From Patescibacteria group bacterium (GTDB lineage Bacteria; Patescibacteriota; Patescibacteriia; SG8-24): a stretch of DNA of 64,000 bases. The DNA is taken from contig JBAYFM010000004.1 of NCBI GenBank assembly GCA_041667185.1, forward strand, positions 9,097 through 73,096, written 5' to 3'. How positions within the stretch are numbered: the first letter of the stretch is position 1; every line of letters begins with the position of its first letter. Shown here one piece after another: positions 1 to 64,000 of this stretch. Both the position numbers and the translations under genes were made by a program. The notes beneath the pieces are model-generated. The model was given only the letters and a program-made list of their open reading frames with translations, did not search any database and was not told the DNA's origin.

Positions 1-516
1 GGTCGAGATAGACGACCAGGAAGAACAGGAGCACGAAACGGATGATCTGGCGCAAGCCGAGGAAACCAGTGACCGGCGAGACGAAATTAATGACGAGCGA
101 GGAGGCGGCGACGAGCAGGAAGAAGAGGAATGGCAAGTCGAGCGGCGTGGCCACGACGCGCTTCTGGCGCACGAGCAGACGCACGGCGACCGAGAGCAGC
201 AGCATGTAAACCAGAGACTCGGAAAAATAGCGGGCGTAGACATAGATCTCGTCGCTCACAAACTTCAGGAGGAAAGGCTCGAACGGAATGAGCGCGCCCA
301 GGAAGATGATGACCCACTCCGGGCGGTAGAAAGCGAGGGCAAAAACAGCCAAGCCGGCCACGATAGCGAAAGCCTTCCAGGGCGAGGTCAGGACGACCAA
401 CGCGCCGGCCAGGGCGGCGGTGGCTAAAAGAGCGAAGGCGAAGTGCCTCCCTGAGGGACGTTTGATGTTCAGATCGACCTCAAAATAGCGCCCGATCCTG
501 GCCAAGAAGCTTTCCA
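1..516 (-). CDS. N-terminal part of a polytopic integral membrane protein; possibly Wzy/O-antigen-ligase-like. Start at 516; runs off the window.
   Basis: Manual translation of the reverse strand from ATG at 514-516 gives MESFLARIGRYFEVDLNIKRPSGRHFAFALLATAALAGALVVL... with several hydrophobic helices. Not in the ORF track because there is no stop in the window. Confidence 0.4.
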
Positions 517-544
517 TAGGTGGGTTTATTGTACCTTATTTACG

Positions 545-600
545 GAGAGTGAGGGAGTGCAGGAGTGCAGGAGTGCTGAAGTGCGGGAGAGACGGAGTCA
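545..600. repeat. Intergenic repeat locus A, (A)GGAGTGC octamer-like units plus a GAGACGGAGTC unit
   Basis: gagtgagggagtgcaggagtgcaggagtgctgaagtgcgggagagacggagtca. Same unit family recurs at 2763-2853, 8651-8775, 13676-13720, 13890-13950 and 25925-26030. Confidence 0.6.
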
Positions 601-828
601 TGTCGCTCGCGAGCGATGTGGCAGGCCGAGTGATTGGTTATATAAAAGTTGTCGAAATCGTTATTGCCGGGCGAGACCCACACCACAAGGACGCTGTAAA
701 TTCGGAGGTGCCCGGTGGCGTAAGCCGAGCCCGGGATTGCTTCGCTCCGCTCGCAATGACGGAAAAGGAAAGAGCCTGCTTCGTAAGGAAGCAGGCTCTT
801 ATAGAGGCGGGTTGAGATCAGGAAGGAA

Positions 829-1440
829 CTATTCCAGGTTGGCCATGTTGCCGGCTGGCGTGATGTTGCAAGCCGCATCGAAAGTGACGCGAATGCTGCA
901 AGACGGATTCACACCAGTGACCATCTCCCGAGTCGAGGCATTCCACCAGTTGCACTGGATGAACGCACGCGCCTCAGAGGTCATCGCCTTGAGCTGGTCG
1001 ATGTCACCGAACTGGGCCCAAGCTTCGTTCGGAGACTGAGTCGAACAGTTCTGCCAGCCGACGTAGCTCAGGTTGTAGGTGCCAGCGTCCGGGGCGTCCG
1101 TGAAAGCCATGCCGATGTAGCCGGAGTTATCCGAATCGAGCATGTGCGGGCCGTCGGTCCAGGTGACCGCTGTCGTACCGCGGATGTCGCCACGGAGCTC
1201 GCCACAGGTCGAACCTGACACGTAGGCAGAGCTGAAGTCCAGGACGCAAGCCGTCGGGGACTTGAAGGGAGCGGGCATGACGACTGCGGGCGTGACGGGG
1301 TCGACTGGGTCGACCGGGTCAACGATGTCAACGCAGTCCGTGCAAGCGCTGTCTTCATCCCCACTTTCCTGCACGCCGCAGGCGGTGAAGCTGAAGGTTG
1401 CACACAGGGCAACGATCGCGATCCAGAGATTCGTCTTCAT
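829..1440 (-). CDS. Putative lipoprotein, hypothetical
   Basis: Signal peptide with lipobox-like ...FSFTAC, then a VDPVDPVDPV repeat. No recognisable catalytic motifs. Confidence 0.5.
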   Translation of the reverse strand: MKTNLWIAIVALCATFSFTACGVQESGDEDSACTDCVDIVDPVDPVDPVTPAVVMPAPFKSPTACVLDFSSAYVSGSTCGELRGDIRGTTAVTWTDGPHMLDSDNSGYIGMAFTDAPDAGTYNLSYVGWQNCSTQSPNEAWAQFGDIDQLKAMTSEARAFIQCNWWNASTREMVTGVNPSCSIRVTFDAACNITPAGNMANLE

Positions 1441-1530
1441 GATTGATCTCCTCTTTCTGGGAATTGCAGCGGTTCTCTGAATTTGTCGGCGAGGGCGATC
1501 ACCATGACCGCCCTCGCCAAGATCTGAGCA

Positions 1531-2397
1531 CTATGGCAACTCGAGACGGAGCAGGACCTGGCTCCCGAACGCGAACGCCGGGCAGCCGGAGTCGAACTCC
1601 GAACCGAGACGACCGGAGACGCCGACCTGGACCAGCTTGTGGCTGAATACCAGACCGAAATCTCCCGTGACGAACGCCGACTTAGCTTTGAGCTGGTTAT
1701 CGTAACCAACCCAGCTGGAGCCGACGCCGCCTTCGATCGCGAACCAGTCGTTCGCCGTCCAGGACAAGCCGCCGCGGACCTGAGTCCCGACACGGGCATT
1801 GCCACCGGACACGAGCGCATTGGCGTCGAAATCGATATCCCAGGAGTCCGTCAGGTTGAGCGTCAGACGAGTGCCGACCGGCAGACCAGTGTAGGTCGTA
1901 CCGTCGGACGAGCGCAAGACGAGAAACCCGCCCTGCGGCCCGATCTTCACACCACCCTTGCGTTCCATGACGTTCAGGCGGCTGTCGATCTCTCTGATTC
2001 TCTCCATGAGCGCGTACAACTGCTGCGCGAGCTCGACGTAATCCTTGGCCGTAGCCTGGTTGAGCCGATCCAACTCGCCGCGGAGCCGCGCAATCTCAGT
2101 CCGGACCGACGCCGCGATGGCGTTCTGATCCGCGCCCGGCTTCTTCTTGCCGAGCAATCCGACCTGCTTGCGCAGTCCGGAGATCTGATCTTCGAGGACC
2201 GTCACGCGCCTCGCGAGCGAGGCGATGCGATCATCGGCGCGAACCTTGGCGGTCGCGGTGCAACCAGCGAGACATCTTGCCGCTTCCGGCGGCAACACCA
2301 TCCGGAATTCGGACAGCGTATTGCTCTCATCGGCCGAGACCTTCCCGGCCCAAGCAAGAACCGCAGCGCAAGCGACCAATGTGCTGACCTTTTTCAT
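1531..2397 (-). CDS. Secreted coiled-coil / beta-rich protein, hypothetical
   Basis: Internal start MKKVSTLVACAAVLAWAGKVSA (signal peptide) preceded by GAGGAG 6 nt upstream of the ATG. Central heptad-like region (LRKQVGLL..., LRGELDRLNQ). Confidence 0.5.
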   Translation of the reverse strand: MKKVSTLVACAAVLAWAGKVSADESNTLSEFRMVLPPEAARCLAGCTATAKVRADDRIASLARRVTVLEDQISGLRKQVGLLGKKKPGADQNAIAASVRTEIARLRGELDRLNQATAKDYVELAQQLYALMERIREIDSRLNVMERKGGVKIGPQGGFLVLRSSDGTTYTGLPVGTRLTLNLTDSWDIDFDANALVSGGNARVGTQVRGGLSWTANDWFAIEGGVGSSWVGYDNQLKAKSAFVTGDFGLVFSHKLVQVGVSGRLGSEFDSGCPAFAFGSQVLLRLELP

Positions 2398-2762
2398 GAC
2401 CGTCTCCTCTCGCCCCGACATGGGGGCATTGTGAAATGCCCTTGCGGGGCGGTTTGATACTGGATTCCTTTTGATCTCAACTTGTAATGAGCAACGCCTC
2501 GTTGAAACGAGACGCTAAGACCGTTTGACGTAACCGACGAAGAGAAGGAGGAGGTATCTTCGCTGGTCTGTCAAACGGTCCCAACGTCCCGGTCAGGACC
2601 TCTGCTACCTTCAAATGAACGAATAAATGTAACATAATCCGGGTGTTTTGTCAAGGGTGGCGGACAGCCATAACTAGCGCAGAATTACGGGTAATTAAAG
2701 CTGGATTGCCGGCTAAAATCAGCCGCAACCCAGCTTTTTTGCCTTATGAGCTGCGGAAATTA

Positions 2763-2853
2763 GGGAGTTTGTGAGAGTGCAGGAGTGCGGGAGACCGACC
2801 ATCTCCCTGACTCCGTCTCTCCCAAACTCCCGAACTCCCTGACTCCGTCTCTT
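2763..2853. repeat. Intergenic repeat locus B, same family as 545-600, with 9-bp inverted repeat arms GGGAGTTTG/CAAACTCCC
   Basis: gggagtttgtgagagtgcaggagtgcgggag...ctccctgactccgtctctcccaaactccc...ctccctgactccgtctc. Confidence 0.6.
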
Positions 2854-2948
2854 TTCTTCAGCCCCAGCTGGAGCTGAAATTTCCTACCGGAGACTAAAAA
2901 ACCCGCTTCTTCAAGCGGGAGGGCAGCCTGATGACCCGAGGTCTGGAC

Positions 2949-3590
2949 TCAAACTATCGCAGCCGGAGTCTCGTAGAGATCATGGCGGCTGGCGACAACA
3001 AGCACCTGGCCGGCGCCAGCGATGAGGCCGAGAACGAAGCCGGCGAAAGCATTGGCGGGGATATTGGGTTTGACCGGGTACTTGGACTGCAACGGCTGAT
3101 CCACCAGTTTCACCTGAAGATCACCGCCGCCGACATACTGCCAACCCTCGGTCGTAAGGACGAACGCGATGGCGCGGGCGATCTGCGTGGCTTGTGCGGG
3201 ATCGGTGTGATAGACGGTGACGACGAGCATGCCGGAGCCGCTGACGACCTGGGTCGCGATCATCTGATCCCACTGTTTGCGCTTCTTGGTCTCATCGGTC
3301 TTGAAGATGGTCCGGTCGATGTTGAACTGCGTGGCCAGAACCTTCTCGAAGAACGAGGTCGTGTAGATGATCTGGCCCAGATTGTCCGACAGCCGCTCCG
3401 AAGCTTTCATGGCGGTGTAAGGATCGGACTGCGACAACTGCTTCTGAATGATGAGCAGACGCATGGTGGAACTGTAGCGCAGAGGGAAAACGAAACTCAG
3501 GCCGGCTCCGAAAATAGCCGCCAAAAGGCCGAAAAGCACGATACGCTTCCAGCCGCCGGACAAGGCCCGAGTGTATTGGTAGTCTTCCAT
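2949..3590 (-). CDS. Wzz-like polysaccharide chain-length determinant (short form)
   Basis: N-terminal TM (IVLFGLLAAIFGAGLSFVF), a ~140-aa extracytoplasmic domain and a C-terminal TM (FAGFVLGLIAGAGQVLVV). This matches PCP/Wzz topology. Family assignment is by architecture only. Confidence 0.45.
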   Translation of the reverse strand: MEDYQYTRALSGGWKRIVLFGLLAAIFGAGLSFVFPLRYSSTMRLLIIQKQLSQSDPYTAMKASERLSDNLGQIIYTTSFFEKVLATQFNIDRTIFKTDETKKRKQWDQMIATQVVSGSGMLVVTVYHTDPAQATQIARAIAFVLTTEGWQYVGGGDLQVKLVDQPLQSKYPVKPNIPANAFAGFVLGLIAGAGQVLVVASRHDLYETPAAIV

Positions 3591-3643
3591 ACCTTAATTT
3601 TACACGAAAAACCCGGCCAGCGCCACTCCAGGCACCGCTGGTC

Positions 3644-4843
3644 CTACCTGCCGGAATTGCCGCCGAGCACGACCTCGACGGTGATGAGAGCGCCGTTGCG
3701 AGCGACTGACAGCAGACCGCCGGGGAAAACACCGCGCCGGACCACCAGACTGACGCGGTCCTGCGGATCGTATTCGGAGATGATCTCAGAGAGAGTCCGC
3801 TTGGCGGTCACGTCATCGCTGTCGACGGAGACGATGATGTCGCCGGCGCGCAGACCAGCCTCGGCGGCAGGACTGCGTTTGGCCACGGCCGGGATCGAAC
3901 CGTCGGCCGAACCGAAAACCAGGGCGCCCTTATGCAAGAAATCGCGATCATCATTCAGTCCGACCAGGCTCCCCAGATCGAGATAATGGACGCCGAGCAG
4001 CGGCCGATCGATATTCTGGTTGCCGAGGATGGCGCTCATGCGATCAATGAAAGAGTCGAGCGGCGCCGCCAGGAGACCAGGCTCGACCAGACCGCCGAAA
4101 ACTGCCACGGCCTCGCCGCGGCGATTGAAGATCATCGCTCCGGGCATGGGAGTCTCGCCCTGCAGACGCAGATAACGGCTCAAAACCTCCGAGGAAAACA
4201 AGGGCCCGTGACCGGACGCGTCGGCCGGAGCGCCGAAACCGAGCATACTCAGATGCCGGGGTCCGAAGCCGGCATCGAGCGTATAGACGCTCTCCCCCGG
4301 GACTAGGGCGGCGGCATCGCCGAAAGACACGACCGGCAGATCCGCGGCGGCGATCTTGGCGAAAACGACGCCCGAATAAGAATCGCGCAGGACCCGCTCG
4401 ACCGCGTAGACCCGACCGCCGACCAGGGCGGCGAGATCTTTGGCTGGCTTGCCTTTGACGGCGACGAGCGCCTGACTGCCGGTGAGCAGCCAGCCGTCGG
4501 AAGTCAGCACGGCGCCGCTGGCCAGGGCCTCGTCCGGAAGATACGCATCCGCCAGCGGATCGCCGGAAACGGACTTGGCCGCGAAGAACAACACAGCTGA
4601 TTGATCCGCGATGACCGGCGCATCAGCTTCAGCGCTGTCAGAACCGAGCCGGGCCGCCGTACCGCGATCACGCCAAACCGTGAGCGTGGATGCCGACCCG
4701 CTGTCGGCCGGCAACAGATACGTCGCAGACAGCAGGCCGCCAACCAGACCGGCGGCGAAACCGAAAAAGACGCTGCTCACGAAGAACGGGGTCCAGCCGG
4801 ACCGCGTCAATTCGATAACGCCGTGTTTTTTGGGCCACATCAT
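3644..4843 (-). CDS. HtrA/DegP-like trypsin-fold protein with C-terminal PDZ domain; catalytic Ser and His apparently absent
   Basis: N-terminal TM and a trypsin-like core. C-terminal PDZ (GALVFGSADGSIPAVAKRSPAAEAGLRAGDIIVSVD). The position of the GNSGGPL Ser motif reads PGAMIFNRRGEAV, and the His-motif position reads LTGSQALV. Confidence 0.55.
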   Translation of the reverse strand: MMWPKKHGVIELTRSGWTPFFVSSVFFGFAAGLVGGLLSATYLLPADSGSASTLTVWRDRGTAARLGSDSAEADAPVIADQSAVLFFAAKSVSGDPLADAYLPDEALASGAVLTSDGWLLTGSQALVAVKGKPAKDLAALVGGRVYAVERVLRDSYSGVVFAKIAAADLPVVSFGDAAALVPGESVYTLDAGFGPRHLSMLGFGAPADASGHGPLFSSEVLSRYLRLQGETPMPGAMIFNRRGEAVAVFGGLVEPGLLAAPLDSFIDRMSAILGNQNIDRPLLGVHYLDLGSLVGLNDDRDFLHKGALVFGSADGSIPAVAKRSPAAEAGLRAGDIIVSVDSDDVTAKRTLSEIISEYDPQDRVSLVVRRGVFPGGLLSVARNGALITVEVVLGGNSGR

Positions 4844-4853
4844 AAAATAGTGA

Positions 4854-5642
4854 TCAGAACCAACCGGCGGTCGCCAGGAGAACAGCGATCGACAGGAAGG
4901 ACAGCGCCAGTTCGCGCCGAAAATAACGAACCTCGCCCGCGCCCCGCATGATCATCCGGACCACATACAAGGAAACGGCGAAAAGAATGATATTGACCGT
5001 GGCGTTGACCAGGCTGCCGGTGGGCAAAAAGGAAAAGCCGACGTAAGCCTGAAATTCCAGGGCGCCGAAAACCACGACCACGACCGGAAGTTCCGCCGAA
5101 GATAATCCGAAACCAGCCAAGCTCTCGCCGGCCAACCCGGCGACCAAAGCAGCGGCCGCGAGACCGAGCAATGGCATGGAAATGTAATAATAAGAGTTGA
5201 TGCCGTACAAAAAAGCCAGGAACAGGAACAAGCCAGCCAAACCGACCAAATTAGCCAGATAAGCCAGAGCCGGATCATCCGGCGACTCATCGGACAAGAC
5301 CGAGCGCACCTGGCTCAAATGGGATCCGACCAGCGCCGTAACGACCGCCGCGAGGAGATAACTGCCGACTGTTGATTCGATGATCAACAGATAACCGAAG
5401 CTGGAGATGAGCAGGACGAAGGACGGCAGACAAGCACGCCAGAGCCGCCACGGACGCGCCGCGCCCATACCGAGCCAAAGGATGGCGGCTGTGAAGACCG
5501 CCAGCGCCGCACCCAAACAGACCGCCCAGATGACGATGGCGACGGACAAGTGGCGCGCCGGCAACCAGATGGCCGCGACCAGGGCGGCGCCGATCAGGAT
5601 CGCGACGACCGCGGGCAGATCGCGGAAAGATATCTTAGGCAT
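4854..5642 (-). CDS. Polytopic membrane protein, hypothetical
   Basis: Eight or more hydrophobic helices; no recognisable motifs. Confidence 0.45.
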   Translation of the reverse strand: MPKISFRDLPAVVAILIGAALVAAIWLPARHLSVAIVIWAVCLGAALAVFTAAILWLGMGAARPWRLWRACLPSFVLLISSFGYLLIIESTVGSYLLAAVVTALVGSHLSQVRSVLSDESPDDPALAYLANLVGLAGLFLFLAFLYGINSYYYISMPLLGLAAAALVAGLAGESLAGFGLSSAELPVVVVVFGALEFQAYVGFSFLPTGSLVNATVNIILFAVSLYVVRMIMRGAGEVRYFRRELALSFLSIAVLLATAGWF

Positions 5643-5658
5643 AGATCAGGCGAAAACG

Positions 5659-6384
5659 TCAGCGCGGAACATAATGGATGAGAAAGCGCATCCGGCCTGG
5701 TTCGAGGACGATCGAATTCAGTCCGCCGAGACCGGACATGGCCGAAGTCAGAGCCTCCCCGATCACCCGATCCAGCACGGAAGCGAAAAGTCCGGACAAA
5801 CCGTCGGGAATATCGAGAGCGCCGAGGCGGAGACCGGTGACCTTGATCTTGAGCTGGCCATTCTGGACCACGGGTTCGATATCGGCTCGAACGGTCGCCT
5901 GCCGATCAGGACGGTCGATCAAACCATAAAACTCGAGATGTCCGGGATCGACAGCAATCTGGGTGCCGCTCAAAGCAACCGGCAACTGGGCGCCGGCCGC
6001 AGCCAAGGATCCGCGGATAATGGTCGTGAGCTCGGCTTCGCTGAAACTGATCTCCAGCGACTGCAGCAGGGCGTCGTATTTGGACTTAAGCGCCGCGGTT
6101 TTGGCGATCTGCTCCCCGGTCGAGCCGACGAGCGGCAGGACCTGGCGCGCAGGCTGCGATGGTTCGTACAACCAGCCCGTCAGGACCGGGACCGTGACCA
6201 GACCGGTCTTCGCGACCAGGGCGGCCGAAAGCAAGAGCGGCACGGCAACAGCCAAAAGTTCCAGCACCAAGCAGCCGGCGCAACCCAAAAGCTTCTTGCG
6301 GCGCTGTTCGTGATGGATCTCCGTGAGGATCTCTTTTTTGAGCGCCTCGCGATCCGACTGATCTTCGTTCTCGATCCTGGTCAT
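5659..6384 (-). CDS. Single-pass membrane protein, hypothetical
   Basis: Charged N-terminus, one TM (LVLELLAVAVPLLLSAALVA) and a ~180-aa extracytoplasmic domain. Confidence 0.45.
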   Translation of the reverse strand: MTRIENEDQSDREALKKEILTEIHHEQRRKKLLGCAGCLVLELLAVAVPLLLSAALVAKTGLVTVPVLTGWLYEPSQPARQVLPLVGSTGEQIAKTAALKSKYDALLQSLEISFSEAELTTIIRGSLAAAGAQLPVALSGTQIAVDPGHLEFYGLIDRPDRQATVRADIEPVVQNGQLKIKVTGLRLGALDIPDGLSGLFASVLDRVIGEALTSAMSGLGGLNSIVLEPGRMRFLIHYVPR

Positions 6385-6411
6385 AATGGATGCGACAAAC
6401 CGGCGGCGGAT

Positions 6412-6870
6412 CTATTGGATCAGCCAAGAATTTTCACCGAGCAGATCGCGGGTATTCGCGAGCACCAACTTCTGGTCGGCTTTGGAGCCTGACATGGCCC
6501 GACGCCATTGTTCGAGCAGCAGGACGCAGGACAGGTGGATGTTCTGGTCCGCTCCGGGGACACGGAGGCGCAACAGCCGCTCCTGGGTCTTATCGATGAG
6601 ATCGACGAAGATCGGATCGATCGCGGTGAACGCGGTCTCGTCCAATTTCTGCGCCTGAACAAAAAATGGCGTCAGGACCGAACCGGCGGCAGTGCGGTAT
6701 TCAGCTTCGCTGGGAGCAGTCACAACTTCGGACGCCGGAGCTTCGGCAACGGGCAAAACCCGCAGATTCAGAACGCCGTAACCGATGCCCGCGATCACCG
6801 CCAGGCCGAAAACCGCGAAGACGGCGAACCGGTTGATGAGCCGATGTTTTTTCTCATCCATAATAGCCAT
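6412..6870 (-). CDS. Membrane-anchored hypothetical protein
   Basis: N-terminal TM (FAVFAVFGLAVIAGIGYGVL) followed by a soluble domain. Confidence 0.4.
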   Translation of the reverse strand: MAIMDEKKHRLINRFAVFAVFGLAVIAGIGYGVLNLRVLPVAEAPASEVVTAPSEAEYRTAAGSVLTPFFVQAQKLDETAFTAIDPIFVDLIDKTQERLLRLRVPGADQNIHLSCVLLLEQWRRAMSGSKADQKLVLANTRDLLGENSWLIQ

Positions 6871-6947
6871 AATATAACAACATCCAGCGTCTTGGTCAAA
6901 GCCTTGACCGCGCCTTAAAAAACGCTCAATTGAGCCGCGCTAGGCGG

Positions 6948-8057
6948 TCAGTCGCGGTCTGAAGCGGCAGCCTCGCGCTGCGGCCGCTCCCAGCGGTCTC
7001 CCCGATCGACATTCCGATCGTCGATTCCCGTATCATTGTCGCCATCTTCCCGCAGCGTTTCCCGGCCGCGCGAATGCTCCGGCCATTTCTGGTCCGCGCT
7101 GATCAGCATCTTGGCCTGCTGGGCTTGCCGGCCGGCTTCCTGGAACACAGCGAAGGCTTCATTGAATTTTTCCACGATCATGGCTGCGCGGCCGGAACTG
7201 ACGGCGGCTTCGGCTAGAGCGATCAATCCGCCGGCCTGGTCGATGGTCTTCACGGTCAGACGCGATCGATCCTCTGCGAACTTTTCTTTCACCGCGGTCA
7301 ATTTCTTCTCAGCGTCGGCCAAGCTGGCCTCGGCGGCCCGGCGGTTGTCGGGAACGGTCACAGCCTGCTCCGAATCGGAGCGGCGGACAGCGGCGCGGCC
7401 AGCCTGTTTCTCGGCGGTCTTGATGACATTCGCGGCACCGACGGCGCGCCGATCGTCGGGCTCGGACAACCGGCCGATGACCGCCGCATGGCCGCGCAAC
7501 GCGCTCTCCAGTTCTGAACCCAACTCAGCCGCCTCGCGGGCGTGGCCGCCGCGATCGATCTCAGCCAGATGTTCCTCGGCGCTGGCTGCGTGGGCGTTGA
7601 TCCGCTCTTCGATGATGGCGGCCTTGTCCGCATCAAGATCGCCGGCGTCAGCCAGAACCTCGGCTTCTTCGAGCCGACGCTCGGCGCGGCGCGTTTCCCA
7701 GCGGACCTGGGCTTCCGGAGTGACCGCCAAAGCCGAAACAACCTCTTCATTAACAGCTAATTTGAAGCCGTAAAGCGCATCGCCAGGCATCGCGCTTTCA
7801 GCGGCATAAGAGACTCCGGCGCTACCCACCAGAATCGCGACAATCATGGCCGCGGCCAGGACCGGACGGGCCGAAGACCGCAGTGCGAACGCCGACTGCC
7901 GCCAGAACCCGAGCCAGGCGGCGATAAAATTTTCGGACGCGCCGGCCCGCGGACTGGCCGCGTATTCGACCAGACGGACGCGAAGAAACTCGCGTTCGGC
8001 TTCGGTCAGAGCGACGCGTTTCGATCGTTCAGAAATATTATTCAGCAGATCTTCCAT
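6948..8057 (-). CDS. Putative anti-sigma factor (membrane-anchored, extracytoplasmic coiled-coil domain)
   Basis: Immediately downstream of the ECF sigma gene and overlapping it by 20 nt. N-terminal cytoplasmic segment, one TM (AAAMIVAILVGSAGVSYAA) and a long Ala/Glu/Arg-rich helical domain. Confidence 0.5.
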   Translation of the reverse strand: MEDLLNNISERSKRVALTEAEREFLRVRLVEYAASPRAGASENFIAAWLGFWRQSAFALRSSARPVLAAAMIVAILVGSAGVSYAAESAMPGDALYGFKLAVNEEVVSALAVTPEAQVRWETRRAERRLEEAEVLADAGDLDADKAAIIEERINAHAASAEEHLAEIDRGGHAREAAELGSELESALRGHAAVIGRLSEPDDRRAVGAANVIKTAEKQAGRAAVRRSDSEQAVTVPDNRRAAEASLADAEKKLTAVKEKFAEDRSRLTVKTIDQAGGLIALAEAAVSSGRAAMIVEKFNEAFAVFQEAGRQAQQAKMLISADQKWPEHSRGRETLREDGDNDTGIDDRNVDRGDRWERPQREAAASDRD

Positions 8058-8592
8058 AGCGCGTTTTATCCAGCGTGAATTCTTTCTTCAAAGTCGCGAC
8101 GGCGCGATTGATCCGGACCGAGACGACGTTCTCAGACAGACCGGACAACCGGGCGATCTCCTGCGGACCCAGCCCTTCGAGAAAACGATGTTTCAGGACG
8201 TCGCGGAAGGCCGGTTTCAGACGGTCGATCGCGGCGACGACGCGGGCCGTTTCCGCGAGCTGCTCGGCGGAACCGGATGCGCCGGTCGGATCAAAACCCT
8301 GTTCGAGCAGCGCTTCAAGCGAGTCCGTCTGATGACGACGGCCGGCGTCGATGGCCAGGTTGGTCGCGGTCCGATAAAGGAAGGCTTTGATGTTGCCGAT
8401 CTCGCCGCCGCGGCACAGGTAGTCCCAAGTCTTCATGAAACAATCCTGGACCAGATCACGAGCCTTCTCGCGATCGTAGACGCGAAAATAACAGTGCCTG
8501 AAAATGGCGTCAGCGAGCTCGTCGTACGCCTTGATGAACTGAGCCTGGTTGTCCCCGCTCGTTGGATTCATCGTAATAATATGACGTTTCAA
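8038..8592 (-). CDS. ECF-type RNA polymerase sigma-70 factor
   Basis: Region 2 (FIKAYDELADAIFRHCYFRV, DLVQDCFMKTWDY) and region 4 HTH (LGPQEIARLSGLSENVVSVRINRAVATLKK). Confidence 0.8.
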   Translation of the reverse strand: MKRHIITMNPTSGDNQAQFIKAYDELADAIFRHCYFRVYDREKARDLVQDCFMKTWDYLCRGGEIGNIKAFLYRTATNLAIDAGRRHQTDSLEALLEQGFDPTGASGSAEQLAETARVVAAIDRLKPAFRDVLKHRFLEGLGPQEIARLSGLSENVVSVRINRAVATLKKEFTLDKTRYGRSAE

Positions 8593-8650
8593 GCAGCCTT
8601 ATCTTACAGGGCTGATAGGATAATTTAGCTTGGATGGAGGGGGAAAGCAA

Positions 8651-8775
8651 GGGAGCAGGAGATGCGGAGTCAGGGAGAGACGGAGATGCGGAGATACGAA
8701 GTGGCGGAGTCAGGGAGTTTGAGAATGCTGGATTCCCGCCTACGCGGGAATGACAAAAAGAGAGTGCGGGAGTGG
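8651..8775. repeat. Intergenic repeat locus C (GGAGTCAGGGAG / GAGATGCGGAG units) with hairpin attcccgcctacgcgggaat
   Basis: gggagcaggagatgcggagtcagggagagacggagatgcggag...ggcggagtcagggagtttgag...agagtgcgggagtgg. Confidence 0.55.
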
Positions 8776-8783
8776 TCGGACCA

Positions 8784-9065
8784 TCAGTCGAGATGTCTAT
8801 AACCTAAACGCGAAAAAGTCACGTCCAGTTGTTTTTTCAAAGCAGCCCGACCATTACCGCCTTTCAGATATCGTTCCCGCCGTGCGGCCTCAATTCTAGT
8901 CAAATAAGCCTCGTAATAGATCAACTTCAGCGGCCGCCGGTCTCTGGTCGATCTCACCATGCCCGTACGATGCTGACACCAACGTCTGCGCAGGTCGTCC
9001 GTCAGACCCACATAAAGCTGCCGATCCTTCACGCTAAATAATACGTATACGTAGACGTAATGCAT
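8784..9065 (-). CDS. Small GIY-YIG (URI-domain, YhbQ-like) nuclease
   Basis: YVYVLFSVKDRQLYVGLTDDLRRRWCQHRTG...KLIYYEAY...RERYLKGGNG: GIY-YIG motifs with the conserved Arg and Glu. Confidence 0.8.
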   Translation of the reverse strand: MHYVYVYVLFSVKDRQLYVGLTDDLRRRWCQHRTGMVRSTRDRRPLKLIYYEAYLTRIEAARRERYLKGGNGRAALKKQLDVTFSRLGYRHLD

Positions 9066-9291
9066 ACCGCGTTTCCTACCATAAGGCCAAAATCAGGTAA
9101 AGCGCCAAGCTGAGCTCGGAAAATACAAAAAACCAGCCGGTGTTACCCGGCTGATTCCCACCACTGAACTCGGCTCGAGCGTTGCAGTGGGCCAGCTCAG
9201 CTGGCCGCACCTCGCTCTGATCGCTCGGTTGTTTCATCAGAGAATGCGAAGCTGAGCTTCGCCTTCATCTTTTGAAACCGAGCTGAGCTCG

Positions 9292-9420
9292 GTGGTGGAG
9301 ATGGGGAGATTTGAATCCCTCGCTCCGACTCGGGCCCCGGGGCGCTGCGCACCGGTCCGCCCGCTAGCGGGCGGACCTCTCGCGCCCGAGTTCAAATCTC
9401 CCCCATAAAACAAAAGCGGA
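9292..9420 (-). repeat. Partial duplicate of the tmRNA 3' end (T-loop, acceptor 3' strand and CCACCA, 23 nt identical) fused to a structured element with the 24-nt perfect palindrome GGTCCGCCCGCTAGCGGGCGGACC
   Basis: Reverse strand reads GGGGGAGAUUUGAACUCGGGCGCGAGAGGUCCGCCCGCUAGCGGGCGGACC...GAGGGAUUCAAAUCUCCCCAUCUCCACCA. A 13-bp outer inverted repeat GGGGAGAUUUGAA/UUCAAAUCUCCCC encloses the palindrome. The 3' 23 nt are identical to the genuine tmRNA end at 9445-9467. Confidence 0.6.
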
Positions 9421-9444
9421 CGACTAGCGTCGCCCACTTTTGAT

Positions 9445-9836
9445 TGGTGGAGATGGGGAGATTTGAACTCCCGTCTGGCGAGGTATTTCCCGACACTTCT
9501 ACAAGCGTATTCCGTTTGGTATTTCGGCTCGGCGGTGAGAAACGGAATAAACCCGCCGGACCTATCCCCTGCAATGGTCGGCCTGTCCGCCGGGGCCGCG
9601 GTCAGGCTCTGTCCGATAGATGACACCGGGATCCCGCTTATCGGACGTCAGCGGGGCCGATGGGTTCGCGCGTTACGCGAGAACCGGAGCGAATGAAGGC
9701 GCGAAGGCGTTAGCCAGGGCGGTCTTCACCCGATTGACCAAGTTTGCACTTGTTCAGTATCCGTTGATTTACGAGGTAACGGACGTCCTCGGCTCGCATG
9801 CCGTGAAAAAAACTCCCATCGATGCCTGGCATCCCC
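9445..9836 (-). ncRNA. ssrA: tmRNA (ssrA), standard one-piece
   Basis: On the reverse strand the 5' end GGGGAUGCCAGGCAUCGAUGGGAG pairs with the 3' end ...GACGGGAGUUCAAAUCUCCCCAUCUCCACCA. Acceptor stem is 7 bp with G3:U, the T-arm is GGGAG/UUCAAAU/CUCCC, and CCA is encoded. The putative tag frame is GCA AAC UUG ... GUU CUC GCG UAA, giving ANLVNRVKTALANAFAPSFAPVLA*. The gene is directly downstream of smpB and is followed by a hairpin plus U-tract. Confidence 0.8.
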
Positions 9837-9909
9837 AGGCGGCTGATTGGCTGCTTAGCTGACGGCTCATGGCCAATGGCCAACTGCTATCAGCTATCGG
9901 GCTAACCAG

Positions 9910-10350
9910 CTACTTCATCGCGCGGCGCACCTCCCTATCAAGCTCGCGCCTCTTGATCGTCTCCTTTTTCTCATACTGCTTCTTGCCGCGCGCCAGACCG
10001 AACTCTAATTTGATGCGCGACCCCTTAGTATAAGCAGAAAGAGGCACTAAAGTCAATCCTTTCTGCTCCATTTTTCCCATAAGTCTCAGCAATTCCCGCT
10101 TGTGGAGCAAGAGTTTGCGCGTGCGCCGGGCGTCATACCCCGGCAGCGGTCCGGCTTTGGGGAAAGGCGGGATCTGAGCATTCATGAGCCAGGCCGAGCC
10201 GCGATTCAGGGTCACGAATGATCCGGTCAGGCTCATCTTGTCGTCGCGAACGGACTTGACCTCGTGACCCAGGAGCTCCAAACCAGCCTCGAACTTCTCG
10301 AGGATCTGATAGTCATAATGCGCTTTTTTGTTCTCGGCCAATCTGGGCAT
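9910..10350 (-). CDS. smpB: SsrA-binding protein SmpB
   Basis: HYDYQILEKFEAGLELLGHEVKS...GSFVTL...AWLMNAQIPPF...RTRKLLLHKRELLRL, with a Lys/Arg-rich C-terminal tail. Confidence 0.9.
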   Translation of the reverse strand: MPRLAENKKAHYDYQILEKFEAGLELLGHEVKSVRDDKMSLTGSFVTLNRGSAWLMNAQIPPFPKAGPLPGYDARRTRKLLLHKRELLRLMGKMEQKGLTLVPLSAYTKGSRIKLEFGLARGKKQYEKKETIKRRELDREVRRAMK

Positions 10351-10410
10351 AAAATTCGGCTATCCGCACTGTAACACCGAACACTCCCCCGCTCAATGCC
10401 GCGGCTGGCG

Positions 10411-12297
10411 TCATTCGACCGGGACCGTCGGATCGTCCGCGATGAGGCCGCGATCCTTGAGGACGGAAAAACGGTGCGCGACGAACCCTTGGTAATCAGC
10501 GCTGCCCGGGACGAGGTCGTAACGCATGGCGCGCGTGAGATCGTCCAGCGAGCGCTGGCTGTCGGCCGTGGCCTCGATGGCGCGGGCGGCCTTGGCATAA
10601 AGAACGTTCGCAACGAACTGGCGCAGCGCGGGCTGATCCGCGAGTTCGGCTTCGGCGGGCAGGACTGGCGGTTCGAAACCCGGACCAGGATCGCGGCGCG
10701 TGCCGTCACGCAGGAACTCGAAATGCAAACCGTCGGCGCGCGACCGCCAGCCGGACACCAGCGAATCCGCGGCGAAAGTGAGGAAGAGCGGCCGCCCGGC
10801 GAAACGCTCGTCAGCCAGGACCGCCGCGAGCAGCCGCTTCTGCTCGACGCGCAGATTCGCGTCGTCATACGGCACCGGCAACACCGGCGTCGTGAAGCAG
10901 CTCATGCCGGAATCCTCGACGATCGTCACGTCGGGACGCAGATGCTCGACGACGCGCAGATAAGCCAAAGAGAGAACAACCGTGTCGTGGGTGAAGACGC
11001 CGCCTTTGACCACGAGCACCGCGTCCGGCGGCAAAGTTTCGAGAACGCGGCGGCTGTAAGCCTCCACGAAACCGTCGGAATAAGCCGCGACCTGGACCAG
11101 ATTGTTCGCGATGAACAGGATGGGCAGCGCCAAAAGAAAGACCGCCGCGGCCAGCCGCAAGAACAGCCGCCGCCCGGGCTCAGTGAGCGATCGCACGGCC
11201 GCGGCCGCGCCGACGGCAGCCAAGACAGCCAGGAACAAGTAGCCGCCGACCGAGTAGACCCGCGCCAGATATTCAGTAGTCTCGTTCAGGGCGGAAGCGC
11301 GCAATAATTGGGTGAGCGGCGCTCCGAAAACTATGCCGAGCGACGCCAGACCCGCGACCCAGGCGACCCGAAGACGGCGCGTCCGCAGCAGCAGGAAACC
11401 ACCGACGGCGGCCAAGCCGATCACGAGCGGACCGAGATAGACGGCGAGATGCCAGAAAGACACTCCGACCAGACTAATCTTGTTGTAGGACAACAGGCCG
11501 AAATCCTGATGGCGGCGGAACACCAGGTCCAAAAATCCGCTCAAGCCTTCAGCCGGCTGAAAGATGAAAGGCGCTCCAAGCCAGGCAGCCAGCGGCAGAT
11601 ACAGATACGGTGAGAGACCGAGCGCCAAGCCGCCGACGGCCGAGCGCCAGGCGTGACCAGATGTCCATGCGCGCAGCTCAATCAAAACGGCGGCGAGGAT
11701 GACGAGCGGCAAGGACGCGGCGGCCAAAAAAAGGTGGTTGGCGCCGGCCAGGCCGACGAATAAGAAAAACCAGAAGAGCCGACGAGGGCTGGAAGCCGCG
11801 GCGTAACGGATCAGCATGACCACGACCAGGGAGAGCAGCAAGGCGTGCAGCGGGTAGACCTGGGCATAGAGCGCCTGACCCCACCAGACGCTGGAATACG
11901 CCGCTTGCAGCAATATCGAGGCGATGGCGATCTTCTCCAGCCAGCTCACGCTCCCCCGAAGCGCGAGATAGGCGCGCTCGGCGATCCAGTAAGCCGCGGC
12001 CACGGCAGCGGCGGCGCAGACGGCGGAGAACAACGCGATCCGCCAGGGTATCGTCCCGAACGGCAGCCAGGAAAAGACGTGAGCCAGAAGCACGTAAAGC
12101 GGGTAGCTTGAGGGATGCGGGATCCCCAAAACCGCCGCGACCGTGACGAACTCGCCGCTGTCTTCGAAGGACACCGTGCGCGGCAGGGTCGGCAAATAAG
12201 CCGCCAAAGACAAAACGAACAAGACGACCGGAACAAAGACGGTCGAACGCCCCAGATCAGCCAATTTCTGCCTCAATCGATCCATATCACTGCCCAT
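10411..12297 (-). CDS. Large polytopic membrane protein, DUF2723/GT-C-like (putative glycosyltransferase, PMT-like)
   Basis: Twelve or more TM helices. N-terminal motif SFEDSGEF in the first loop resembles the catalytic-loop DE motif of GT-C/PMT-like families. Family assignment is from memory of the motif only. Confidence 0.5.
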   Translation of the reverse strand: MGSDMDRLRQKLADLGRSTVFVPVVLFVLSLAAYLPTLPRTVSFEDSGEFVTVAAVLGIPHPSSYPLYVLLAHVFSWLPFGTIPWRIALFSAVCAAAAVAAAYWIAERAYLALRGSVSWLEKIAIASILLQAAYSSVWWGQALYAQVYPLHALLLSLVVVMLIRYAAASSPRRLFWFFLFVGLAGANHLFLAAASLPLVILAAVLIELRAWTSGHAWRSAVGGLALGLSPYLYLPLAAWLGAPFIFQPAEGLSGFLDLVFRRHQDFGLLSYNKISLVGVSFWHLAVYLGPLVIGLAAVGGFLLLRTRRLRVAWVAGLASLGIVFGAPLTQLLRASALNETTEYLARVYSVGGYLFLAVLAAVGAAAAVRSLTEPGRRLFLRLAAAVFLLALPILFIANNLVQVAAYSDGFVEAYSRRVLETLPPDAVLVVKGGVFTHDTVVLSLAYLRVVEHLRPDVTIVEDSGMSCFTTPVLPVPYDDANLRVEQKRLLAAVLADERFAGRPLFLTFAADSLVSGWRSRADGLHFEFLRDGTRRDPGPGFEPPVLPAEAELADQPALRQFVANVLYAKAARAIEATADSQRSLDDLTRAMRYDLVPGSADYQGFVAHRFSVLKDRGLIADDPTVPVE

Positions 12298-12482
12298 GAT
12301 ATAACAAACCGCGGCAACTGGTAACTAGCAACCAGTCACTAGTGACTAGTCGCTGGTGGCTCGCGGGCTTTACAGTTGTCCAAAAATGGCCTAAGATAGC
12401 CTCCATAATCAACGTAGTCATCTTAACCCCCACGGCCTTGCGCATCTCCAGGAGACGTTTCAAACCCAAGGAACCAGCAGTC

Positions 12483-12986
12483 ATCTTTTTGATCAACGAA
12501 CAGATCCGCTTCCCCGAACTGCGCGTCATCACCGACGACGGCGAACATCTGGGCGTGATCACGTCCGCCGAGGCGCTCCAGAAGGCCCGGGAACGCGAAC
12601 AGGACCTGGTGATCATCCAGCCGAAGGCCGAACCGCCGGTCGCCAAGATCATTGATTTCGGCAAATTCAAATACGAGCGGGACAAGGAGATCCGCAAGCA
12701 GAAATCCAAGGTCAAGACGGTCGAGGTCAAAGGCATCCGCCTCTCGGTCCGCATCGGCGAACACGATCTGAACATCCGTAAAGACAAGGCCAAGGAGTTC
12801 CTCGACGACGGCGACAAGGTGAAAGTCGAGATCATCCTGCGCGGCCGCGAGAAACGGCACGGCGAACTAGCCCAGAAGATCATCGAGCAATTCGTGGCCG
12901 CGGTGAACAAGGAAATGCCCGTGAAGGTCGAGCAACCGATCACTCGCCAGGGCGGACAGTTGACAAGCATCATCGGCAAAGCGTAA
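12483..12986 (+). CDS. infC: Translation initiation factor IF-3. The true start is uncertain and probably non-AUG, as is typical for infC.
   Basis: LINEQIRFPELRVITDDGEHLGVITSAEALQKARE...DLVIIQPKAEPPVAKIIDFGKFKYE...VKGIRL...LRGRE. The ORF track starts at GTG 12342, but homology begins near 12480. AAGGA at 12467 precedes ATC 12483. Confidence 0.8.
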   Translation: MFLINEQIRFPELRVITDDGEHLGVITSAEALQKAREREQDLVIIQPKAEPPVAKIIDFGKFKYERDKEIRKQKSKVKTVEVKGIRLSVRIGEHDLNIRKDKAKEFLDDGDKVKVEIILRGREKRHGELAQKIIEQFVAAVNKEMPVKVEQPITRQGGQLTSIIGKA

Positions 12987-13082
12987 TATCCTGGCGTTGC
13001 CGCTCAGCGCGGCTGGCGGGCCCAGAGCCCGTTTTAATGCCTTTTGAGAAGCGGACGAGATCACGAACCGCTGACCAACGTT

Positions 13083-13262
13083 ATGAAAACCCACAAAGCC
13101 ATCTCGAAAAGATTCAAGATCACGAGGACCGGCAAAGTCCTGAAGCGGGTCGCCGGACAGGACCATTACAATTCCCGCGAGCCGGGCAAGGTCACGCGCA
13201 ACAAGCGCCGCGACTCGCAGCTCGAGGGCCGGGTCGCCCGGAACGTCAAAAAAGCCATCTAA
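13083..13262 (+). CDS. rpmI: 50S ribosomal protein L35
   Basis: MKTHKAISKRFKITRTGKVLKR...; 59 aa. Confidence 0.9.
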   Translation: MKTHKAISKRFKITRTGKVLKRVAGQDHYNSREPGKVTRNKRRDSQLEGRVARNVKKAI

Positions 13263-13289
13263 CGCCGCCAACCGTAACACCGAACTGTT

Positions 13290-13637
13290 ATGCCGAGAGT
13301 CAAACGCGGAAAACTCCACCTCAAGCGCCGCAAGAACCTGCTCGCCCAGACCAAGGGCTTCATGTGGGGCCGCAAGAGCAAGATCAAGCTCGCCAAGGTG
13401 GCCGTCTACAAGTCCGGCAAGAACGCCTACACTGGCCGCAAGCTCAAGAAGCGCGATATGCGCGGACTGTGGCAGACCAGGATCGGCGCCGCCGCCCGGG
13501 TCGAAGGCCTGAGCTACAGCAAGCTCATCGGCGACCTGCACAAAGCCGGCATCACCCTGAATCGCAAGTCCTTGGCCGCTCTCGCCGCCAAGTATCCGGA
13601 AGCCTTCAAGGCCGTGATCGCCGCGACGAAGAAGTAA
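13290..13637 (+). CDS. rplT: 50S ribosomal protein L20
   Basis: MPRVKRGKLHLKRRKNLLAQTKGFMWGRKSK... Confidence 0.95.
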   Translation: MPRVKRGKLHLKRRKNLLAQTKGFMWGRKSKIKLAKVAVYKSGKNAYTGRKLKKRDMRGLWQTRIGAAARVEGLSYSKLIGDLHKAGITLNRKSLAALAAKYPEAFKAVIAATKK

Positions 13638-13648
13638 GTGACGCAGAA

Positions 13649-13678
13649 AAAACCGCCCTTAACGGGGCGGTTTTTTGA
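13649..13678 (+). terminator. Rho-independent terminator after rplT
   Basis: aaaaaaccgcccttaacggggcggtttttt. Confidence 0.75.
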
Positions 13679-13720
13679 GAGACGGAGTGCTGGAGAGACG
13701 GAGTGCAGGAGTCCGGGGAT
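13676..13720. repeat. Intergenic repeat locus D (GAGACGGAGTGC units)
   Basis: gagagacggagtgctggagagacggagtgcaggagtcc. Confidence 0.55.
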
Positions 13721-13745
13721 ACGTTCGCGAACGACGCATCTCCGT

Positions 13746-13782
13746 CCTTCGGTGTCAGGCACCTGGAGTGCCTGACACCGAA
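13746..13782. promoter_or_regulatory. 16-bp perfect inverted repeat hairpin (cttcggtgtcaggcac / gtgcctgacaccgaag, loop ctgga); related motif repeated at 13828-13850
   Basis: Direct reading; ggtgtcaggcac occurs three times in 13746-13850. Confidence 0.5.
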
Positions 13783-13889
13783 GCATCATCAAATGAGCTT
13801 AAAAATGATGCCATGACCTAGGGTGCCTGTCCCCTCGGTGTCAGGCACCGGGGACGGACCGCCTTTCGCGGCCCGGCGGTTTTCTTTAC

Positions 13890-13950
13890 GAACGGGAGAG
13901 TGCCGGAGTGCTGGAATGCCGGAGGGCTTCGTCACTCCCTGACTCCGTAA
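13890..13950. repeat. Intergenic repeat locus E
   Basis: gggagagtgccggagtgctggaatgccggag...cactccctgactccgta. Confidence 0.5.
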
Positions 13951-14090
13951 CTTTATCACTCCCAATCTTGACAAACCGCCTTATTTCTGCTATAGTTAGC
14001 CGTTTCAAGAATTGTGCTTGAAACCAGGCCAAAATTTCAGTTCGTTGAAAATTCACGGAACGATCAACCCTTTCAGAAGAGGAGAACGTC

Positions 14091-14459
14091 ATGACCAAAA
14101 AGAACGGAACGACACCGTCCGAGATCCAACCAGTCGTAACCGAGGGGGAACCCATGCCGAACGAACGCGAGATCGATGATCTGGAAGCTGGTGCCGAACT
14201 TCAACAGGTAGCCGAGCACGAACAGAAGATGAAGCGTGCCGGTCGGACCACCCTCGGCGCTTTCATCATCCTGCTGGTCGGCCTCCTACTCTACGGCATC
14301 GCCAGCGTTGTCGACAGCAAGACGAAAAGCGGCGTCACGGTCATCGTCCCGGCCGTCAAAGGCGTCGACGCCTCGGACTGCAGACCGGGACAGTGGCGCG
14401 TCGAAGGCAATCAACTGGTGTTCACGGAATGTGCGAAGGCGATGTTCAACGGAAAGTGA
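14091..14459 (+). CDS. Membrane-anchored hypothetical protein with C-terminal DCx7VxGx3VFxxC motif
   Basis: RBS-like gaggag upstream. Central TM (TLGAFIILLVGLLLYGIASVV). C-terminus is DCRPGQWRVEGNQLVFTECAK. Confidence 0.45.
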   Translation: MTKKNGTTPSEIQPVVTEGEPMPNEREIDDLEAGAELQQVAEHEQKMKRAGRTTLGAFIILLVGLLLYGIASVVDSKTKSGVTVIVPAVKGVDASDCRPGQWRVEGNQLVFTECAKAMFNGK

Positions 14460-14546
14460 TCATCGCCTCGCGGGAACCTGCCGACCGCCGGCCAACCGCC
14501 GGCCTCGGCAGTCTCCATCCGCCGAGCAAAACGAAAGGAACGGGTC

Positions 14547-15377
14547 ATGAAGATCACGACCAAGGGAACCGACCAGCAAGGTTGCGTGGGAGAACCCCTG
14601 CAGCCTCTCCAGGTCTGGCTCAAGGAAGAGTGCGGGCTCATCAACATGCCGGTGCACTTCCGGCTGATCAAGGGTCGCGGAAAATTCACGCATCGCGACG
14701 AACGGACTGATTGGTCCGGCGAAGCGATCGCGGAATTCATTCCCGAAGCGGCTGGGCCGTATACGATCGATTGTCTGATCGGCCGCCGCGAACAGAAAGG
14801 GCAAACGATGCAGAAAGTCTCGTTCACGGGACAGATTTCCCCAGCAGCACCGCCGAAGTCCGACTTCACAAGCGACATCTCGCAGATGATCGATGAGGAA
14901 CTGGCTGTGGCGGACCAATCCAAGGTCTCCGCGCCAGCGACGGAATCACCGGCGCCGACATCGTCGTTCGAGACGCTGTTGGCGGCAGAACTGGCGGTCG
15001 ATGAAGACCTGCCGCCGGCCGAACAGATCGAGCCGGTCGAGCCGCAAGCGCCTCCCCCGCCGGAGACGCCCCCAGCGGAACCCGAGACGGAACCGCTGTC
15101 CAAGCCGGTCGAGCCGGAAAATCTCCGGGACCGCGAAGACAATGCGCAATTCCAGAACGAGGACGTTTCGACCCCGAACTGGAAACAGAAGATCGTCTGG
15201 GCCGTCATGGCTCTGGCGATCGGCGGTTTCCTGGCGATCATTGCCAACCTCGACCGAAAGGGTCAGCTGCCGACCGCCGGAAACTCCGGAACCGGAAGCA
15301 TCGACTGCACTCAGGCCGCTGTCCAGGTCGTTGACGGCGACAAATTCGTCTTCAGCGGCTGCGTCAAACAGCCTTAA
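14547..15377 (+). CDS. Hypothetical protein with acidic, Pro-rich linker, C-terminal TM, and the same C-terminal Cys motif as the upstream gene
   Basis: C-terminal TM (IVWAVMALAIGGFLAIIA) and C-terminus DCTQAAVQVVDGDKFVFSGCVKQP. Apparent paralogous module of 14091-14459. Confidence 0.45.
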   Translation: MKITTKGTDQQGCVGEPLQPLQVWLKEECGLINMPVHFRLIKGRGKFTHRDERTDWSGEAIAEFIPEAAGPYTIDCLIGRREQKGQTMQKVSFTGQISPAAPPKSDFTSDISQMIDEELAVADQSKVSAPATESPAPTSSFETLLAAELAVDEDLPPAEQIEPVEPQAPPPPETPPAEPETEPLSKPVEPENLRDREDNAQFQNEDVSTPNWKQKIVWAVMALAIGGFLAIIANLDRKGQLPTAGNSGTGSIDCTQAAVQVVDGDKFVFSGCVKQP

Positions 15378-15544
15378 GTCCAGTTCGGTCCCTCACTAGC
15401 CGCCGAGCTCTCAGCTCGGCGGTTTTTCTTATCCGAGCGCGCGGAACCGGCTCTGCCAGGCCGGGGTCTTGATGAAAAAACGTAAATAGTCTACGATACT
15501 TTTGCTAAAAGCAGCGGTAGCACATCCGACAACTGATCGCGCGT

Positions 15545-15611
15545 GGGTCCGTGGTGTAGCCCGGTTAACACGGGCCGCAGTACTGCGGCCAGACCGAGGG
15601 TTCGAATCCGC
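15545..15611 (+). pseudogene. Pseudo-tRNA copy 1, derived from tRNA-Asp. The anticodon arm is replaced by the 18-nt perfect palindrome GGCCGCAGTACTGCGGCC, and the copy is truncated in the T-arm by the GIY-YIG ORF.
   Basis: GGGTCCGTGGTGTAGCCCGGTTAACACG is identical to the 5' half of tRNA-Asp at 15970. The palindrome then occupies 15573-15590, followed by AGACCGAGGGTTCGAATCC. Preceded by the same 25-nt leader (acatccgacaactgatcgcgcgtgg) as the real tRNA-Asp. Confidence 0.65.
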
Positions 15612-15869
15612 ATGATAACCACCCTTTACGTCATCAAAAATACAAAAGGCAACTACTATATCGGAGTCACTGGAGATATTCACCGGAGACTGATCGAACA
15701 CAATTCGGGAACAAGTCTTGCTACCAGAGGAAGGGGTCCGTGGAAACTGGTGTATACGGAAACTTTCCTTTCGCCGCAAGAGGCGAAAAAACGCGAGTAT
15801 CAGATCAAGCAAAAGAAACGGAAATCATACATTGATTGGTTGATAAATGCGCGTGGGTCCGTGGTGTAG
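15612..15869 (+). CDS. Small GIY-YIG (URI-domain, YhbQ-like) nuclease, second copy
   Basis: MITTLYVIKNTKGNYYIGVTGDIHRRLIEHNSG...WKLVYTETF...EAKKREYQIKQ. The ATG starts 2 nt after the T-loop of pseudo-tRNA copy 1, and the stop TAG lies inside the D-arm of pseudo-tRNA copy 2. Confidence 0.75.
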   Translation: MITTLYVIKNTKGNYYIGVTGDIHRRLIEHNSGTSLATRGRGPWKLVYTETFLSPQEAKKREYQIKQKKRKSYIDWLINARGSVV

Positions 15870-15914
15870 CCCGGTTAACACGGGCCGCAGTACTGCGGCC
15901 AGACCGAGGGTTCG
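15856..15914 (+). pseudogene. Pseudo-tRNA copy 2 (5' acceptor, D-arm, palindromic arm, partial T-arm GAGGGTTCGATGCC)
   Basis: Same as copy 1 up to the T-loop; no acceptor 3' strand. Confidence 0.6.
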
Positions 15915-15969
15915 ATGCCAATCATCCTGATCAAAACAGAGGTCGTACATCCGACAACTGATCGCGCGT

Positions 15970-16047
15970 GGGTCCGTGGTGTAGCCCGGTTAACACGTCT
16001 CCCTGTCACGGAGAAGACCGAGGGTTCGAATCCCTTCGGACCCGCCA
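15970..16047 (+). tRNA. tRNA-Asp (anticodon GUC)
   Basis: Acceptor GGGTCCG/CGGACCC. D-arm GTGT-AGCCCGGTTA-ACAC. Anticodon arm TCTCC-CTGTCAC-GGAGA. Variable region AGACC. T-arm GAGGG-TTCGAAT-CCCTT. Discriminator G and encoded CCA. Confidence 0.85.
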
Positions 16048-16048
16048 T

Positions 16049-16081
16049 AAAAGAACTGTTCATGTCGAACGGTTCTTTTAT
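16049..16081. terminator. Hairpin flanked by A- and T-runs (bidirectional terminator-like)
   Basis: aaaagaactgttcatgtcgaacggttctttt. Confidence 0.5.
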
Positions 16082-16091
16082 TTTGCCGCTC

Positions 16092-16170
16092 CTGCCCATG
16101 GTGTAGCCCGGTTAACACGGGCCGCAGTACTGCGGCCAGACCGAGGATTCGAATCCCTTCGGACCCGCCA
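16092..16170 (+). pseudogene. Pseudo-tRNA copy 3: degenerate 5' acceptor strand (CTGCCCA), D-arm, palindromic GGCCGCAGTACTGCGGCC arm, T-arm, acceptor 3' strand CGGACCC and GCCA
   Basis: Direct reading; the acceptor stem cannot form. Confidence 0.6.
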
Positions 16171-16173
16171 CGT

Positions 16174-16201
16174 AAAAACCGCAGCGCAAGCTGTGGTTTT
16201 T
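16174..16201 (+). terminator. Rho-independent terminator
   Basis: aaaaaccgcagcgcaagctgtggttttt. Confidence 0.6.
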
Positions 16202-16355
16202 ACGTACCACGTGGACTGCCTGAAAGGTAGTCTTTACGTGGTCGACCACGGGGGCTCTTGACATTTTTTTTTTGCTATCCGCTATACTCCACCCCGCTCA
16301 CTCAACTGAGCGCCCTAAGCACTCGTTTGGGGCAACCGAAAACAGGAGACGAGAG

Positions 16356-17183
16356 ATGAAATCGCTCATTCAAAAACAAGTTTTGGCCGTCTGCGAAGTG
16401 CTTGCATTCTGCGCCCTCACTGGTTGCGGGACCGAAGACGAGACCATTGATCCGGACAACCTTCTCGATTCCGTCGACACCGTCGCGCAAGCCCTGGATT
16501 CCGCGCATACGCGCGTAATCCAAGAGTGCTCGCAATCCATGTCCGGCAGCTGGTGGACGTACAACGAGACCAACTGGCCGACGGGGACGACGTACGGGAC
16601 GTATGCGTACATCTCCAACGATCTGGGAGCGTGGGGAAAGTTGTTGGATAACACCTACAACTACGGAATCAGAGGCTGGTGGACGTCGTGCAGAAAGACA
16701 AACTCTCCGCAGACCAACAACTACGGGCCCTGTAGTCTTACGTACGGCGATCTGGACACCGCGAGCCTCTACGATTGCCAAGGCACATGCACGGGCGGCA
16801 TTCACCATCGTGGCGGACAATGCAAGCCATTCATGAACTTGGTGGCGTACCGCTCTGGCACGTACCAAAACCCGGGCTACGCTTGGAAGTCATTCCCGAA
16901 CGACGCCACGATCGCGGCAAGCGACCCCAACGGCACGCTCATGCCTGCGGCGACCTATGCGAATATCGTCGAAGGGGATTACCTCCGGCGACCCTACGGA
17001 CACGCCTTGATCATAGTTCGCAAGATCAGTAGTTCCCAGGTCATCGTGTTGGATTCGAACTGGTCCGGCGGCAACGGGACGGAACAAATCTCATCACATA
17101 GCATGGCCTTCGGCAGCGGCGATAGCGACAGCAATCTGGGTGCCTATCGCGTTCTTAAATGCGCATATACGGGCGGATGTTGA
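16356..17183 (+). CDS. Lipoprotein with C-terminal CHAP / NlpC-P60-like cysteine peptidase-amidase domain (putative cell-wall hydrolase)
   Basis: Internal start MKSLIQKQVLAVCEVLAFCALTGC (lipobox) with AGGAGA RBS. Candidate catalytic Cys in GGQCKPFMNLVAY and His in YGHALIIV, with downstream VIVLDSNW. N-terminal region rich in W, Y and C. Confidence 0.55.
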   Translation: MKSLIQKQVLAVCEVLAFCALTGCGTEDETIDPDNLLDSVDTVAQALDSAHTRVIQECSQSMSGSWWTYNETNWPTGTTYGTYAYISNDLGAWGKLLDNTYNYGIRGWWTSCRKTNSPQTNNYGPCSLTYGDLDTASLYDCQGTCTGGIHHRGGQCKPFMNLVAYRSGTYQNPGYAWKSFPNDATIAASDPNGTLMPAATYANIVEGDYLRRPYGHALIIVRKISSSQVIVLDSNWSGGNGTEQISSHSMAFGSGDSDSNLGAYRVLKCAYTGGC

Positions 17184-17208
17184 TGCTCATGTACATATGA
17201 CGCATTTC

Positions 17209-17238
17209 GGGGAGGGTTTCATGCCTCCCCTTTTTTCT
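17209..17238 (+). terminator. Rho-independent terminator
   Basis: cggggagggtttcatgcctccccttttttctt. Confidence 0.7.
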
Positions 17239-17327
17239 TGAAAGACACTTACTACGAGATGATCTTGCGACATACTGATACAATTAGGATAATAGAGATA
17301 AGAGTGTTAAATGTTTGAGACCGCCTT

Positions 17328-18056
17328 ATGATAAAACGATTGAAAATCACGGTCATCTGCATCCTGACCATCATGGCGCTTGCGCTTGTCTTTGTACGTT
17401 TTGCATTACCGAAGCCATCCACGCCAGCGCCCGCGATTACCAAGGCTCCTCCGGTGCCGGCGGGGTCGTTGGTCGATCTCTCCAAGATCGCCTATGACGC
17501 TAAGACGACCGTTCCTGGTACTGGGGTTACCTTTTCATACCCGAAAGAAGGCTATTACGGGAAAGGTGCACAGTTGGTGAATCAAGTATGGACATCTGAC
17601 CTGAATGTTAATCATGCTTCATTTCCCGAAATCGAGAGCCTTTATTTCACTTCACTTCATGACAGTATTTTGAATGCGCAGCAAATCAGTATTCGAGTGT
17701 TTCGGCTCGAAAAAACAACGGACATTGAGGACGTATTGAACGGATTGGGAATACCCGGACCCTATTACCCCCTTCCAGGACGTTTCGAATCAATCAATGG
17801 AACACGTTACTATCTCCAACCTGGAAAAACCTCGGGCCTCAATCTTTTTATTGTCTACGGATACGACGCGTATACGATCGTAAACGGCCGGCTTCTCATT
17901 GTGTCGTTCCAGGGTGGTTTTGATGCAAGCGATGATAATAAGACCCCTGATCTTGTCATGCAATTTCTCTCGCGCCTGGATTTCTCCTGTACGTCTACGT
18001 CGGATTGCTCAGTAAATTCATCTCCGATCATTGTATCAAAGGGGAACGAGCAATAG
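17328..18056 (+). CDS. Secreted hypothetical protein in a locally low-GC stretch
   Basis: Signal peptide MIKRLKITVICILTIMALALVFV. Codon usage and GC are visibly lower than in neighbours. No motifs recognised. Confidence 0.5.
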   Translation: MIKRLKITVICILTIMALALVFVRFALPKPSTPAPAITKAPPVPAGSLVDLSKIAYDAKTTVPGTGVTFSYPKEGYYGKGAQLVNQVWTSDLNVNHASFPEIESLYFTSLHDSILNAQQISIRVFRLEKTTDIEDVLNGLGIPGPYYPLPGRFESINGTRYYLQPGKTSGLNLFIVYGYDAYTIVNGRLLIVSFQGGFDASDDNKTPDLVMQFLSRLDFSCTSTSDCSVNSSPIIVSKGNEQ

Positions 18057-18174
18057 ATTTGAAAAACCTGATAAGGATGAGACGCGGCTATTTTAAAATG
18101 GAATCGGGCTACATGCCATATCTTGATGCCATGAGCGCGGTTCTAATGTCGTCCACAATGCCCCGCCATCGAAG

Positions 18175-18199
18175 AAACGCCCGAAGAAGGGCGTTTTTT
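18175..18199 (+). terminator. Rho-independent terminator
   Basis: aacgcccgaagaagggcgtttttt. Confidence 0.65.
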
Positions 18200-18215
18200 C
18201 GCATCTCGCCAGGAT

Positions 18216-18270
18216 GCCCGGTTAACACGGGCCGCAGTACTGCGGCCAGACCGAGGGTTCGAATCTCCCG
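18216..18270 (+). pseudogene. Pseudo-tRNA fragment copy 4 (D-loop, palindromic GGCCGCAGTACTGCGGCC arm, T-arm, GCCA; no acceptor stem)
   Basis: gcccggttaacacgggccgcagtactgcggccagaccgagggttcgaatctcccgcca. Confidence 0.55.
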
Positions 18271-18536
18271 CCATGACAGGCGTGGATCCCGCTCACAATA
18301 TCGTAATAACAGAAAGCGGGACCTTCGGACCCACGCACATCATTGACGCGACCCCTGATCTTTGCTTATCTTTAGCAAGCGAAACGGTTCTTTAAAAATT
18401 CATTCATGAGACAGCGCCTCGGGCATAAAGGCCCCCACTCCCGCCGACAGCCGGGTTGTGTCCGGCGCGCTGCCTCATGAAAGAGGAAGCCGCCGGCCGG
18501 AGCGACTCCGGCAGATCCAGAACCCAGGAGATGACG

Positions 18537-19412
18537 ATGACGACGCGATCGATCACGTCCATGACCGACGGACAGCAGAAGCAATTCAGAAGATTCATCG
18601 AAGACGCCGCAGACAAAGCTCTCGCGGAAACCAGCCTCAGCAAAGACGAACTTCAGAGGCTCATCGCGAACGGCGGCAAATTCCAATCGTCCATCATGGC
18701 GGCGATCCGGGAATTCTCCGGCACCCGATTCCTTCGTGAGGAGATCCTCTCTGATTGCACGTACCCGGAAGAATACAAGGGGCCGAAACCGATCTCGGAG
18801 CAAGTCGCGATCCTCTTAGAACGCTTGCCGGCACTCGGGAACGCGACATACGACAAGAAGCTGGCCACACGGCCGCTGCCGCCGAACACCGAAGGGTGGT
18901 TCGCTATCCCGAGGTGGGAGAAGCTGGGATCCTCCTACACCGATGCCGTGGAAAGAATGTTCAGATCCTTCTGGCCCACGTGGAATTTCAATATCCATCA
19001 CCGCCCGATCGGAAGAAGCCATCTGCGCCAGCTCGCCGAGACGACGCGGGCCTTCCAGAGACTCGGCGACGAGCAGTTCGGACACGACATCCTCGTCGTC
19101 CCCGCCCAATTCGGTCTTCGCCACCGCGGCCGTTCGGCTCGCCGGGCCCGCGAGACGATGAATGTCGACGAATTCGCTCTCGGCGTGTTCGCTGTGGGAT
19201 GCATGCTTCTGACTCATCCTGAGCGGCAGCAGCTGATCAAGCAGAAACAGCTCCAGGTCGACTGCGCTGGCGACGAGTACGCCATTGATGCTGATCAGTT
19301 CTTCTTTGCGCCATCCTTGGCTTTCAACCGAAAAGAAGCTTACCTCGGCGTCTCCGAGGATAGCGCGGTCTACAACGATTTCGGCGTCGCGTCAGGCTTC
19401 CTCTTGCTGTAA
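18537..19412 (+). CDS. Hypothetical protein
   Basis: Start chosen at the second ATG (MTTRSITS...), 6 nt after AGGAG. No recognised motifs. Confidence 0.4.
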   Translation: MTTRSITSMTDGQQKQFRRFIEDAADKALAETSLSKDELQRLIANGGKFQSSIMAAIREFSGTRFLREEILSDCTYPEEYKGPKPISEQVAILLERLPALGNATYDKKLATRPLPPNTEGWFAIPRWEKLGSSYTDAVERMFRSFWPTWNFNIHHRPIGRSHLRQLAETTRAFQRLGDEQFGHDILVVPAQFGLRHRGRSARRARETMNVDEFALGVFAVGCMLLTHPERQQLIKQKQLQVDCAGDEYAIDADQFFFAPSLAFNRKEAYLGVSEDSAVYNDFGVASGFLLL

Positions 19413-19424
19413 CCGCTCCTTAAC

Positions 19425-19460
19425 CGGCCGCCCGCAACGCAACGCGGGTGGCCTTTTTCT
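19425..19460 (+). terminator. Rho-independent terminator
   Basis: ggccgcccgcaacgcaacgcgggtggccttttt. Confidence 0.65.
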
Positions 19461-19533
19461 TTTGCGCCAGGATTGACAAGAGCGGTTTTTTATGCTATAT
19501 TTAGAGCAGTAATTGAATTTTGAGGCCAAAATT

Positions 19534-20340
19534 ATGCTCGAACGTATGACTCCTTCGCAATTCGACATCAACAAAGCGAGCGACGACGAGCTGGCCAAGG
19601 CTGTTGAAATTCCCGCCGCGCAGAAACAGGAAACCAGACTGAGCCCGGCTGACCGGGCCCGGCAGGCCGTTTCCAAAGCGAGCCGCGAGATCCTCGATCT
19701 GAAGATCCACGGCGCCAAGCAAGGCATTCCGGATGAACTCCAGGAGAAGATCGTCGAGGCGCGGCGCCAGAACGCCATTGCCGAGACCATCGCGGCTGAT
19801 CCGACTCTGGACGCCGCGGCGGCCGAAACCATGATCGCCGAATACCTGCAGATGCAGGAGACGGAGCACGAGCTCGCCACCAAAAAAAGCGGGCAGATCG
19901 ACATCTCGGACGCGGAGATCGACAGCCTCGGAGCCGGTCTGGGCGAGGAACTGGCCGTGACCACGGAGCGTTCGTCGGCCGATCAATTGAAACTCGCGGC
20001 GAGCGCCGAGAAGCGCGCCATGGACACGGAAGAGAAATTCCAGGCCGACACGACCGCTTTCCGCCAGAACGCCGAGGTCCAAAAATTCGTCGAAGACAAC
20101 ATCCGCGGCGCCGCGGACGAATGGGATACGAACCTGCCGGGCAAACAACTGGAACTGGCCGCACGCCTCGGCAGCAACAACAAGGAAATGACCCACGCCG
20201 CCATGCAGGCCATCGATTCGCTGATCAAGGAGAAATTGCAGCGGATCAAGGGAGCTCAAGAGATCGCCGCCGAACCGAGTCTCGATCTCGGCTCAGCCAA
20301 TGACGACGAACTGGATTCCGCGCTCGACAAACTCGGCTGA
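19534..20340 (+). CDS. Acidic helical hypothetical protein
   Basis: Start MLERMTPSQ with GAGG upstream. Highly acidic, Ala/Glu/Leu-rich. Confidence 0.4.
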   Translation: MLERMTPSQFDINKASDDELAKAVEIPAAQKQETRLSPADRARQAVSKASREILDLKIHGAKQGIPDELQEKIVEARRQNAIAETIAADPTLDAAAAETMIAEYLQMQETEHELATKKSGQIDISDAEIDSLGAGLGEELAVTTERSSADQLKLAASAEKRAMDTEEKFQADTTAFRQNAEVQKFVEDNIRGAADEWDTNLPGKQLELAARLGSNNKEMTHAAMQAIDSLIKEKLQRIKGAQEIAAEPSLDLGSANDDELDSALDKLG

Positions 20341-20353
20341 AACAACGTTAAAA

Positions 20354-20378
20354 CACCCCGCTCCAGGCGGGGTGTTTT
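20354..20378. terminator. Bidirectional terminator hairpin between convergent genes
   Basis: aaaacaccccgctccaggcggggtgtttt. Confidence 0.7.
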
Positions 20379-20386
20379 GATTCGGA

Positions 20387-22855
20387 CTATTTCTTCTTTT
20401 TGGCGGGCTTACTACGGGCGGCCGGCTTCTTCGCGGCCGGCTTTCGAAGCTGCTCCTCGGTCTCGGCGATCGCCACCGAAGTCTTAAGCAGCGAATCCGG
20501 ATTGAGCGAGATACTGTCGATCCCCTCCCGCACCAGGAACTGCGCGAACTCCGGATAATCCGACGGCGCCTGGCCGCAGATACCGATCTTCACCTTCTTC
20601 TCCTTGGCGACGCGGATGACGTGCCGCAGCGAATCATAGACCGCGTCATTCCTCTCGTCGTACAGCCGGCTGACGAACTGGGAATCGCGATCGACGCCGA
20701 GCGTGAGCTGTGTCAGGTCGTTCGACCCAATGCTGAAACCGTCGAAGATCTCCGCGAACTTGTCGGCTAGGATGATGTTCGACGGGATCTCGACCATTAC
20801 GTAGACCCTGAAGCCGTCCTTGCCCCGGACCAAGCCGGCTTCGGCCATGGTCGCGAGCACTTTCCTGCCCTCCTCCGGCGTGCGGCAGAACGGGATCATG
20901 ACGATGAGATTCTTGAGCCCCATCTCCTCGCGCACTTTCCGCACGGCCCGGCACTCGAGCAGGAACGCGGCTTTGTACTTCTCGTCGTAATACCGCGAGG
21001 CGCCGCGCCAACCGATCATCGGATTGGACTCGACCGGTTCGTAGGCGCGCCCGCCGATGAGATTGGCGTACTCGTTAGTCTTGAAATCAGACATGCGGAC
21101 GATGACGTCCTTCGGATTGAAGGCGGCCGCGAGCCGTCCGATGCCCTCGGCCAGCCGGTCAACGAAGAAGCCCGTCTTGTCGGCGTAACCCCGGGTGATC
21201 TCGTCGATCTTGGCGCGCGTCTCGTCGTCCTGCTTGTCGTAATTCAGGAGCGCCAGCGGGTGGACCTTGATGTAATTGGTGAAGATGAACTCCGTGCGGG
21301 CGAGGCCGACGCCACGCTGGGGCAGAAACGAATATTCGAAAGCCAGCTCCGGCTCGCCGACGTTCAGCATGAGCGCGGTCTCCGGGATCTTGAAGCCTTT
21401 GAGTTTGGTGCGGCGCATTTCGAACGGCAGCAGCCCCTCGTAGATCTTGCCCTGCTCGCCCTCGGCGCAGGAGACCGTGACTTCCTGGCCATCCTTCAGG
21501 ACCGCTGTCCCGTTCACGGTCGCGACGACCGCCGGCGTGCCCATCTCGCGCGAGACGATGGCCGCGTGGCAGGTCCGGCCGCCGCTATTGGTGATGATGG
21601 CCGCGGCTTTCTTCATGATCGGCACCCAGTCCGGATCGGTCATCTCGGTCACGAGCACTTCGCCCTCCTGGAATTTGACCATGTCGTGGACGTCCTTGAT
21701 GACCCGCACTTTGCCGGAACCGATCTTCGAACCGATGGACAGGCCGGTGGCCAGGATCCGGCCGCGCTTCTTCAGCAGATATTCCTCGATGACGTTGAGG
21801 TCGCGTTCGGCCTGGACCGTCTCCGGCCGCGCCTGGACGATGAAGAGCTCGCCGGTCTTGCCGTCCTTGGCCCACTCCATGTCCATAGGCTGCAGGTGGC
21901 CGGCGCGCTTGGAATAATATTCCTCGATCATCGTGCCCCACTTCGCGAGCTTCAGGATCTCGTCGTCGGTCAGACAGAAACGCTGACGATCCTCGGCGGA
22001 AACCGGCACGGTCCGGATGGTCGAACCGCCCTCAAGACTGTAAATGATCTTAGTCTCCTTCATACCCAGCGTCTTGCCGACGATCGGCCGGAAACCCTGG
22101 AGCAGGGTCGGCTTGTAGACGTAGAACTGGTCCGGATTGACCTTGCCCTGGACCACGCTCTCGCCGAGGCCGTACGCGCCGTTGATCAGGATCGCGTCCT
22201 TGAAACCGGATTCCGTGTCGATCGAGAACATCACGCCGGCGCAGGAGAGATCGGAACGGACCATCTTTTGAACGCCGACCGATAGCGCCACTTTCATGTG
22301 ATTGAAGCCTTTCTCAACGCGATAGACGATGGCGCGGTTGGTGAAAAGCGACGCGAAGCAGCGTTTGACCGCGTCCTGCAGAGCGAAGTCGCCCTTGATG
22401 TTGAGATAGGTATCCTGCTGGCCGGCGAAAGAAGCGCCCGGCAGATCCTCCGCGGTCGCCGAAGACCGGACGGCCGTATCCACTTCCTGGCCGCCATAGC
22501 GGGCGCACATCTTCTTGTAAGCCGCGGAAATGGCCTGGCGCAATTCCGGCGAAACCTCGGCCGCGAGAATCGCCTGGCGCACGAGTCCGCCGCGCTCGGC
22601 CAGATCCTCGACATCCTTGACGTCCAGACCCTTGAGGATCGCCGCAATCTTCGGCCGGATGCCAGCGTGGTCGAGGAAATGCCAGTAAGCCGCGGAGGTC
22701 ACGGCAAAACCGTCGGGAATCGGGATGCCGCGCCTGGTGAGATTCTGGAACATCTCGCCCAAGGAGGCGTTCTTGCCGCCGACGATGGCGACGTCATCCA
22801 TGTCGATCTCGCTGAAGAATTTGATGAACGGCGCGGCGACTGGCTTCTTGGACAT
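20387..22855 (-). CDS. ppsA: Phosphoenolpyruvate synthase (pyruvate, water dikinase)
   Basis: N-terminal VAIVGGKNASLGEM. Phosphohistidine region GGRTCHAAIVSREMGTPAVV. Its 822-aa length and PEP-utilising C-terminal TIM-barrel domain are consistent with ppsA. Confidence 0.85.
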   Translation of the reverse strand: MSKKPVAAPFIKFFSEIDMDDVAIVGGKNASLGEMFQNLTRRGIPIPDGFAVTSAAYWHFLDHAGIRPKIAAILKGLDVKDVEDLAERGGLVRQAILAAEVSPELRQAISAAYKKMCARYGGQEVDTAVRSSATAEDLPGASFAGQQDTYLNIKGDFALQDAVKRCFASLFTNRAIVYRVEKGFNHMKVALSVGVQKMVRSDLSCAGVMFSIDTESGFKDAILINGAYGLGESVVQGKVNPDQFYVYKPTLLQGFRPIVGKTLGMKETKIIYSLEGGSTIRTVPVSAEDRQRFCLTDDEILKLAKWGTMIEEYYSKRAGHLQPMDMEWAKDGKTGELFIVQARPETVQAERDLNVIEEYLLKKRGRILATGLSIGSKIGSGKVRVIKDVHDMVKFQEGEVLVTEMTDPDWVPIMKKAAAIITNSGGRTCHAAIVSREMGTPAVVATVNGTAVLKDGQEVTVSCAEGEQGKIYEGLLPFEMRRTKLKGFKIPETALMLNVGEPELAFEYSFLPQRGVGLARTEFIFTNYIKVHPLALLNYDKQDDETRAKIDEITRGYADKTGFFVDRLAEGIGRLAAAFNPKDVIVRMSDFKTNEYANLIGGRAYEPVESNPMIGWRGASRYYDEKYKAAFLLECRAVRKVREEMGLKNLIVMIPFCRTPEEGRKVLATMAEAGLVRGKDGFRVYVMVEIPSNIILADKFAEIFDGFSIGSNDLTQLTLGVDRDSQFVSRLYDERNDAVYDSLRHVIRVAKEKKVKIGICGQAPSDYPEFAQFLVREGIDSISLNPDSLLKTSVAIAETEEQLRKPAAKKPAARSKPAKKKK

Positions 22856-22902
22856 AAGATGAACGGATGACGCCAGCCCCGGCGGCCGGCGTCGTTTTTT
22901 AT

Positions 22903-24354
22903 CTATTCGATCGATTTAAGTTCGATGAGATTGAGGCCGCCCGAAGAACCGACCGGTTCGCCGGCGATGGCGATGATAAGGTCGCCTTTTTTGACGGCTT
23001 TGACCTTCTTCATGTAGCCGATGGAGCGGTCGATGAGTTCCTCGATGGAGTGGCAGCGCGGCAGCAGGAACGGCACGACGCCCCAGGACAGATTGAGCTG
23101 ATGCCGGACGCGCTCGGAATCGGTGGAGACGTAGATCGGCATCTCTGGACGGTAGCGGCTGACGATGCGGCCGGCGTTGCCGGAAAGCGAGGCGACGAGG
23201 ATCAGTTTGGCCTTGGTGTCGCGGGCCAGGATGTTGGCCACGCCGGACACGGCTTCTTCGGAACTGGACTTGCCGGACAGGAAACCAGGCTCGCGTTCGG
23301 TGTTGTCATATTCCGACATCTCGGTCTCGTGGATGATCTTGGCCATGGTGCTGACCGCCTCGACCGGATACTTGCCGGAAGCGGTCTCGCCAGAAAGCAT
23401 CACCGCGTCGGTGTGATCGATGACCGCGTTCGCGACGTCCGAGACCTCGGCGCGGGTCGGCCGCGGATTCCGCATCATGGAATCGAGCATCTGGGTCGCG
23501 ACGATGACCGGCTTGCCGGCCGCGCGGCACTTGTCGATGATGCGTTTCTGAATGAGCGGCACTTCCTCCGCCGGCATCTCGATGCCGAGATCGCCGCGCG
23601 CGACCATGATACCATCGACCGCTTCGATGATCTCGTCGATATGCTTCACAGCCTCGTGTTTCTCGATCTTGGCGATGATGCGGATCGGCGGGACGTAAAC
23701 ATAGCTGCCGCCGAGCTTGGCCTTGTGATCCTCGATCAGGTAGCGCAGGTCGTAGACCTCCTTGGCCGACCGGACGAAAGACAGCGCGATCCAATCCACG
23801 TGATGCTCCACGCCGAACTCGACGTCCGCCGCGTCCTTCTCGGTGATTGCTGGAATGGACAGCGTTGCGGTCGGCAGGTTGATACCCTTATGCGACGTCA
23901 GGATCCCGCCGGTCACGACCTCGCAGGTGATATCCCGGCCTTTGACTCCGATGACGCGCACATCCATGAGACCGTCGTCCAGGAGCAGCCGGTCGCCGCT
24001 TTTCACATCTTCATGCAGCTTCTCATAACCGACCGGGATCTTCGGCGGCGCGGCCAGGCGGTCGGTCGTGAACACGACCTTCGTCCGCGGCACAAGTTTG
24101 ACGCCTTCCGCGGGCAGATTGCCGATCCGCACTTTCGGTCCCTGGAGATCTTGAAGAATAGCCACGGGCTCGTTGGTCTGGCTCGAAAGCATCCGCAACG
24201 CGCCGATGAGCTTGGCGTGCTCTTCGTGAGTGCCATGGGAAAAATTCAGCCGAGCGACGTTCATGCCGGCGCGAACCATGGCCGTGAGAGTGCTCGGGCT
24301 GCCGGAAGCCGGCCCAATGGTGCAGACGATCTTGGTTCTCTTATTTTGGCTCAT
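22903..24354 (-). CDS. pyk: Pyruvate kinase (start taken at internal MSQNKRTKIVCTIGPA)
   Basis: KIVCTIGPASGS...AGMNVARLNFSHG..., then the MGYxxxD-like core. The long ORF has a non-homologous N-terminal extension. Confidence 0.85.
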   Translation of the reverse strand: MSQNKRTKIVCTIGPASGSPSTLTAMVRAGMNVARLNFSHGTHEEHAKLIGALRMLSSQTNEPVAILQDLQGPKVRIGNLPAEGVKLVPRTKVVFTTDRLAAPPKIPVGYEKLHEDVKSGDRLLLDDGLMDVRVIGVKGRDITCEVVTGGILTSHKGINLPTATLSIPAITEKDAADVEFGVEHHVDWIALSFVRSAKEVYDLRYLIEDHKAKLGGSYVYVPPIRIIAKIEKHEAVKHIDEIIEAVDGIMVARGDLGIEMPAEEVPLIQKRIIDKCRAAGKPVIVATQMLDSMMRNPRPTRAEVSDVANAVIDHTDAVMLSGETASGKYPVEAVSTMAKIIHETEMSEYDNTEREPGFLSGKSSSEEAVSGVANILARDTKAKLILVASLSGNAGRIVSRYRPEMPIYVSTDSERVRHQLNLSWGVVPFLLPRCHSIEELIDRSIGYMKKVKAVKKGDLIIAIAGEPVGSSGGLNLIELKSIE

Positions 24355-24528
24355 AAGGCGGTTGAGGCAGGCTGTCTGTGAGGTTGCGTCCGCCGAGCTT
24401 AGCTTCAGCGCGACTTCTCGAATAATTATACCAAAAATCAGCCTCCGGCAGAATGGCTGTCTGTCTTCTGACGGATACAAAAACCACCGAGCTGATCTCG
24501 GTGGTTCGCCATTATGCAATCTCTGCGC

Positions 24529-25770
24529 TTAACCCATCTTGCGCCTGATGAAGGCTGGGATCTCCAGATCCTCTTCGGCCGCCGGTTCTTCAGCCCGATT
24601 ATCCCGGATGCCGGCCAGGACGCGTTTGACGAATGGAGCGGTCGACGCAGCCTGTTCGGCGGCTGCCGGAGCGGCTTCCGCCGCTTTGACCTTGACCGTC
24701 TGGCGCGGCTGTTCTTCAACAGCCGCGGCCGAAGCGCGGCCGTCCTTGGTCAGAAAACGATTGGCCGAATAGCCAGCCTGGTCAGCGGCGCCTTTTTCCT
24801 GGCGCAACATCTTGCGCTCGCCGTCGAATCCGGTCGCGATGACGCAGACCTTGACCTCGTCCTTCATGGATTCGTCGATGACCGTGCCGAAGATGACCTT
24901 GGCGGTCTCATGGGCGTTCGAGGTGATGATCTTGGCCGCCTCCGAAACCTCATGCATGCCGAGCTTGCTGCTGCCGGTGATGGTAAAGAGAACGCCACGA
25001 GCCCCCTCGATCGAAACCTCGAGCAGCGGGCTTGAAACGGCGCGTTTAGCGGCCTCCACGGCCCGATTCTCGCCGGAAGCGCGACCGATGCCCATGAGCG
25101 CGGTGCCGGAACCGTTCATGATCGCCCGGACATCGGCGAAATCGACATTGATGAGTCCGGGAACGGTGATGACCTCGGAAATGCCCTGAACACCCTGGCG
25201 CAACACGTCGTCAACGGTCTCAAAAGCATCCAAAAGCGAAGTGTTCTTATCGACGATCTGCAACACGCGATCGTTCGGGATGGTGATGATGGTATCGACC
25301 TGATTGGCCAGTTCGGCATGAGCGCGTTCGGCGATATCGCGGCGCTGGGCGCCTTCGAAACTGAACGGTTTCGTGACCACGGCGACGGTGAGGGCCCCGA
25401 GATCGCGGGCGATCTCCGCGACGAGCGGCGAGCCGCCGGATCCGGTGCCGCCGCCGAGACCGCAGGTGATGAAGACCATGTCCGCGCCCTTGAGCGCGTC
25501 ACGGATCTCGTTCTGGCTCTCTTCGGCAGCCGTGCGCCCCAGTTCCGGATTCATGCCGGCGCCGAGACCGCGCGTCGCGGCCTTGCCGAGATGGATCTTC
25601 TGCGGCGCCTGCGAGTAATGCAAAGCCTGCACGTCGGTATTGGCGGCGATGAATTCAACGCCCTTGATCTTCGACTGGATCATCCGGTTGACCGCGGAAT
25701 TACCGCTGCCGCCGATGCCGATCACTTTAATCTTGGCGAACGTTTCGATTGCTGGTTTGACCTCGGCCAT
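24529..25770 (-). CDS. ftsZ: Cell division protein FtsZ
   Basis: [17 protein letters not shown] and [18 protein letters not shown] tubulin signature. Confidence 0.95.
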
Positions 25771-25924
25771 AAAAAAATGTGGTTGTCGCGTCCCCGCGCC
25801 TGGCGCGCACGGATCGTCTTCGGGGTGATTATTGCTTCGCTAAAACTATAGGCGAGGACGCACTCACGTGTCAAGGCAAAAATCCGCCAAATGAACACAA
25901 AAAATGTTCATTTTGTCCCCAGTG

Positions 25925-26030
25925 GTTGCGCGAGAGAGACGGAGTCAGGGAGTTTAAGAGTGCGGGAGTTCAGGAGTGCTGGAGTGCTGAAGGATGCCGG
26001 AACTTCCCCGCTCCTCAACTCCCCCACTTC
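25925..26030. repeat. Intergenic repeat locus F between ftsA and ftsZ
   Basis: gagagacggagtcagggagtttaagagtgcgggagttcaggagtgctggagtgctgaagg... Confidence 0.55.
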
Positions 26031-26080
26031 CAACTAAAAAACCGCTCCATAGAGCGGCTCTTCTAGTTACTAGTTGCTAA

Positions 26081-27349
26081 TCAGTGGACCATCGCGCCAA
26101 ACCACTTCTTGAGATGCTCGGTGACTTTTTCGACCGGTTTGGATTTCGACCACTCGCCCTTGCGGCGCGCGGGCGTTTCCTCAGCTTCCCGCATCGCCCA
26201 CTGCATGAGTCCGATGGCGGTCGTGTAGCCGAGATCCGTGACCTTGTCCGTGATCGAAGTGACGCCGATGGGATAGCCGAGCGAAACCGGCAGACGCAAT
26301 TTTTGCTTGGCCAGGTCAGTGAGTCCGGCGACCTTGGCGCCGCCGCCGGTGATCACGATACCGGCCGGCAGCATGCCGCTCCGGTCGATCTTCTTGAGTT
26401 CGCCATCGACTTTCTCCAGGATCTCCTCGGCCCGGGACTGGATGATGTTGGCGACGTATTTCAAGGAGACCATCTCATCCGAATCAGCGCCCATCTCCTT
26501 CAGATTGATCTCTTCGCGTTTGGTAAGATCCTTGGAGACCGCGCGGCCGTAATTCAGTTTGACCTTCTCGGCAATGTCGATCGACGTCCTGAGCCCGATG
26601 GCGATGTCGCTCGTGATGTGGTCGGCGCCGATGGGCAAGGTCGCAAGATGCATGATATCGCCCTGCTCGAAGACCACGATCGAGGTGGTCGAACCGCCGA
26701 TATTCACGACCGCCACGCCCAATTCTTTCTGCCGGGGCGTCACGACGACCTCGGCCGCGGCCAGGATGCCAAGCACCAGATCATCGATATTGACGCCGGT
26801 GCGATAAACGCATTTGGTGAGATTCTTGATATGTGCGGAAAGCCCCTGGACGATCTGCGCGTCGACCTCGAGCCTGATGCCGGTCATGCCGACCGGGTCC
26901 TTGACCCCCGGCTGGGAGTCGACGGTGAAGGTCTTGGGGATGACGTGAATGATCTCGAAATTGACCGGGGTGGCGATATTCTGCGCGGCCTCGATCGCCC
27001 GCACGACATCATCTTCGCGGATCTCGCCGTCCGGACGGGCCACCGCGACCACGCCTTTGCTCACGAGCGAAGAGACGTGCGTTCCCGGAATGGCGATCAT
27101 AGCGGAACTCACCGGTACGCCGGTCATCCGCTCGACGCGCTCCAAGCAGCTCGAAACCGTCGAGACGGCATCCTCGATCGAGATGACCGTGCCGCGGGAG
27201 ACACCCTCGGAAACCGTTTCCGCGGCGCCGAGGATGTGGACCGATTCCTTGTCGCCGACAGGCAAACGCTGCCCGACCACGATGCGGACGGCGCACGAAC
27301 CGATGTCTATTCCGGCGAAAATCTGATCATTGGGCATAACGCTCGACAA
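26081..27349 (-). CDS. ftsA: Cell division protein FtsA
   Basis: Actin-fold ATPase motifs IFAGIDIGSCAVRIVVG and VVNIGGSTTSIVVFEQGD. Confidence 0.9.
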   Translation of the reverse strand: MSSVMPNDQIFAGIDIGSCAVRIVVGQRLPVGDKESVHILGAAETVSEGVSRGTVISIEDAVSTVSSCLERVERMTGVPVSSAMIAIPGTHVSSLVSKGVVAVARPDGEIREDDVVRAIEAAQNIATPVNFEIIHVIPKTFTVDSQPGVKDPVGMTGIRLEVDAQIVQGLSAHIKNLTKCVYRTGVNIDDLVLGILAAAEVVVTPRQKELGVAVVNIGGSTTSIVVFEQGDIMHLATLPIGADHITSDIAIGLRTSIDIAEKVKLNYGRAVSKDLTKREEINLKEMGADSDEMVSLKYVANIIQSRAEEILEKVDGELKKIDRSGMLPAGIVITGGGAKVAGLTDLAKQKLRLPVSLGYPIGVTSITDKVTDLGYTTAIGLMQWAMREAEETPARRKGEWSKSKPVEKVTEHLKKWFGAMVH

Positions 27350-27371
27350 ATGTTTGGCGCTGCGAGGCCGT

Positions 27372-27737
27372 TCAAACTAACGCCGCCAGGCGCGGACCGA
27401 AGATCAACACGGCGATGATCACGGATCCGATCGCGGCAGCAAAAACCGTGCCTGCCATGATATCCTTGATGTCTTCGACATACGGATGCAGGCGCGGTTT
27501 GAAGAGATCGACCATGCGTTCAAAAATACTGTTCAGCAATTCTAACACGAGCACAAGTGCAATAGCAAGCGTCAAAATCGACCGTTCCGCGCCGGAAAGA
27601 TCGAATACGGACATGAGGACGACGACCGCGGCGGCGGCGGCCAATTCAACGCGAAAATTCTGCTCTTCGCGGGCGACTTTGGCGATACCGCGGGCGGCGT
27701 AGCGGAAACTTTTGACTAATTTCTTCGGATCTAACAT
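27372..27737 (-). CDS. dgkA: Diacylglycerol kinase family protein (DgkA-like)
   Basis: Start taken at MLDPKKLVKSFRYAARGI (typical DgkA FRYAxxG motif), three TM helices. The longer ORF would overlap ybeY. Confidence 0.7.
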   Translation of the reverse strand: MLDPKKLVKSFRYAARGIAKVAREEQNFRVELAAAAAVVVLMSVFDLSGAERSILTLAIALVLVLELLNSIFERMVDLFKPRLHPYVEDIKDIMAGTVFAAAIGSVIIAVLIFGPRLAALV

Positions 27738-27750
27738 AGCATTCGCTCGA

Positions 27751-28200
27751 TCAGAGGACTTTGGTCCTGAGCAGGACTTCTTGTTGGAGAAAAAACATCT
27801 TTTTTTCGCGGGCCGGGACGTTGTGATCGTAACCAAGGAGGTGGAGGAACCCGTGGACGATGACGAGAGCGAGTTCCTGCGCGCAAGGCCGGCCGATCTC
27901 GGCCGCCTGGCGGCGCACGCGGCCGGGACAGACGATGAGATCGCCGAGTCCGCCGCTGTCGGACAGGCGACGTTCTTTCCGGTCGAGCTCGTGATAGGCG
28001 AAAGACAGGACGTCGGTCGGCCGATCGAGACCGCGACGCTCGCGATTCAGCCGCCGCATTTCCGGCTCGCTCACGAAGACGATCGAGATCGCGGCCGCGC
28101 CGCTCCAACCAGCCAGCCGGAAAGACATGGCGAGTAATTTTTGCAGAGGCAGTTCCCGGAGACACGCCGGCGGACGACCATGAAGATCAACGCTCACCAT
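27751..28200 (-). CDS. ybeY: rRNA maturation endoribonuclease YbeY
   Basis: Metal-binding motif HGFLHLLGYDH. Confidence 0.85.
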   Translation of the reverse strand: MVSVDLHGRPPACLRELPLQKLLAMSFRLAGWSGAAAISIVFVSEPEMRRLNRERRGLDRPTDVLSFAYHELDRKERRLSDSGGLGDLIVCPGRVRRQAAEIGRPCAQELALVIVHGFLHLLGYDHNVPAREKKMFFLQQEVLLRTKVL

Positions 28201-28277
28201 ACGCCTGAATCATACCGCAGGAGACGGGAATTGAAAACCGCTCCGGAACATTCCGGAGCGGTCGCAATTTCTTGGCT

Positions 28278-29453
28278 CTACTCAGCGACTTTCAGGCTAT
28301 TCACCACCATCTTGAAAGTGACCGCGTAATCAAGTTTATTCTGGCCTCCCAGATTATAACTCACGATGAATATGCGCTTGCCCGCAGCCACGAAGGCCGT
28401 CATCTTGTCCGGGCTCAGGATCTCCTCGTGACCGCCGAGAGTCTTAAGCAATTGAACCTCGGAACCCACGACGCCTGGCGATTGTTCCAGATACCAATCC
28501 AAGAGCGTCTTGTCCGTATCATTGGTTTCGACCAACACCTGGATGAACTCACCCTTGGGCGACGTGAAGTAGGTTTCCTTGCCATCTTCGCCTTTCTCGC
28601 TCACGACCCAGGAGGCCGGACGGAAGATCTCGTAACCCTGGACCGCGCTCTTGTAGACAGCGATCCCCGGATTATTCACGAGCAGGGCCGGGCGCGGCCG
28701 GGCCGGATCGAAAAGGTTGAGTACCTCGTTCAGATCAACGAAACTGTCGCCGTCGGAATCAGGATTGCTCATATCCGAGCCGTAGATGCCGGTCTCTTCC
28801 GCGTCGGTCACGCCGTCAAAATCAGAATCCGCTCCCGGAGTCGGTTCGGGAGGTTCGCAATCAGCGGCGCAGGTCTCGAGAGTCTCAGGTTCCTCGCATT
28901 TGTTGTCACCGCAGACCGGACCGGGCGGCACGCAATCAGCAGAACATGTTTCCACGGTCTCCGGCGCCTCGCATTTGTTGTCACCGCAGACCGGACCCGG
29001 GGACGGGCAGTCGGCCGGACAAACGGCGAAATTCTCGCCGCTTTCGCATCGGTTGTCGCCGCAGACCGGACCGGCCGGAATATTGGCGTTGGTATTGATC
29101 GCGGGCTGGACCGGACCCTTGGCCTTCTGTCCGGGCTGGTAGACCAGGAAATAATACGCAGCGCTGCCGCCGAGAGCTAGCAACAGGAAAATGACGATCA
29201 GGATGATCGGCAACGCGCTGCGTTTCTTGGGCTGCGGCGGTTTGGACGCTGGAGGATTAGCCGCTGCTGCCGGAGCCGGCACTGCCGGTTTCTTCGGCGG
29301 CTCGACCACTTTCTTCTTCAGAGCCGCGCCATAAAACTCATCCGGAATGACGTGGATGACGGTCTCGGAAGAGTTGGCGCCAGGCAAAGCCGCGGTGGGC
29401 GTGCCTGGCGGTTTCTCAAAACCCGGATTCGGAGCGATGTTCGGGGTGTCCAT
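28278..29453 (-). CDS. Membrane-anchored surface protein with three PVCGDNxCE...C.ADC repeats, TSP3 Ca-binding repeats and a C-terminal beta domain
   Basis: TM IILIVIFLLLALGG. Threefold PGPVCGDNKCE(x)PET(x)ETC(x)ADC repeat. DSDFDGVTDAEE and DSDGDSFVDLNE motifs. Confidence 0.6.
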   Translation of the reverse strand: MDTPNIAPNPGFEKPPGTPTAALPGANSSETVIHVIPDEFYGAALKKKVVEPPKKPAVPAPAAAANPPASKPPQPKKRSALPIILIVIFLLLALGGSAAYYFLVYQPGQKAKGPVQPAINTNANIPAGPVCGDNRCESGENFAVCPADCPSPGPVCGDNKCEAPETVETCSADCVPPGPVCGDNKCEEPETLETCAADCEPPEPTPGADSDFDGVTDAEETGIYGSDMSNPDSDGDSFVDLNEVLNLFDPARPRPALLVNNPGIAVYKSAVQGYEIFRPASWVVSEKGEDGKETYFTSPKGEFIQVLVETNDTDKTLLDWYLEQSPGVVGSEVQLLKTLGGHEEILSPDKMTAFVAAGKRIFIVSYNLGGQNKLDYAVTFKMVVNSLKVAE

Positions 29454-29465
29454 GGGAATAGCGGC

Positions 29466-30068
29466 TTAGGGCGTCGGCGGCAGACCGGGCAATTTTCCCG
29501 GCCCCAGCGGATTATAGCCAGCCTTGACCTCGGCGCCATCAAGATAACCGTCACCGTCGGTATCCGGCTTCTTCGGGTCGGTCTTGTATTGGCGCACTTC
29601 TTCAAAGTCGGTCAATCCGTCGTTGTCGGTGTCAACGGCCTGCGGGTCGGTCCCGAGCTGCGCCTCCTCCATATCGGACAACCCATCGCCGTCGGAGTCG
29701 ATCGGAGCGGTCTCTACGGCTGGCGGGACGATCGGCTCCTGCGGCTGCGGTTCGGGTGCTTGCGGCGCGGCCGGTTCGGGCTGGGGCTCTTGGGCCTCCG
29801 GTTGGGTCGGCTGGGCTTCCACATCGGTCGCCGCGGCCTGATCCGTTGGCGCCGCCGGAGCGGGCGCCTGGCTGCGATTCAAAAAGAAATACGCGCCGCC
29901 GCCGATCGCGGCCAGAACGATGACGCCGACAAGACCAAGCAGAAGCTTATTGGGTCCGGCCGAATACGCAGCCTGGGGCGCGGGAACGCCAGAACCAGCC
30001 GGCTGGACCGGCCTGGGCTTGTCCACTTCCGCGAAAATATCTACCGGTTCTTTGGCGTCGTCGAACAT
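29466..30068 (-). CDS. Membrane-anchored protein with TSP3 Ca-binding repeats
   Basis: TM LLLGLVGVIVLAAIGGGAYFF. Pro/Gln/Glu-rich linker. DSDGDGLSDMEE, DTDNDGLTDFEE, DTDGDGYLDGAE. Confidence 0.6.
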   Translation of the reverse strand: MFDDAKEPVDIFAEVDKPRPVQPAGSGVPAPQAAYSAGPNKLLLGLVGVIVLAAIGGGAYFFLNRSQAPAPAAPTDQAAATDVEAQPTQPEAQEPQPEPAAPQAPEPQPQEPIVPPAVETAPIDSDGDGLSDMEEAQLGTDPQAVDTDNDGLTDFEEVRQYKTDPKKPDTDGDGYLDGAEVKAGYNPLGPGKLPGLPPTP

Positions 30069-30257
30069 AAATTTATGTTATCTCAGCGAAAATACTACAA
30101 GCGATACCACAACCATTGTTTATTTCTTTGAGCTTATGATACAGCGGAATTCTTCTGTATTTATCATATCACATCTTTAGACCCGTTTCTATCACCCAAA
30201 ATCGTCGCTAAAACCAAAATCATCTTCCCCAGCCAGGGAGGACGATCTTTTGCGGAC

Positions 30258-30671
30258 TTATTTGCCTTTGACCAGCGGATCGCGGCCGGAACGATATTCT
30301 TCGCTGTCCGAAAGGCCGTCGCCGTCAGTATCGCTCTTGAGAGGGTTTGTCTTGAAGTTGTAATACTCGGCTCCGTCTCCAAGAGTGTCGCCGTCCGTGT
30401 CCCAATTATTCGGGTCAGTCCCGAGTTTGGCCTCTTCCGCAACCGTAAGACCGTCGCCGTCATCATCACCTGAAAGCGGCACTGGGACTGAAGGAGTATC
30501 CTGGCGCGGTTGTTGCTCACCCGCCTCAACACCTGATCCCGACTGCCCTACCGGCACTTGTGCCGCATCTTCCAGAACGGATCGAGATCTCAGATAGAAC
30601 GCCAGAGCGCCACCACCCAACAGGACGACCACGAAAACCGACACGATGATAATGATGAGTTTCCGGTTCAT
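30258..30671 (-). CDS. Membrane-anchored protein with TSP3 Ca-binding repeats
   Basis: TM LIIIIVSVFVVVLLGGGALAFYL. DDDGDGLTVAEE, DTDGDTLGDGAE, DTDGDGLSDSEE. Confidence 0.6.
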   Translation of the reverse strand: MNRKLIIIIVSVFVVVLLGGGALAFYLRSRSVLEDAAQVPVGQSGSGVEAGEQQPRQDTPSVPVPLSGDDDGDGLTVAEEAKLGTDPNNWDTDGDTLGDGAEYYNFKTNPLKSDTDGDGLSDSEEYRSGRDPLVKGK

Positions 30672-30683
30672 AAAGAATTGATC

Positions 30684-33600
30684 TTAAGGCGTGCTGGTCT
30701 GATAAACATTCTGCGGGGTCAACGTCGGCACTCCAGAGGTGGGTACGGTCATGTCGAAGATGTACCAGTTTCCCTTGGTATTACTCGTACTCACAGGAGC
30801 CGTGATCGAAGTCAGCTGATACGCGCCGTTGTGCCAGCTGATATACATCCGGGAATTGACTTGGGAGAAATAATCGTAGCCATTACCGCTGTAGTCATTC
30901 ACCCAGAATTTCCAGGTCCGCAGCACCGACCGATCATCATTCCACCGATATAACATTGTCTGCGGTGCGTAATCGAAAGTACCACAGGTGTTCCTGCCAT
31001 CTGGATGGTAGCAGGACAGGAAAGCGTTCGGATTAGTATTAGCCACGTCTTGATTGCCCGGACTGCCGTACGACACTGTCGCGCTGCCTGGATCAGGAAC
31101 CCAAAGATACGAATCAAGGAATCCGTTCAGGTCGCCATCCCAGATATATGCGGCCATGGCGTACCCGTAGGAAACCCGGGGCATCAGATAGAATTGCGGC
31201 GCCGACCAACTGTTCGCCGAACCGCTCGGAACGAACATCGAAGCTGCGTGATAACCGTTGACGTTGCGCTCCACGACCGCTCCAGAAAGGCCGGAAACGA
31301 CCAGATTATTGGCGGGCTTGAACGGCAGCACCTTGAGCCGGACGCGGCAGTGCGCCGGCGTGCCAGTGGTCTTGACCACGTCGGCCAGATTATAATTGCC
31401 GCTGGCATCGGTCTGGATCGCGATATTATTCGGCGAACGATCGACGCCGCAGACGCCGCCGAGTTTCTTGCCGTTGGCCCAGATGAAGATCCCTTCGGTC
31501 ACCTTGTCGTCGAGTCCGATCCAGCAATTGGCGCCGTTGCAGGCCGTCCGGACCTGTTCGTTCTTCGTCAGGTCGGCGATGGACGCGAGTCCGCCGTGAT
31601 TGGAGCAGGCCGACTTGGCGGAATCATAGTTCAAACCAGTGCCCGTGACCGTGAGGTCGTTGCAGACACCGCGGTCGGCCAATTGAGTGGACGAACAAGC
31701 CGCGTCGTTCCACGTGCCGTCAGGGTACATCTGCGCGCAATTCTCATTGCCATCAGGGGAGCCGGTCCAGTTATCCGGCTGCTGCGTCGCCCAGTTATTG
31801 AAGTTCAGGGTCGTATCGGCATTGCAGTCGGTGTCGCTGCCGCAAGTCGTGACGCGATCGTAGTTGCAGACCGCGGCCTGAGCCTCGACAGTCGCGCCGA
31901 CGATCGGAGTATTCACGAACATGGCGTCGCGCAGGTTTCCAGAAACAGCCATGCCTTCGCCAGGCCTGGTCCTGACCGTCCAGTTGTCATCGATCAGACT
32001 GTTGCAGTCATCGTCCTTGCCATTACATAGCTCTTTCGGATAGAAGACCAGGTCCATCGAGTTGGCTGGATTGCAATCGGCGACCTTGGCCAGCGTTGTC
32101 TTGGCGATATCCGGTCCGCCCCAGCAACCGGTGGACGGCGGCCAGGCCTGAATTTCGATCTCGCTGCCGGCGCAGGTCGTGATATTGAAAGAGATGTCGT
32201 AACTGCCATCGGCAGCCGTCATGACCTCCTTCAGATACGTAAGATTGCCGCCGTCCTTGCAATAGAGCTTGATCGGCGCATTGCCGACAACGCCCCTGCC
32301 GCCTTCAACCCTGAACACGCCCCTGATCTTCATCAGATTCTCATCAACCACGCCGTTGCAATTGTTGTCGCGGCCGTCGCAGACATCCTCGACACCCTCG
32401 GTCACCGAGAACGAACCGGTCTCGCCGGTGTCGCCGCTCTTCGTGTAGGTCAGGCTGAAATTCGGCCGCGAATCCCATTGGAGAGGTTCGCAATCCTTGG
32501 AGTTCGGCACGCCGTCGTTGTCGGCATCCGGATCGCAGGAATCCTTCAAGACGATCGGGTAGGACTGCGGCGGAGCGACGGGGTAGGGATTCGGGAACGG
32601 CCAGGAATTCGGCAGCTCCAACAAGTAGGCCTGCGGATTGAACAGGTTCCAGACGCCCTGCGGCGGCCGCACGTCACTATCTGTGTTGACCGTCGAGGAA
32701 TCGTTGCAGGCTTTGGATGACCGGTCGACGCAGGTCCGTTTGCAGGTCTTGGCGTCGCAGCTAGCCTGGCCGGTCTGGCGTCCGAAGACCTGGTCCTGCG
32801 GCCTGGTGCTGACGCAGATCCAGTTATTGATCCCGGTCTCGCCTTCGCACTCTTCCGGTCCGGGCGGATCATGCTCGAAATTCTCCAGGATGTTGTTGCC
32901 GCAGAAGCCGCCGGTGACGGTGCCGAGCTTGCAGGCCGACGTGCAGTAAGTGCAGTCCTGGCCATAGGCCGGACGGCAGCGCTGGCCGTTCAAAGCTCCC
33001 CCGTCGCACTGTTCGCCGCGCGCGGCGCTCACGAAACCGTCGCCGCAGACAGCGTTCTTGCAGTTGACGCAACCGTCGGCGGCATCGCTGTTGCCATCAT
33101 CACATTGTTCGCCGGTGTTCTTCACGCCATCACCGCAGCTGCCGGCTTCGGTGCAGCTCCAGTCGCCCCAGCGGCAGGCCAGCTGATCATCCTCCGTACC
33201 CGGCGCGTTGGCGTAGCAGGTGCGCCGCCAGCGCTTGTCATGATCGTTGGCATCGCAAAACTTGACGCAGGACCAATCCTGCCCGTTCGCGCCGAGGCCG
33301 CGGCAGTCGGCGTTGGTCGAACAGCCGGGCTGCGAAGACAGCTGCGTGCAGGTCGTCTGGTCCGCACCGGGCGGACAGCACAATTGCGGGTAATTCTGGA
33401 CTCCGCCGTCGCAGACCTCGCCAGAACCATTGATCTTGCTGTCGCCGCAGCGCGGACCCAGCTCTTTGCAATCCCAGGAACACGATGGCGCACCATTGAA
33501 ATTATATTGGCCGTTATCAGCGCCCAAATCACAGGCTTCGGAAGCCTGTTTCGCGCCGTCGCCGCAGCGCGGACCCAGACCGTTACAAGTCGAGTTGCAC

Positions 33601-36600
33601 TGGCCGTAAGTCCCGTTGAGCGGACCGTCATCGCAGAACTCGCCGGACTGTTTGATGCCGTCGCCGCAGGAGCCGACCGCGCACGCCCCCGGAGCCTGCC
33701 ATCTGCAATCCAAGCCGCAAGCTTTCCGCTGGACTCCCGGTCGCCCGCCGGATACGCAATCAATGATGGCCGGAGCCTGCCCTGGTTCGCACTCCTCCGG
33801 ATTGGCGCCGCCGATCTGCACCACGCCATCGCCGCAATAGCCCTGGGAGCCGATCTCCGTCATGGCTTGGCAGCGCGGGCCAAGATCGTAGTTCACGCCG
33901 CTCATGAGGAGCGCGCCGCCGCCCTGGGGCTGGCAGCCGGCTTCAGGAGACCAGGCGCACTCCGACTTGGCGACGCATTCGTTCTGCGTGGTGTTGTCGG
34001 GATCGCTGCCGTCGCGCACCTCGAAACAGGTCGAGCCAGCCCAGTACATCTTCGCGTTGGCGGCGCACTTGCCGCCGAACCAATTACAGAAACCGTCCTG
34101 CGCCAGACAGGTGTTCTGTTCGGCATAGGCCGTGCACAGATAATCCTGCCCGGTCTCGAAATCGGCGTAGAGACGGAAATCCTGGCCGCCGACGCTCTGG
34201 AACTCATAGACGTGCGACTCGGCCGGACAGCGATAGACCTTCTCCGCGGCATTCCAGCAAGTGGCGGGATCGAACTTGCGCTTGTCGGCGCAAACGCCGT
34301 TCTCGTAGACGCAGATCTCGGCGTGCTGATCGCAGGCGGCCTTGTTCGGATACTGCGAACAGTAACCGGAACACTGCATGAGCTTGTTGACCGGATCGGC
34401 CACGAGACCGAAACCGAGTTCGCTGGCGAGGACCGACGTCCACGAGCCCCAGCTGCTGATCGTGCGGCCGGGCAGGAAAGTCCCGGACTCGAGCTTGGGA
34501 TAGCCATCGCTCTTTTTGGCGACCAGCGCGTTCCGGAGCTGGACCAGATCGGTCCAGCGCTTCAAGTCGCGGATCAATTTATCCTTGTGAGCGCTGCAAT
34601 AGAGGCCGGCGCGCAGCGGGTCGAAGCCGCCGTTCTTGACGCGGCAATCGACGTCGGCCGAACACGGGATCGGCTTGCCATTGTCGAGCGCCTGCATCCC
34701 CTCCTGGGCGGCATCCACGCAGTAGCCTTTGTTACTGACGTTCAGATTGAAATTTATCTTGTTCAGGATCTGGTCGAAGATGGCCTGAGTCTCCGCCGCC
34801 GCCCCGTCGCTGTAAGACAGGATGTTGACGTTGGTGTACAACCGGCGCTGCTGCTCGGCGGCGATGTCAACCTTGGCCACTGCCAGGCTATAGACCGTCC
34901 GCCCCTCGCGCAAAGCCGGATAGCCATCCACCGTGGTCGCTGTCGGATTGCCGCTGAAGCCCTGTTTCTGGTACCAATCGCTGATGCTCAAATGATCCAG
35001 ATTGGACATGATGCGCAGACCGATGGCGTTCTTTTCCCAGGCTGTGGGCTTATCCGGGAAATTCGGGTCCAGCGGCCCCAAAGCGCGGTCGAACGTGAAC
35101 AGATACTCCCGCTGGATATCGCGGCCAGGCTGCAACGAGGCGTACTTGGACTCGTTCAGGGCCGGTAAGAAACCGACGGCCGGGGTGCGCGGAGCGCTGC
35201 TCGCGGCGCCAGCTTGAGCCAGGCGCCGGCTGGCGCTGCTCAGGGCCGAAGACGTCCGCGAAAGGACTTTAACGCCGCTTTCGTTCAGCGCCGGCAGATC
35301 ATCACCCTCGTCACCGCCCGCGGCGCCATCCCGACAATAATAGAAAGAAAGGTTCGTCGTGGGATCATAGAACGGGAACCACACCTGTTCGTCGCCGAGA
35401 CAGGACAAGCTCGCTCCCCTGGCGGCATCCCAGGGCAAACCATGAGCCTGAACGTCGGTGCATTTCCGCCAGGACGGCCAGGGATTCCGGCACAGCATGA
35501 CCGTGACCCTGGATTCGGCGCTGAGCGTCGAAGGCAGGCCCTGATCCAAGATCTCAGCGGCCACTCGGACCGACTGATCGCCATTGGCCGGGAACTTTTC
35601 GACCGGCGTCTTCCGGACCGAGACCCGGGCGGTTTCGGTTTCCTCCGGACGCGATCTGACGCAATCGGACGCCGCGGCGCAATTCTTGCAATCCGGACTA
35701 TTATCCGCCTCGCCGATCTCGCAGAAACCGTTTCCGACCGCGGGACCGACGACCGTCGGCGCGACCACGATCGGCGAATCGTCAGGCTGAACGTCCCAGA
35801 ACCATTTGAAACGATAATCCGGAGTGCTGTTCAGACTGGCCAGATCACCGCCGCGCGCCGGCTTGGCTTCGGCGACGAAATTCTGGTCGCCATCCAGCGA
35901 ATCCTCAGGATCAGGATATACGGCCGCGTTCGTGTCCTCGGCGGTCGTGAACAGGTGCGAGACCGGAGTCAGTACCACGGAATCGATCTTGCAGACAGCG
36001 CCAGCGGTCTTGAATTCCGACGGGCTCGAATCGTAAAGCGGCACGCCGCCCGCCGTCCGCAGCACCTCGCCGGCCGGACGCAAGCCGTCGGCGCCGCGCA
36101 AAAGTATCGTGTGCGTGACATTGGGCAGATAAGAACCGGCGGACATGAAGGTCACCAGCCGCGGCTTGACGACGAGGTCGCCGGGAACACGGCAATAACC
36201 GGCATCAGCAGCTCGAACCGGCGAGACAGCGCGTTCCAAGAGGTCGAAGAGGAAAGAGATCAACCGCGCCGGAGCCTGCCACCAGGCACTCGACCGGACC
36301 TCCGGCCGGAGAGACGTTTCGCCCCAGGGCCGCAGCTGTCCGTTGACCGGCTGCCGGTCGGCGCAGGTATCGCCTTCGCCGCAATCGGCGTCCGTCGAGC
36401 ACTGCTGGCCGGGTTTCTTGACGCAATATCTGACGGGCCGGCAGGAACCGCCGCAATCAGCGTTGGCGACGCAGGCAAGTCCGTTATTGGAACAGACGCT
36501 GGGCGCCTCCGCGGGCCGCGCAGCGCAAACGACGCCGAAAGAGCAGTCAGAATTGATCTGACAGCGCTCGCCGGTATCGGCGCAATATTTGGCCTGGATA

Positions 36601-39600
36601 CAGGAACCGCCGCAGCCGGCGTCGTTCGTGCAGGTCTTGCCTGGATCATTGCTGCAGACCGAACGGCACGCTCCGTCAACGGCCGGTTCGTAAACTCCCA
36701 CGTTGTCCCGAACGGAATTGATATCGACAGCTTCGCTGAAAGCGACTTTGACGGCCGTGTTGCGGCACACGTCTCCTTGTCCGGATAATGGGTAGACGAA
36801 CTCCGGCACGGGCGCCGGCGCGCAACAGCCGTTCGCGGAGCAGCCCAGCGGCGGCGGAGCCGGATCCTCTGTAGCCATCTCGCCCAGCGACCGGCAATAG
36901 GTCTGAGGCTCGCTCTGTTCCAGACAGGAGCAGGTCAGGCTGACCGTGGCTTTGCCGACGCGCGTCGAATCGGAACCGAATTCGGTCAAGCCGGCCAGGA
37001 CGTCATCCGACGGCCGAGCCACCGGCGGACCGGAGTAGACGCCGGCGCGGATGATCTGGAAAGGATCGATCCTGCCGTCGCCGCCGACCGGACCCGGATC
37101 GCAACCGGCCGCCTCGCCAGCGCCGACCACGCCATCGCGGCAGAACGACATTTCAGAATATTGCGCGGAAGCGCCTTCAAGCAGACAGGCTGCGGAACAG
37201 CCGTCTTGATTGGCCAGATTCCCGTCGTCGCACTGTTCGCCGGCCTCCACGATCCCGTTGCGGCAGCACCCCGTGCCGGTCGCTGCGGCGCAGGCTTTCG
37301 TGCCGGCGCGCAGACAAGTCTTCGGATCGCAACCGGCGGCCAGAATCGCATCGCTGGCGCCGGCCCCGCTGGCCGTATCACAGCCGATATCTTCGCCGGC
37401 TTCGGTCCGACCGTTGCCGCAATAATTGACGCAGGACGGCATGACTCCCTCGCTATCAGGCGCGACATCCAGACAAGATGGCAGGCTGCCCTCGCGCAAA
37501 CAATTATTGCTGCAGCCGTCGCCGTTCGCGCGATTGCCATCGTCGCAAGCCTCGCCGTCGGCCAGCTGACCGTCGCCACAGGACGACTTGCCGGCCGCAG
37601 CGCCGAGCATGACGCAGCCGACGGTCGAGCCGTTGGGTTCCTGGCAGCCGGTATCGAAGACGGCGCGGACGGCGGAACAACCCGCGTCGCCGAGTTTGCA
37701 GCCCGCCGGTTCGGTCTCGATGATCGCCTCGCAATTTTCGCCGTTTTCCAACTGACCGTTGCCGCAGCACTGCGCATCATCAAGCGCCCCGCATTTGAGC
37801 GTGCCCAAAACTACGCACCGGCTGGCGTCGCACCCGCGCGTCGCCGGACTACCGACGGCCGCATCGCAAGCCGGGTCTTCCCAAGGCAGGTCAACCACGC
37901 CGTTGCCGCACTGCGGCATCTTGTTCTGAGACCCCGTATGCCGGCAATCGGAAGTGCAGCCGGCCATCATCTCCATGTTCGTATCGAGACGGACATCAGG
38001 AGCCGCCGGCGGATCAATGGATCCGGAGTTCGTGTAAAAACCATCGATGACGTTCTTGTCAGTCTTAGTCCAAAGCCAACTGTAAGCACTCGCCCGCAGC
38101 TGCTGGCCAAGATCATCGCATTCGTCAGGTTTGGCAAAAGGCACCGCCTCGAAATCGGCGCGCTGGCCGACGTATTGCAGCAGCACCGCGCTCGGCCTGA
38201 CATCGGCATGATGGACGGCGCAAGGAGTGGGGCTGGTATTGGTCTTGAACTGCCAGGTGAAATAATCGCCGTCGTTAAGCTTCGAAAGCGGCACGCCGCT
38301 CCGACTCTTGATGAAACCGCTGCCGGCCGGCCGCTCGTCTTTTTTCGGATCCCAATATTGGCTCCGCAACCGGACGAGATAATTGGTGTTGCTCGCCAGG
38401 CCGGCCGAACCGATAGCGAATTCGAAGCGCCGGCCGCTCAGCTGACCGACCGAATCCACGACCTTGTTCACGGTCACGGTCTCATGGAAATATGGCGGCT
38501 GGCAGCTGATGTTGCGGCATTTGAGGACTTCGACATTGCCCGAAAAACTGGCTTCATCCATCGCGACGTTGAATTGCGCCCAGATCGCGGCGTTGCTGCA
38601 GGCGCTGCCGCAATCGGGAGCGTGAGCCGTCACCTGCGGATCAGCGAATTTGACGCTCACTTCGGCCTGGCCGGAGGTCTGCTGGCCGCCGCCCGGCGGC
38701 GCGAACGCGGCCGCGAGACCGACCGGATCCTCGGTCTCCGCCTTCGCGCGCACGGCCTGATAACACTGATGCTTGTCGGGCTGCAGGGACAGGATGTTCT
38801 CATCGGAGCTCCAGTTGATCTGGTAGATGCCCGGAGCGCACCGGAGGCGATTGCAGCTGATGTCGACCGGGAGGGCGGCGAAGCCGGCCGGATTCGCCGG
38901 CGCCGGAGCCTGGTTCGGAGCCGCCGGCGGCAGCCATTCCGGATTATCGACCTCGTCGCGATCGATCAGATATTTGAAAGGATTGACGATGACCTCGGAA
39001 AGCACGCAAGGAGCATCGGTTGCGGCGGTCTTGAATTCCAGAACGTAGTCGCCGCCCTGGTTGAGATCGTAATCACCGTCGAGATCAACGCCGTAGATAT
39101 CCTTGATGCCGTTCTCGGAATCGCCGGACAAAGTGACCCGGTACCAGGTCTTCTTGGCCAGCAAAGCCCCGGCACCCTTGGGCGCGGCGACCAGGGACCT
39201 CGACCCCGGCGGCTGGGGCGGCAGGTTGGAATTCTCAAAGGTCACGTCGAACTGGCTGGTCACGTTGACCGCGGCAGCGCAGGCCGGAGCGATGCCATCG
39301 CCGCAGGTCTCGATCCGGTATTTCCCGGCGAAGGAATCGACCCGCATGAAATTATTGAAAGCCAGCTGGATGACCGTGCCAGTGCAGATATCCTGGGAGC
39401 CGGCGGACGGCGCCGGACTCTTGAAATCAACGGCGTATTTGGCCTGGCAGGTCTGTTCATGGCAAGCGCAGCGCAGGACCTGCGGCATCTCCGGCAGCAC
39501 TTCGGTGCTGAACCGCCAACCGTAGGCACTGGTCGGCTTGGGAGCTTCGCAGGCAGCCTTGGTCGCCCGGCAGGAACCGTTGGGGCAGCAGACCGGCTTA

Positions 39601-42323
39601 TCCGGCTGGTCCTTTTGGCACAGATTGTCGCCGCCGATCTTGGTGCAATCCTGGACCTTGAACGGTACGGCGTTCGAACTCCACTGGTTGTTGGCTTCGA
39701 CGTAAACAGGACCAGTCTCCGCCTCCGGGGTCGCGGGATCAGGACGGGCGGCTGGCACGTAAGCCGAGACCTCCCGGTTCGACCAGGAAACGCCGGCATA
39801 AGCCCGGACCGCCGTGTTGGCCAAAAGGTTATTCTTTGAAAAATTGATGGAGTATTCGGTCAGACCGCTCTTGGTGCCGAAACGCTCGCCCAAGATCTTG
39901 ACCTTGGTGGTGCCGGCCGGACCGTTATCCGGCTCGATGCTGCAGATGCCCGGCTTCGACGGATCGGAATTGATGGTGAACAGGATCGCTTTGCTCTCCT
40001 TGCCATCGCCGGAGCGCTGGACCGACAGGTCATACTGCTCCAACCGAACCGGGCAAGTACCCTTGTCCGAGCACTCGAAAGCCGTCGGGACTTTGACCAC
40101 GATGTAGTTGCTGGTCCAGGTCGCTTTGCAGGGCGGAGCGGGCGGAACGCCGATGGCGACATCGCTGGCGTTGGATTTGGATACGAAACGCACCACGCCG
40201 CTCGAACCGAAGCCGCGGCCTACTATAGTAATATAGGCATCAACCGGACCGGCTGGCGGCAACACCTCGGTGATGGCCGGGGCTTCCGCTTTGTCGCCGG
40301 CGGAAACCAGGAAGATCGGATCATTCGTTGTCCACACGCCGGCAGCCTCGTTTCCGATCCTGACTCGGACAGGATACGGCCCGTCCTTGAGGGTCGGCGT
40401 AATGGCGGTGATCTTGTCGCCGGTCGACGCCCAGCCCTGGCTCGCGACGTTGGCCGCGCTGGTGCTGAGGAAAACCTGGCTCTCCCCCATTTCCCCGCCG
40501 AAATTGACGCCGCTGATGTCGAATCGAGTGCCGATCGGGCCGAAATTCGGTTTGACGAAACAAATGCCCGGCTGCGGCGGCAAAGCGGTGTCAACATCGA
40601 AAGTTCCGACCCAGCCGCGATCATTAGCGGTCGTATCCGCGAGTCCGGACAACGTCCTGATCTCGATGGGGCCGTCTTTGGCGTTCGCCGGAACCTTGAC
40701 CGTGGCCTGGTTGGGTTCGACGCCGTTGGTCCACGAATCTTCGGGCGCGGCGCACAGATCGGCGACCGCGTCGTCATTCGGATCATTCACGTCGCCAAGG
40801 AAAATGACGCGTCCGGCCGGCGGTCCGAACATCTTGCCGGAGACCGTCACGAGCGTCCCGGGAGCGCCGGCCGCCGGAGAGACCGACTCGATCATGGGCA
40901 GATCGACGCATTTGCCGGCGACACAGGCGCCGGAAGCGCAATCAGCATCGCCGGTGCAAACCGCACCGCTGCAACGGCCGCAAGCCGAGGCTGCGCCGCA
41001 ATCCACCCCATCCTCATCCGCGTCCTTGGCGCCATTGCAGCAATGCGTCGGCAGGACCTTGAAATTAGAAACGACCGGGGCGCTGGCGTTGCCGACGACG
41101 TCCTCGGCGGACGCGGCTGCGCCGTAAAGTGATCCGGCCGCCAACTTGGCCAGGTCAATCTGCACGGTGTCGATTGAAAAAGGATTCGCGAGCGCGGCGT
41201 TCATCTTCACGGTCTCGCCGATGATGGCGTCCGCCACCGGAGCGCCGGGAGCGCCGTCCTCGCCGACGGCCACGATCCCGAAAGTCAGGCTGACGGCAAG
41301 CTGGTTATCCTGGGCGATAGCCTGAATGTTCAGGGGCGCACTGCAGATTCCTGGCGGCGACTTCGGCATCGTCACGCGGACGTTCGGCGGCTCGAAATCA
41401 ACCCAATCGCCGATCGCGACGGCGCGGCGGCAAAGCGTCCGGGCTTGCGCGGTCGTATCCTCCGGCTTGGCTCCGGGCGCCGCGCGGCAATCGAGCGGCT
41501 TGGCGTCCGGCGTTTTCAGGACATTGGTCTCAAAACCGGTCGCGCCGCCGTCAGCTTCGATGAGATACCAGACATCGCCCTTGAAACATGGCTGCCCGTT
41601 ATCGCACTTCGAGTCCGGAACGAACTCGATGGTCTTGCCGACCACGGTCGAGGTCCCGGCATAAGCTTCGGTCTTGGGCTTGCAAGCGGCGATATCGAAC
41701 GGAAGACTCTCGGCGCCGTCGCCCGCGCCCTGGATCCGCGGATTGCACTCCAAGACGCGGAAATGGCCGGTGACGCTCGCTGCGTCAATGCCATCATTGA
41801 AAGACATTTTGAGTTTGGAATTCTTGGACCAGCCGCGCTGATCATTCGGACCAGCCGGGGCCACGCCCTGAACCCTAAAAGTGGCGCCGCCGCCGAAGCC
41901 GTTGCCGCCGCCAGCGCCGCCCCCGCCGCCATCTCCCCCGCCGCCGACCTCGCCGCCCGCGGCGCCGATGATGAAACGCGCGATGGCGAAAGCCGACATG
42001 ATGATCACGAGGCCGATGGCCGCGCTGACCATGGTCTTCTTCGCTTTGGAGATCTGTTCCTCATTGCCCTGGGAGGTCATCCAAAGGAAGCCGGCGTAGA
42101 GGATCAGGCCGACGGCGATGATCCCGAGAAAACCCAGGAAGTAGCTGATGATGCGGGCAACGGTCGTGCGGACATCGGTCGTCGTGAGACCGATCGCGGT
42201 CGCGTAATCCAACCCCAGATCAACCTGGGCGGAGACGGCGCGCGCCGACAACAAAACGGCGAAACCGGCGATGGCGGCCAATCCGGACCTGAAGATGTTG
42301 TTTTTAGCGGTGCGCATAACCAT
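30684..42323 (-). CDS. Giant (3879 aa) secreted cell-surface protein. N-terminal module is signal peptide plus two TM helices (TrbC/VirB2-pilin-like topology). Passenger is adhesin-like: Gly-rich linker, Myxococcus-type Cys-rich repeats, MopE-like CxxDNNCNG motifs, a TSP3 motif, a C-type-lectin-like WND motif and an aromatic-rich C-terminus.
   Basis: Single uninterrupted ORF. N-terminus ...AVSAQVDLGLDYATAIGLTTTDVRTT...LILYAGFLWMTSQGNEEQISKAKK...IGLVIIMSAFAI. Repeats such as CGDGQLADGEACDDGNRANGDGCSNNC, CRNGIVEAGEQCDDGNLANQDGCSAAC and CGDGVKNTGEQCDDGNSDAADGC. CDGRDNNCNGVVDE and CNGKDDDCNSLIDD. DPDADNDGVPNSKDCEP. QPDNW...NENCAQMYPDGTWNDAAC...GVCN. Confidence 0.8.
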   Translation of the reverse strand: MVMRTAKNNIFRSGLAAIAGFAVLLSARAVSAQVDLGLDYATAIGLTTTDVRTTVARIISYFLGFLGIIAVGLILYAGFLWMTSQGNEEQISKAKKTMVSAAIGLVIIMSAFAIARFIIGAAGGEVGGGGDGGGGGAGGGNGFGGGATFRVQGVAPAGPNDQRGWSKNSKLKMSFNDGIDAASVTGHFRVLECNPRIQGAGDGAESLPFDIAACKPKTEAYAGTSTVVGKTIEFVPDSKCDNGQPCFKGDVWYLIEADGGATGFETNVLKTPDAKPLDCRAAPGAKPEDTTAQARTLCRRAVAIGDWVDFEPPNVRVTMPKSPPGICSAPLNIQAIAQDNQLAVSLTFGIVAVGEDGAPGAPVADAIIGETVKMNAALANPFSIDTVQIDLAKLAAGSLYGAAASAEDVVGNASAPVVSNFKVLPTHCCNGAKDADEDGVDCGAASACGRCSGAVCTGDADCASGACVAGKCVDLPMIESVSPAAGAPGTLVTVSGKMFGPPAGRVIFLGDVNDPNDDAVADLCAAPEDSWTNGVEPNQATVKVPANAKDGPIEIRTLSGLADTTANDRGWVGTFDVDTALPPQPGICFVKPNFGPIGTRFDISGVNFGGEMGESQVFLSTSAANVASQGWASTGDKITAITPTLKDGPYPVRVRIGNEAAGVWTTNDPIFLVSAGDKAEAPAITEVLPPAGPVDAYITIVGRGFGSSGVVRFVSKSNASDVAIGVPPAPPCKATWTSNYIVVKVPTAFECSDKGTCPVRLEQYDLSVQRSGDGKESKAILFTINSDPSKPGICSIEPDNGPAGTTKVKILGERFGTKSGLTEYSINFSKNNLLANTAVRAYAGVSWSNREVSAYVPAARPDPATPEAETGPVYVEANNQWSSNAVPFKVQDCTKIGGDNLCQKDQPDKPVCCPNGSCRATKAACEAPKPTSAYGWRFSTEVLPEMPQVLRCACHEQTCQAKYAVDFKSPAPSAGSQDICTGTVIQLAFNNFMRVDSFAGKYRIETCGDGIAPACAAAVNVTSQFDVTFENSNLPPQPPGSRSLVAAPKGAGALLAKKTWYRVTLSGDSENGIKDIYGVDLDGDYDLNQGGDYVLEFKTAATDAPCVLSEVIVNPFKYLIDRDEVDNPEWLPPAAPNQAPAPANPAGFAALPVDISCNRLRCAPGIYQINWSSDENILSLQPDKHQCYQAVRAKAETEDPVGLAAAFAPPGGGQQTSGQAEVSVKFADPQVTAHAPDCGSACSNAAIWAQFNVAMDEASFSGNVEVLKCRNISCQPPYFHETVTVNKVVDSVGQLSGRRFEFAIGSAGLASNTNYLVRLRSQYWDPKKDERPAGSGFIKSRSGVPLSKLNDGDYFTWQFKTNTSPTPCAVHHADVRPSAVLLQYVGQRADFEAVPFAKPDECDDLGQQLRASAYSWLWTKTDKNVIDGFYTNSGSIDPPAAPDVRLDTNMEMMAGCTSDCRHTGSQNKMPQCGNGVVDLPWEDPACDAAVGSPATRGCDASRCVVLGTLKCGALDDAQCCGNGQLENGENCEAIIETEPAGCKLGDAGCSAVRAVFDTGCQEPNGSTVGCVMLGAAAGKSSCGDGQLADGEACDDGNRANGDGCSNNCLREGSLPSCLDVAPDSEGVMPSCVNYCGNGRTEAGEDIGCDTASGAGASDAILAAGCDPKTCLRAGTKACAAATGTGCCRNGIVEAGEQCDDGNLANQDGCSAACLLEGASAQYSEMSFCRDGVVGAGEAAGCDPGPVGGDGRIDPFQIIRAGVYSGPPVARPSDDVLAGLTEFGSDSTRVGKATVSLTCSCLEQSEPQTYCRSLGEMATEDPAPPPLGCSANGCCAPAPVPEFVYPLSGQGDVCRNTAVKVAFSEAVDINSVRDNVGVYEPAVDGACRSVCSNDPGKTCTNDAGCGGSCIQAKYCADTGERCQINSDCSFGVVCAARPAEAPSVCSNNGLACVANADCGGSCRPVRYCVKKPGQQCSTDADCGEGDTCADRQPVNGQLRPWGETSLRPEVRSSAWWQAPARLISFLFDLLERAVSPVRAADAGYCRVPGDLVVKPRLVTFMSAGSYLPNVTHTILLRGADGLRPAGEVLRTAGGVPLYDSSPSEFKTAGAVCKIDSVVLTPVSHLFTTAEDTNAAVYPDPEDSLDGDQNFVAEAKPARGGDLASLNSTPDYRFKWFWDVQPDDSPIVVAPTVVGPAVGNGFCEIGEADNSPDCKNCAAASDCVRSRPEETETARVSVRKTPVEKFPANGDQSVRVAAEILDQGLPSTLSAESRVTVMLCRNPWPSWRKCTDVQAHGLPWDAARGASLSCLGDEQVWFPFYDPTTNLSFYYCRDGAAGGDEGDDLPALNESGVKVLSRTSSALSSASRRLAQAGAASSAPRTPAVGFLPALNESKYASLQPGRDIQREYLFTFDRALGPLDPNFPDKPTAWEKNAIGLRIMSNLDHLSISDWYQKQGFSGNPTATTVDGYPALREGRTVYSLAVAKVDIAAEQQRRLYTNVNILSYSDGAAAETQAIFDQILNKINFNLNVSNKGYCVDAAQEGMQALDNGKPIPCSADVDCRVKNGGFDPLRAGLYCSAHKDKLIRDLKRWTDLVQLRNALVAKKSDGYPKLESGTFLPGRTISSWGSWTSVLASELGFGLVADPVNKLMQCSGYCSQYPNKAACDQHAEICVYENGVCADKRKFDPATCWNAAEKVYRCPAESHVYEFQSVGGQDFRLYADFETGQDYLCTAYAEQNTCLAQDGFCNWFGGKCAANAKMYWAGSTCFEVRDGSDPDNTTQNECVAKSECAWSPEAGCQPQGGGALLMSGVNYDLGPRCQAMTEIGSQGYCGDGVVQIGGANPEECEPGQAPAIIDCVSGGRPGVQRKACGLDCRWQAPGACAVGSCGDGIKQSGEFCDDGPLNGTYGQCNSTCNGLGPRCGDGAKQASEACDLGADNGQYNFNGAPSCSWDCKELGPRCGDSKINGSGEVCDGGVQNYPQLCCPPGADQTTCTQLSSQPGCSTNADCRGLGANGQDWSCVKFCDANDHDKRWRRTCYANAPGTEDDQLACRWGDWSCTEAGSCGDGVKNTGEQCDDGNSDAADGCVNCKNAVCGDGFVSAARGEQCDGGALNGQRCRPAYGQDCTYCTSACKLGTVTGGFCGNNILENFEHDPPGPEECEGETGINNWICVSTRPQDQVFGRQTGQASCDAKTCKRTCVDRSSKACNDSSTVNTDSDVRPPQGVWNLFNPQAYLLELPNSWPFPNPYPVAPPQSYPIVLKDSCDPDADNDGVPNSKDCEPLQWDSRPNFSLTYTKSGDTGETGSFSVTEGVEDVCDGRDNNCNGVVDENLMKIRGVFRVEGGRGVVGNAPIKLYCKDGGNLTYLKEVMTAADGSYDISFNITTCAGSEIEIQAWPPSTGCWGGPDIAKTTLAKVADCNPANSMDLVFYPKELCNGKDDDCNSLIDDNWTVRTRPGEGMAVSGNLRDAMFVNTPIVGATVEAQAAVCNYDRVTTCGSDTDCNADTTLNFNNWATQQPDNWTGSPDGNENCAQMYPDGTWNDAACSSTQLADRGVCNDLTVTGTGLNYDSAKSACSNHGGLASIADLTKNEQVRTACNGANCWIGLDDKVTEGIFIWANGKKLGGVCGVDRSPNNIAIQTDASGNYNLADVVKTTGTPAHCRVRLKVLPFKPANNLVVSGLSGAVVERNVNGYHAASMFVPSGSANSWSAPQFYLMPRVSYGYAMAAYIWDGDLNGFLDSYLWVPDPGSATVSYGSPGNQDVANTNPNAFLSCYHPDGRNTCGTFDYAPQTMLYRWNDDRSVLRTWKFWVNDYSGNGYDYFSQVNSRMYISWHNGAYQLTSITAPVSTSNTKGNWYIFDMTVPTSGVPTLTPQNVYQTSTP

Positions 42324-42338
42324 CTCGTTGGAACTTCT

Positions 42339-44522
42339 TTAAGGAGTGCGGGTCGGTCCCAGCTGGCAGTCGAACACTTCCTGGGGATTGCCGTCGCAGC
42401 ACGAAGTGGCGCCAGCCGTGAGCTCGCAAGCGAAGCCCTGGCTCGGAAAGAAACAGTTCTGGAACGCGTCCTTGACCTGCGCTTTGACGACCGGCTGGTA
42501 GAGCGGCAGTTTCTCGGTGACAGTGTCCGTTTCCTCGTTCCAGTTCAGATCATTCAGACGGAAGAACCGCTCGTGTCCCAGATCAGTGACGGTGTGCTCC
42601 GTCGGACCCGCGCCCTGGATCGCGTTGCCGATGATGACGGCTGGCGGATCGATCGGCCTGGCGCAGGTCGAGATGTCCATCTCGCTCGTGCAGTCGGCGG
42701 TGCCGGTCTTCAGCCAGAGTCGGGCGTCATAGAACATCGTCGTGCCGCCGCGCATGGAAGCCGACATCATCGGTTTATTCCAGGCCAGCGTGACCGGAGC
42801 ATCAACAGGCACTGACGACGGATCAGCCGGAGTGATGCCGGCGATCCGCGGCGGATCGAGATCGACCGCGCCGCCGATGCGATAATTGGCGACGGCCGTG
42901 TCGCTGTAAGCTCCGTAGTTCGACGGATCATTGCCCGGCGGAAAGACGTTCCAATTGAAAGCCTCGCGGCTGCCGGAGACTGGGCCCTCGGCCTTGCCGC
43001 TGCGATTGCCGTCGAGGGAATTACCGCTCATATCAGTGACACCATCGGTCGGATCAGCGGCTCCGGGCGGCACCGAACCGACCGTGGCCGCGCGGACCTG
43101 GAACGTGACGTTGGCGTTGGCCGGCAGGCAGAAAACGGACTCGCCGCAGGAATTCGTCACCTTGCCGCCGTCGCAGGGAGCGCTCGGAATGAACTCGACC
43201 GTGCGGTAGCGGTTGCTGATGTCCATCAAACCCTCAATCGAGGTGCAGGTGCCGCCGGTGCAGTCCTTGAGATCGATGAAATTGAAACCTCCGGATCCGG
43301 TCTTGCCGCGCGCGGTCGTCGGATCGAGCGGCTCGTTGAAATACGCGGCCACGACGCGATTCCGGGCCAGAGGATAGATGTTGAACGGACTGGTCGGTCC
43401 CGGCGAAAAATATTCGAGCTTGGGCGGCTCCAGGTCGAAGGTCGTGCTCGTCGTGAAGACCCAGAAATATCCGCCGTCGTTGCCCATGGTGTTGAAGGCC
43501 GGCTTCTGGATCGGAGCGGTTCCCGTCGGTGGCGGCACCCAAGCCTTGATCCCGGCGTCGCCGCCGCGGAGCGCCACGCGATAATCGACCGGTTCGTCAT
43601 TGCTGCCGATGCCGGCCGGCCCGAACCTGAGGACGATGGTCTGGTTATTATCGGCGTTATAAGGCTCATCGACCGCCGTGCGCGTCACGGTCGGCGCGGG
43701 GCTGACGAGCTTGGCGGCCGGATACCGCTGCTCGAAACGATCGGCGACCGAGGCCGCTGTCGGCTCGCCCAGGTCACCCACCTCGATGATCTTGATATTA
43801 TCGGTATTGAGCGTGAGGATGGTCTGCGGCGTGACAGGCGTCTCGATATGGCCTTCGCTAGCGCAGTCCGGCGCACAGACGACGTCATCAGCGACGGCAA
43901 AAGTATTGTTGTCCTTGTAATTCTTGAAAATGGTCGAAAGCACGACCGGCTTCTTGAAAGTGATCGCCACCTTGGTGTTCCGCGGCACGTTGGTCTGGCC
44001 CGCTTCCGGATAGTGGTATTCGATGCCGTAGCCGCGCTGGTTGGGGCCGCAATTGACGCGGCAGCCGCGCGAGAAAAAACTGCCGTCGCCGGAATCGCCG
44101 AGCGGACCAGTGAGCGTGTTGCCGGTCACGGCCCGGAAAATGAACGCCGTGATGGCGTAGGCCGACATGATGATCGCGAGACCGATGGTAGCGTTGATCA
44201 GGATCTTCTTGGCCTGCGTGATCTTCTCCTCGCTCCCCTGCGAGGTCATCCACAAAACGCCGGCGTACAGGATGATGAGCACCGCGGCCACGCCGAGAAA
44301 TGCGAAAAACGCTTTGATGATGTTGCCGATGGTCGTCCGGATATCGGTCGTGCCGAGGCCGATGGCGGTGGCATAATTCAAACCGAGATCGACGCCGCTC
44401 TGAGCGAACGCGACAAGCGGCAAACCGATGGCGGCCAAGATAACGCCAATGACCGCGACGGTGATCGCGGTCTTAGCTGGCGCCGCACTGGCGCCGTTCC
44501 GACGATTTATCCTTCCAAGCAT
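42339..44522 (-). CDS. 727-aa secreted protein sharing the N-terminal pilin-like module of the giant protein; beta-rich passenger
   Basis: ...AFAQSGVDLGLNYATAIGLGTTDIRTT...LIILYAGVLWMTSQGSEEKITQAKK...IGLAIIMSAYAI aligns position-by-position with the N-terminus of the 3879-aa protein. Stop is 15 nt from the giant gene's start. Confidence 0.7.
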   Translation of the reverse strand: MLGRINRRNGASAAPAKTAITVAVIGVILAAIGLPLVAFAQSGVDLGLNYATAIGLGTTDIRTTIGNIIKAFFAFLGVAAVLIILYAGVLWMTSQGSEEKITQAKKILINATIGLAIIMSAYAITAFIFRAVTGNTLTGPLGDSGDGSFFSRGCRVNCGPNQRGYGIEYHYPEAGQTNVPRNTKVAITFKKPVVLSTIFKNYKDNNTFAVADDVVCAPDCASEGHIETPVTPQTILTLNTDNIKIIEVGDLGEPTAASVADRFEQRYPAAKLVSPAPTVTRTAVDEPYNADNNQTIVLRFGPAGIGSNDEPVDYRVALRGGDAGIKAWVPPPTGTAPIQKPAFNTMGNDGGYFWVFTTSTTFDLEPPKLEYFSPGPTSPFNIYPLARNRVVAAYFNEPLDPTTARGKTGSGGFNFIDLKDCTGGTCTSIEGLMDISNRYRTVEFIPSAPCDGGKVTNSCGESVFCLPANANVTFQVRAATVGSVPPGAADPTDGVTDMSGNSLDGNRSGKAEGPVSGSREAFNWNVFPPGNDPSNYGAYSDTAVANYRIGGAVDLDPPRIAGITPADPSSVPVDAPVTLAWNKPMMSASMRGGTTMFYDARLWLKTGTADCTSEMDISTCARPIDPPAVIIGNAIQGAGPTEHTVTDLGHERFFRLNDLNWNEETDTVTEKLPLYQPVVKAQVKDAFQNCFFPSQGFACELTAGATSCCDGNPQEVFDCQLGPTRTP

Positions 44523-44561
44523 GGGAGAGAAGGGTGATCGTTGATGATGTGGTTGTGCCGT

Positions 44562-45017
44562 TCAGGAACTCGACGCGGCGATGATCTCTTTGACCGCGGC
44601 GCTGACCTTCGTGCCATCAGCCTTGCCTTTGGCCTCCTTCATGACCTCGCTCATGACGCGGCCGAAGTCCTTGGCGGTCACCGTCCCGATAACGGCGATC
44701 TTCTGGCGGACCAATTCCTTCAAAGCCTCGTCGCCGAGCTGTTCCGGCAGGTAGGCTTGGAGAATAGCCATCTCCGCCTCCGCTTTCGCCGCCAGATCAG
44801 CGCGCTTGCCGGCGACATAGGACTCCAGGGCGTCGCGAAGCTTCTTCAGCTCCCGGCCGACGACCTCGATGACGTCCTCCTCGGCGAGCGGTTTCATTTT
44901 CTCGATCTCGACGTATTTCAAAGCCGCCCGAAGCAGACGCAAGGTCGACAATTTGTCGGCCTGGCGCGCTTTGGCGGCTTCGGAACAATCGGCGTCGATG
45001 CGTTCTCGAGTGGTCAT
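44562..45017 (-). CDS. GatB/YqeY domain protein
   Basis: Single-domain, ~150 aa, helical, with the Lys/Glu/Ala pattern typical of YqeY (ALKYVEIEK...LESYVAGKRADLAAKAEAEMAILQAYLP). Confidence 0.75.
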   Translation of the reverse strand: MTTRERIDADCSEAAKARQADKLSTLRLLRAALKYVEIEKMKPLAEEDVIEVVGRELKKLRDALESYVAGKRADLAAKAEAEMAILQAYLPEQLGDEALKELVRQKIAVIGTVTAKDFGRVMSEVMKEAKGKADGTKVSAAVKEIIAASSS

Positions 45018-45038
45018 TGCCTTAACGGACTGTCTTAC

Positions 45039-45302
45039 TTAGTGTCGTCCCTGTTTGCGAGCCGGCCGGAAATCTTCTTCAGTCGCCTGTCCGGTCTTGA
45101 TCAAGAAATCACGGCGCGCGCGTAAAAACTCGCGGCGCAGAGCTGCGTCACGGACGGCGGTTTTGCTCTTATCGCGAGAGTGGAACCTGATCTTCCGGGC
45201 CTGCAGCAGTCGGCCACTAGCCTGGACCTTCTTGCTGAAGCGACGGAGCAAGCTCTCAAAGCTCTCCCCTTTCTTGCGTTTCACTTCTGCCACAATGCTC
45301 AC
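45039..45302 (-). CDS. rpsU: 30S ribosomal protein S21
   Basis: Small, basic, ESFESLLRRFSKKVQASGRL...KIRFHSRDKSK pattern. Confidence 0.75.
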   Translation of the reverse strand: MSIVAEVKRKKGESFESLLRRFSKKVQASGRLLQARKIRFHSRDKSKTAVRDAALRREFLRARRDFLIKTGQATEEDFRPARKQGRH

Positions 45303-45410
45303 CTTCCTTTCTTCTTGAGGTTATTTTAAGGGTGTAATCCCTTAAAATCATATTACACTCGCCGGTTCTCACCGTCAAATGTCGTAAATTTGGCCAACCT
45401 GAGCCAGAAA

Positions 45411-46805
45411 CTAGCGGATCACGATCTTCTTCTTCATCTCCGCGGCAGCCTTATTATAGTCCACGATCTCCTGCATGCCGGATTCCATGTCCCGGATCAG
45501 GATCGTACCGTCCAGAACCTCTTTCTGGCCGATGATCACCGTGTACTTGGCGCCGAGGCGGTTGGCAGTCTCAAGCTGGGTCTTCAAAGCGCTCTTCGAG
45601 AAGGTCGCGGCCACGCGGATGCCGGCGCTGCGCAGATCCTCGAACAAGGTGAAAGCCTTGCGGCGCGCGGTATCGCCCAGCTGAGCCAGGAAGATATCCG
45701 GTTTGAAGTCGTCGGTCGGCTCCACGTTCAAGGTCTTCATCTGCAGAATGGCGCGCTCCAGCCCGATACCGAAGCCACACGCCGGAGTCGGCCGGCCGCC
45801 GAGCTGTTCGACCAGACCGTCATAGCGCCCTCCCCCGCCGAGCGCGCTGGTTCCCTCGCTCGGGTTCTCTTCCGCCGGCATCACTTCGAAGACGGTGCGG
45901 GTGTAATAATCGAGGCCGCGGACCAGATGCGGGTCGAGCGTGTAAGGGACCGACAGTTCATCCAGATATTCGAGCACGCGCATCAGGTGGTTTTTGCACT
46001 CCTCGTCGAGGAAGTCGACGATGTGCGGGGCGCTCTCGCGAAGAGCGGCGCAACCGGCCTCCTTGCAGTCGAGCAGCCGCAGCGGGTTCTTCAGCAGCCG
46101 CCGCTTGCAATCCTCGCAGATCTGGGAGCGCTTGCTGCGGTAGTAGGCGGTCAGTTCGGTCAGGTAGCTCGGACGGCAAAGATGGCAGCCGAGGCTGTTG
46201 ATGTGGATGACCGTCTTGACGCCGATGTCCTTGTAGAAAAGATGCGCGGCCAGGATGACCTCGGCGTCGAGCACCGGGTTGGCGTCGCCGAAAGCCTCGA
46301 AGCCGAACTGGTGGTGCTGGCGGAGACGGCCATGCTGCGGACGCTCGTAACGGAACATCGGGCCGACGTAATAAAGTTTGACCGGCTGCGGCAGTGTGAA
46401 CATGCCGTGGTTGATGTAGGCGCGGGCGAGCGACGCGGTGCCTTCGGGGCGCAGCGAAACGTTCTCGCCGCCGCGGTCGACGAAGGAAAATAATTCCTTC
46501 TCGACGACATCGCTCTGCTTGCCGACGGACCGCATGAACAGAGAGGTCTCCTCCAGGATCGGCGTGTCGACGCGTTCATAGCCGTAGGCGCGCGCCAGCA
46601 GATCGATCTTGCGGTTGATGAAACGCCAATACCGCTGCTCCGAAGGCAGCGTGTCGCGCATGCCGCGCAAGGTCTGGGGCGTGGCGACGTTCCGGACAGC
46701 CGGCTTCGGAGCCGCCGCGGCCTGAACCGGAGCTTTCGGCGCCTTAGGCTTGGCCGGAATCTTCTTGGCGGCGACCGGACGCGGTTTATTCTTTAATGAT
46801 GGCAT
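45411..46805 (-). CDS. hisS: Histidyl-tRNA synthetase with ~45-aa Lys/Ala/Pro-rich N-terminal extension
   Basis: Class II motifs: LRGMRD, RPEGTASLARAY, YYVGPMFRYERPQHGRLRQHHQFGFEAFG, and GGGRYDGL motif 3. Confidence 0.9.
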   Translation of the reverse strand: MPSLKNKPRPVAAKKIPAKPKAPKAPVQAAAAPKPAVRNVATPQTLRGMRDTLPSEQRYWRFINRKIDLLARAYGYERVDTPILEETSLFMRSVGKQSDVVEKELFSFVDRGGENVSLRPEGTASLARAYINHGMFTLPQPVKLYYVGPMFRYERPQHGRLRQHHQFGFEAFGDANPVLDAEVILAAHLFYKDIGVKTVIHINSLGCHLCRPSYLTELTAYYRSKRSQICEDCKRRLLKNPLRLLDCKEAGCAALRESAPHIVDFLDEECKNHLMRVLEYLDELSVPYTLDPHLVRGLDYYTRTVFEVMPAEENPSEGTSALGGGGRYDGLVEQLGGRPTPACGFGIGLERAILQMKTLNVEPTDDFKPDIFLAQLGDTARRKAFTLFEDLRSAGIRVAATFSKSALKTQLETANRLGAKYTVIIGQKEVLDGTILIRDMESGMQEIVDYNKAAAEMKKKIVIR

Positions 46806-46834
46806 AAGGTATCAGGTGAAAATCTTTTTATCGG

Positions 46835-47512
46835 TCAGGGCTGCCGGACCAGCGGCTCGCTTTCGAAAAGCCGCATCTTTTCCGGCGGCCAGCCGCGGAA
46901 CCAGACGCGGCCGACGACGAACGGTCGCGACACCGGTCCGAACACGCGAGAATCCAGGCTAGCGGAACGATTATCGCCCATCAGGAAAAATTCGCCGGCT
47001 CCAAGCGTGACATCCTTCTCCCCCGGCGTGCGCAGCGCGCCGAGGTAGGCGCTTTCATCAAGCAGCCAACCGTCAGGATGCGCGGCGTCGTAAATGGTCA
47101 CCTGACCGCCCGAGACTACGACCCGGTCGCCCGGCAGTCCGATGACGCGTTTGATGAAGAATTGCCGCGGATCATTGGGATAACGGAACACCACGATGTC
47201 GCCGCGCACCGGTTCATGAAGCCGATAACTCAGCTCGTCGATGATCAGATATTCATGATCGTAGAAATTCGGTTCCATCGACGCGCCCTTCACGTAGAAC
47301 GGCTGGATCAGGAAATAGCGGACCGGAACGATGATGGCCAGCGAGATGATGACCACATGCAGAAGTTCGCCGAAAAATTCCAGGGTCCGCGACACCAGGC
47401 TTTTGACGATCGGCGCCGACTGATCGGCCGGAGTCGGCCCGGACGGCAGCTGCTCCTTGGCAGTCTGATTTTCCTTGTTGATCTCGTCCATAGTCGTATT
47501 GCGAACGCGCAC
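46835..47512 (-). CDS. lepB: Signal peptidase I
   Basis: GASMEPNF (catalytic Ser box) and KRVIGLPGDRV (Lys box). Confidence 0.85.
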   Translation of the reverse strand: MRVRNTTMDEINKENQTAKEQLPSGPTPADQSAPIVKSLVSRTLEFFGELLHVVIISLAIIVPVRYFLIQPFYVKGASMEPNFYDHEYLIIDELSYRLHEPVRGDIVVFRYPNDPRQFFIKRVIGLPGDRVVVSGGQVTIYDAAHPDGWLLDESAYLGALRTPGEKDVTLGAGEFFLMGDNRSASLDSRVFGPVSRPFVVGRVWFRGWPPEKMRLFESEPLVRQP

Positions 47513-47629
47513 TGATCATTCCAATATACTCTGACGGACGTCCTCCTGCGGCTGCGGGAGGACTTTTCGGACCACAGATTCGCCGAACCTTGCTGGGGCA
47601 ATTTGCCCTTCCGAAGCTTTGGCGAAGGA

Positions 47630-47706
47630 TGGTGGGCGCAGGTGGGATCGAACCACCGACCTCTGTCGTGTGAGGACAGCGCTCTAACCAGCTGAGCCAT
47701 GCGCCC
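47630..47706 (-). tRNA. tRNA-Val (anticodon CAC)
   Basis: Reverse strand reads GGGCGCATGGCTCAGCTGGTTAGAGCGCTGTCCTCACACGACAGAGGTCGGTGGTTCGATCCCACCTGCGCCCACCA with cloverleaf pairing and encoded CCA. Confidence 0.85.
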
Positions 47707-47962
47707 ATGATTGCCCGCCAGAGAATATTGAAATACCAGATCTCTCGCTTGACGGCCCAATACTAAGATAACCGCCTCGCGGACTTATTTTAAGCAAAAG
47801 CAGTGTAACACGGGATTTATCATTTGCCAATGCCGGGAAGTAAGCTAAAACGGGGGTTGAAACCTTGCCAAAACGACCGATTTAGCAGAATATATGATAA
47901 TGATACCCTGCCTGATCGTCAGGCTGTGACTTGAACCGCTGACGACCACCTGACCTAAAAAC

Positions 47963-49399
47963 ATGAGGACCCTAAAGATCAACTTCCTGGAGAATCACGG
48001 AACCAGTCATGACCGCGGCGGCGCCAACCGCCCGGTCAGGTCTTTGTTATCGCTCGCGATCTTCGCGGGCTTGTTCGCTTTTTCCTTCGGCATCGGCCGG
48101 CTCTCGCTGTCCGAATCGGCTTCGGCGGCGCTCGCGACCATCGGCAATCTGCCCATCATTTCGCAGATGCAGCTGATCGTCAGCTCTGACAGGAAGATGT
48201 CCGGCGAAGCCGCCGACCGGATCAACATCCTGCTGCTCGGCATGGGCGGCGAAGGCCACGACGGCCCGCTGCTCACGGACACCAATGTACTCCTGAGCCT
48301 CAAGCCGTCTACGGGACAGGTGGCTCTCATGTCCATACCGCGCGACCTGCTCGTGCCGCTGCCGAAGTACGGCTGGCGCAAGATCAATGCCGCCAACGCT
48401 TTCGGCGAACTCGAAGCCGCCGGCCGCGGCGCGGACTTATCGCGCACGGCGCTGGAAGGATTGTTCGGCATGGATATCCCCTACTACGTCCGGATCGACT
48501 TCAACGGCTTCAAGGAGATCGTCGACGATCTTGGCGGCATCGACGTCTACATCGACAAGTCGTTCGCGGATCACAATTATCCGACGGCCGACCATGGCGT
48601 GCAGACGATCTCTTTCACCGCCGGTTGGCAGAACCTGAGCGGCGAAGAGGCTTTGAAATACACCCGCTCGCGGCACGGCAACAATGGCGAAGGTTCGGAC
48701 TTCGCCCGCGCCAAACGCCAGCAAAAAGTACTGGCCGCCATCAAAGAGAAAGCCATGACCTTCCAGGTGATCAAGAATCCGGCGATGGTCAGCAATCTTC
48801 TGGCCAGCCTGCAATCGAACATCGCCACCAATCTCCAGGTCGGAGAGATCCTGCGCTTGGCCAAATTCGGCCGCTCCGTCGATCCCGCGACGATCGTCCA
48901 CAAAGTCATCGATGATCGTCCGGGTTCGCCGCTCGTCGCCAGCCAGTACGGCGGCGCCTACGTGCTCGTACCCAGGAACGACGATTGGACCGGCCTGCGC
49001 GAGCTGGCGGCCGACATCTTCTCTTCCGAGACCGACCTGAAGATCGAGAATCAGCCGGCCCGGACCGCGGCTGCGGCTGACGCGCCGAATGAGGCCAAAC
49101 CGCGCATCGAGATCCTGAACGGTTCCGGCGAGACCGGACTTGCGCGCGACGTGGCCGGAAAACTGACGGCCCTGGGCTTCACCGTGGTCCGGATCGGCAA
49201 TGCCGACACCTTCGCTTTCGAGAAGACGCTGGTTTACGACCTGACCGACGGAAAAATGAAAAGTTCGATCACTAATCTCAAAGAAGCGCTGAACAACACG
49301 CGGATCGACACCAAGCCCTCGCAGCGCCTGATCCCTGCCGATCGGACCGGCATCGATATTGTCGTCATCCTGGGCAAAACTGACCCTAAGGAAAGTTGA
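47963..49399 (+). CDS. LytR-CpsA-Psr (LCP) family cell-wall glycopolymer transferase with C-terminal LytR_C-like domain
   Basis: N-terminal TM. LCP core INILLLGMGGEG...TDTNVLLSLKP...ALMSIPRDL. C-terminal RIEILNGSGETGLAR... Confidence 0.85.
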   Translation: MRTLKINFLENHGTSHDRGGANRPVRSLLSLAIFAGLFAFSFGIGRLSLSESASAALATIGNLPIISQMQLIVSSDRKMSGEAADRINILLLGMGGEGHDGPLLTDTNVLLSLKPSTGQVALMSIPRDLLVPLPKYGWRKINAANAFGELEAAGRGADLSRTALEGLFGMDIPYYVRIDFNGFKEIVDDLGGIDVYIDKSFADHNYPTADHGVQTISFTAGWQNLSGEEALKYTRSRHGNNGEGSDFARAKRQQKVLAAIKEKAMTFQVIKNPAMVSNLLASLQSNIATNLQVGEILRLAKFGRSVDPATIVHKVIDDRPGSPLVASQYGGAYVLVPRNDDWTGLRELAADIFSSETDLKIENQPARTAAAADAPNEAKPRIEILNGSGETGLARDVAGKLTALGFTVVRIGNADTFAFEKTLVYDLTDGKMKSSITNLKEALNNTRIDTKPSQRLIPADRTGIDIVVILGKTDPKES

Positions 49400-49447
49400 T
49401 ACGAGGCGTTGCGCCTTAACCCCAAGCTTATGGACACCAGACTGAAG

Positions 49448-50794
49448 ATGACGCCCGTCGTAGCTATCGTCGGCCGCCCGAACGTCGGCAAATCGACGCT
49501 GTTCAACAAACTCCTCGAGCGGCGGAAAGCCCTGACCTCGCCCGAGGCCGGCACGACGCGCGACCTGAACTACGGCCATTTCCACTGGCGCACTTTGACG
49601 ATGACCGCCATCGACACCGCCGGCCTCGACCTCACGGACAAAACGTCCACTGAGGAAGGCCTCAAGCGCCAGGCGCGCGCCGCCATGACCAAGGCCGACA
49701 TCATCATTTTCGTCACCGACGTCACCGACGGCATGCTGCCCCAGGATAAGGCCCTGGCGAAAGAACTGCAGAAGACCAAAAAGACCGTGCTGCTCGCCGC
49801 GAACAAAGCCGACAATCCGAGAAAACGCAGCCTGGGCGAGTCGCCGGACTGGCTCAAGCTCGGTTACGGCGCGCCGACGCCGATCTCGGCCGCGAGCGGA
49901 TCGGGCATCGGCGATCTGCTCGACCTCGTCGTTGACGACCTCAAGGCCCGCGGACTCGAATCGAAGCCGCTGCCGCCGATCGACGCGCGGGTGGCGATCA
50001 TCGGCCGCCCTAACGTCGGCAAATCCACGCTCCTGAACACGCTCGCCGGCGAAGAGCGGGTGCTCGTGAGCGAAGTCCCGCACACCACGAAAGAACCGCA
50101 GGACACGCTGCTCATCTATGAGGACGAGGAACTCGGCCAGCAGAACATCCTGCTCGTCGACACGGTCGGCATCCGCAAGCGCGGCAATGTCGGTCCGGGC
50201 ATGGAAAAAATCGGCGTCAGCCTGAGCATCGACGAACTGGAAGCCGCTGATGTCGCTCTGCTCGTGATCGACGCGACCCAAGGAGCCAGCCTGCAGGAAA
50301 AGAAACTGGCCGGCGTCATCGAGGAGAAGACTCCAGCCATGGTCGTCCTGGTCAACAAGTGGGATCTGGCCGAGAAGCGCAAACTCGGCGATGCCGACGA
50401 CTACCGCAAATACCTGCAGCGCGAACTCCCCTTCATCGCCTGGGCCCCGATCCTCTTCACTTCGGCCCTGACCGGCAGCAAGACCAGCCGCATCCTGCAC
50501 GCCGCTCTCCAAGCCTCGATCGAACGCAGCCGCGAGATCGACACGCCGGCGCTCGACGCTTTCGCCGCCCGGCTGAAAAAAGTGCACCACTCCACTTTCG
50601 CCCGCGGCGCCAGCCTCCCCAAGGTCTACGGCCTGACCCAGGTCAGCACCCGCCCGCCGACCTTCATGCTCGTGGTCAAAGACAAGGAGACCCTGCATCC
50701 GAACTTCGTGCGCTTCGTCGAGAAACTCCTGCGCCAGGAGTTCGGTTTCGCCGGCACGCCGATCCGGGTGCTGGCCCGCCAGATCAGCAAATAA
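49448..50794 (+). CDS. der: GTPase Der (EngA), two tandem GTPase domains plus KH-like C-terminus; start uncertain (49409/49430/49448)
   Basis: VAIVGRPNVGKSTLFN and VAIIGRPNVGKSTLLN P-loops; DTAG/DTVG switch motifs; NKAD/NKWD. Confidence 0.9.
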   Translation: MTPVVAIVGRPNVGKSTLFNKLLERRKALTSPEAGTTRDLNYGHFHWRTLTMTAIDTAGLDLTDKTSTEEGLKRQARAAMTKADIIIFVTDVTDGMLPQDKALAKELQKTKKTVLLAANKADNPRKRSLGESPDWLKLGYGAPTPISAASGSGIGDLLDLVVDDLKARGLESKPLPPIDARVAIIGRPNVGKSTLLNTLAGEERVLVSEVPHTTKEPQDTLLIYEDEELGQQNILLVDTVGIRKRGNVGPGMEKIGVSLSIDELEAADVALLVIDATQGASLQEKKLAGVIEEKTPAMVVLVNKWDLAEKRKLGDADDYRKYLQRELPFIAWAPILFTSALTGSKTSRILHAALQASIERSREIDTPALDAFAARLKKVHHSTFARGASLPKVYGLTQVSTRPPTFMLVVKDKETLHPNFVRFVEKLLRQEFGFAGTPIRVLARQISK

Positions 50795-50809
50795 GATCCG
50801 CATCCGACT

Positions 50810-51382
50810 ATGGCCAAACTCATCGTCGGCCTGGGCAATCCCGGCGAAAAATACGACCGCACCCGGCATAACGCCGGCTTCCGCGCGGTCCGCGCTTTTC
50901 ATACCCTGCACGCGCTCGACCTCGGCAACTGGTCGTCGAAATTCGGCGGCCTGGTCGCTGAAGGACGCGTGGGCGGCGAGAAAGTCGTCCTGCTCCTGCC
51001 GCAGACCTTCATGAACGAATCGGGGCGGGCGGTCCGGGAAGCGTTCGATTTCTGGCATCTCAAGACCGAGGATCTGATCATCGTTTACGACGACCTGGAC
51101 CTGCCGCTCGGCGCGCTGCGCCTGCGCGAAGAAGGTTCGGCCGGCGGACACAAAGGCGTCGCTTCGATCATCGAGCATCTGAAAGACCCGCGGCTCGCCC
51201 GGGTGCGCATCGGCATCGGCACCGAACGCTCGCAGACCGTGCCGGCGGCGGATTACGTGCTGGAAAAATTCTCCGGAGCCGAGGAGCCGGCGATAGCCGA
51301 GGCGATATCGCGCGCCGCGGCGGCTCTCGACCGGATCATCGAACGTGGCATCGTTCCGGCCATGAACGAATTCAACGGCTGA
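50810..51382 (+). CDS. pth: Peptidyl-tRNA hydrolase
   Basis: MAKLIVGLGNPGEKYDRTRHNAGF. Confidence 0.9.
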   Translation: MAKLIVGLGNPGEKYDRTRHNAGFRAVRAFHTLHALDLGNWSSKFGGLVAEGRVGGEKVVLLLPQTFMNESGRAVREAFDFWHLKTEDLIIVYDDLDLPLGALRLREEGSAGGHKGVASIIEHLKDPRLARVRIGIGTERSQTVPAADYVLEKFSGAEEPAIAEAISRAAAALDRIIERGIVPAMNEFNG

Positions 51383-52557
51383 TGCGGAGACGCGGCCGGG
51401 ATCGCCTAACGGAGGCGGTCCTTTTCGATTTGACAGCTTTTCAGACTCCGGCTATCGTGCCGCCCGCTATGGACCGAGCAGCCGCGGGATTCATCGCCGC
51501 CGCCATCAGGACCGGATCGCTGAAGCCGCCGGAGCTGTTGACGCTGCTTGTCGGGCTCGACAGCCCCGAAGCACTCTGGTCGGCGGCGCCGGAGCGGATG
51601 ATTGGACTCGGGATCGCCCCGGCGGCTGCGCTGGCCTTCGCGCGATCGCGGCCAGCGGCTGATCCAAAAAAGGAAGCGGATGAACTCGCCCGACACGATG
51701 TCGCAGCGGTCGCTTTCAATGAATCCGAATATCCGTCGCAGCTCCGACAGATCTTCGACCCGCCAGCTATTCTTTTTTACCGCGGCCGGCTGGCGGCTCT
51801 CCGCGGTCACCTGCCTGTGGCTGTGGTCGGCACCCGGGGCATGACCGAATACGGAGCCCGAGCGGCGCGGCTGTTCACTCGCCAACTCGCGACCGCCGGC
51901 TGCACCATCGTGAGCGGCCTGGCGCTCGGCGTCGACGCGGCCGCACACGAAGCCTGCCTGGAGGCCAACGGCATTACCGTGGCCGTGCTGGCTTCCGGAA
52001 CGGATCGTCCCAGCGTCGGTCCGCGGACCAATGCCGGACTGGCCGAAAGGATCGTCAAAGCCGACGGCGTCGTGGTCTCCGAATATCCGCCCGGCACGAT
52101 CTCCTGGAAAGATAATTTCCTCAAACGCAACCGAATCATCGCCGGACTCAGCCGCGGCGTCGTAGTCATTGAGGCGGCGGAGCGGTCCGGAGCGCTCGTC
52201 ACCGCCCGCCTGGCGCTGGAACAAGGACGCGACGTCTTCGCCGTTCCCGGACCGATCTTCAGCCCTAAGTCCTTAGGCTGCAACCGCCTGATCCAAACCG
52301 GCGCCTCGCCATTGATTACGATCGAGGATATTTTCCAAGTCTACGACTTAAAGATAAGTACTCCTGCGGTCGCCAAGCAAACCATCATCGACCCGGCACA
52401 AAAGGCGATCTTCACATCCCTGGCGGCGGGGTCGGCCACCACCGACGAACTGGCCGTCAAAACCGGCCTGACGCCACCGGAAGTCCTGGCCGCTGTCTCC
52501 GCCCTGGAGCTAGCCGGACTGGTCGCGACGCATTATAATAAGGTAGTTCGCAATTGA
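51382..52557 (+). CDS. dprA: DNA processing protein DprA (Smf)
   Basis: Rossmann-like core VAVVGTRGMTEYGARAARLFTRQLA...GCTIVSGLALGVDAAAHEA...GALVTARLALEQGRDVFAVPGPI. Start overlaps the pth stop (ATGA). Confidence 0.85.
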   Translation: MRRRGRDRLTEAVLFDLTAFQTPAIVPPAMDRAAAGFIAAAIRTGSLKPPELLTLLVGLDSPEALWSAAPERMIGLGIAPAAALAFARSRPAADPKKEADELARHDVAAVAFNESEYPSQLRQIFDPPAILFYRGRLAALRGHLPVAVVGTRGMTEYGARAARLFTRQLATAGCTIVSGLALGVDAAAHEACLEANGITVAVLASGTDRPSVGPRTNAGLAERIVKADGVVVSEYPPGTISWKDNFLKRNRIIAGLSRGVVVIEAAERSGALVTARLALEQGRDVFAVPGPIFSPKSLGCNRLIQTGASPLITIEDIFQVYDLKISTPAVAKQTIIDPAQKAIFTSLAAGSATTDELAVKTGLTPPEVLAAVSALELAGLVATHYNKVVRN

Positions 52558-52635
52558 CAGGTCGGCACCAGGACGGCTACCCTGTCAAAATACTGCGCCG
52601 CTTCGCGGCCGCGGCTGAATCATCATGACTCTTTT

Positions 52636-54870
52636 ATGGGAACCAAACTCGTCATCGTCGAGTCGCCGACCAAAGCCAAGACCATCGCCAAATTCCTGGG
52701 CAAAGGCTTTAAAGTCCTGTCCTCTTTCGGCCACATCCGCGACCTGCCGAAAAAAGAGATCGGCGTCGACACCGAGAACGGCTTCAAGCCGCGCTACGTC
52801 ATCCCGACCAAATCGCGGAAGACCGTCAACGAACTGAAGAAAGCCGCGAGCACGGCCGACGAGGTCTTCTTCGCTTCCGACGAAGACCGCGAAGGAGAAG
52901 CGATCGCCTGGCATCTTCAGGAAACGCTCAAAGTCGATCCGAAAAAGACGCGGCGCATCAGCTTCCACGAGATCACCGAAGAAGCCCTGACCAAGGCTAT
53001 GGCCGAGCCGCGGGAGATCGACATGAAGATGGTCGACGCCCAGCAGGCCCGCCGCATCCTCGACCGCCTCGTCGGTTATGAGCTCTCCCCTTTCCTCTGG
53101 AAGAAGGTCGCCCGCGGCCTCTCGGCCGGACGCGTCCAATCCGTGGTCGTGCGTCTGCTCGTCGAACGGGAGCGCGAGATCCTGGCTTTCAAGCCGCAGG
53201 AATACTGGTCGATCGAAGCCTTGCTCGGGAAGAAAGACGCCGCGGCCGAAGACGGTTTCACGGCCAAATTGCTGCGCCGCGACGGGGAAACGATCGACAA
53301 GATGGCCCTGACCGACGCCGCGGGCGCGCAGCAGATCGTCGACGCCGTGACCGGCGCCGCCTGGAAGATCGCTTCGGTCGAGCGCAAGACAACCTTCCGC
53401 AGCCCGCCGCCGCCTTACACCACCTCGACCTTGCAGCAGGACGCCAACACCAAGCTCGGCTTCTCGGCCAAACAAACGATGATGCTCGCCCAGCAGCTCT
53501 ACGAAGGCGTGGAACTCGGCGCCGAGGGTCCGACCGGTCTCATCACCTACATGCGCACCGACTCGGTCAACCTGGCCGATAAATTCATCGAGGAGGCCCG
53601 GTCGTTCATCGGCCGGACGCTCGGAGCCGACCTGGTGCCGGAAACGCCCCGGAAATACAAAGCCAAGTCCAAACTCGCCCAGGAAGCGCACGAAGCCATC
53701 CGCCCGACCGACGCCGGACGCCGGCCGGAGGACCTGGACGGCAAGCTTGACGACCGCCAACTGAAACTCTACGAACTGATCTGGCGGCGCGCCGTAGCCT
53801 CGCAGATGACCGACGCCGAACTCGCCATAGTGGCGGTGGACATCGACGTCGCCGGTCCGGCGGTCTACACTTTCCGCTCGAACGGCACGACGGTCACGAA
53901 GAAAAGCTTCATGATGCTCTACGACTCCGAGGTCAAAGAAGCGCGGCTGCCCGAACTAACCGAAGGTGAAACGCTCGTACCGCGCGAGATCACGCCGAAG
54001 CAGCATTTCACCGAACCGCCGCCTTTCTACTCCGAGGCCGCCCTGGTCAAGACTCTCGAAGAGAACGGCATCGGCCGCCCTTCGACATACGCTCCGACCA
54101 TCTCGACGGTCATCGACCGCGGCTACGTCCAAAAAGACGGCAAGCGCCTACGCCCGACCGAACTGGCACTGCTCGTGAATGACCTGCTCGTGAAACATTT
54201 CCCGGACATCGTCGACTACAAATTCACGGCGAAAATGGAAGACAACCTCGACGAGATCGCCGAGGGCGGCAAGGACTGGGCGCCGATCATCGCCGACTTC
54301 TACGGTCCGTTCAAAGCCAACCTGAAGGTCAAAGAGACCGAGATCTCCAAGAAAGATGTCGCTGAACAGACGACCGACGAGAAATGCGAGAAATGCGGTA
54401 AACCGATGATCATCAAGTACGGCCGCTTCGGCCGCTTCCTGGCCTGCACCGGCTTCCCGGCCTGCCGCAACTCTAAACCGCTTCCCGGCACTGAACCGGG
54501 CTCGACCGAGAAACGGACCATCGACGAGAAATGCCCGAATTGCGGGCTGGAGATGGTCTTCCGCCGCGGCCGCTTCGGCGAATTCATCAGCTGTTCCAAC
54601 TATCCGACCTGCAAGACGACCAAGACCATCCTGAAGAAGATCGGGGTGACCTGCCCGGGCTGCGGCCAGGGCGACATGGTCGAAAAGAAGACCCGGACCG
54701 GCAAGACCTTCTACGCCTGCTCGCGCTATCCAGAGTGCAAACACGCCATGTGGTCGCGGCCGACCGGCGAGGCGTGTCCGAAATGCAAGGCCCTGCTGGT
54801 CTTCGCCAAAGCCGATGTCATCCGCTGCTCGAACAAGGAATGCGATTTTGAAAAGAAAGCCGAAAAATAG
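52636..54870 (+). CDS. topA: DNA topoisomerase I with C-terminal Zn-ribbon repeats
   Basis: TOPRIM N-terminus LVIVESPTKAKTI...FGHIRDL. Active-site Tyr region ITYMRTDS. Three C-terminal C4 zinc ribbons (CEKCGKP...C..C). Confidence 0.95.
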   Translation: MGTKLVIVESPTKAKTIAKFLGKGFKVLSSFGHIRDLPKKEIGVDTENGFKPRYVIPTKSRKTVNELKKAASTADEVFFASDEDREGEAIAWHLQETLKVDPKKTRRISFHEITEEALTKAMAEPREIDMKMVDAQQARRILDRLVGYELSPFLWKKVARGLSAGRVQSVVVRLLVEREREILAFKPQEYWSIEALLGKKDAAAEDGFTAKLLRRDGETIDKMALTDAAGAQQIVDAVTGAAWKIASVERKTTFRSPPPPYTTSTLQQDANTKLGFSAKQTMMLAQQLYEGVELGAEGPTGLITYMRTDSVNLADKFIEEARSFIGRTLGADLVPETPRKYKAKSKLAQEAHEAIRPTDAGRRPEDLDGKLDDRQLKLYELIWRRAVASQMTDAELAIVAVDIDVAGPAVYTFRSNGTTVTKKSFMMLYDSEVKEARLPELTEGETLVPREITPKQHFTEPPPFYSEAALVKTLEENGIGRPSTYAPTISTVIDRGYVQKDGKRLRPTELALLVNDLLVKHFPDIVDYKFTAKMEDNLDEIAEGGKDWAPIIADFYGPFKANLKVKETEISKKDVAEQTTDEKCEKCGKPMIIKYGRFGRFLACTGFPACRNSKPLPGTEPGSTEKRTIDEKCPNCGLEMVFRRGRFGEFISCSNYPTCKTTKTILKKIGVTCPGCGQGDMVEKKTRTGKTFYACSRYPECKHAMWSRPTGEACPKCKALLVFAKADVIRCSNKECDFEKKAEK

Positions 54871-54929
54871 CCTGCTGACGCCCGGACGCGACGCTCGCGC
54901 CCGCGACGCCGCCGGCCCGAGGCGGCCCT

Positions 54930-56480
54930 ATGCGCATCAGTCCCGACAACCTGATCAACCGGATCAAAGCCTATAATCCGCAAGCCGACGTTGACATGGT
55001 CCGGCTGGCTTTCGAATACGCCGAAGCCGCCCACGCCGGCCAGAAACGCCTCTCGAACGAACCCTACATCCTCCATTCGCTCCGCACGGCCGAGATCCTG
55101 GGCGACATGAAGCTGCCCGTGCCGATCGTGATCGCCGGTCTCCTGCATGACGTGCCGGAAGACACCGAAGTCACGCTCGCGGATATCCAGAAGAACTTCG
55201 GCGACGACGTCGCGTCGATGGTCGCCGGCATCACCAAGCTCGGCAAGATCAAGTACCGCGGCATCGACCGCTACGTGGAGAACCTGCGCAAGATGTTCGT
55301 GGCCATGGCTTCGGACGTGCGGGTCATCCTGATCAAATTCGCGGACCGCATCCACAACCTGGAGACCCTCGCCGCCCTGCCGCCGGCCAAGCGCCTGCGG
55401 ATCGCGCTCGAGTCGCTCGAGATCTACTCCCCCATCGCCGGCCGGCTCGGCATGTACCAGATCAAGAGCCGCATCGAGGACCTGGCTTTCAAGCACGCTA
55501 TGCCCAAGGAATACGAGTGGGTCCGCGATCTCACCCAGCGCGCGATCAAGATCAGGAAGAACTACATCGAGAAGATCCGCCTGCTCATGGCCGACGAACT
55601 GAAAAAAGCCAACGTGCCGGTCCTGAGCATCGAGGGCCGGGTCAAGCACCCCTATAGCCTCTACCTCAAGCTGCTCAAATACGACCGCGACATCGCCCGG
55701 ATCCACGATCTCATCGCGCTCCGGATCATCCTGCCGGTCGTCGGCGACTGCTACGCCGCGCTCGGCATCATCCACCAGCTCTGGAAACCGCTCAAAGGAC
55801 GGATCAAGGATTACATCGCCGTCCCGAAACCGAACGGCTACAAGTCGCTGCACACCACCGTCTTCTGCGAGGACGGCGAAATCGTCGAATTCCAGATCCG
55901 CACCCAGCAGATGCACGACGAAGCGGAACGCGGCATCTACGCCCACTGGCAGTATGACGAGGACGGCAAGCGGGCTTCGGCCGCCGTGCGCCGCCAGCTC
56001 GCCTGGGTCCAGGAACTGGCCGGTCTGCAGACGGACGTGGACGGCGAGGACGCCCCGCTCGAGTCCCTCGAATCGCTGAAGATCGACGTCTTCCAGAACC
56101 GCATCTTCGTCTTCACGCCCAGCGGCGACGTCATCGATCTGCCGGAAGGCGCCACGCCGGTCGATTTCGCCTACGCTATCCACTCGCAGATCGGCGACAC
56201 CTGCGTCGGCGCGCGCATCAACGACCAGATCATCAGCCTCGACACCCGACTGTCCTCCGGCGACGTCTGCGAGATCATCACCGACAAGAACCGCAAGAGC
56301 CCGAATCCGGACTGGCTCAGTTTCGTGAAGACCGGCTGCGCCCGGAACCATATCCGCAGCATGGCCAAAACCAAACTGGCCCGCTGGCTCAAAGAGACCA
56401 GCCATGAAAACGAGGCCGAGGAAGCCCACGACCAGTCCAAAAAAACGCCGCCGAAGTCCGCCTCGTCCAAGAACCGCTGA
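54930..56480 (+). CDS. rel: Short (516 aa) RelA/SpoT-family (p)ppGpp synthetase/hydrolase: HD + synthetase + TGS, no ACT/C-terminal regulatory region
   Basis: HD motif LLHDVPEDT. Synthetase region with YKSLHTTV and the catalytic loop. TGS-like IFVFTPSGDVIDLPEGATPVDFAYAIH. Confidence 0.85.
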   Translation: MRISPDNLINRIKAYNPQADVDMVRLAFEYAEAAHAGQKRLSNEPYILHSLRTAEILGDMKLPVPIVIAGLLHDVPEDTEVTLADIQKNFGDDVASMVAGITKLGKIKYRGIDRYVENLRKMFVAMASDVRVILIKFADRIHNLETLAALPPAKRLRIALESLEIYSPIAGRLGMYQIKSRIEDLAFKHAMPKEYEWVRDLTQRAIKIRKNYIEKIRLLMADELKKANVPVLSIEGRVKHPYSLYLKLLKYDRDIARIHDLIALRIILPVVGDCYAALGIIHQLWKPLKGRIKDYIAVPKPNGYKSLHTTVFCEDGEIVEFQIRTQQMHDEAERGIYAHWQYDEDGKRASAAVRRQLAWVQELAGLQTDVDGEDAPLESLESLKIDVFQNRIFVFTPSGDVIDLPEGATPVDFAYAIHSQIGDTCVGARINDQIISLDTRLSSGDVCEIITDKNRKSPNPDWLSFVKTGCARNHIRSMAKTKLARWLKETSHENEAEEAHDQSKKTPPKSASSKNR

Positions 56481-56514
56481 AACTTTTACGCCGCCGATTT
56501 AAAAAATATCCCGC

Positions 56515-56537
56515 CTGGTTCAGGCGGGATATTTCGT
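56515..56537. terminator. Bidirectional terminator between rel and parB
   Basis: aaaaaatatcccgcctggttcaggcgggatattt. Confidence 0.7.
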
Positions 56538-56550
56538 ATGTGATCGATCT

Positions 56551-57432
56551 TCAGCGGCGGCCCTGCAACTTTTCCACCAAAGCCTGATATTCCTCTTCGG
56601 AGTAGAAAGACATCATGATCGAACCCTTGGCGCCGCGCTTCTTGATCTCGACCTTGGCCCCCAGGACGTTCCGGATCTGTTCCTCGGCCGCGGCGATCGC
56701 GGGATCCTGGCGCTGGCCGCCGCCGGAACTCTTGCGGACCCCGGCCTCAGCCTCGCGCGTCGTCGTCTTCTTGCCCATGATCTTGCGGAAATACGCCAGA
56801 CGGGCCTTGTCGTCCTTGAGTCCGAGAATGGCGCGGGCATTGCCGGCCGACAGCTCCCCGGTGCCGATGGCTTGCTGGATCTCCGGCGGCAATTCGAGCA
56901 GGCGCAGAGTGTTCGCGACCGTGGACCTGGCCTTGCCGACCTTCTGGGCGATCCCTTCCTGGGTAAGCCCGAATTCCTCGGCCAGCTTGGAATAAGCGAC
57001 CGCCTCTTCGATCGCACTCAGATCCTGGCGCTGGACGTTCTCGATCAGGGCCAATAACAGTTTTTCCCGGGCCGCGGCCGAACGGACGATGACCGGCACG
57101 AAAGGCAGATTGAGGAGTTTGGCCGCGCGCAAACGCCGCTCGCCGGCGATGAGTTCGTAACCGCCGCCGCTCAGGGGCGAAACCACGAGCGGCTGGATGA
57201 TACCGTGCTCGCGGATCGAATTGGTCAGTTCCTCAAGTTCGCGGTGCCGGAAGACCGACCGCGGCTGCTGCGGGTTGGCGACGATCTGCGAGACCGGCAC
57301 ATGCAGGATCTGATTCTCGCCGCGCGGTCCGGACGATGAAGATATGACGGCTGTTTCCGCCGCTGGCCGCTCGATCTTGGGCGGAATCAATGACCCCAAG
57401 CCGCGTCCGAGTCCGGATGATTTCTTGCTCAT
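56551..57432 (-). CDS. parB: Chromosome partitioning protein ParB
   Basis: ParB box IIQPLVVSPLSGGGYELIAGERRLRAAK and an HTH. Confidence 0.9.
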   Translation of the reverse strand: MSKKSSGLGRGLGSLIPPKIERPAAETAVISSSSGPRGENQILHVPVSQIVANPQQPRSVFRHRELEELTNSIREHGIIQPLVVSPLSGGGYELIAGERRLRAAKLLNLPFVPVIVRSAAAREKLLLALIENVQRQDLSAIEEAVAYSKLAEEFGLTQEGIAQKVGKARSTVANTLRLLELPPEIQQAIGTGELSAGNARAILGLKDDKARLAYFRKIMGKKTTTREAEAGVRKSSGGGQRQDPAIAAAEEQIRNVLGAKVEIKKRGAKGSIMMSFYSEEEYQALVEKLQGRR

Positions 57433-57439
57433 ACTCTGA

Positions 57440-58210
57440 TCAGATCGAAGACTCTAATTCCAGGACCTCCTGGGCGAGACTTTCATAGGCCTTGGCCCCT
57501 TTGGACCAGGGATCGTAATGCGCGATGGGCTGGCCATAGCTCGGCGCCTCGGCCAGGCGGACGTTGCGCGGGATGACGGAACGGAAAATCTTGTTGGGAA
57601 AAAATTTCTGCAATTCGCCCAGGACATCATTAGCCAGTTTGTTGCGCGGATCGAACATCGTGAGGACCGCGCCCATGACCTCGAGATCCGGACGCAGACT
57701 GTTCCGGACGAGATCGATGGTGCCCAAGAGCTGGCTCAGACCTTCCAGAGCGTAATATTCCGCCTGCACCGGGATCAGCACCCGATCAGCGGCGGTGAGT
57801 CCGTTCACCGTCAGCAAACCCAGGGACGGCGGACAATCGATGATGACGTAATCGTAATCGTTACGCACGGCCAAAAGCGCGTCAGCCAGACGGAATTCGC
57901 GGCGCTCGAGGTCGACGAGTTCGACAGCTGCTCCAGCCAGATTCGCCGTTGACGGCGCCATTTTAAGACCCTCGGTTTTGGTTGGCACGACCACATCCTT
58001 GAACACCGCCGTGCCGATCAAGGCCTCGTAGATCCCGCGCTCCAGCGACCGATGTTCGACGCCCAAACCAGAGGTCGCGTTCGATTGCGGGTCCAGATCC
58101 ACGAGAAGGACGAACTTGCCGCGAAGCGCCAAATAAGCCGCCAGATTGACCGCGGTCGTCGTCTTGCCGACACCACCTTTTTGATTGACCACTGATATGA
58201 TGTAGGCCAT
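57440..58210 (-). CDS. parA: Chromosome partitioning ATPase ParA (Soj)
   Basis: Deviant Walker A NQKGGVGKTTTAVNLA. Confidence 0.9.
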   Translation of the reverse strand: MAYIISVVNQKGGVGKTTTAVNLAAYLALRGKFVLLVDLDPQSNATSGLGVEHRSLERGIYEALIGTAVFKDVVVPTKTEGLKMAPSTANLAGAAVELVDLERREFRLADALLAVRNDYDYVIIDCPPSLGLLTVNGLTAADRVLIPVQAEYYALEGLSQLLGTIDLVRNSLRPDLEVMGAVLTMFDPRNKLANDVLGELQKFFPNKIFRSVIPRNVRLAEAPSYGQPIAHYDPWSKGAKAYESLAQEVLELESSI

Positions 58211-58306
58211 AGCGCTATTACTTTACCCGCCAAAAACCATTTTGACAATATGGTCCGATATATTATAATGGCACAGCCTTAAGCTTGTCGTTTTAGCTTA
58301 AAATAG

Positions 58307-58390
58307 GCCGCGGTGGCGGAATGGCAGACGCACGCGACTCAAAATCGCGCGGGGCAACTCATGAGGGTTCGACTCCCTCCCGCGGCACCA
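58307..58390 (+). tRNA. tRNA-Leu (anticodon CAA), long variable arm
   Basis: GCCGCGGTGGCGGAATGGCAGACGCACGCGACTCAAAATCGCGCGGGGCAACTCATGAGGGTTCGACTCCCTCCCGCGGCACCA. Acceptor GCCGCGG/CCGCGGC; anticodon loop CUCAAAA; T-arm GAGGG-TTCGACT-CCCTC; encoded CCA. Confidence 0.85.
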
Positions 58391-58391
58391 T

Positions 58392-58425
58392 CTAAAAATC
58401 GTCTGGGCTTTTACCCAGGCGATTT
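58392..58425 (+). terminator. Terminator hairpin after tRNA-Leu
   Basis: ctaaaaatcgtctgggcttttacccaggcgatttttag. Confidence 0.55.
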
Positions 58426-58559
58426 TTAGCATCCGTGTCTACGAGCGGGAGGGAGTCGAAGGGTACGGCGAGGCTTGCCTAGTATGGCAAGCCGAGACGA
58501 CCCGGGCGGCGAAGGAGGCGGCGCACATGAGGACTTTTCCAGCGCCGCCGGGTGAGCCG

Positions 58560-58766
58560 GACTCCCTCCCGCGGCACCATCCCCCGTCGCTCGAGACAAG
58601 CTCGAGCTATGGGGGATCGTTTTATAAGAGCACCGAACCAACCCCCTCGAAGCTCGCCGGAAGCGAGCGGAGTGGGGTCCCGCGGCACCATCCCCCGTCG
58701 CTCGAGACAAGCTCGAGCTATGAGGGATCGTTTTATCCGAGTACCAAGCCAGCCCCTCGAAGCTCC
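58560..58766 (+). repeat. Two tandem ~95-nt direct repeats, each starting with a copy of the tRNA-Leu 3' end (T-stem 3' strand, CCGCGGCACCA) followed by a near-palindromic hairpin ATCCCCC-GTCG-CTCGAG-ACAAG-CTCGAG-CTAT-GGGGGAT. An inverted fragment (gcgggagggagtc) lies at 58444-58457.
   Basis: Unit 1 58560-58657 and unit 2 58677-58766 align with few mismatches. Both begin with the last ~20 nt of the tRNA-Leu gene. Confidence 0.6.
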
Positions 58767-58830
58767 ATGCAGCGGAAACGAATCAAGACCGTCTCTCGTG
58801 AACAAAAAAAGAGCCCCTCAGACGAAAGGC

Positions 58831-59316
58831 TCAAGAACCGACGATGGCCGCGAGCAGCGACCTGATCACATCCGTGACGCCGAGATAGATCGACACCCAA
58901 ACTGCGGTCGTGAACAGTGTGGCCAGGAACGAATACATCCAGGCCCGTCTTTCGGCCAAGCCCAGGAATCTGCTGACGACGGCGGCGAATAAAGGCCCGA
59001 AGACCAGCGACGAGACAGTCACCAGCGCGAACGCGCCGCGTTGCCGCACGCGCATCCAGAAACCGCCGGAAAACTTCCTCTCATCGACGGTCAGAAAACG
59101 TTCCAGACACGGAAGCACGACATGCGGTTTGCTCTTCGGCGGCGCGAGAACGATGAAAAACAAGCCGACGAGCGCCATGTAAGCTCCGAAATAGGCCGGA
59201 TAGGCCCACAGTCGGAGACTGTGAACAGTGGCGATGATGAAGCCGGAAACGGCGAAATTCGCAATGATCGCGGCCACAGCCAAAACACCATAAATGATCT
59301 TGAGGGCTGATCTCAT
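58831..59316 (-). CDS. Polytopic membrane protein, hypothetical
   Basis: Four or more TM helices; no recognised motifs. Confidence 0.45.
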   Translation of the reverse strand: MRSALKIIYGVLAVAAIIANFAVSGFIIATVHSLRLWAYPAYFGAYMALVGLFFIVLAPPKSKPHVVLPCLERFLTVDERKFSGGFWMRVRQRGAFALVTVSSLVFGPLFAAVVSRFLGLAERRAWMYSFLATLFTTAVWVSIYLGVTDVIRSLLAAIVGS

Positions 59317-59475
59317 TATCGTCCCCTGTCTGTAAAGAGCGCTTCTTGCCGGTCATCCTACCCCCTTCCGACAAAACCGCAAGTCAGCGACTGCCCAGAA
59401 CGGCTGATCCGCTATTCGACAAAAAAAGATCCGGCATCCGGATCTCAAACCGCACAGGCCCGCAGCGGACCGCGG

Positions 59476-59982
59476 CTAAAGGATGAGCTTCACGAGAACG
59501 ACGAGCAGCCCCGTCTGAAAAGCGATCCCGGAATACAGCGGGATATCCCGCTCCAGCCGGCGCAGGCGCTTGATCAAAAAATGATGGTTCCGCATGTGAA
59601 ACTGCTCGAATTTTTCCAGACGCCAGGCCAGACCGCGGTTCTTGCGCGGCTTGAAGATCTTCGAAAGGCCCACCAACAAATCGGGCAACAGTCCGCCGAC
59701 GACGCCGAGCGAGACATTGACCGGCGAGAAAAAATCCTGCTGCAAGAAGAAAACAGCGATCAAAACGACCGTCACGACCGCGTCGATGGCCACATACAGC
59801 ACTGGTTTGAACCGCTGGCCGTTGTTGAATCCGTGGTAAAGCTTCTCGTCGCCATGCGGCACCATGTCCAAAAAGAAATGCGAAACCAGGCCCAAAATGA
59901 AGGCCGAGCTGGGATGCCCGACCGCATTTCCGGCTAAAGCTCCGACGGCAGCATGAACGGCTAAAAACATATCTGCGGCCAT
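59476..59982 (-). CDS. Membrane-bound metal-dependent hydrolase family protein (DUF457/YdjM-like)
   Basis: His-rich motifs HAAVGALAGNAVGH and LVSHFFLDMVPHGDEKLYH within TM segments. Confidence 0.45.
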   Translation of the reverse strand: MAADMFLAVHAAVGALAGNAVGHPSSAFILGLVSHFFLDMVPHGDEKLYHGFNNGQRFKPVLYVAIDAVVTVVLIAVFFLQQDFFSPVNVSLGVVGGLLPDLLVGLSKIFKPRKNRGLAWRLEKFEQFHMRNHHFLIKRLRRLERDIPLYSGIAFQTGLLVVLVKLIL

Positions 59983-60083
59983 AATAACAAAACCTGATAT
60001 TTAAGGCAAATTACTGCTTATTAAGCTCAAAAAATTACTCCCTGGCTCGACAAAAACTGCCTGGTTTTTCAGGTATAGGGGGC

Positions 60084-60374
60084 TTGATTTCCTCAGTTAA
60101 TTATGCTAAGGTTGCCACGAAAAGGAGGATAACCTCAATTTTTAGCCAGAATATGCGAAAAAAGAAGCACAACGCCGACGAGATCCGTTACTGCCAATCG
60201 CGTCTGCATCGCCAACTCTACGAGTTCGGCGATGGCGAAACTTCTTTCCTGGTCACTGTTGACTGGGAGAATAATCAGCCCCTGCGCATGGTGGTCTGCA
60301 AAGACTGCTACCAGACCAACTTAGGCACGTTGATCAAAGAGATCACTATCGAGAAACAGCGAGTTTTCGCCTAA
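60084..60374 (+). CDS. Small hypothetical protein
   Basis: ORF followed by a strong terminator at 60387-60414; no recognised motifs. Confidence 0.3.
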   Translation: MISSVNYAKVATKRRITSIFSQNMRKKKHNADEIRYCQSRLHRQLYEFGDGETSFLVTVDWENNQPLRMVVCKDCYQTNLGTLIKEITIEKQRVFA

Positions 60375-60386
60375 CGAATGAAGACT

Positions 60387-60414
60387 CCCCCAGGCTCCGG
60401 CCTGGGGGTTTTTC
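60387..60414 (+). terminator. Rho-independent terminator
   Basis: ctcccccaggctccggcctgggggtttttcg. Confidence 0.7.
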
Positions 60415-60532
60415 GATCGAGCCGCATCGCCAACAAACGACGAGGCAGAGACAACAAAAAAACCGCCGAGTTGAACTCAGCGGTTTTTGTTATCGATAGC
60501 CCGACCGGATCTGTTCAACGATCCGACGGCGT

Positions 60533-63500
60533 TCAGTGCGACCGACCTCGATGATCTGCAGTGAACCGGTGCGCGGTATAATTTTTGAGGTACACGGAAT
60601 CATCATCGGCATGTACGGTCACTTGGATGAACTTAGTCGCTAACTGGCCAAGACTCACCCGACCGGTAGAAACGCCGGCGTACGCCCCGGTCTCCGGATC
60701 CTGAACGATCGCCAAGTAATCCATCGTCGGTCGTATGCCCAGAACGGACACCCCGGACGAATCGGTCGTCGCGGAGGTGAACGGCGCACAATTGTCATAG
60801 ACCACGCCATAATTGTGCGGATTCGTTCCGATCGCGACCACACAGGCGTCATTCTTGGCGAAGAGCTTCACTGTCGCGCCGACAACAGCTTCTTTTGCGT
60901 CACCCGAATATGACCTATCTTTGAGTGTCTGACGTTGGACAGTCACCTGCACGGCGCTCGGGCAACCCTGCCAGGCAACCCTGCCGGGTGTCACCGGGCA
61001 CGCATCAAACTCATCCTCGGCGCCATCGCCATCATCATCGCTGCCAGCCTCGACGACCGTATTGTGGAGACCAGTGAGCGTGACGACGCTGTTCGCGGCG
61101 TCCACCGCGATAGTCTTGCCTGGCGCATATTCCACGCTCGTACCCGGAGCCGGAATGAGCACGCGCAGAGACGGGAGACAGCCGGTGCCGGTGGAAAACT
61201 CGGCTTCAGGAGAATCATCGACACAGGCGTAATTGCCGGAACCGCGCGGAATCTGAACGGTCTTGGTCTGACCCGGCGGAAGTTGGGCCTCGATCTGGAT
61301 CTTCGGTTTGTTCACGTTGCCGCTCCGGACATCCAGTTCGATGGACGCATTCGGCGAGAGCGGCGTTGTTCCGGCCGGGAACATCACGCCGTAGGAGGCA
61401 CCATTGTTCCCGGTTATCGTGCAAGCGAACGAACCGTCCGGATTCATCACGCAGCTGACCAGCGCCCCGCCGGAAACGGCCACTGGAGGCACGACCGTGG
61501 AGAGCGTCCAATCATAGACCGCGGGCGTCGAATCGGTATTACCGGCGAGATCCGTCGCGCGAACAGCGAAACTGTGCGCGCCGTCCGCCAGACCGACATA
61601 AGAAACACCGCTGACGCAGGCCGCATACGCCCCGCCATCAAGACTGCACTCGAAAGCGCTCGGTGTCTCGCTGGAAACGAACTGAAACACGACAGTGGAG
61701 GCCGACGAGGGCGGAGTCGCGGTGATCGTCGTCTCCGGAGCCATGGTATCGCGGATGACCGCGACCGAGTCCGAACCGATGCCGCCGCCATTGGCAGCCG
61801 ATCGAGTAATGACATTCTCACCCTCGATCAACAGCTGTTCGGTCAACTCCGATGTCTGAACGACGCCATTCACGGTCCAGGCGACCGAGATCGTTGTCTG
61901 GTTCGTAAGCAAGCCGTCAGCCGGCTCTGTGATCACGACAGTCGGCGGCAGCGTCCGGCACAGGTTCATATCATAGGCAACCGTAACATAATCCTGCTCG
62001 CCGCCGATGCGACCGAAGCCGGCAACCACGATATTTCCATCATTCCGGATAACGACCGCATACGCCCGATCATCGCCAGCGGCGACATCCGTCATTACTT
62101 TACCATCATCGCTGAACGAGAGATCAAGCGTACCGTTGGCGTTATAGATCGCGAGGGCGACATCGTTGCTGGCACCGTTGTAAACATAACCAGCGACCAC
62201 AATCTTGCCGTCAAGCCGCACCGCGACCGCTCGCGCTTGTTCGTTACCAGTTCCCGTCCCCATGGTCGTGACGGTCCAGCCATTATTCCCAAAAGAGAGG
62301 TCAAGCGAACCGTCGGCGTTGTAGCGCGCGAGGCCAAAACCGCTGTAATTTCCCAGATAAGCGCCGCCAACGGCGATGATCTTACCATCAGGCTGAACCG
62401 CCACGGCGTAGGCGTCATCGCTTCCGAAATAACCCGTGCCGAGATTCGTCATGACGATACCGGCTTTCCCGTCCAGATCAGCGCCGCTGCCGAACGAGGC
62501 GTCGAGCGAGCCGTCGGCGTTGTAGCGCGCGAGGGCGAAATAATCAGCCATGTATCCTTGCGTGAAGCCCGCAGCAACGATCTTCCCATCAGGCTGGATC
62601 GTCACGGCATACGCGCCGTCGCTGTAATTCGTCCAGGCGGTGGTGCCGACATCAGTTATCACTTTGCCGTCGCCATCGAACGAGGCATCGAGCGAGCCGT
62701 CGGCGTTGTAGCGCGCGAGAGCGAAATCCTGGCCAAGATTATTTGCCACGGCACCCGCAACCACGATCTTGCCATCGGCTTGAATCGCAACAGCATACCC
62801 GCGATCAACATTCGCGACCATATCCGTGGTCACTTTACCGTCGCCGTCGAACGTAGTATCGAGCGAGCCGTCGGCGTTATAGCGGACCACGGCAAAATCA
62901 TGACCAATATCGGAATAAGCAGTGCCTGCGGCCACGATCTTCCCATCGGCTTGGATCGCAACGCTATTCGCCTGCGCCTGCCGACTGCTCCCCACTGGCG
63001 TGACCACCTGGCCACCGACGCCGAACGTGGTATCGAGCGAGCCGTCGGCATTCTGCCGGGCGACGGCGAAATGCCGCACGCCGGCAAACTCCACGCTCCC
63101 TGCAAGGACCGTCTTGCCATCAGGCTGCAAAGCGATCGCGTTCGCCTGGGCCACGCCATGTCCGACCGACGTGGTCACTTTGCCATCGCCGTCGAACGAG
63201 GCGTCGAGCGAGCCGTCGGCGTTGTAGCGCGCGAGAGCGAAATTCTCGGCCGCATTGGTGGTAGTGATCATGGCATAGCCAACCAGGATGATCTTGTCGG
63301 CGCCCCAGGATACGATCGCGCGACCCTGCTCCCCTGCCGTGCCGATACCCGTGGTCAATATGCCATCGCCATCGAACGAGGCATCGAGCGAGCCGTCGGC
63401 GTTGTAGCGCGCGAGGGCAAAATCATAGGTCGTGGTGCTGTTCACGTAGGCCGAACCGCCCGCGATGATCTTGCCGTCGGTCTGGATCATGATCGAGTAA

Positions 63501-64000
63501 GCCTGCGCCGACAGACTGATCGCTGTGGTCAGCTTGCCATCGCCATCGAACGCAGTATCAAGCGAGCCGTCGGCGTTGTAGCGCGCGAGGGCGAACATGT
63601 ATGAGCCATTGGCCCCGAAATACGCGGAACCGCCCGCGATTATCTTGCCGTCGGCTTGTACGGCCACGGAGTTGACCGCATCATAATTGGTCCCGAAATC
63701 CAGGGTCGCTTTGCCATCGCCATCGAACGCAGTATCAAGCGAGCCGTCGGCGTTGTAGCGGACCAGGGCGAAATCGGAATTACCGCTCAGCGTGGAGTTG
63801 CCAGCGACGACGATCGCACCGTCAGGTTGGATGGCCAAAGAATTGGCCCGATCAGTGCCGCCGAGATCCGTGATCGCCTTGCCGCCGACGCCGAACGTGG
63901 TGTCGAGCGAGCCGTCGGCGTTGTAGCGGACCAGGGCGAAATCCTCAGTGCTGCCGATCATGGCGCGGCCGGCGACCACGATCTTCCCGTCGACCTGTAC
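60533..64000 (-). CDS. Large surface protein with 15 or more tandem delta-60-type repeats (consensus FALARYNADGSLDxxFxGDGK) and a C-terminal Ig-like/beta-sandwich region. The N-terminus lies beyond the window.
   Basis: Regular ~55-60-aa periodicity of ARYNADGSLD(T/A)(T/S)F(D/G)GDGK through the ORF. C-terminal ~400 aa are non-repetitive with conserved Cys pairs. Confidence 0.7.
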   Translation of the reverse strand, partial: VQVDGKIVVAGRAMIGSTEDFALVRYNADGSLDTTFGVGGKAITDLGGTDRANSLAIQPDGAIVVAGNSTLSGNSDFALVRYNADGSLDTAFDGDGKATLDFGTNYDAVNSVAVQADGKIIAGGSAYFGANGSYMFALARYNADGSLDTAFDGDGKLTTAISLSAQAYSIMIQTDGKIIAGGSAYVNSTTTYDFALARYNADGSLDASFDGDGILTTGIGTAGEQGRAIVSWGADKIILVGYAMITTTNAAENFALARYNADGSLDASFDGDGKVTTSVGHGVAQANAIALQPDGKTVLAGSVEFAGVRHFAVARQNADGSLDTTFGVGGQVVTPVGSSRQAQANSVAIQADGKIVAAGTAYSDIGHDFAVVRYNADGSLDTTFDGDGKVTTDMVANVDRGYAVAIQADGKIVVAGAVANNLGQDFALARYNADGSLDASFDGDGKVITDVGTTAWTNYSDGAYAVTIQPDGKIVAAGFTQGYMADYFALARYNADGSLDASFGSGADLDGKAGIVMTNLGTGYFGSDDAYAVAVQPDGKIIAVGGAYLGNYSGFGLARYNADGSLDLSFGNNGWTVTTMGTGTGNEQARAVAVRLDGKIVVAGYVYNGASNDVALAIYNANGTLDLSFSDDGKVMTDVAAGDDRAYAVVIRNDGNIVVAGFGRIGGEQDYVTVAYDMNLCRTLPPTVVITEPADGLLTNQTTISVAWTVNGVVQTSELTEQLLIEGENVITRSAANGGGIGSDSVAVIRDTMAPETTITATPPSSASTVVFQFVSSETPSAFECSLDGGAYAACVSGVSYVGLADGAHSFAVRATDLAGNTDSTPAVYDWTLSTVVPPVAVSGGALVSCVMNPDGSFACTITGNNGASYGVMFPAGTTPLSPNASIELDVRSGNVNKPKIQIEAQLPPGQTKTVQIPRGSGNYACVDDSPEAEFSTGTGCLPSLRVLIPAPGTSVEYAPGKTIAVDAANSVVTLTGLHNTVVEAGSDDDGDGAEDEFDACPVTPGRVAWQGCPSAVQVTVQRQTLKDRSYSGDAKEAVVGATVKLFAKNDACVVAIGTNPHNYGVVYDNCAPFTSATTDSSGVSVLGIRPTMDYLAIVQDPETGAYAGVSTGRVSLGQLATKFIQVTVHADDDSVYLKNYTAHRFTADHRGRSH

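Follow-up and report, generated by a model that had tools for sequence, protein, structure and literature searches.

What does an uncultured bacterium of the Patescibacteria (CPR) make with a single open reading frame (ORF) of 3879 amino acids? The gene lies in a 64,000-nucleotide stretch of a metagenome-assembled genome, here called the window. The original prediction read its product as the passenger of a giant adhesin that binds carbohydrates or host surfaces, with Myxococcus-type cysteine-rich repeats, MopE-like motifs, a TSP3 motif and C-type lectin signatures in an order suggesting tandem or permuted domains (CTLDs). We find that it is probably a giant surface adhesin, anchored by a pilin-like N-terminus, whose permuted lectin head is specific to its lineage.

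All of the quoted motifs were located at the positions given originally (sequence check, regular expressions). Profile searches support the cysteine repeats, the C-type lectin and (at borderline scores) MopE, and give no support for TSP3. The ORF might have been split by frameshifts in the true genome, but an assembly frameshift is unlikely because at least three public assemblies contain the protein in identical form (NCBI, MFA6603612.1, 99.5-kb contig; JGI, 21.8-kb contig; ENA, 80.4-kb contig). The features of the locus are collected in Table 1.

Table 1. Features of the giant gene and its neighbors (aa, residues of the giant protein)
Feature	aa	Window	Strand	Basis
Two small downstream ORFs (200 aa, 29466-30068; 137 aa, 30258-30671)		29466..30671	(-)	Bacterial TSP3 Ca2+-binding repeats, PF18884
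Giant ORF	1-3879	30684..42323	(-)	3879 aa; public gene calls begin at M3 (3877 aa)
Aromatic-rich C-terminal domain	3711-3879	30687..31193	(-)	BLASTP to homologues
Host β-sandwich, C-terminal part (IAIQTDASGNY…)	3634-3700	31224..31424	(-)	Homologue comparison, insert-removed scan
C-terminal flank of insertion, GGVCGVDRSPNN	3622-3633	31425..31460	(-)	Sequence; boundary from L154 comparison
Permuted CTLD, second part (canonical N-terminal half)	3556-3621	31461..31658	(-)	SP-D and Lectin_C alignment; pLDDT 90-97
Permuted CTLD, first part (canonical C-terminal half)	3506-3555	31659..31808	(-)	phmmer against PDB sequences; pLDDT 81-96
Cys-rich N-terminal flank of insertion (3 Cys)	3484-3505	31809..31874	(-)	Sequence; low pLDDT
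Host β-sandwich, N-terminal part (CarboxypepD_reg-like)	3455-3483	31875..31961	(-)	Insert-removed PF13620 match; colinear with L154
MopE-type motif 2, CNGKDDDCNSLIDD	3433-3446	31986..32027	(-)	Regular expression; probably second PF11617 stretch
MopE-type motif 1, CDGRDNNCNGVVDE	3315-3328	32340..32381	(-)	PF11617, 27.8 bits (segment), 25.4 bits (full-length)
TSP3-like Asp-rich motif, single copy, DPDADNDGVPNSKDCEP	3264-3280	32484..32534	(-)	Sequence; no profile match
Cys-rich acidic repeat cluster 2	2830-3160	32844..33836	(-)	DUF4215, 34.7 bits, 4 stretches; 7 regex repeat heads
Cys-rich acidic repeat cluster 1	1472-1715	37179..37910	(-)	TIGR02232; DUF4215, 34.4 bits; regex repeat heads
Big_5 Ig-like domain	965-1086	39066..39431	(-)	PF13205, 50.3 bits, 3 stretches; tiled scan
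IPT/TIG Ig-like domains, 4 stretches (coordinates of the best alone)	590-661, 793-889	39657..40556	(-)	PF01833, 67.5 bits; tiled scans
Glycine-rich linker	123-146	41886..41957	(-)	Direct sequence reading
T4SS_pilin/VirB2-like two-helix membrane hairpin	51-118	41970..42173	(-)	PF18895, NF045849, hydropathy
Signal-peptide-like hydrophobic N-terminus (…ARAVSA/Q)	1-32	42228..42323	(-)	Hydropathy segment aa 14-32
Upstream paralogue, 727 aa (signal peptide and T4SS_pilin N-terminus as in giant, plus Big_5)		42339..44522	(-)	Profile scan, repeat D1, hydropathy

A circularly permuted C-type lectin domain

When aa 3480-3660 were scanned alone, Pfam Lectin_C matched at 38.9 bits (cut-off 22.6; E 1.6e-9) in two stretches, the later of which in the protein corresponds to profile positions 3-63. 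The lectin signatures (NWATQQPDNW at aa 3510, WNDAAC at aa 3538 and WIGL at aa 3601; window 31512-31796) are real, and their order is permuted. A phmmer search of PDB sequences matched query residues 27-69 (aa 3506-3548) to positions 110-151 of SP-D and 104-147 of MBP-A(QPDWG), and query residues 72-142 to SP-D 36-110; the two SP-D matches meet at one chain residue of SP-D. The first part holds the long loop, QPDNW (aa 3515-3519), NENC (aa 3526-3529), WND (aa 3538-3540) and β3-β5, with cysteines at 3529, 3543 and 3554 (the RGVCN/β5 stretch up to aa 3555 was assigned by eye), and the second holds β1, α1 (Cys 3573), α2, CWIGLDD and TEG.

Judged from these alignments, aa 3506-3621 is one complete long-form CTLD, circularly permuted so that the C-terminal half comes first. 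The order is long loop, β3, β4, β5, a turn of one or two residues, β1, α1, α2 and β2, and the cut falls exactly at the canonical β2/long-loop junction. The unit keeps all four canonical cysteines (disulfides C3529-C3543 and C3554-C3573 are predicted) and all five Ca2+ site 2 ligands (Q3515, D3517, E3527, N3539 and D3540), with a galactose-type QPD-x-W. Tandem CTLDs, the other arrangement that had been proposed, are ruled out, as the protein contains exactly one C-half and one N-half. Canonical CTLD arrays keep a fixed N-to-C junction (median gap -5, IQR -5 to -4), and their C-to-N linkers are typically 17 residues long (median). In the permuted unit, by contrast, the halves follow one another without a linker, and the end of the C-half model match lies at most 1-2 residues from the N-half match.

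Predicted fold and insertion into a β-sandwich

Modeling of the domain structure had been suggested as a check. AlphaFold2 with 79 natural sequences gave the CTLD region a mean pLDDT of 82.3, a pTM of 0.75 and 99 residues at pLDDT >=90, although that alignment consists mostly of stretches spanning tandem arrays with mutually similar repeats and may carry canonical intra-domain covariation that favors the fold; a shallow five-sequence alignment gave a pLDDT of 37. All 50 PDB matches listed by Foldseek are C-type lectin carbohydrate-recognition domains (CRDs), galactose-binding MBP-A mutants among them, and each alignment covers half a domain (36-76 columns, TM about 0.3, E 0.1-0.6) and is therefore no proof of CTLD-like packing between the halves. 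On the strength of the model, the two permuted halves would fold as one CTLD.

The head (aa ~3260-3879) consists of two MopE-type Cys/Asp motifs, a β-sandwich after each, and an aromatic-rich terminal domain. The CTLD forms the core of an insertion of ~150 residues that interrupts a loop of the second sandwich, and the cysteine-rich N-terminal flank of this insertion might serve as a disulfide clamp. By BLASTP, the intact protein aligns to the homologue L154 from about aa 3710 onward only, whereas removal of aa 3485-3633 yields a single HSP across aa 3459 to 3879 (E 4e-19). The insert-removed sequence also matches PF13620 (CarboxypepD_reg) across the splice at 23.4 bits, below the 32.3 cut-off; in L154 and a second homologue, L130, this domain is unbroken.

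The MopE-like motifs are a real family match, though a borderline one (PF11617, cut-off 27; segments reach 27.1-27.8 bits and the full-length protein 25.4 bits), and two heads were observed versus 0 in 3000 shuffles. Membership in the TSP3 family did not hold up: the motif is present once, its core (D.D.D.DG) arises in 1.3% of shuffles, and no full-length, segment or tiled scan of the giant protein matched TSP_3 or TSP3_bac; genuine TSP3_bac repeats occur in the two small downstream genes. The C-terminus is aromatic-rich and Cys-poor as described, with 14-17 W+Y+F and 0-2 Cys per 100 residues over the last 180 aa. Its terminal domain, which has the lowest GC3 within the gene, is common to homologues L130, L126 and L154 (BLASTP E 3e-20 to 3e-18) and has no Pfam, PDB or word-index match.

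Membrane anchor and stalk

The N-terminus begins with a signal peptide, probably cleaved at ARAVSA/Q, followed by a T4SS-pilin hairpin recognized by PF18895 (34.7-37.7 bits in full-length and tiled scans, cut-off 26.6) and NF045849 (41 bits, cut-off 40), with hydrophobic segments at aa 53-84 and 96-124. Beyond the Ig-like domains in Table 1, Big_5 recurs at aa 1228-1321 (weak) and 1838-1877. TIGR02232 reaches 67.5 bits (cut-off 20.8) in four stretches, best at aa 1580-1612, where the example quoted originally lies (CGDGQLADGEACDDG, aa 1582, window 37536-37580), and DUF4215 scores 34-35 bits (cut-off 27) in both cysteine-rich clusters. Eleven repeat heads were observed versus 0.012 expected in shuffled sequence. 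The family assignment is thus sound, but “many copies” overstates the full repeat, with about four canonical and about seven degenerate copies.

Relatives and gene neighborhood

The 203 pilin-domain relatives found fall into three ORF length groups (107-178, 542-920, and 1738 to over 3479 aa). About 20 metagenomic homologues are colinear with aa ~10-3330 of the giant protein, and their distal heads vary: Malectin (68.6 bits in one homologue, at the place equivalent to the lectin head), weak VWA-like matches (three others) or a plain β-sandwich. None of these ~20 has a CTLD, and no orthologue carrying the permuted CTLD was found; the permuted lectin head is lineage-specific within the family. 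A mid-size pilin-domain gene precedes the giant gene at every one of the 11 homologous loci checked; NCBI names the 727-aa upstream paralogue “pilin”. PF18884 matches the two small downstream ORFs at 52.6 and 82.7 bits, and small TSP3-motif ORFs lie downstream in four homologous loci. VirB4 and VirB6 were absent among the window ORFs scanned.

Possible function and origin

The context fits a giant adhesin, with a membrane anchor, an Ig-like and disulfide-rich stalk, a distal lectin and, in one homologue, Malectin. The signal peptide and hairpin would fix the N-terminus in the cytoplasmic membrane, and by hairpin topology the remaining ~3750 residues would lie outside the cell. The glycine-rich linker would lead into a long stalk of Big_5, IPT/TIG and disulfide-rich acidic repeats (TIGR02232/DUF4215) that positions the lectin head far from the cell. 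There the head may bind glycans of the galactose or GalNAc type on the surface of a host or partner cell, which would require Ca2+ and lead to attachment. In a cultured Patescibacterium, epibiotic growth requires essential envelope proteins with glycan-binding domains (PMC10633639). The giant protein is a candidate for host-surface recognition by these tiny symbionts.

A QPD motif is no guarantee of galactose binding, and many CTLDs bind no sugar, their ligands being proteins or other molecules. The domain might thus fold and recognize a protein, a mineral or ice surface or a lipid, or the giant protein might be mainly structural (an envelope fiber or matrix). The stalk is full of Ca2+-binding and disulfide modules, the small neighboring genes encode TSP3 Ca2+-binding repeats, and the family's core function may lie elsewhere than in the lectin because the C-terminal domain conserved among homologues is not one. 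We nevertheless consider such a role unlikely, given that CTLDs that do not bind sugar usually lack the EPN/QPD, E and WND ligands, all kept here, that galactose-engineered MBP-A is among the closest solved matches, and that the Malectin in one homologue head is another carbohydrate-binding module. Retention of the ligands suggests that the permuted CTLD could bind sugar.

The best colinear database matches of the unit span domain boundaries of canonical Cys-containing arrays (52-64 bits, versus <=33 bits for Cys-less permuted Planctomycetota repeats), so a tandem array is its likely ancestor. The unit may have derived from such an array after loss of the two outer halves, and would then have been acquired as a lineage-specific head by a conserved family of pilin-anchored giants with variable heads. 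The same matches could be taken to mean that the lectin-like stretches are decayed tandem-CTLD remnants, unfolded as a lectin and acting as a spacer in the head, a reading also favored by the lack of any orthologue that keeps the unit and by the full-length Pfam scan, in which Lectin_C went unreported. It is quite improbable, however: the two pieces have complementary breakpoints and together make up one domain, no more and no less, the cysteines, WIGL, Ca2+-site residues and QPD-x-W are all intact, most of the unit is modeled at pLDDT 90-97, and GC3 is 0.80, as in the rest of the gene, with no frameshift or stop. Moreover, the permuted topology is viable because Cys-less permuted units occur independently in Planctomycetota proteins.

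An autotransporter-type passenger with tandem CTLDs and TSP3 repeats, as first proposed for this long, repetitive, Cys/Asp-rich protein with lectin signatures in unusual order, can be dismissed, as full-length, segment and tiled scans found no β-barrel, translocator or other autotransporter domain, the C-terminus has no Pfam match (profile scan) or hydrophobic segment (hydropathy), the N-terminus is a T4SS-pilin hairpin, the lectin halves are single, TSP3 profiles do not match, and the MAG belongs to a phylum described as monoderm (PMC12857230).

Comparison with known systems

The protein is a variation on known kinds, combining a permuted lectin head with a pilin anchor. Galactose-type CRDs (asialoglycoprotein receptor, the MBP-A QPDWG mutants PDB 1AFA/1BCH/1BCJ, and SP-D) give the best matches both by sequence and by fold, at 23-42% identity in aligned stretches, and share the WIGL core, four canonical cysteines, the site 2 ligands QPD…E…WND and the Trp after QPD-x. 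Unlike them, the permuted CTLD places the C-terminal ~50 residues ahead of the N-terminal ~66, joins β5 to β1 through a turn only 1-2 residues long, has new termini at the β2/long-loop junction, and sits inside another domain in a bacterial (CPR) host.

Permuted CTLD-like repeats without cysteines also occur in giant proteins of Planctomycetota (MDG2221885.1, a “lectin-like protein” of Rubripirellula sp., and MEY3176317.1), and we found no account in the literature of these repeats as permuted. They share the C-half-then-N-half order and the short junction; isolated C-N units exist, arrays begin with a C-half and finish with an N-half, and several units retain EPN/WND-type motifs. However, they have EPN instead of QPD and score 24-33 bits to the Patescibacteria unit, which is closer to canonical Cys-containing arrays; for this reason its permutation probably arose independently.

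TIGR02232/DUF4215 repeats and PF11617 motifs are shared with cysteine-rich/MopE surface proteins of Myxococcota, a different phylum. The MopE and β-sandwich region (aa ~3260-3510) has tblastn matches (25-39%) at 76 loci, nearly all in Myxococcota or unclassified “Deltaproteobacteria” MAGs; these end at query residue ~300 of 640, and none of the 76 loci has the CTLD or C-terminal domain. Like the giant stalk-and-head adhesins SiiE (PMC6272769) and the 7651-aa protein of Mobiluncus (PMC10619420), the protein has thousands of residues of Ig-like, Ca2+- or cross-link-stabilized repeats and distal ligand-binding modules, but in place of T1SS retention or an LPXTG motif it uses a pilin-like hairpin for anchoring and export, and it differs in its TIGR02232/DUF4215 stalk modules and permuted head.

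The VirB2-like pilins and pilin arrays of Patescibacteria T4SS have been treated as small proteins (PMC12102498; PMC10633639). With these the giant protein shares the phylum, the PF18895 domain, the signal peptide with two helices and the tandem arrangement of divergent pilin-domain genes, whereas here the pilin domain precedes ~3750 residues predicted to be extracellular and the upstream gene encodes 727 aa.

A putative circularly permuted C-type-lectin-like domain

The 3879-aa protein encoded in this window (hereafter, the giant) was originally predicted to carry C-type-lectin signatures, in an order suggesting "tandem or permuted" C-type-lectin-like domains (CTLDs). The signatures are borne out by a profile match when the segment is scanned alone: Pfam Lectin_C (PF00059) scores 38.9 bits over aa 3480-3660 (cut-off 22.6; E 1.6e-9). 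This match falls into two stretches, of which the one further along the protein corresponds to the beginning of the profile. For aa 3420-3879 the score is 31.6 bits (cut-off 22.6). Lectin_C goes unreported in a Pfam hmmscan of the full-length giant, and it is also absent from the public annotation, which has the product name "IPT/TIG domain-containing protein" and a precomputed Pfam list without Lectin_C. Permuted domains in giant proteins are probably under-reported generally.

As to their arrangement, permutation stands and tandem CTLDs are ruled out, because a C-half (aa 3506-3555) and an N-half (aa 3556-3621) occur once each in the giant. In phmmer comparisons with PDB sequences, query residues 27-69 (LNFNNW…QPDNW…NENC…WNDAAC) align with SP-D 110-151 and with residues 104-147 of MBP-A(QPDWG), a form engineered for galactose, and query residues 72-142 (…AKSAC…CWIGLDD…TEGIFIWANGKKL) align with SP-D 36-110; both matches join at one and the same chain residue. 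Judged from these alignments, the unit (aa 3506-3621) would be exactly one domain, cut at the β2/long loop junction and rejoined via its old termini. Its order is long loop-β3-β4-β5-β1-α1-α2-β2, versus β1-α1-α2-β2-long loop-β3-β4-β5 in canonical domains. As a circular permutant, it would therefore have the CTLD fold type without the topology of the family. The turn from β5 (RGVCN) to β1 (LTVTG), as read from the sequence, is one or two residues long, and the CWIGLDD core occupies aa 3600-3606.

All four canonical cysteines are present, these being C3573 (C1, in α1), C3529 (C2, in β3), C3543 (C3, after β4), and C3554 (C4, in β5). The first three were positioned by aligning the unit with SP-D and MBP-A; for C4, just outside the printed alignments, the assignment relies on the canonical F-[IV]-C-E pattern. 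Five Ca2+ site-2 ligands are likewise present by alignment to MBP-A(QPDWG), with Q3515-P-D3517, E3527, and N3539-D3540 of the unit opposite QPD, E193, and N205-D206 of that protein. The QPD has the QPD-x-W form, which goes with galactose-type specificity, and the structures matched by the unit include PDB entries 1AFA and 1BCH, which are those of the galactose specificity switch. The predicted sugar specificity of the unit is of the QPD, galactose type. It is possible that the ligand is a non-sugar, or that the role of the giant is structural. It is unlikely that the two halves are decayed remnants, given that the core and ligand residues of the unit are all intact.

An AF2 model of the unit was based on 79 natural sequences, for the most part segments that span tandem CTLD arrays. 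It has a mean pLDDT of 82.3 and a pTM of 0.75, with 99 residues at pLDDT ≥ 90, and its secondary-structure elements run β3, β4, β5, α1, α2, β2. When the alignment comprised only five natural permuted sequences, the pLDDT was 37. A DGR-diversified lectin-fold protein was also considered and rejected: within 28-46 kb, neither a template/variable repeat pair at the lectin region nor any near-identical repeat involving 31.4-31.9 kb was found.

Predicted insertion into a β-sandwich

The lectin is predicted to sit within a β-sandwich near the C-terminal end of the giant. Upon in silico removal of the surrounding insert (aa 3485-3633), CarboxypepD_reg (PF13620) matches across the splice with 23.4 bits, below the cut-off of 32.3; the scores of two homologues from metagenomic loci, L154 and L130, are 28.3 and 24.1 bits (cut-off 32.3). 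BLASTP of the spliced giant against L154 yields one HSP that runs from aa 3459 to the end (E 4e-19), versus an alignment that starts only at about aa 3710 for the intact giant. This splice-and-BLAST procedure mapped the insertion more clearly than free-gap pairwise alignment, which was noisy. In both homologues, the CarboxypepD_reg-like domain is uninterrupted, and the C-terminal domain after it is homologous to aa 3711-3864 of the giant.

The C-terminal end of the giant is aromatic-rich and Cys-poor in composition, as originally described, and has no Pfam or PDB match. It is a conserved family domain, because L130 and L154 carry the homologous domain. The third-position GC content of aa 3634-3879 is the lowest in the gene (0.61-0.68, compared with 0.76 ± 0.05). 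For the CTLD insert the value is 0.80, which is compositionally usual and in line with the rest of the gene, and a recent foreign origin of the insert was rejected on this basis.

Possible origin of the permutation

An exhaustive profile search against 1.84 billion representative proteins returned 1049 matches. The best 150 of these are mostly tandem arrays of canonical CTLDs, and in such cases the colinear match therefore merely crosses a domain boundary. Canonical arrays have a rigid N-to-C junction (median gap -5, IQR -5 to -4) and a C-to-N linker of 17 residues (median). In the giant, the halves abut without a linker; no N-half precedes them and no C-half follows. The highest scores of the unit (52-64 bits) are to stretches that cross a domain boundary in Cys-containing arrays, an example being P0015 from Heterosigma akashiwo, an alga. 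These features would fit the classic way in which a circular permutant forms, where a domain is duplicated and the outer halves are then lost. The closest canonical relatives of the unit include tandem CTLD arrays of a eukaryotic alga (P0015 and P0184, both from H. akashiwo). A "lectin-like protein" from a Candidatus Saccharibacteria MAG (P0159) is a canonical Cys-containing CTLD with EPN/WND; canonical CTLDs therefore occur in the phylum.

Giant Planctomycetota proteins contain Cys-less CTLD-like units that are also ordered C-half then N-half (P0005, P0013, P0067, P0076, and P0151; P0067 is a Rubripirellula "lectin-like protein," and MDG2221885.1, from Rubripirellula sp., is an example accession). 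These units are isolated or form arrays that open with a C-half and close with an N-half, and they look like a separate permuted-CTLD family in giant proteins. They share the C-then-N order with the unit studied here, but the similarity is distant (≤ 33 bits), and the permuted topology therefore seems to have originated on more than one occasion.

Membrane anchor

The N-terminus of the giant, which has three hydrophobic segments, consists of a signal-peptide-like segment, a T4SS_pilin/VirB2-like two-helix hairpin, and a glycine-rich linker, in that order. Scores for the T4SS pilin family PF18895 (34.7-37.7 bits, cut-off 26.6) and for NF045849 (41 bits, cut-off 40) exceed their cut-offs, and that for TrbC (PF04956) is under it (16.9-21.3 bits, cut-off 27.9). 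The VirB2 topology would leave residues after the hairpin outside the cell; by analogy, the ~3750 residues of the giant past the hairpin should lie there. The product of the upstream 727-aa gene shares the N-terminus of the giant and is named "pilin" at NCBI. It should be noted that T4SS pilins are small polymerising subunits encoded with VirB4/VirB6, whereas the giant has 3879 aa, and none of the window ORFs scanned is a T4SS ATPase or channel gene (VirB4, VirB6). In a survey of Patescibacteria T4SS, VirB2 homologues are likewise regarded as small (PMC12102498).

The giant had been called a "passenger," but a type V autotransporter passenger is contradicted by the lack of a barrel domain (the C-terminal 250 aa are without any Pfam match), by the T4SS-pilin type of N-terminus, and by the organism itself, given that Patescibacteria are described as monoderm (PMC12857230).

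Cysteine-rich, MopE, and TSP3 motifs

Every motif quoted in the original prediction is present in the giant at its reported position, and the profile support differs among them. The Myxococcus-type cysteine-rich repeats exceed the cut-offs in repeated copies, both for TIGR02232 myxo_disulf_rpt (67.5 bits in four stretches, cut-off 20.8) and for DUF4215 (PF13948; 34.7 and 34.4 bits in four and two stretches, cut-off 27). The DUF4215 matches cluster at aa 2830-3160 (the four stretches) and at aa 1472-1715 (the two), and a regular expression finds 11 cysteine-repeat heads, compared with 0.012 expected from shuffles. Both MopE-like motifs are present, and their two heads occurred together in 0 of 3000 shuffles, but the score for Cu-binding_MopE (PF11617) is only borderline (25.4 bits full-length; 27.8 and 27.1 bits in segments; cut-off 27). 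The TSP3 motif is present in one copy, but membership in the TSP3 family has no profile support, as neither TSP_3 (PF02412) nor TSP3_bac (PF18884) matched the giant at E up to 10 in any scan. The two small TSP3_bac proteins encoded directly downstream may be partners of the giant.

A stretch of ~780 residues (aa ~1900-2680) is without any Pfam match. Within it, aa ~1900-2000 are Cys-dense, with repeated C…D.DCGGSC-like motifs, and parts of about aa 2150-2680 align with metagenomic homologues.

A family of pilin-anchored giants with variable heads

A metagenome scan with the pilin-domain alignment identified 203 relatives. In the 80 loci kept, ORF lengths fall into three groups: short pilins (107-178 aa), mid-size proteins (542-920 aa), and giants (1738 to >3479 aa). 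About 20 of the giants are colinear with aa ~10-3330 of the giant studied here. In all 11 loci checked (L079, L080, L082, L090, L118, L121, L125, L128, L130, L149, and L154), a gene for a 613-839-aa T4SS-pilin-domain protein lies directly upstream of the homologous giant, as in the window, and at four homologous loci the giant has small TSP3-motif ORFs downstream of it.

The heads of the homologues (examined as the C-terminal 600 aa) suggest head swapping within the family. That of L128 (12359-14158, + strand) matches Malectin with 68.6 bits, and those of L090, L079, and L118 have weak VWA matches. CTLD halves and MopE motifs were found in none of the ~20 colinear homologues, and we regard the permuted lectin as a putative lineage-specific addition to the giant. 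Scanning metagenomes with the CTLD together with the C-terminus gave no match. Word-index searches with the CTLD segment and with the last 255 aa were also empty, and the giant itself went unrecovered in them. A genome-contig search with the head (aa ~3260-3879) returned no orthologue, only similarities to the MopE motifs and β-sandwich (aa ~3260-3510), mostly in Myxococcota and "Deltaproteobacteria" MAGs.

Proposed function

Building on the demonstrated domain identities, half order, conserved residues, anchor type, family, and variable heads, we infer that the giant is a membrane-anchored fibre that would keep a lectin far from the cell. This lectin would be Ca2+-dependent and of galactose type, and may bind glycans on the surface of a host or partner. 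Such binding would fit the Malectin head of one homologue, as well as the report that glycan-binding-domain envelope proteins, along with pilins, are essential for epibiotic growth in a cultured Patescibacterium, the only species that is genetically tractable (PMC10633639).

More broadly, the locus may be a host-recognition cassette of mid-size and giant pilin-domain proteins with swapped heads and a permuted galactose-type lectin, a proposal that we make tentatively and consider somewhat doubtful as a whole. In such a cassette, the T4SS-pilin domain would anchor a stalk of >3000 residues in the membrane or load it on a T4SS pilus, and distal heads (Malectin, VWA-like, or plain β-sandwich) would be exchanged between lineages. 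The head in this case would be a natural circularly permuted Ca2+/galactose-type CTLD in a β-sandwich loop.

If this is true, the unit would be, as far as we could find, the first functional CTLD for which a natural circular permutation is described. We found no description of a circularly permuted CTLD in the literature searched, which lies mostly outside subscription journals and is weak evidence of absence. The components of the giant are of known kinds, and their combination appears to be undescribed. The unit is a natural test of the tolerance of CTLDs for circular permutation at the β2/long loop junction, and illustrates a plausible route to a permutant, the trimming of a tandem array. 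Little is understood of the way in which ultrasmall CPR/Patescibacteria cells locate their hosts and stay attached to them, and the locus, as part of a family of pilin-anchored giants with interchangeable distal binding modules, is a concrete candidate for this role.

The locus and its neighbours

The original prediction allowed that an assembly error might split the giant ORF by frameshifts. This is unlikely because the identical protein occurs in three assemblies: NCBI (MFA6603612.1, on a 99.5-kb contig, [quoted passage not shown]), JGI (a 21.8-kb contig of metagenome 3300037810), and ENA (an 80.4-kb contig). The surrounding genes are ordinary chromosomal ones, including those for FtsZ, FtsA, pyruvate kinase, PEP synthase, HisRS, signal peptidase, TopA, DprA, RelA/SpoT, and ParAB.

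Positions of the giant and of other features in the window
Feature	Position	Strand	Remarks
391-aa membrane-anchored protein	28278-29453	-	Ends the gene string that includes the giant; no NCBIfam match
75-nt tandem repeats in the 391-aa protein gene	28842-29066		Three repeats
Small TSP3_bac protein	29466-30068	-	82.7 bits; directly downstream of the giant
Small TSP3_bac protein	30258-30671	-	52.6 bits; directly downstream of the giant
Giant ORF	30684-42323	-	Single frame, 3879 codons
Giant, aa 3634-3879	30687-31424	-	Lowest third-position GC of the gene
Giant, aa ~1900-2680	34284-36626	-	No Pfam match
Upstream pilin-domain gene	42339-44522	-	Two-gene cassette with the giant
LytR_cpsA_psr gene	47963-49399	+	Well supported
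913-aa ORF	48437-51178	-	No Pfam or NCBIfam match
1148-aa ORF	60533-63979	-	11 DUF5122 β-propeller repeats, 405.9 bits

The tandem repeats in the gene for the 391-aa protein encode PVCGDNKCExPE..C.ADC and are followed by Asp-rich TSP3-like loops. The 913-aa ORF overlaps the LytR_cpsA_psr gene by ~960 nt and is probably a spurious high-GC ORF along part of its length. The 1148-aa DUF5122 protein is possibly extracellular.

Follow-up and report, generated by a model that had tools for sequence, protein, structure and literature searches.

A tRNA-linked-repeat-like array with a structured module downstream of tRNA-Leu(CAA) in a Patescibacteria genome

Downstream of the tRNA-Leu(CAA) gene of an uncultured Patescibacteria genome, in a stretch of 64,000 nt that was analysed as a whole (hereafter, the window), we have found a 135-nt structured module (58445-58579), which is the core of the locus. 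The module starts 55 nt 3' of the tRNA gene on the plus strand, lies between two terminator-like hairpins, and is closed by a helix in which a reverse-complement copy of the T-loop and T-stem pairs with a repeat of the final 20 nt of the tRNA. Its fold is conserved and covarying, it is under strong constraint, and it belongs to a multi-locus family whose arms match the local tRNA; shorter tandem repeats follow it. We regard the locus as an array of the tRNA-linked-repeat (TLR) type, a reading to which we give a probability of roughly 0.6.

The tRNA-Leu locus and its module

Features of the locus are listed in Table 1. The tRNA-Leu(CAA) gene is 100% identical to that of a sister lineage (contig L142), and three promoter-like sites are present in the region, compared with a mean of 0.2 in shuffled sequences. 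The neighbours of the gene are ParA, ParB, RelA/SpoT and small membrane ORFs. Synteny of tRNA-Leu and ParA is preserved in five loci of GTDB genomes; no close relative was found in these genomes, the best ParA identity being 64%. The first terminator-like hairpin, T0, has a folding energy of −23.9 kcal/mol (z −8.65) and was called by a scanner as a minus-strand terminator, and it is possibly bidirectional because it is flanked by A5 and T5. In comparison with the sister lineage, T0 shows 74% identity with compensatory changes.

Table 1. Features of the tRNA-Leu(CAA) locus, with positions in the window
Feature	Position	Strand	Basis
Promoter-like TTGACA-16-TATAAT, 5' of tRNA-Leu	58242-58269	+	Consensus matches 12/12
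tRNA-Leu(CAA), CCA encoded	58307-58390	+	ARAGORN; Rfam tRNA 56.8 bits
T0, first terminator-like hairpin, 16-bp stem	58392-58429	.	Inverted repeat I2
P1 5' arm, reverse complement of tRNA nt 54-69	58445-58460	+	Inverted repeats I1, I4
H1 hairpin, conserved apical GCC-TAGTAT-GGC	58461-58503	+	Compensatory pairs; loop the same in Leu and Met modules
Junction GGGCGGCGAAGGAG, conserved, with GGA/Shine-Dalgarno-like motif	58504-58517	+	Module comparison
H2, variable hairpin	58518-58549	+	Hairpin at matching place in every module
Right-end motif GGGTGAGCCG, conserved	58550-58559	+	Leu vs Met modules 86% identity
F1, exact copy of tRNA-Leu nt 57-76, GACTCCCTCCCGCGGCACCA	58560-58579	+	Repeat analysis
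T1a, second terminator-like hairpin, CTCGAG palindrome, then TCG, TTTT	58580-58623	+	Folding energy
M2, short second module, CCCCCTC-GAA-hairpin-GGAGTGGGG	58642-58677	+	−23 kcal/mol, z −3.2
F2, 13-nt copy of tRNA-Leu 3' end, TCCCGCGGCACCA	58678-58690	+	Repeat analysis
T1b, degenerate copy of second hairpin, then TCG, TTTT	58691-58734	+	Folding energy
Third-unit stub CCCCTCGAAGCTC, end of tandem homology	58753-58765	+	Sequence, repeat analysis

The 5' arm of the closing helix P1 comprises the T-loop, the 3' strand of the T-stem and 4 nt of the acceptor, and all of its 16 nt (100%) are complementary to the corresponding segment of tRNA-Leu. An inverted tRNA fragment had been placed at 58444-58457 by the first-pass annotation of the window; it does exist, with somewhat different borders. 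In P1, 58445-58457 pairs with 58560-58572, leaving GAA at 58458-58460 unpaired. F1, which is exact over 20 nt (22 nt when the next TC is counted), provides the 3' arm of P1 and, beyond it, the tail GGCACCA.

Inside P1, compensatory changes were found in 7 of the 15 pairs of H1, for which 95% of alignment cells are paired. Interior identity is 55-63% among the Leu module and two modules found 3' of tRNA-Met (contigs L005 and L091), and 77% between the tandem copies of L005. Among the modules with this low overall identity, the junction GGGCGGCGAAGGAG is 79-100% identical. H2 shows 17-27% identity among the same three modules and 78% between the tandem L005 copies. Motifs related to G(T/C)GAG lie 5' of the 3'-end copy in all modules. 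The low interior identity, together with the conserved junctions, points to an old constrained structure and not to a recent burst.

Other copies of the module and their conservation

In the same genome the module recurs 3' of tRNA-Met (two tandem units, L005) and of tmRNA, and no fewer than five further contigs from Patescibacteria carry it after a tRNA-Leu or tRNA-Met gene (tRNA-Met: L091/L138; tRNA-Leu: L095/L142, L119, two copies in L122, L110, and L020). The module motif gave 0 matches in viral contigs. One unit is present at the tmRNA, two are present at tRNA-Met, and one intact and one truncated unit plus a stub are present at tRNA-Leu. The tRNA-Leu locus is one of a class, as the first-pass annotation supposed when it described recurrent duplications of tRNA 3' ends in this genome. 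Of the three loci to which that annotation assigned one common pattern, the tmRNA locus is similar to the tRNA-Leu locus. At the tRNA-Asp locus of the window we observed pseudo-tRNA copies in an arrangement unlike that of the other two.

At the Leu, Met and tmRNA loci the arms of the module correspond to the gene that it follows. Read as the reverse complement, the inverted arm reproduces the T-loop of that gene from nt 54 on, and in 7 of the 8 modules from Patescibacteria the direct copy begins at T-loop nt 57. Exact matches to the tRNA 3' end extend over 20 nt in F1, 13 nt in F2, 20 nt at tRNA-Met and 23 nt at the tmRNA, whose module in the window has its inverted 16 nt at 9388-9403 and its direct 23 nt at 9293-9315. 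Where the T-stem of tRNA-Met differs between genomes (GTGGG/CCCAC vs GCGGG/CCCGC), both arms mirror the difference. Since the inverted arm of L119 and L122 is shorter (6-9 bp), the long P1 is not universally kept.

Between the window and the sister lineage, 111 of 115 module positions are identical (96.5%), as are all 20 of F1, compared with 40% for the adjacent linker and 85.7% for parA (66.9% at third codon positions). At the parA third-position rate, four or fewer differences would be expected with a probability of about 4e-15. The structural model was built from only four full-length sequences, because a MAFFT alignment of all subtypes misaligns L119 and the tmRNA module. In this four-module alignment 92.6% of cells are paired, and the 13 bp of P1 are 100% paired in all four modules. 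Changes on both sides were found in 13 pairs, compared with 6.0 +/- 1.7 in shuffled alignments, none of 500 reaching the observed value, and with at most 4 pairs when partners were slid. Covarying stems, with a constraint stronger than that on neighbouring genes, argue for selection as against mere duplication debris. The covariation of P1 could come from templated copying of the target and not from selection, and the conservation of the hairpins could be a property at the DNA level.

The tandem repeats after the module

Tandem Repeats Finder reports, on the plus strand, a repeat of period 111 at 58567-58765 (1.8 copies, 91% matches, score 340). The first-pass annotation had described here two direct repeats of about 95 nt, each opening with about 20 nt of the tRNA end. 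The tandem repeats are real, with a unit of 111 nt, and the tRNA end amounts to 20 nt in the first and 13 nt in the second. Its hairpin CTCGAG-ACAAG-CTCGAG is indeed found in both copies (58580-58616 and 58691-58727), and the tail that it noted after the hairpin corresponds to CCCCTCGAAGCTC at 58642-58655 and 58753-58765. These two sites of the hairpin core are the only ones in the window, where 0.01 would be expected by chance, and no other copy of the CTCGAG hairpin and the GGGATCGTTTTAT motif was found within the window.

The hairpin of T1a has a folding energy of −27.7 kcal/mol (z −5.48). Its TTTT starts 3 nt past the stem, and a simple scanner did not call it an intrinsic terminator; the palindrome is most plausibly the second of two terminator-like hairpins in a dual-terminator arrangement. 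The T1b hairpin is weaker (−20.8 kcal/mol), one pair being lost by a G>A change. M2 shares with full modules the TCGAAG start and the GCGAG..GGAGTG(A)GGG end, and is probably an internally deleted module. The 111-nt repeats look like a truncated second unit followed by a stub.

In the sister lineage, the tRNA is followed by T0, the module and F1, and then by a simple terminator, which is unrelated to T1a and takes its position. The entire block 3' of F1 is missing there, including M2, and CTCGAG units are absent. The 111-nt units are lineage-specific and degenerating, and it may well be that they are duplicates with no function. The duplicate, consisting of M2, the 13-nt tRNA end, the weakened hairpin and the stub, would probably have arisen through slippage or unequal recombination involving the tRNA-end repeats.

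Known systems and alternative explanations

The first report of TLRs dates from 1978 and concerned E. coli; these repeats still "have no known function" (PMC8144298). The E. coli TLRs (Egan & Landy 1978; Rudd 1999) correspond to Rfam RF00391 (RtT) and to rttR/tpr, downstream of tyrT-tyrV. Like the present module, they lie directly 3' of a tRNA gene on the same strand, and their final 18-20 nt, which begin within the T-loop, are identical to the 3' end of the upstream tRNA; the terminal identity that characterizes TLRs in tRNA and rRNA operons covers 18-19 bp. The Rfam RtT consensus also has a closing helix, formed by a 5' anti-T-arm segment and the 3' tRNA-end repeat, and the 5' segment of the E. 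coli TLRs is, as here, complementary to the 3' strand of the T-stem and the acceptor. One to five tandem units occur per locus at multiple loci of the genome, each matched to its own gene, and the order of motifs is similar (GCGAG, hairpin, ACCCG..GGCGAAG, hairpin, TGAG, repeat). Both arrays hold a dubious small ORF within the repeats.

There are differences as well. The direct copy starts at nt 57 in Patescibacteria modules and at nt 58 in E. coli TLRs; the inverted arm here spans the whole T-loop, unlike that of the E. coli elements; a unit measures about 135 nt plus hairpin, as against 178 nt; and the host phylum is very distant from E. coli. The Rfam RtT model (gathering score 45 bits) found no match at its gathering score, nor at E <= 10 on 701 nt or 161 nt of the locus, whereas E. 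coli units score 133-138 bits with it. A model of the Patescibacteria modules gave the E. coli units 11-12 bits. Since the RtT model does not match and these scores are low, homology with TLRs is unproven and convergence is possible. Rfam searches of the window, the locus and seven related loci, at gathering and permissive thresholds, returned tRNA and tmRNA only, with no RtT and no ribozyme family (hammerhead, twister, pistol, hatchet).

The small RNAs RrA, RrB and RrF are TLR members of the E. coli rrn operons, where they occupy the interval between dual terminators (PMC8144298). Like the module, they lie between two terminators, contain GGA motifs, and repeat at their 3' end the 3' terminus of the stable RNA encoded upstream. 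They differ in their position after 5S rRNA, and experiments have shown that they bind Hfq and CsrA.

We infer how the array might be transcribed and processed, how its duplicates arose, and what cellular role it could have, its mode of action probably resembling that of the E. coli TLR/RtT and RrA/B/F elements. RNA polymerase would read through T0, so that the module would be transcribed together with the tRNA, and the transcript would terminate at T1a. Since the 3' end of the module imitates a tRNA 3' end, trimming to a defined small RNA may follow. The literature searched discusses TLRs only in E. coli and other enterobacteria and contains no report of them this far beyond. For comparative TLR work, the Patescibacteria modules add a second group of sequences, very distant from the first.

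The first-pass annotation proposed that the repeats may be scars of a mobile element family, and we consider it rather unlikely that the locus results from mobile cassettes that entered tRNA-Leu one after another. In such insertions, an element that brings an integrase or homing endonuclease, and with it a new 3' end for the tRNA, enters at the T-loop and pushes the resident 3' end downstream, and repetition leaves an array of 3'-end fragments with element remnants. Integrative elements are known from tRNA genes, for example those of the P4 type in leuX, a tRNA-Leu(CAA) gene, and their att remnants are direct repeats of the tRNA 3' end from the T-loop, for which tandem arrays are possible. The 3'-end repeats of the present locus are similar and belong to the same tRNA species, the junction is precise (T-loop nt 56|57), and in L091 and L096/97 nothing occupies the orthologous tRNA-Leu site. 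When metagenomes were scanned with the 20-mer, roughly 12 of 40 loci carried it 100-800 nt downstream of a tRNA-Leu with a different 3' end; these 20-mers are displaced resident fragments (for example L100, L112/113/133 with three generations, L117, L121/134, L122, L125). A LAGLIDADG ORF lies between the new tRNA and the old fragment in L125, GIY-YIG ORFs split resident tRNAs beside a complete replacement tRNA in L123, L122, L131 and at the tRNA-Asp of the window, and another GIY-YIG ORF lies 3' of the tmRNA module. SegB, a phage GIY-YIG enzyme, cuts tRNA genes at RAWTSGAAC and drives tandem amplification (PMC13096335); by our own reading, this site appears to be the reverse complement of the T-loop consensus. 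Against the scars stands F1, which is exactly the functional tRNA sequence and not a diverged resident copy. The DNA between the 3'-end direct repeats (110-190 nt), unlike that between att remnants, forms a conserved and structured module that the sister lineage also has; a decaying remnant would be neither strongly constrained nor covarying. Conserved covariation in a structured RNA is what the first-pass annotation itself had set against scars. Module copies within one genome are only about 60% identical, which argues against recent spread. No integrase or endonuclease gene lies near the tRNA-Leu locus. ORFs near the three loci gave no integrase by Pfam, the matches being a sigma factor, SmpB, a glycosyltransferase-like protein and unknowns, and the window-wide search was a pooled Pfam scan of 68 ORFs with its best 25 families listed. 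What may be retained of the scar proposal is that the 111-nt units may be relics.

It is unlikely that the locus goes back to an old tandem duplication in which tRNA-Leu and its flanking sequence were copied and then simply decayed, leaving functionless pseudogene remnants without any mobile element. Partial 5' copies of tRNA-Leu occur upstream of the gene in L089 and L095, GGAAGCGAGC in the F2 linker also ends leader elements 5' of tRNA-Leu in L088/L095/L096, and the second unit is degenerate; the inverted arm, the recurrence at tRNA-Met and tmRNA with gene-matched arms, and the 96.5% conservation of the module are left unexplained by such decay. A small repetitive protein encoded by the repeats, like the tpr ORF of the E. 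coli tyrT repeats, is highly improbable. ORFs of 108-146 aa cross the repeats, AAGGAGG lies 8 nt 5' of an ATG at 58527, and tpr is annotated within the E. coli TLR array. These ORFs, however, had 0 Pfam matches, occur on either strand mirroring the DNA repeat, and span a region missing in the sister lineage, in agreement with the first-pass view that they are probably not genes; in the tRNA-Met module of the same genome, a stop follows 7 codons past the equivalent motif. We also think it very improbable that the repeat number is an assembly artefact, a caveat raised by that annotation. The k-mer (Logan) contigs are interrupted at 58342 and 58693, which repeats would lead one to expect, whereas ENA (L001/L005) and JGI (L002) assemblies from different samples and pipelines, from one of which the window may itself come, are 100% identical over 700 nt of the locus. 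The units can be resolved by short reads because they differ at 9% of positions. Several further mechanisms were considered and rejected: IS200/IS605-type hairpin transposition, IS110 bridge RNA, homing spacers of CRISPR-associated transposons, TnpB/IscB guide RNAs and class C group II introns lack their required genes or features here; fold-back priming at a T-loop break does not fit arms 102 nt apart and not abutting; a retroviral-type primer-binding-site origin does not fit an inverted arm of nt 54-69 instead of the 3' terminus; and an RNase P minihelix substrate does not fit a 3' end with 7 unpaired nt instead of 4.

Apart from the TLR-type reading of the array, the module might be a non-coding partner of tiny stand-alone GIY-YIG nucleases beside tRNA and tmRNA genes, which we regard as a long shot. 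Its 5' arm, which complements the T-arm strand of the adjacent tRNA gene, could then target, or protect against, T-loop cutting, and such a role would explain the fixed nt 56|57 junction and the arms re-templated at each tRNA. In a less far-reaching version, TLR-type elements would be an ancient, selected class of tRNA-operon RNA, extending from enterobacteria to Patescibacteria. A link between TLR-type elements and nucleases that cut tRNA genes is testable because, in the same genomes, GIY-YIG and LAGLIDADG cassettes interrupt tRNA genes at this T-loop position or close to it. Homing endonucleases of the SegB type are found at phage tRNA genes (PMC2330249, PMC13096335), and GIY-YIG genes adjoin tRNA genes in the present genomes too. 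The tRNA-Leu locus differs from SegB systems in having no GIY-YIG ORF, an absence noted by the first-pass annotation, and it has no endonuclease ORF between its tRNA fragments; that annotation also suggested looking for GIY-YIG genes near other tRNAs, and small ones do occur at tRNA and tmRNA fragments here and in relatives. Endonuclease ORFs are present at the tRNA-Asp and tmRNA loci of the window and in L122, L123, L125 and L131; the GIY-YIG proteins of the window are encoded at 8784-9065 (minus strand) and 15612-15869 (plus strand). The GIY-YIG ORFs here have 85-93 aa and are essentially the catalytic domain, the Pfam match covering residues 4-72 of 93 and 5-71 of 85.

Constraint at the tRNA-Leu locus

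Positions of the features at and around the tRNA-Leu(CAA) locus and their identities to a sister lineage are listed in the following table, together with the positions of short-period arrays elsewhere in the window.

Features of the window, with their identity to the sister lineage
Feature	Window position	Property	Identity
Promoter-like site	58242-58269	upstream of tRNA-Leu; perfect TTGACA-16-TATAAT	
tRNA-Leu(CAA)	58307-58390		100%
T0, first terminator-like hairpin	58392-58429	16 bp, A5 and T5 flanks; -23.9 kcal/mol, z -8.65	74%; paired changes keep hairpin
Linker		15 nt	40%
Inverted copy of tRNA nt 54-69	58445-58460	perfect, 16 nt	
G+C-rich stretch		about 100 nt, between inverted copy and F1	
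Module		115 nt	96.5% (4 differences)
F1, tRNA-Leu last 20 nt	58560-58579	exact copy	100%
CTCGAG hairpin of first-pass annotation	58580-58616	then TCG and TTTT	
Spacer and short hairpin	58642-58677		
tRNA-end copy	58678-58690	13 nt	
CTCGAG hairpin	58691-58727	weakened copy	
Final spacer		homology stops at 58765	
parA, all positions			85.7%
parA, third codon positions			66.9%
Membrane ORF			81.3%
Short-period intergenic arrays	554-589, 2775-2852, 8658-8709, 13677-13712, 13898-13924, 25948-25989		

The genes on one side of the locus encode RelA/SpoT, ParB and ParA; those on the opposite side are small membrane ORFs. Orthologous sites were located using ParA and the membrane ORF as anchors. The closest ParA relatives (72-83% identity) are Patescibacteria or Candidatus Uhrbacteria by name, and no GTDB representative exceeds 64% ParA identity. 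In L091 (ParA 79%) and L096/97 (83%), the tRNA at this site is followed by no more than a terminator and the next gene. L088 and L089 carry other hairpins; partial 5' tRNA-Leu copies lie upstream in L089 and L095. In the sister lineage (contigs L095 and L142; ParA 94% at the protein level), the order is tRNA-Leu, T0, inverted arm, 100-nt interior, 20-nt copy and an ordinary terminator, and thus the segment from T0 to the first tRNA-end copy is common to both lineages. Since the sister has no CTCGAG units, the 111-nt repeats that follow in the window are specific to its lineage.

At the parA third-position rate, the probability of four or fewer differences in the 115-nt module is approximately 4e-15. 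Because the poorly conserved T0 and linker separate the identical tRNA-Leu from the conserved module, recent transfer of the whole block is unlikely, and the simplest reading of these comparisons is that purifying selection acts on the module. Covariation, computed on four full-length modules only, agrees with this constraint, and on so few sequences is suggestive rather than decisive for the fold: paired cells amount to 92.6%, the stem of the first hairpin varies with compensatory changes, and both-sided changes occur in 13 pairs (6.0 +/- 1.7 in shuffles, 0 of 500 reaching the observed value), against at most four in any version of slid pairings. A covariance model built from the four modules and searched against 407 kb recovered the sister copy, which is cut by a contig end (57.8 bits), and the L119 module (18.6 bits, E 0.03), with no match beyond these two.

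Upstream of tRNA-Leu, L088, L095 and L096/L097 also share a leader, about 90 nt long, that is conserved and structured, carries the motifs GGCGAGCG, GTGAGGG, GAACCCGAAC and GGAAGCGAGC and has no Rfam match. It adjoins the 5' end of tRNA-Leu, or in L095 a 5' pseudo-copy of this tRNA instead.

A module family resembling tRNA-linked repeats

By scanning every tRNA in the loci compared, modules were found after tRNA-Met of the same genome just past the window end (L005, two tandem units), L091/L138 and L110, after tRNA-Leu of L119, L122 (two units), L110 and L020, and after the window's tmRNA; the tmRNA, L122, L110 and L020 modules were placed in the family by architecture and shared motifs, with no model score. 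All share one layout. After the gene come a terminator hairpin, a gap of 10-17 nt and an inverted arm with ..GAA at its end; the first and second hairpins follow, separated by a junction, and a G(T/C)GAG motif then precedes a direct copy of the 3' end of the gene. Every inverted arm reverse-complements the T-loop of the local gene starting at nt 54 and continues for another 2 to 9 nt, which takes in some or all of the T-stem 3' strand; the direct copy begins at T-loop nt 57 in seven of eight modules. Differences in the tRNA-Met T-stem between genomes are mirrored in both module arms. Module interiors are only 55-63% identical when those of Leu, L005 Met and L091 Met are compared, and 77% identical for the tandem pair in L005. 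Even so, all retain the loop GCCTAGTATGGC, the junction CCCGGGCNNCGAAGGAG and GGGTGAG at the right end.

Downstream of the tmRNA come a terminator and then, at window 9290-9412 on the minus strand, a module with a 16-nt inverted arm and the motif GGTGCGCAGCG.CCCGG shared with L119, and a 23-nt duplicate of the tmRNA 3' end; several GAGCTCAGCTC-type palindromes follow. In L005 (1-600), a 41-nt pseudo-tRNA-Met fragment (anticodon loop to CCA) separates the two units, and the final tRNA-end copy is degenerate.

The motif order is like that of the tRNA-linked repeats (TLR) of E. coli. This family counts 22 members spread over ten loci, each of which holds one to five, and its hallmark is a 3'-terminal 18-19 bp that match the upstream tRNA or rRNA exactly. 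Three of the members sit between dual terminators and are transcribed through read-through; beyond this the family has no known function (Stenum et al., PMC8144298). At E. coli tyrT-tyrV, each 178-bp unit closes with the last 19 nt of tRNA-Tyr. In the Rfam consensus of this family (RtT, RF00391), the closing helix pairs a 5' GGGGAAGG segment, reverse-complementary to the acceptor and to the 3' strand of the T-stem, with the 3' tRNA-end repeat, and is the same as P1, the helix of inverted arm and F1 that closes the module. The module is TLR-like in architecture, and by analogy its mode of action is probably TLR-like. Since the RtT model has no match at the tRNA-Leu locus at E <= 10, and our four-module model matches the E. 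coli units over full length with just 11-12 bits, we file it as TLR-like and not as a member of the Rfam family.

The conserved junction contains AAGGAG(G) followed by ATG or TTG 7-9 nt on (58508-58529), with equivalent sites in L005 and L091 and no conserved ORF. Its GGA motif is reminiscent of those to which CsrA binds in the E. coli RrA/B/F TLR RNAs.

Origin of the 111-nt repeats

The repeat array reported in the first-pass annotation exists and is 100% identical in two assemblies from different samples, but its unit is 111 nt long (Tandem Repeats Finder: 1.8 copies, 91% matches) and its second tRNA-end copy is shortened. K-mer contigs break within the locus, and the CTCGAG hairpin core has no other site within the window. 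In unit 1, the 20-nt tRNA end is followed by the CTCGAG hairpin, a spacer and then a hairpin of 36 nt. This last hairpin starts with ..CTCGAAG, as modules do, and ends with GCGAGCGGAGTGGGG, resembling the right end of the L119 and tmRNA modules; from this likeness we read it as a probable internally deleted module. Unit 2 has the shorter tRNA end and one hairpin mismatch, and its module-like part stops after 13 nt. The array therefore comprises an intact unit, a truncated one and a stub. Repeated tRNA ends would be obvious substrates for unequal recombination or slippage, from which we infer that the 111-nt units were born.

The same annotation had suggested that the repeats may be scars of one mobile element family, and loci elsewhere lend this idea some weight. 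In a metagenome scan limited to exact matches of the 20-mer of the tRNA-Leu 3' end, about a dozen loci carry it as a displaced fragment 3' of a tRNA-Leu whose own 3' end differs; at L125 (12690-13542) a LAGLIDADG ORF separates the two. In L123 (701-1400), L122 (9561-10330) and L131 (10801-11400), the resident tRNA is split and encloses a small GIY-YIG ORF (Pfam PF01541) together with a complete replacement tRNA. In all four of these Patescibacteria contigs, the 5' and 3' halves of an older copy of the same tRNA flank the insert, suggesting a self-replacing "endonuclease plus tRNA" cassette. Within the window, a first GIY-YIG ORF (85 aa, 15612-15869) is inserted into the T-loop of a tRNA-Asp-like pseudogene, and a second (93 aa, 8784-9065, minus strand) follows the tmRNA module. 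The phage GIY-YIG enzyme SegB cleaves within tRNA genes, at the site RAWTSGAAC, and is a driver of tandem amplification (PMC13096335); by our reading this site would be the reverse complement of the T-loop consensus. Given the displaced fragments, the nuclease cassettes and the SegB site, T-loop cutting may be linked to these arrays, historically or functionally. At tRNA-Leu itself, no integrase or nuclease gene was found, and the evidence favours a conserved element with decaying duplicates over serial integration scars.

Pseudo-tRNAs and other observations

Four tRNA-Asp-like pseudo-tRNAs (15545-16170 and 18216-18332) have the anticodon arm replaced with a perfect palindrome GGCCGCAGTACTGCGGCC. 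Besides the one split by the GIY-YIG ORF, one (16099-16170) lies between two terminators 3' of the real tRNA-Asp, and one has a 56-nt T-arm insert with TCCCGC/GCGGGA ends (18266-18321). At this last site and in L122, L123, L131 and L089, small G+C-rich palindromes, 19-90 nt long, are inserted into the D-loop, the anticodon arm or the T-arm of pseudo-tRNA copies, and suggest a miniature hairpin element landing in tRNA loops. Short arrays that repeat every 8 or 16 nt (GGAGTGCA, GAGAGACGGAGTGCAG, CTCCCTGACTCCGTC) recur in intergenic DNA at six places in the window, and a single ORF of 3879 aa occupies 30684-42323 on the minus strand.
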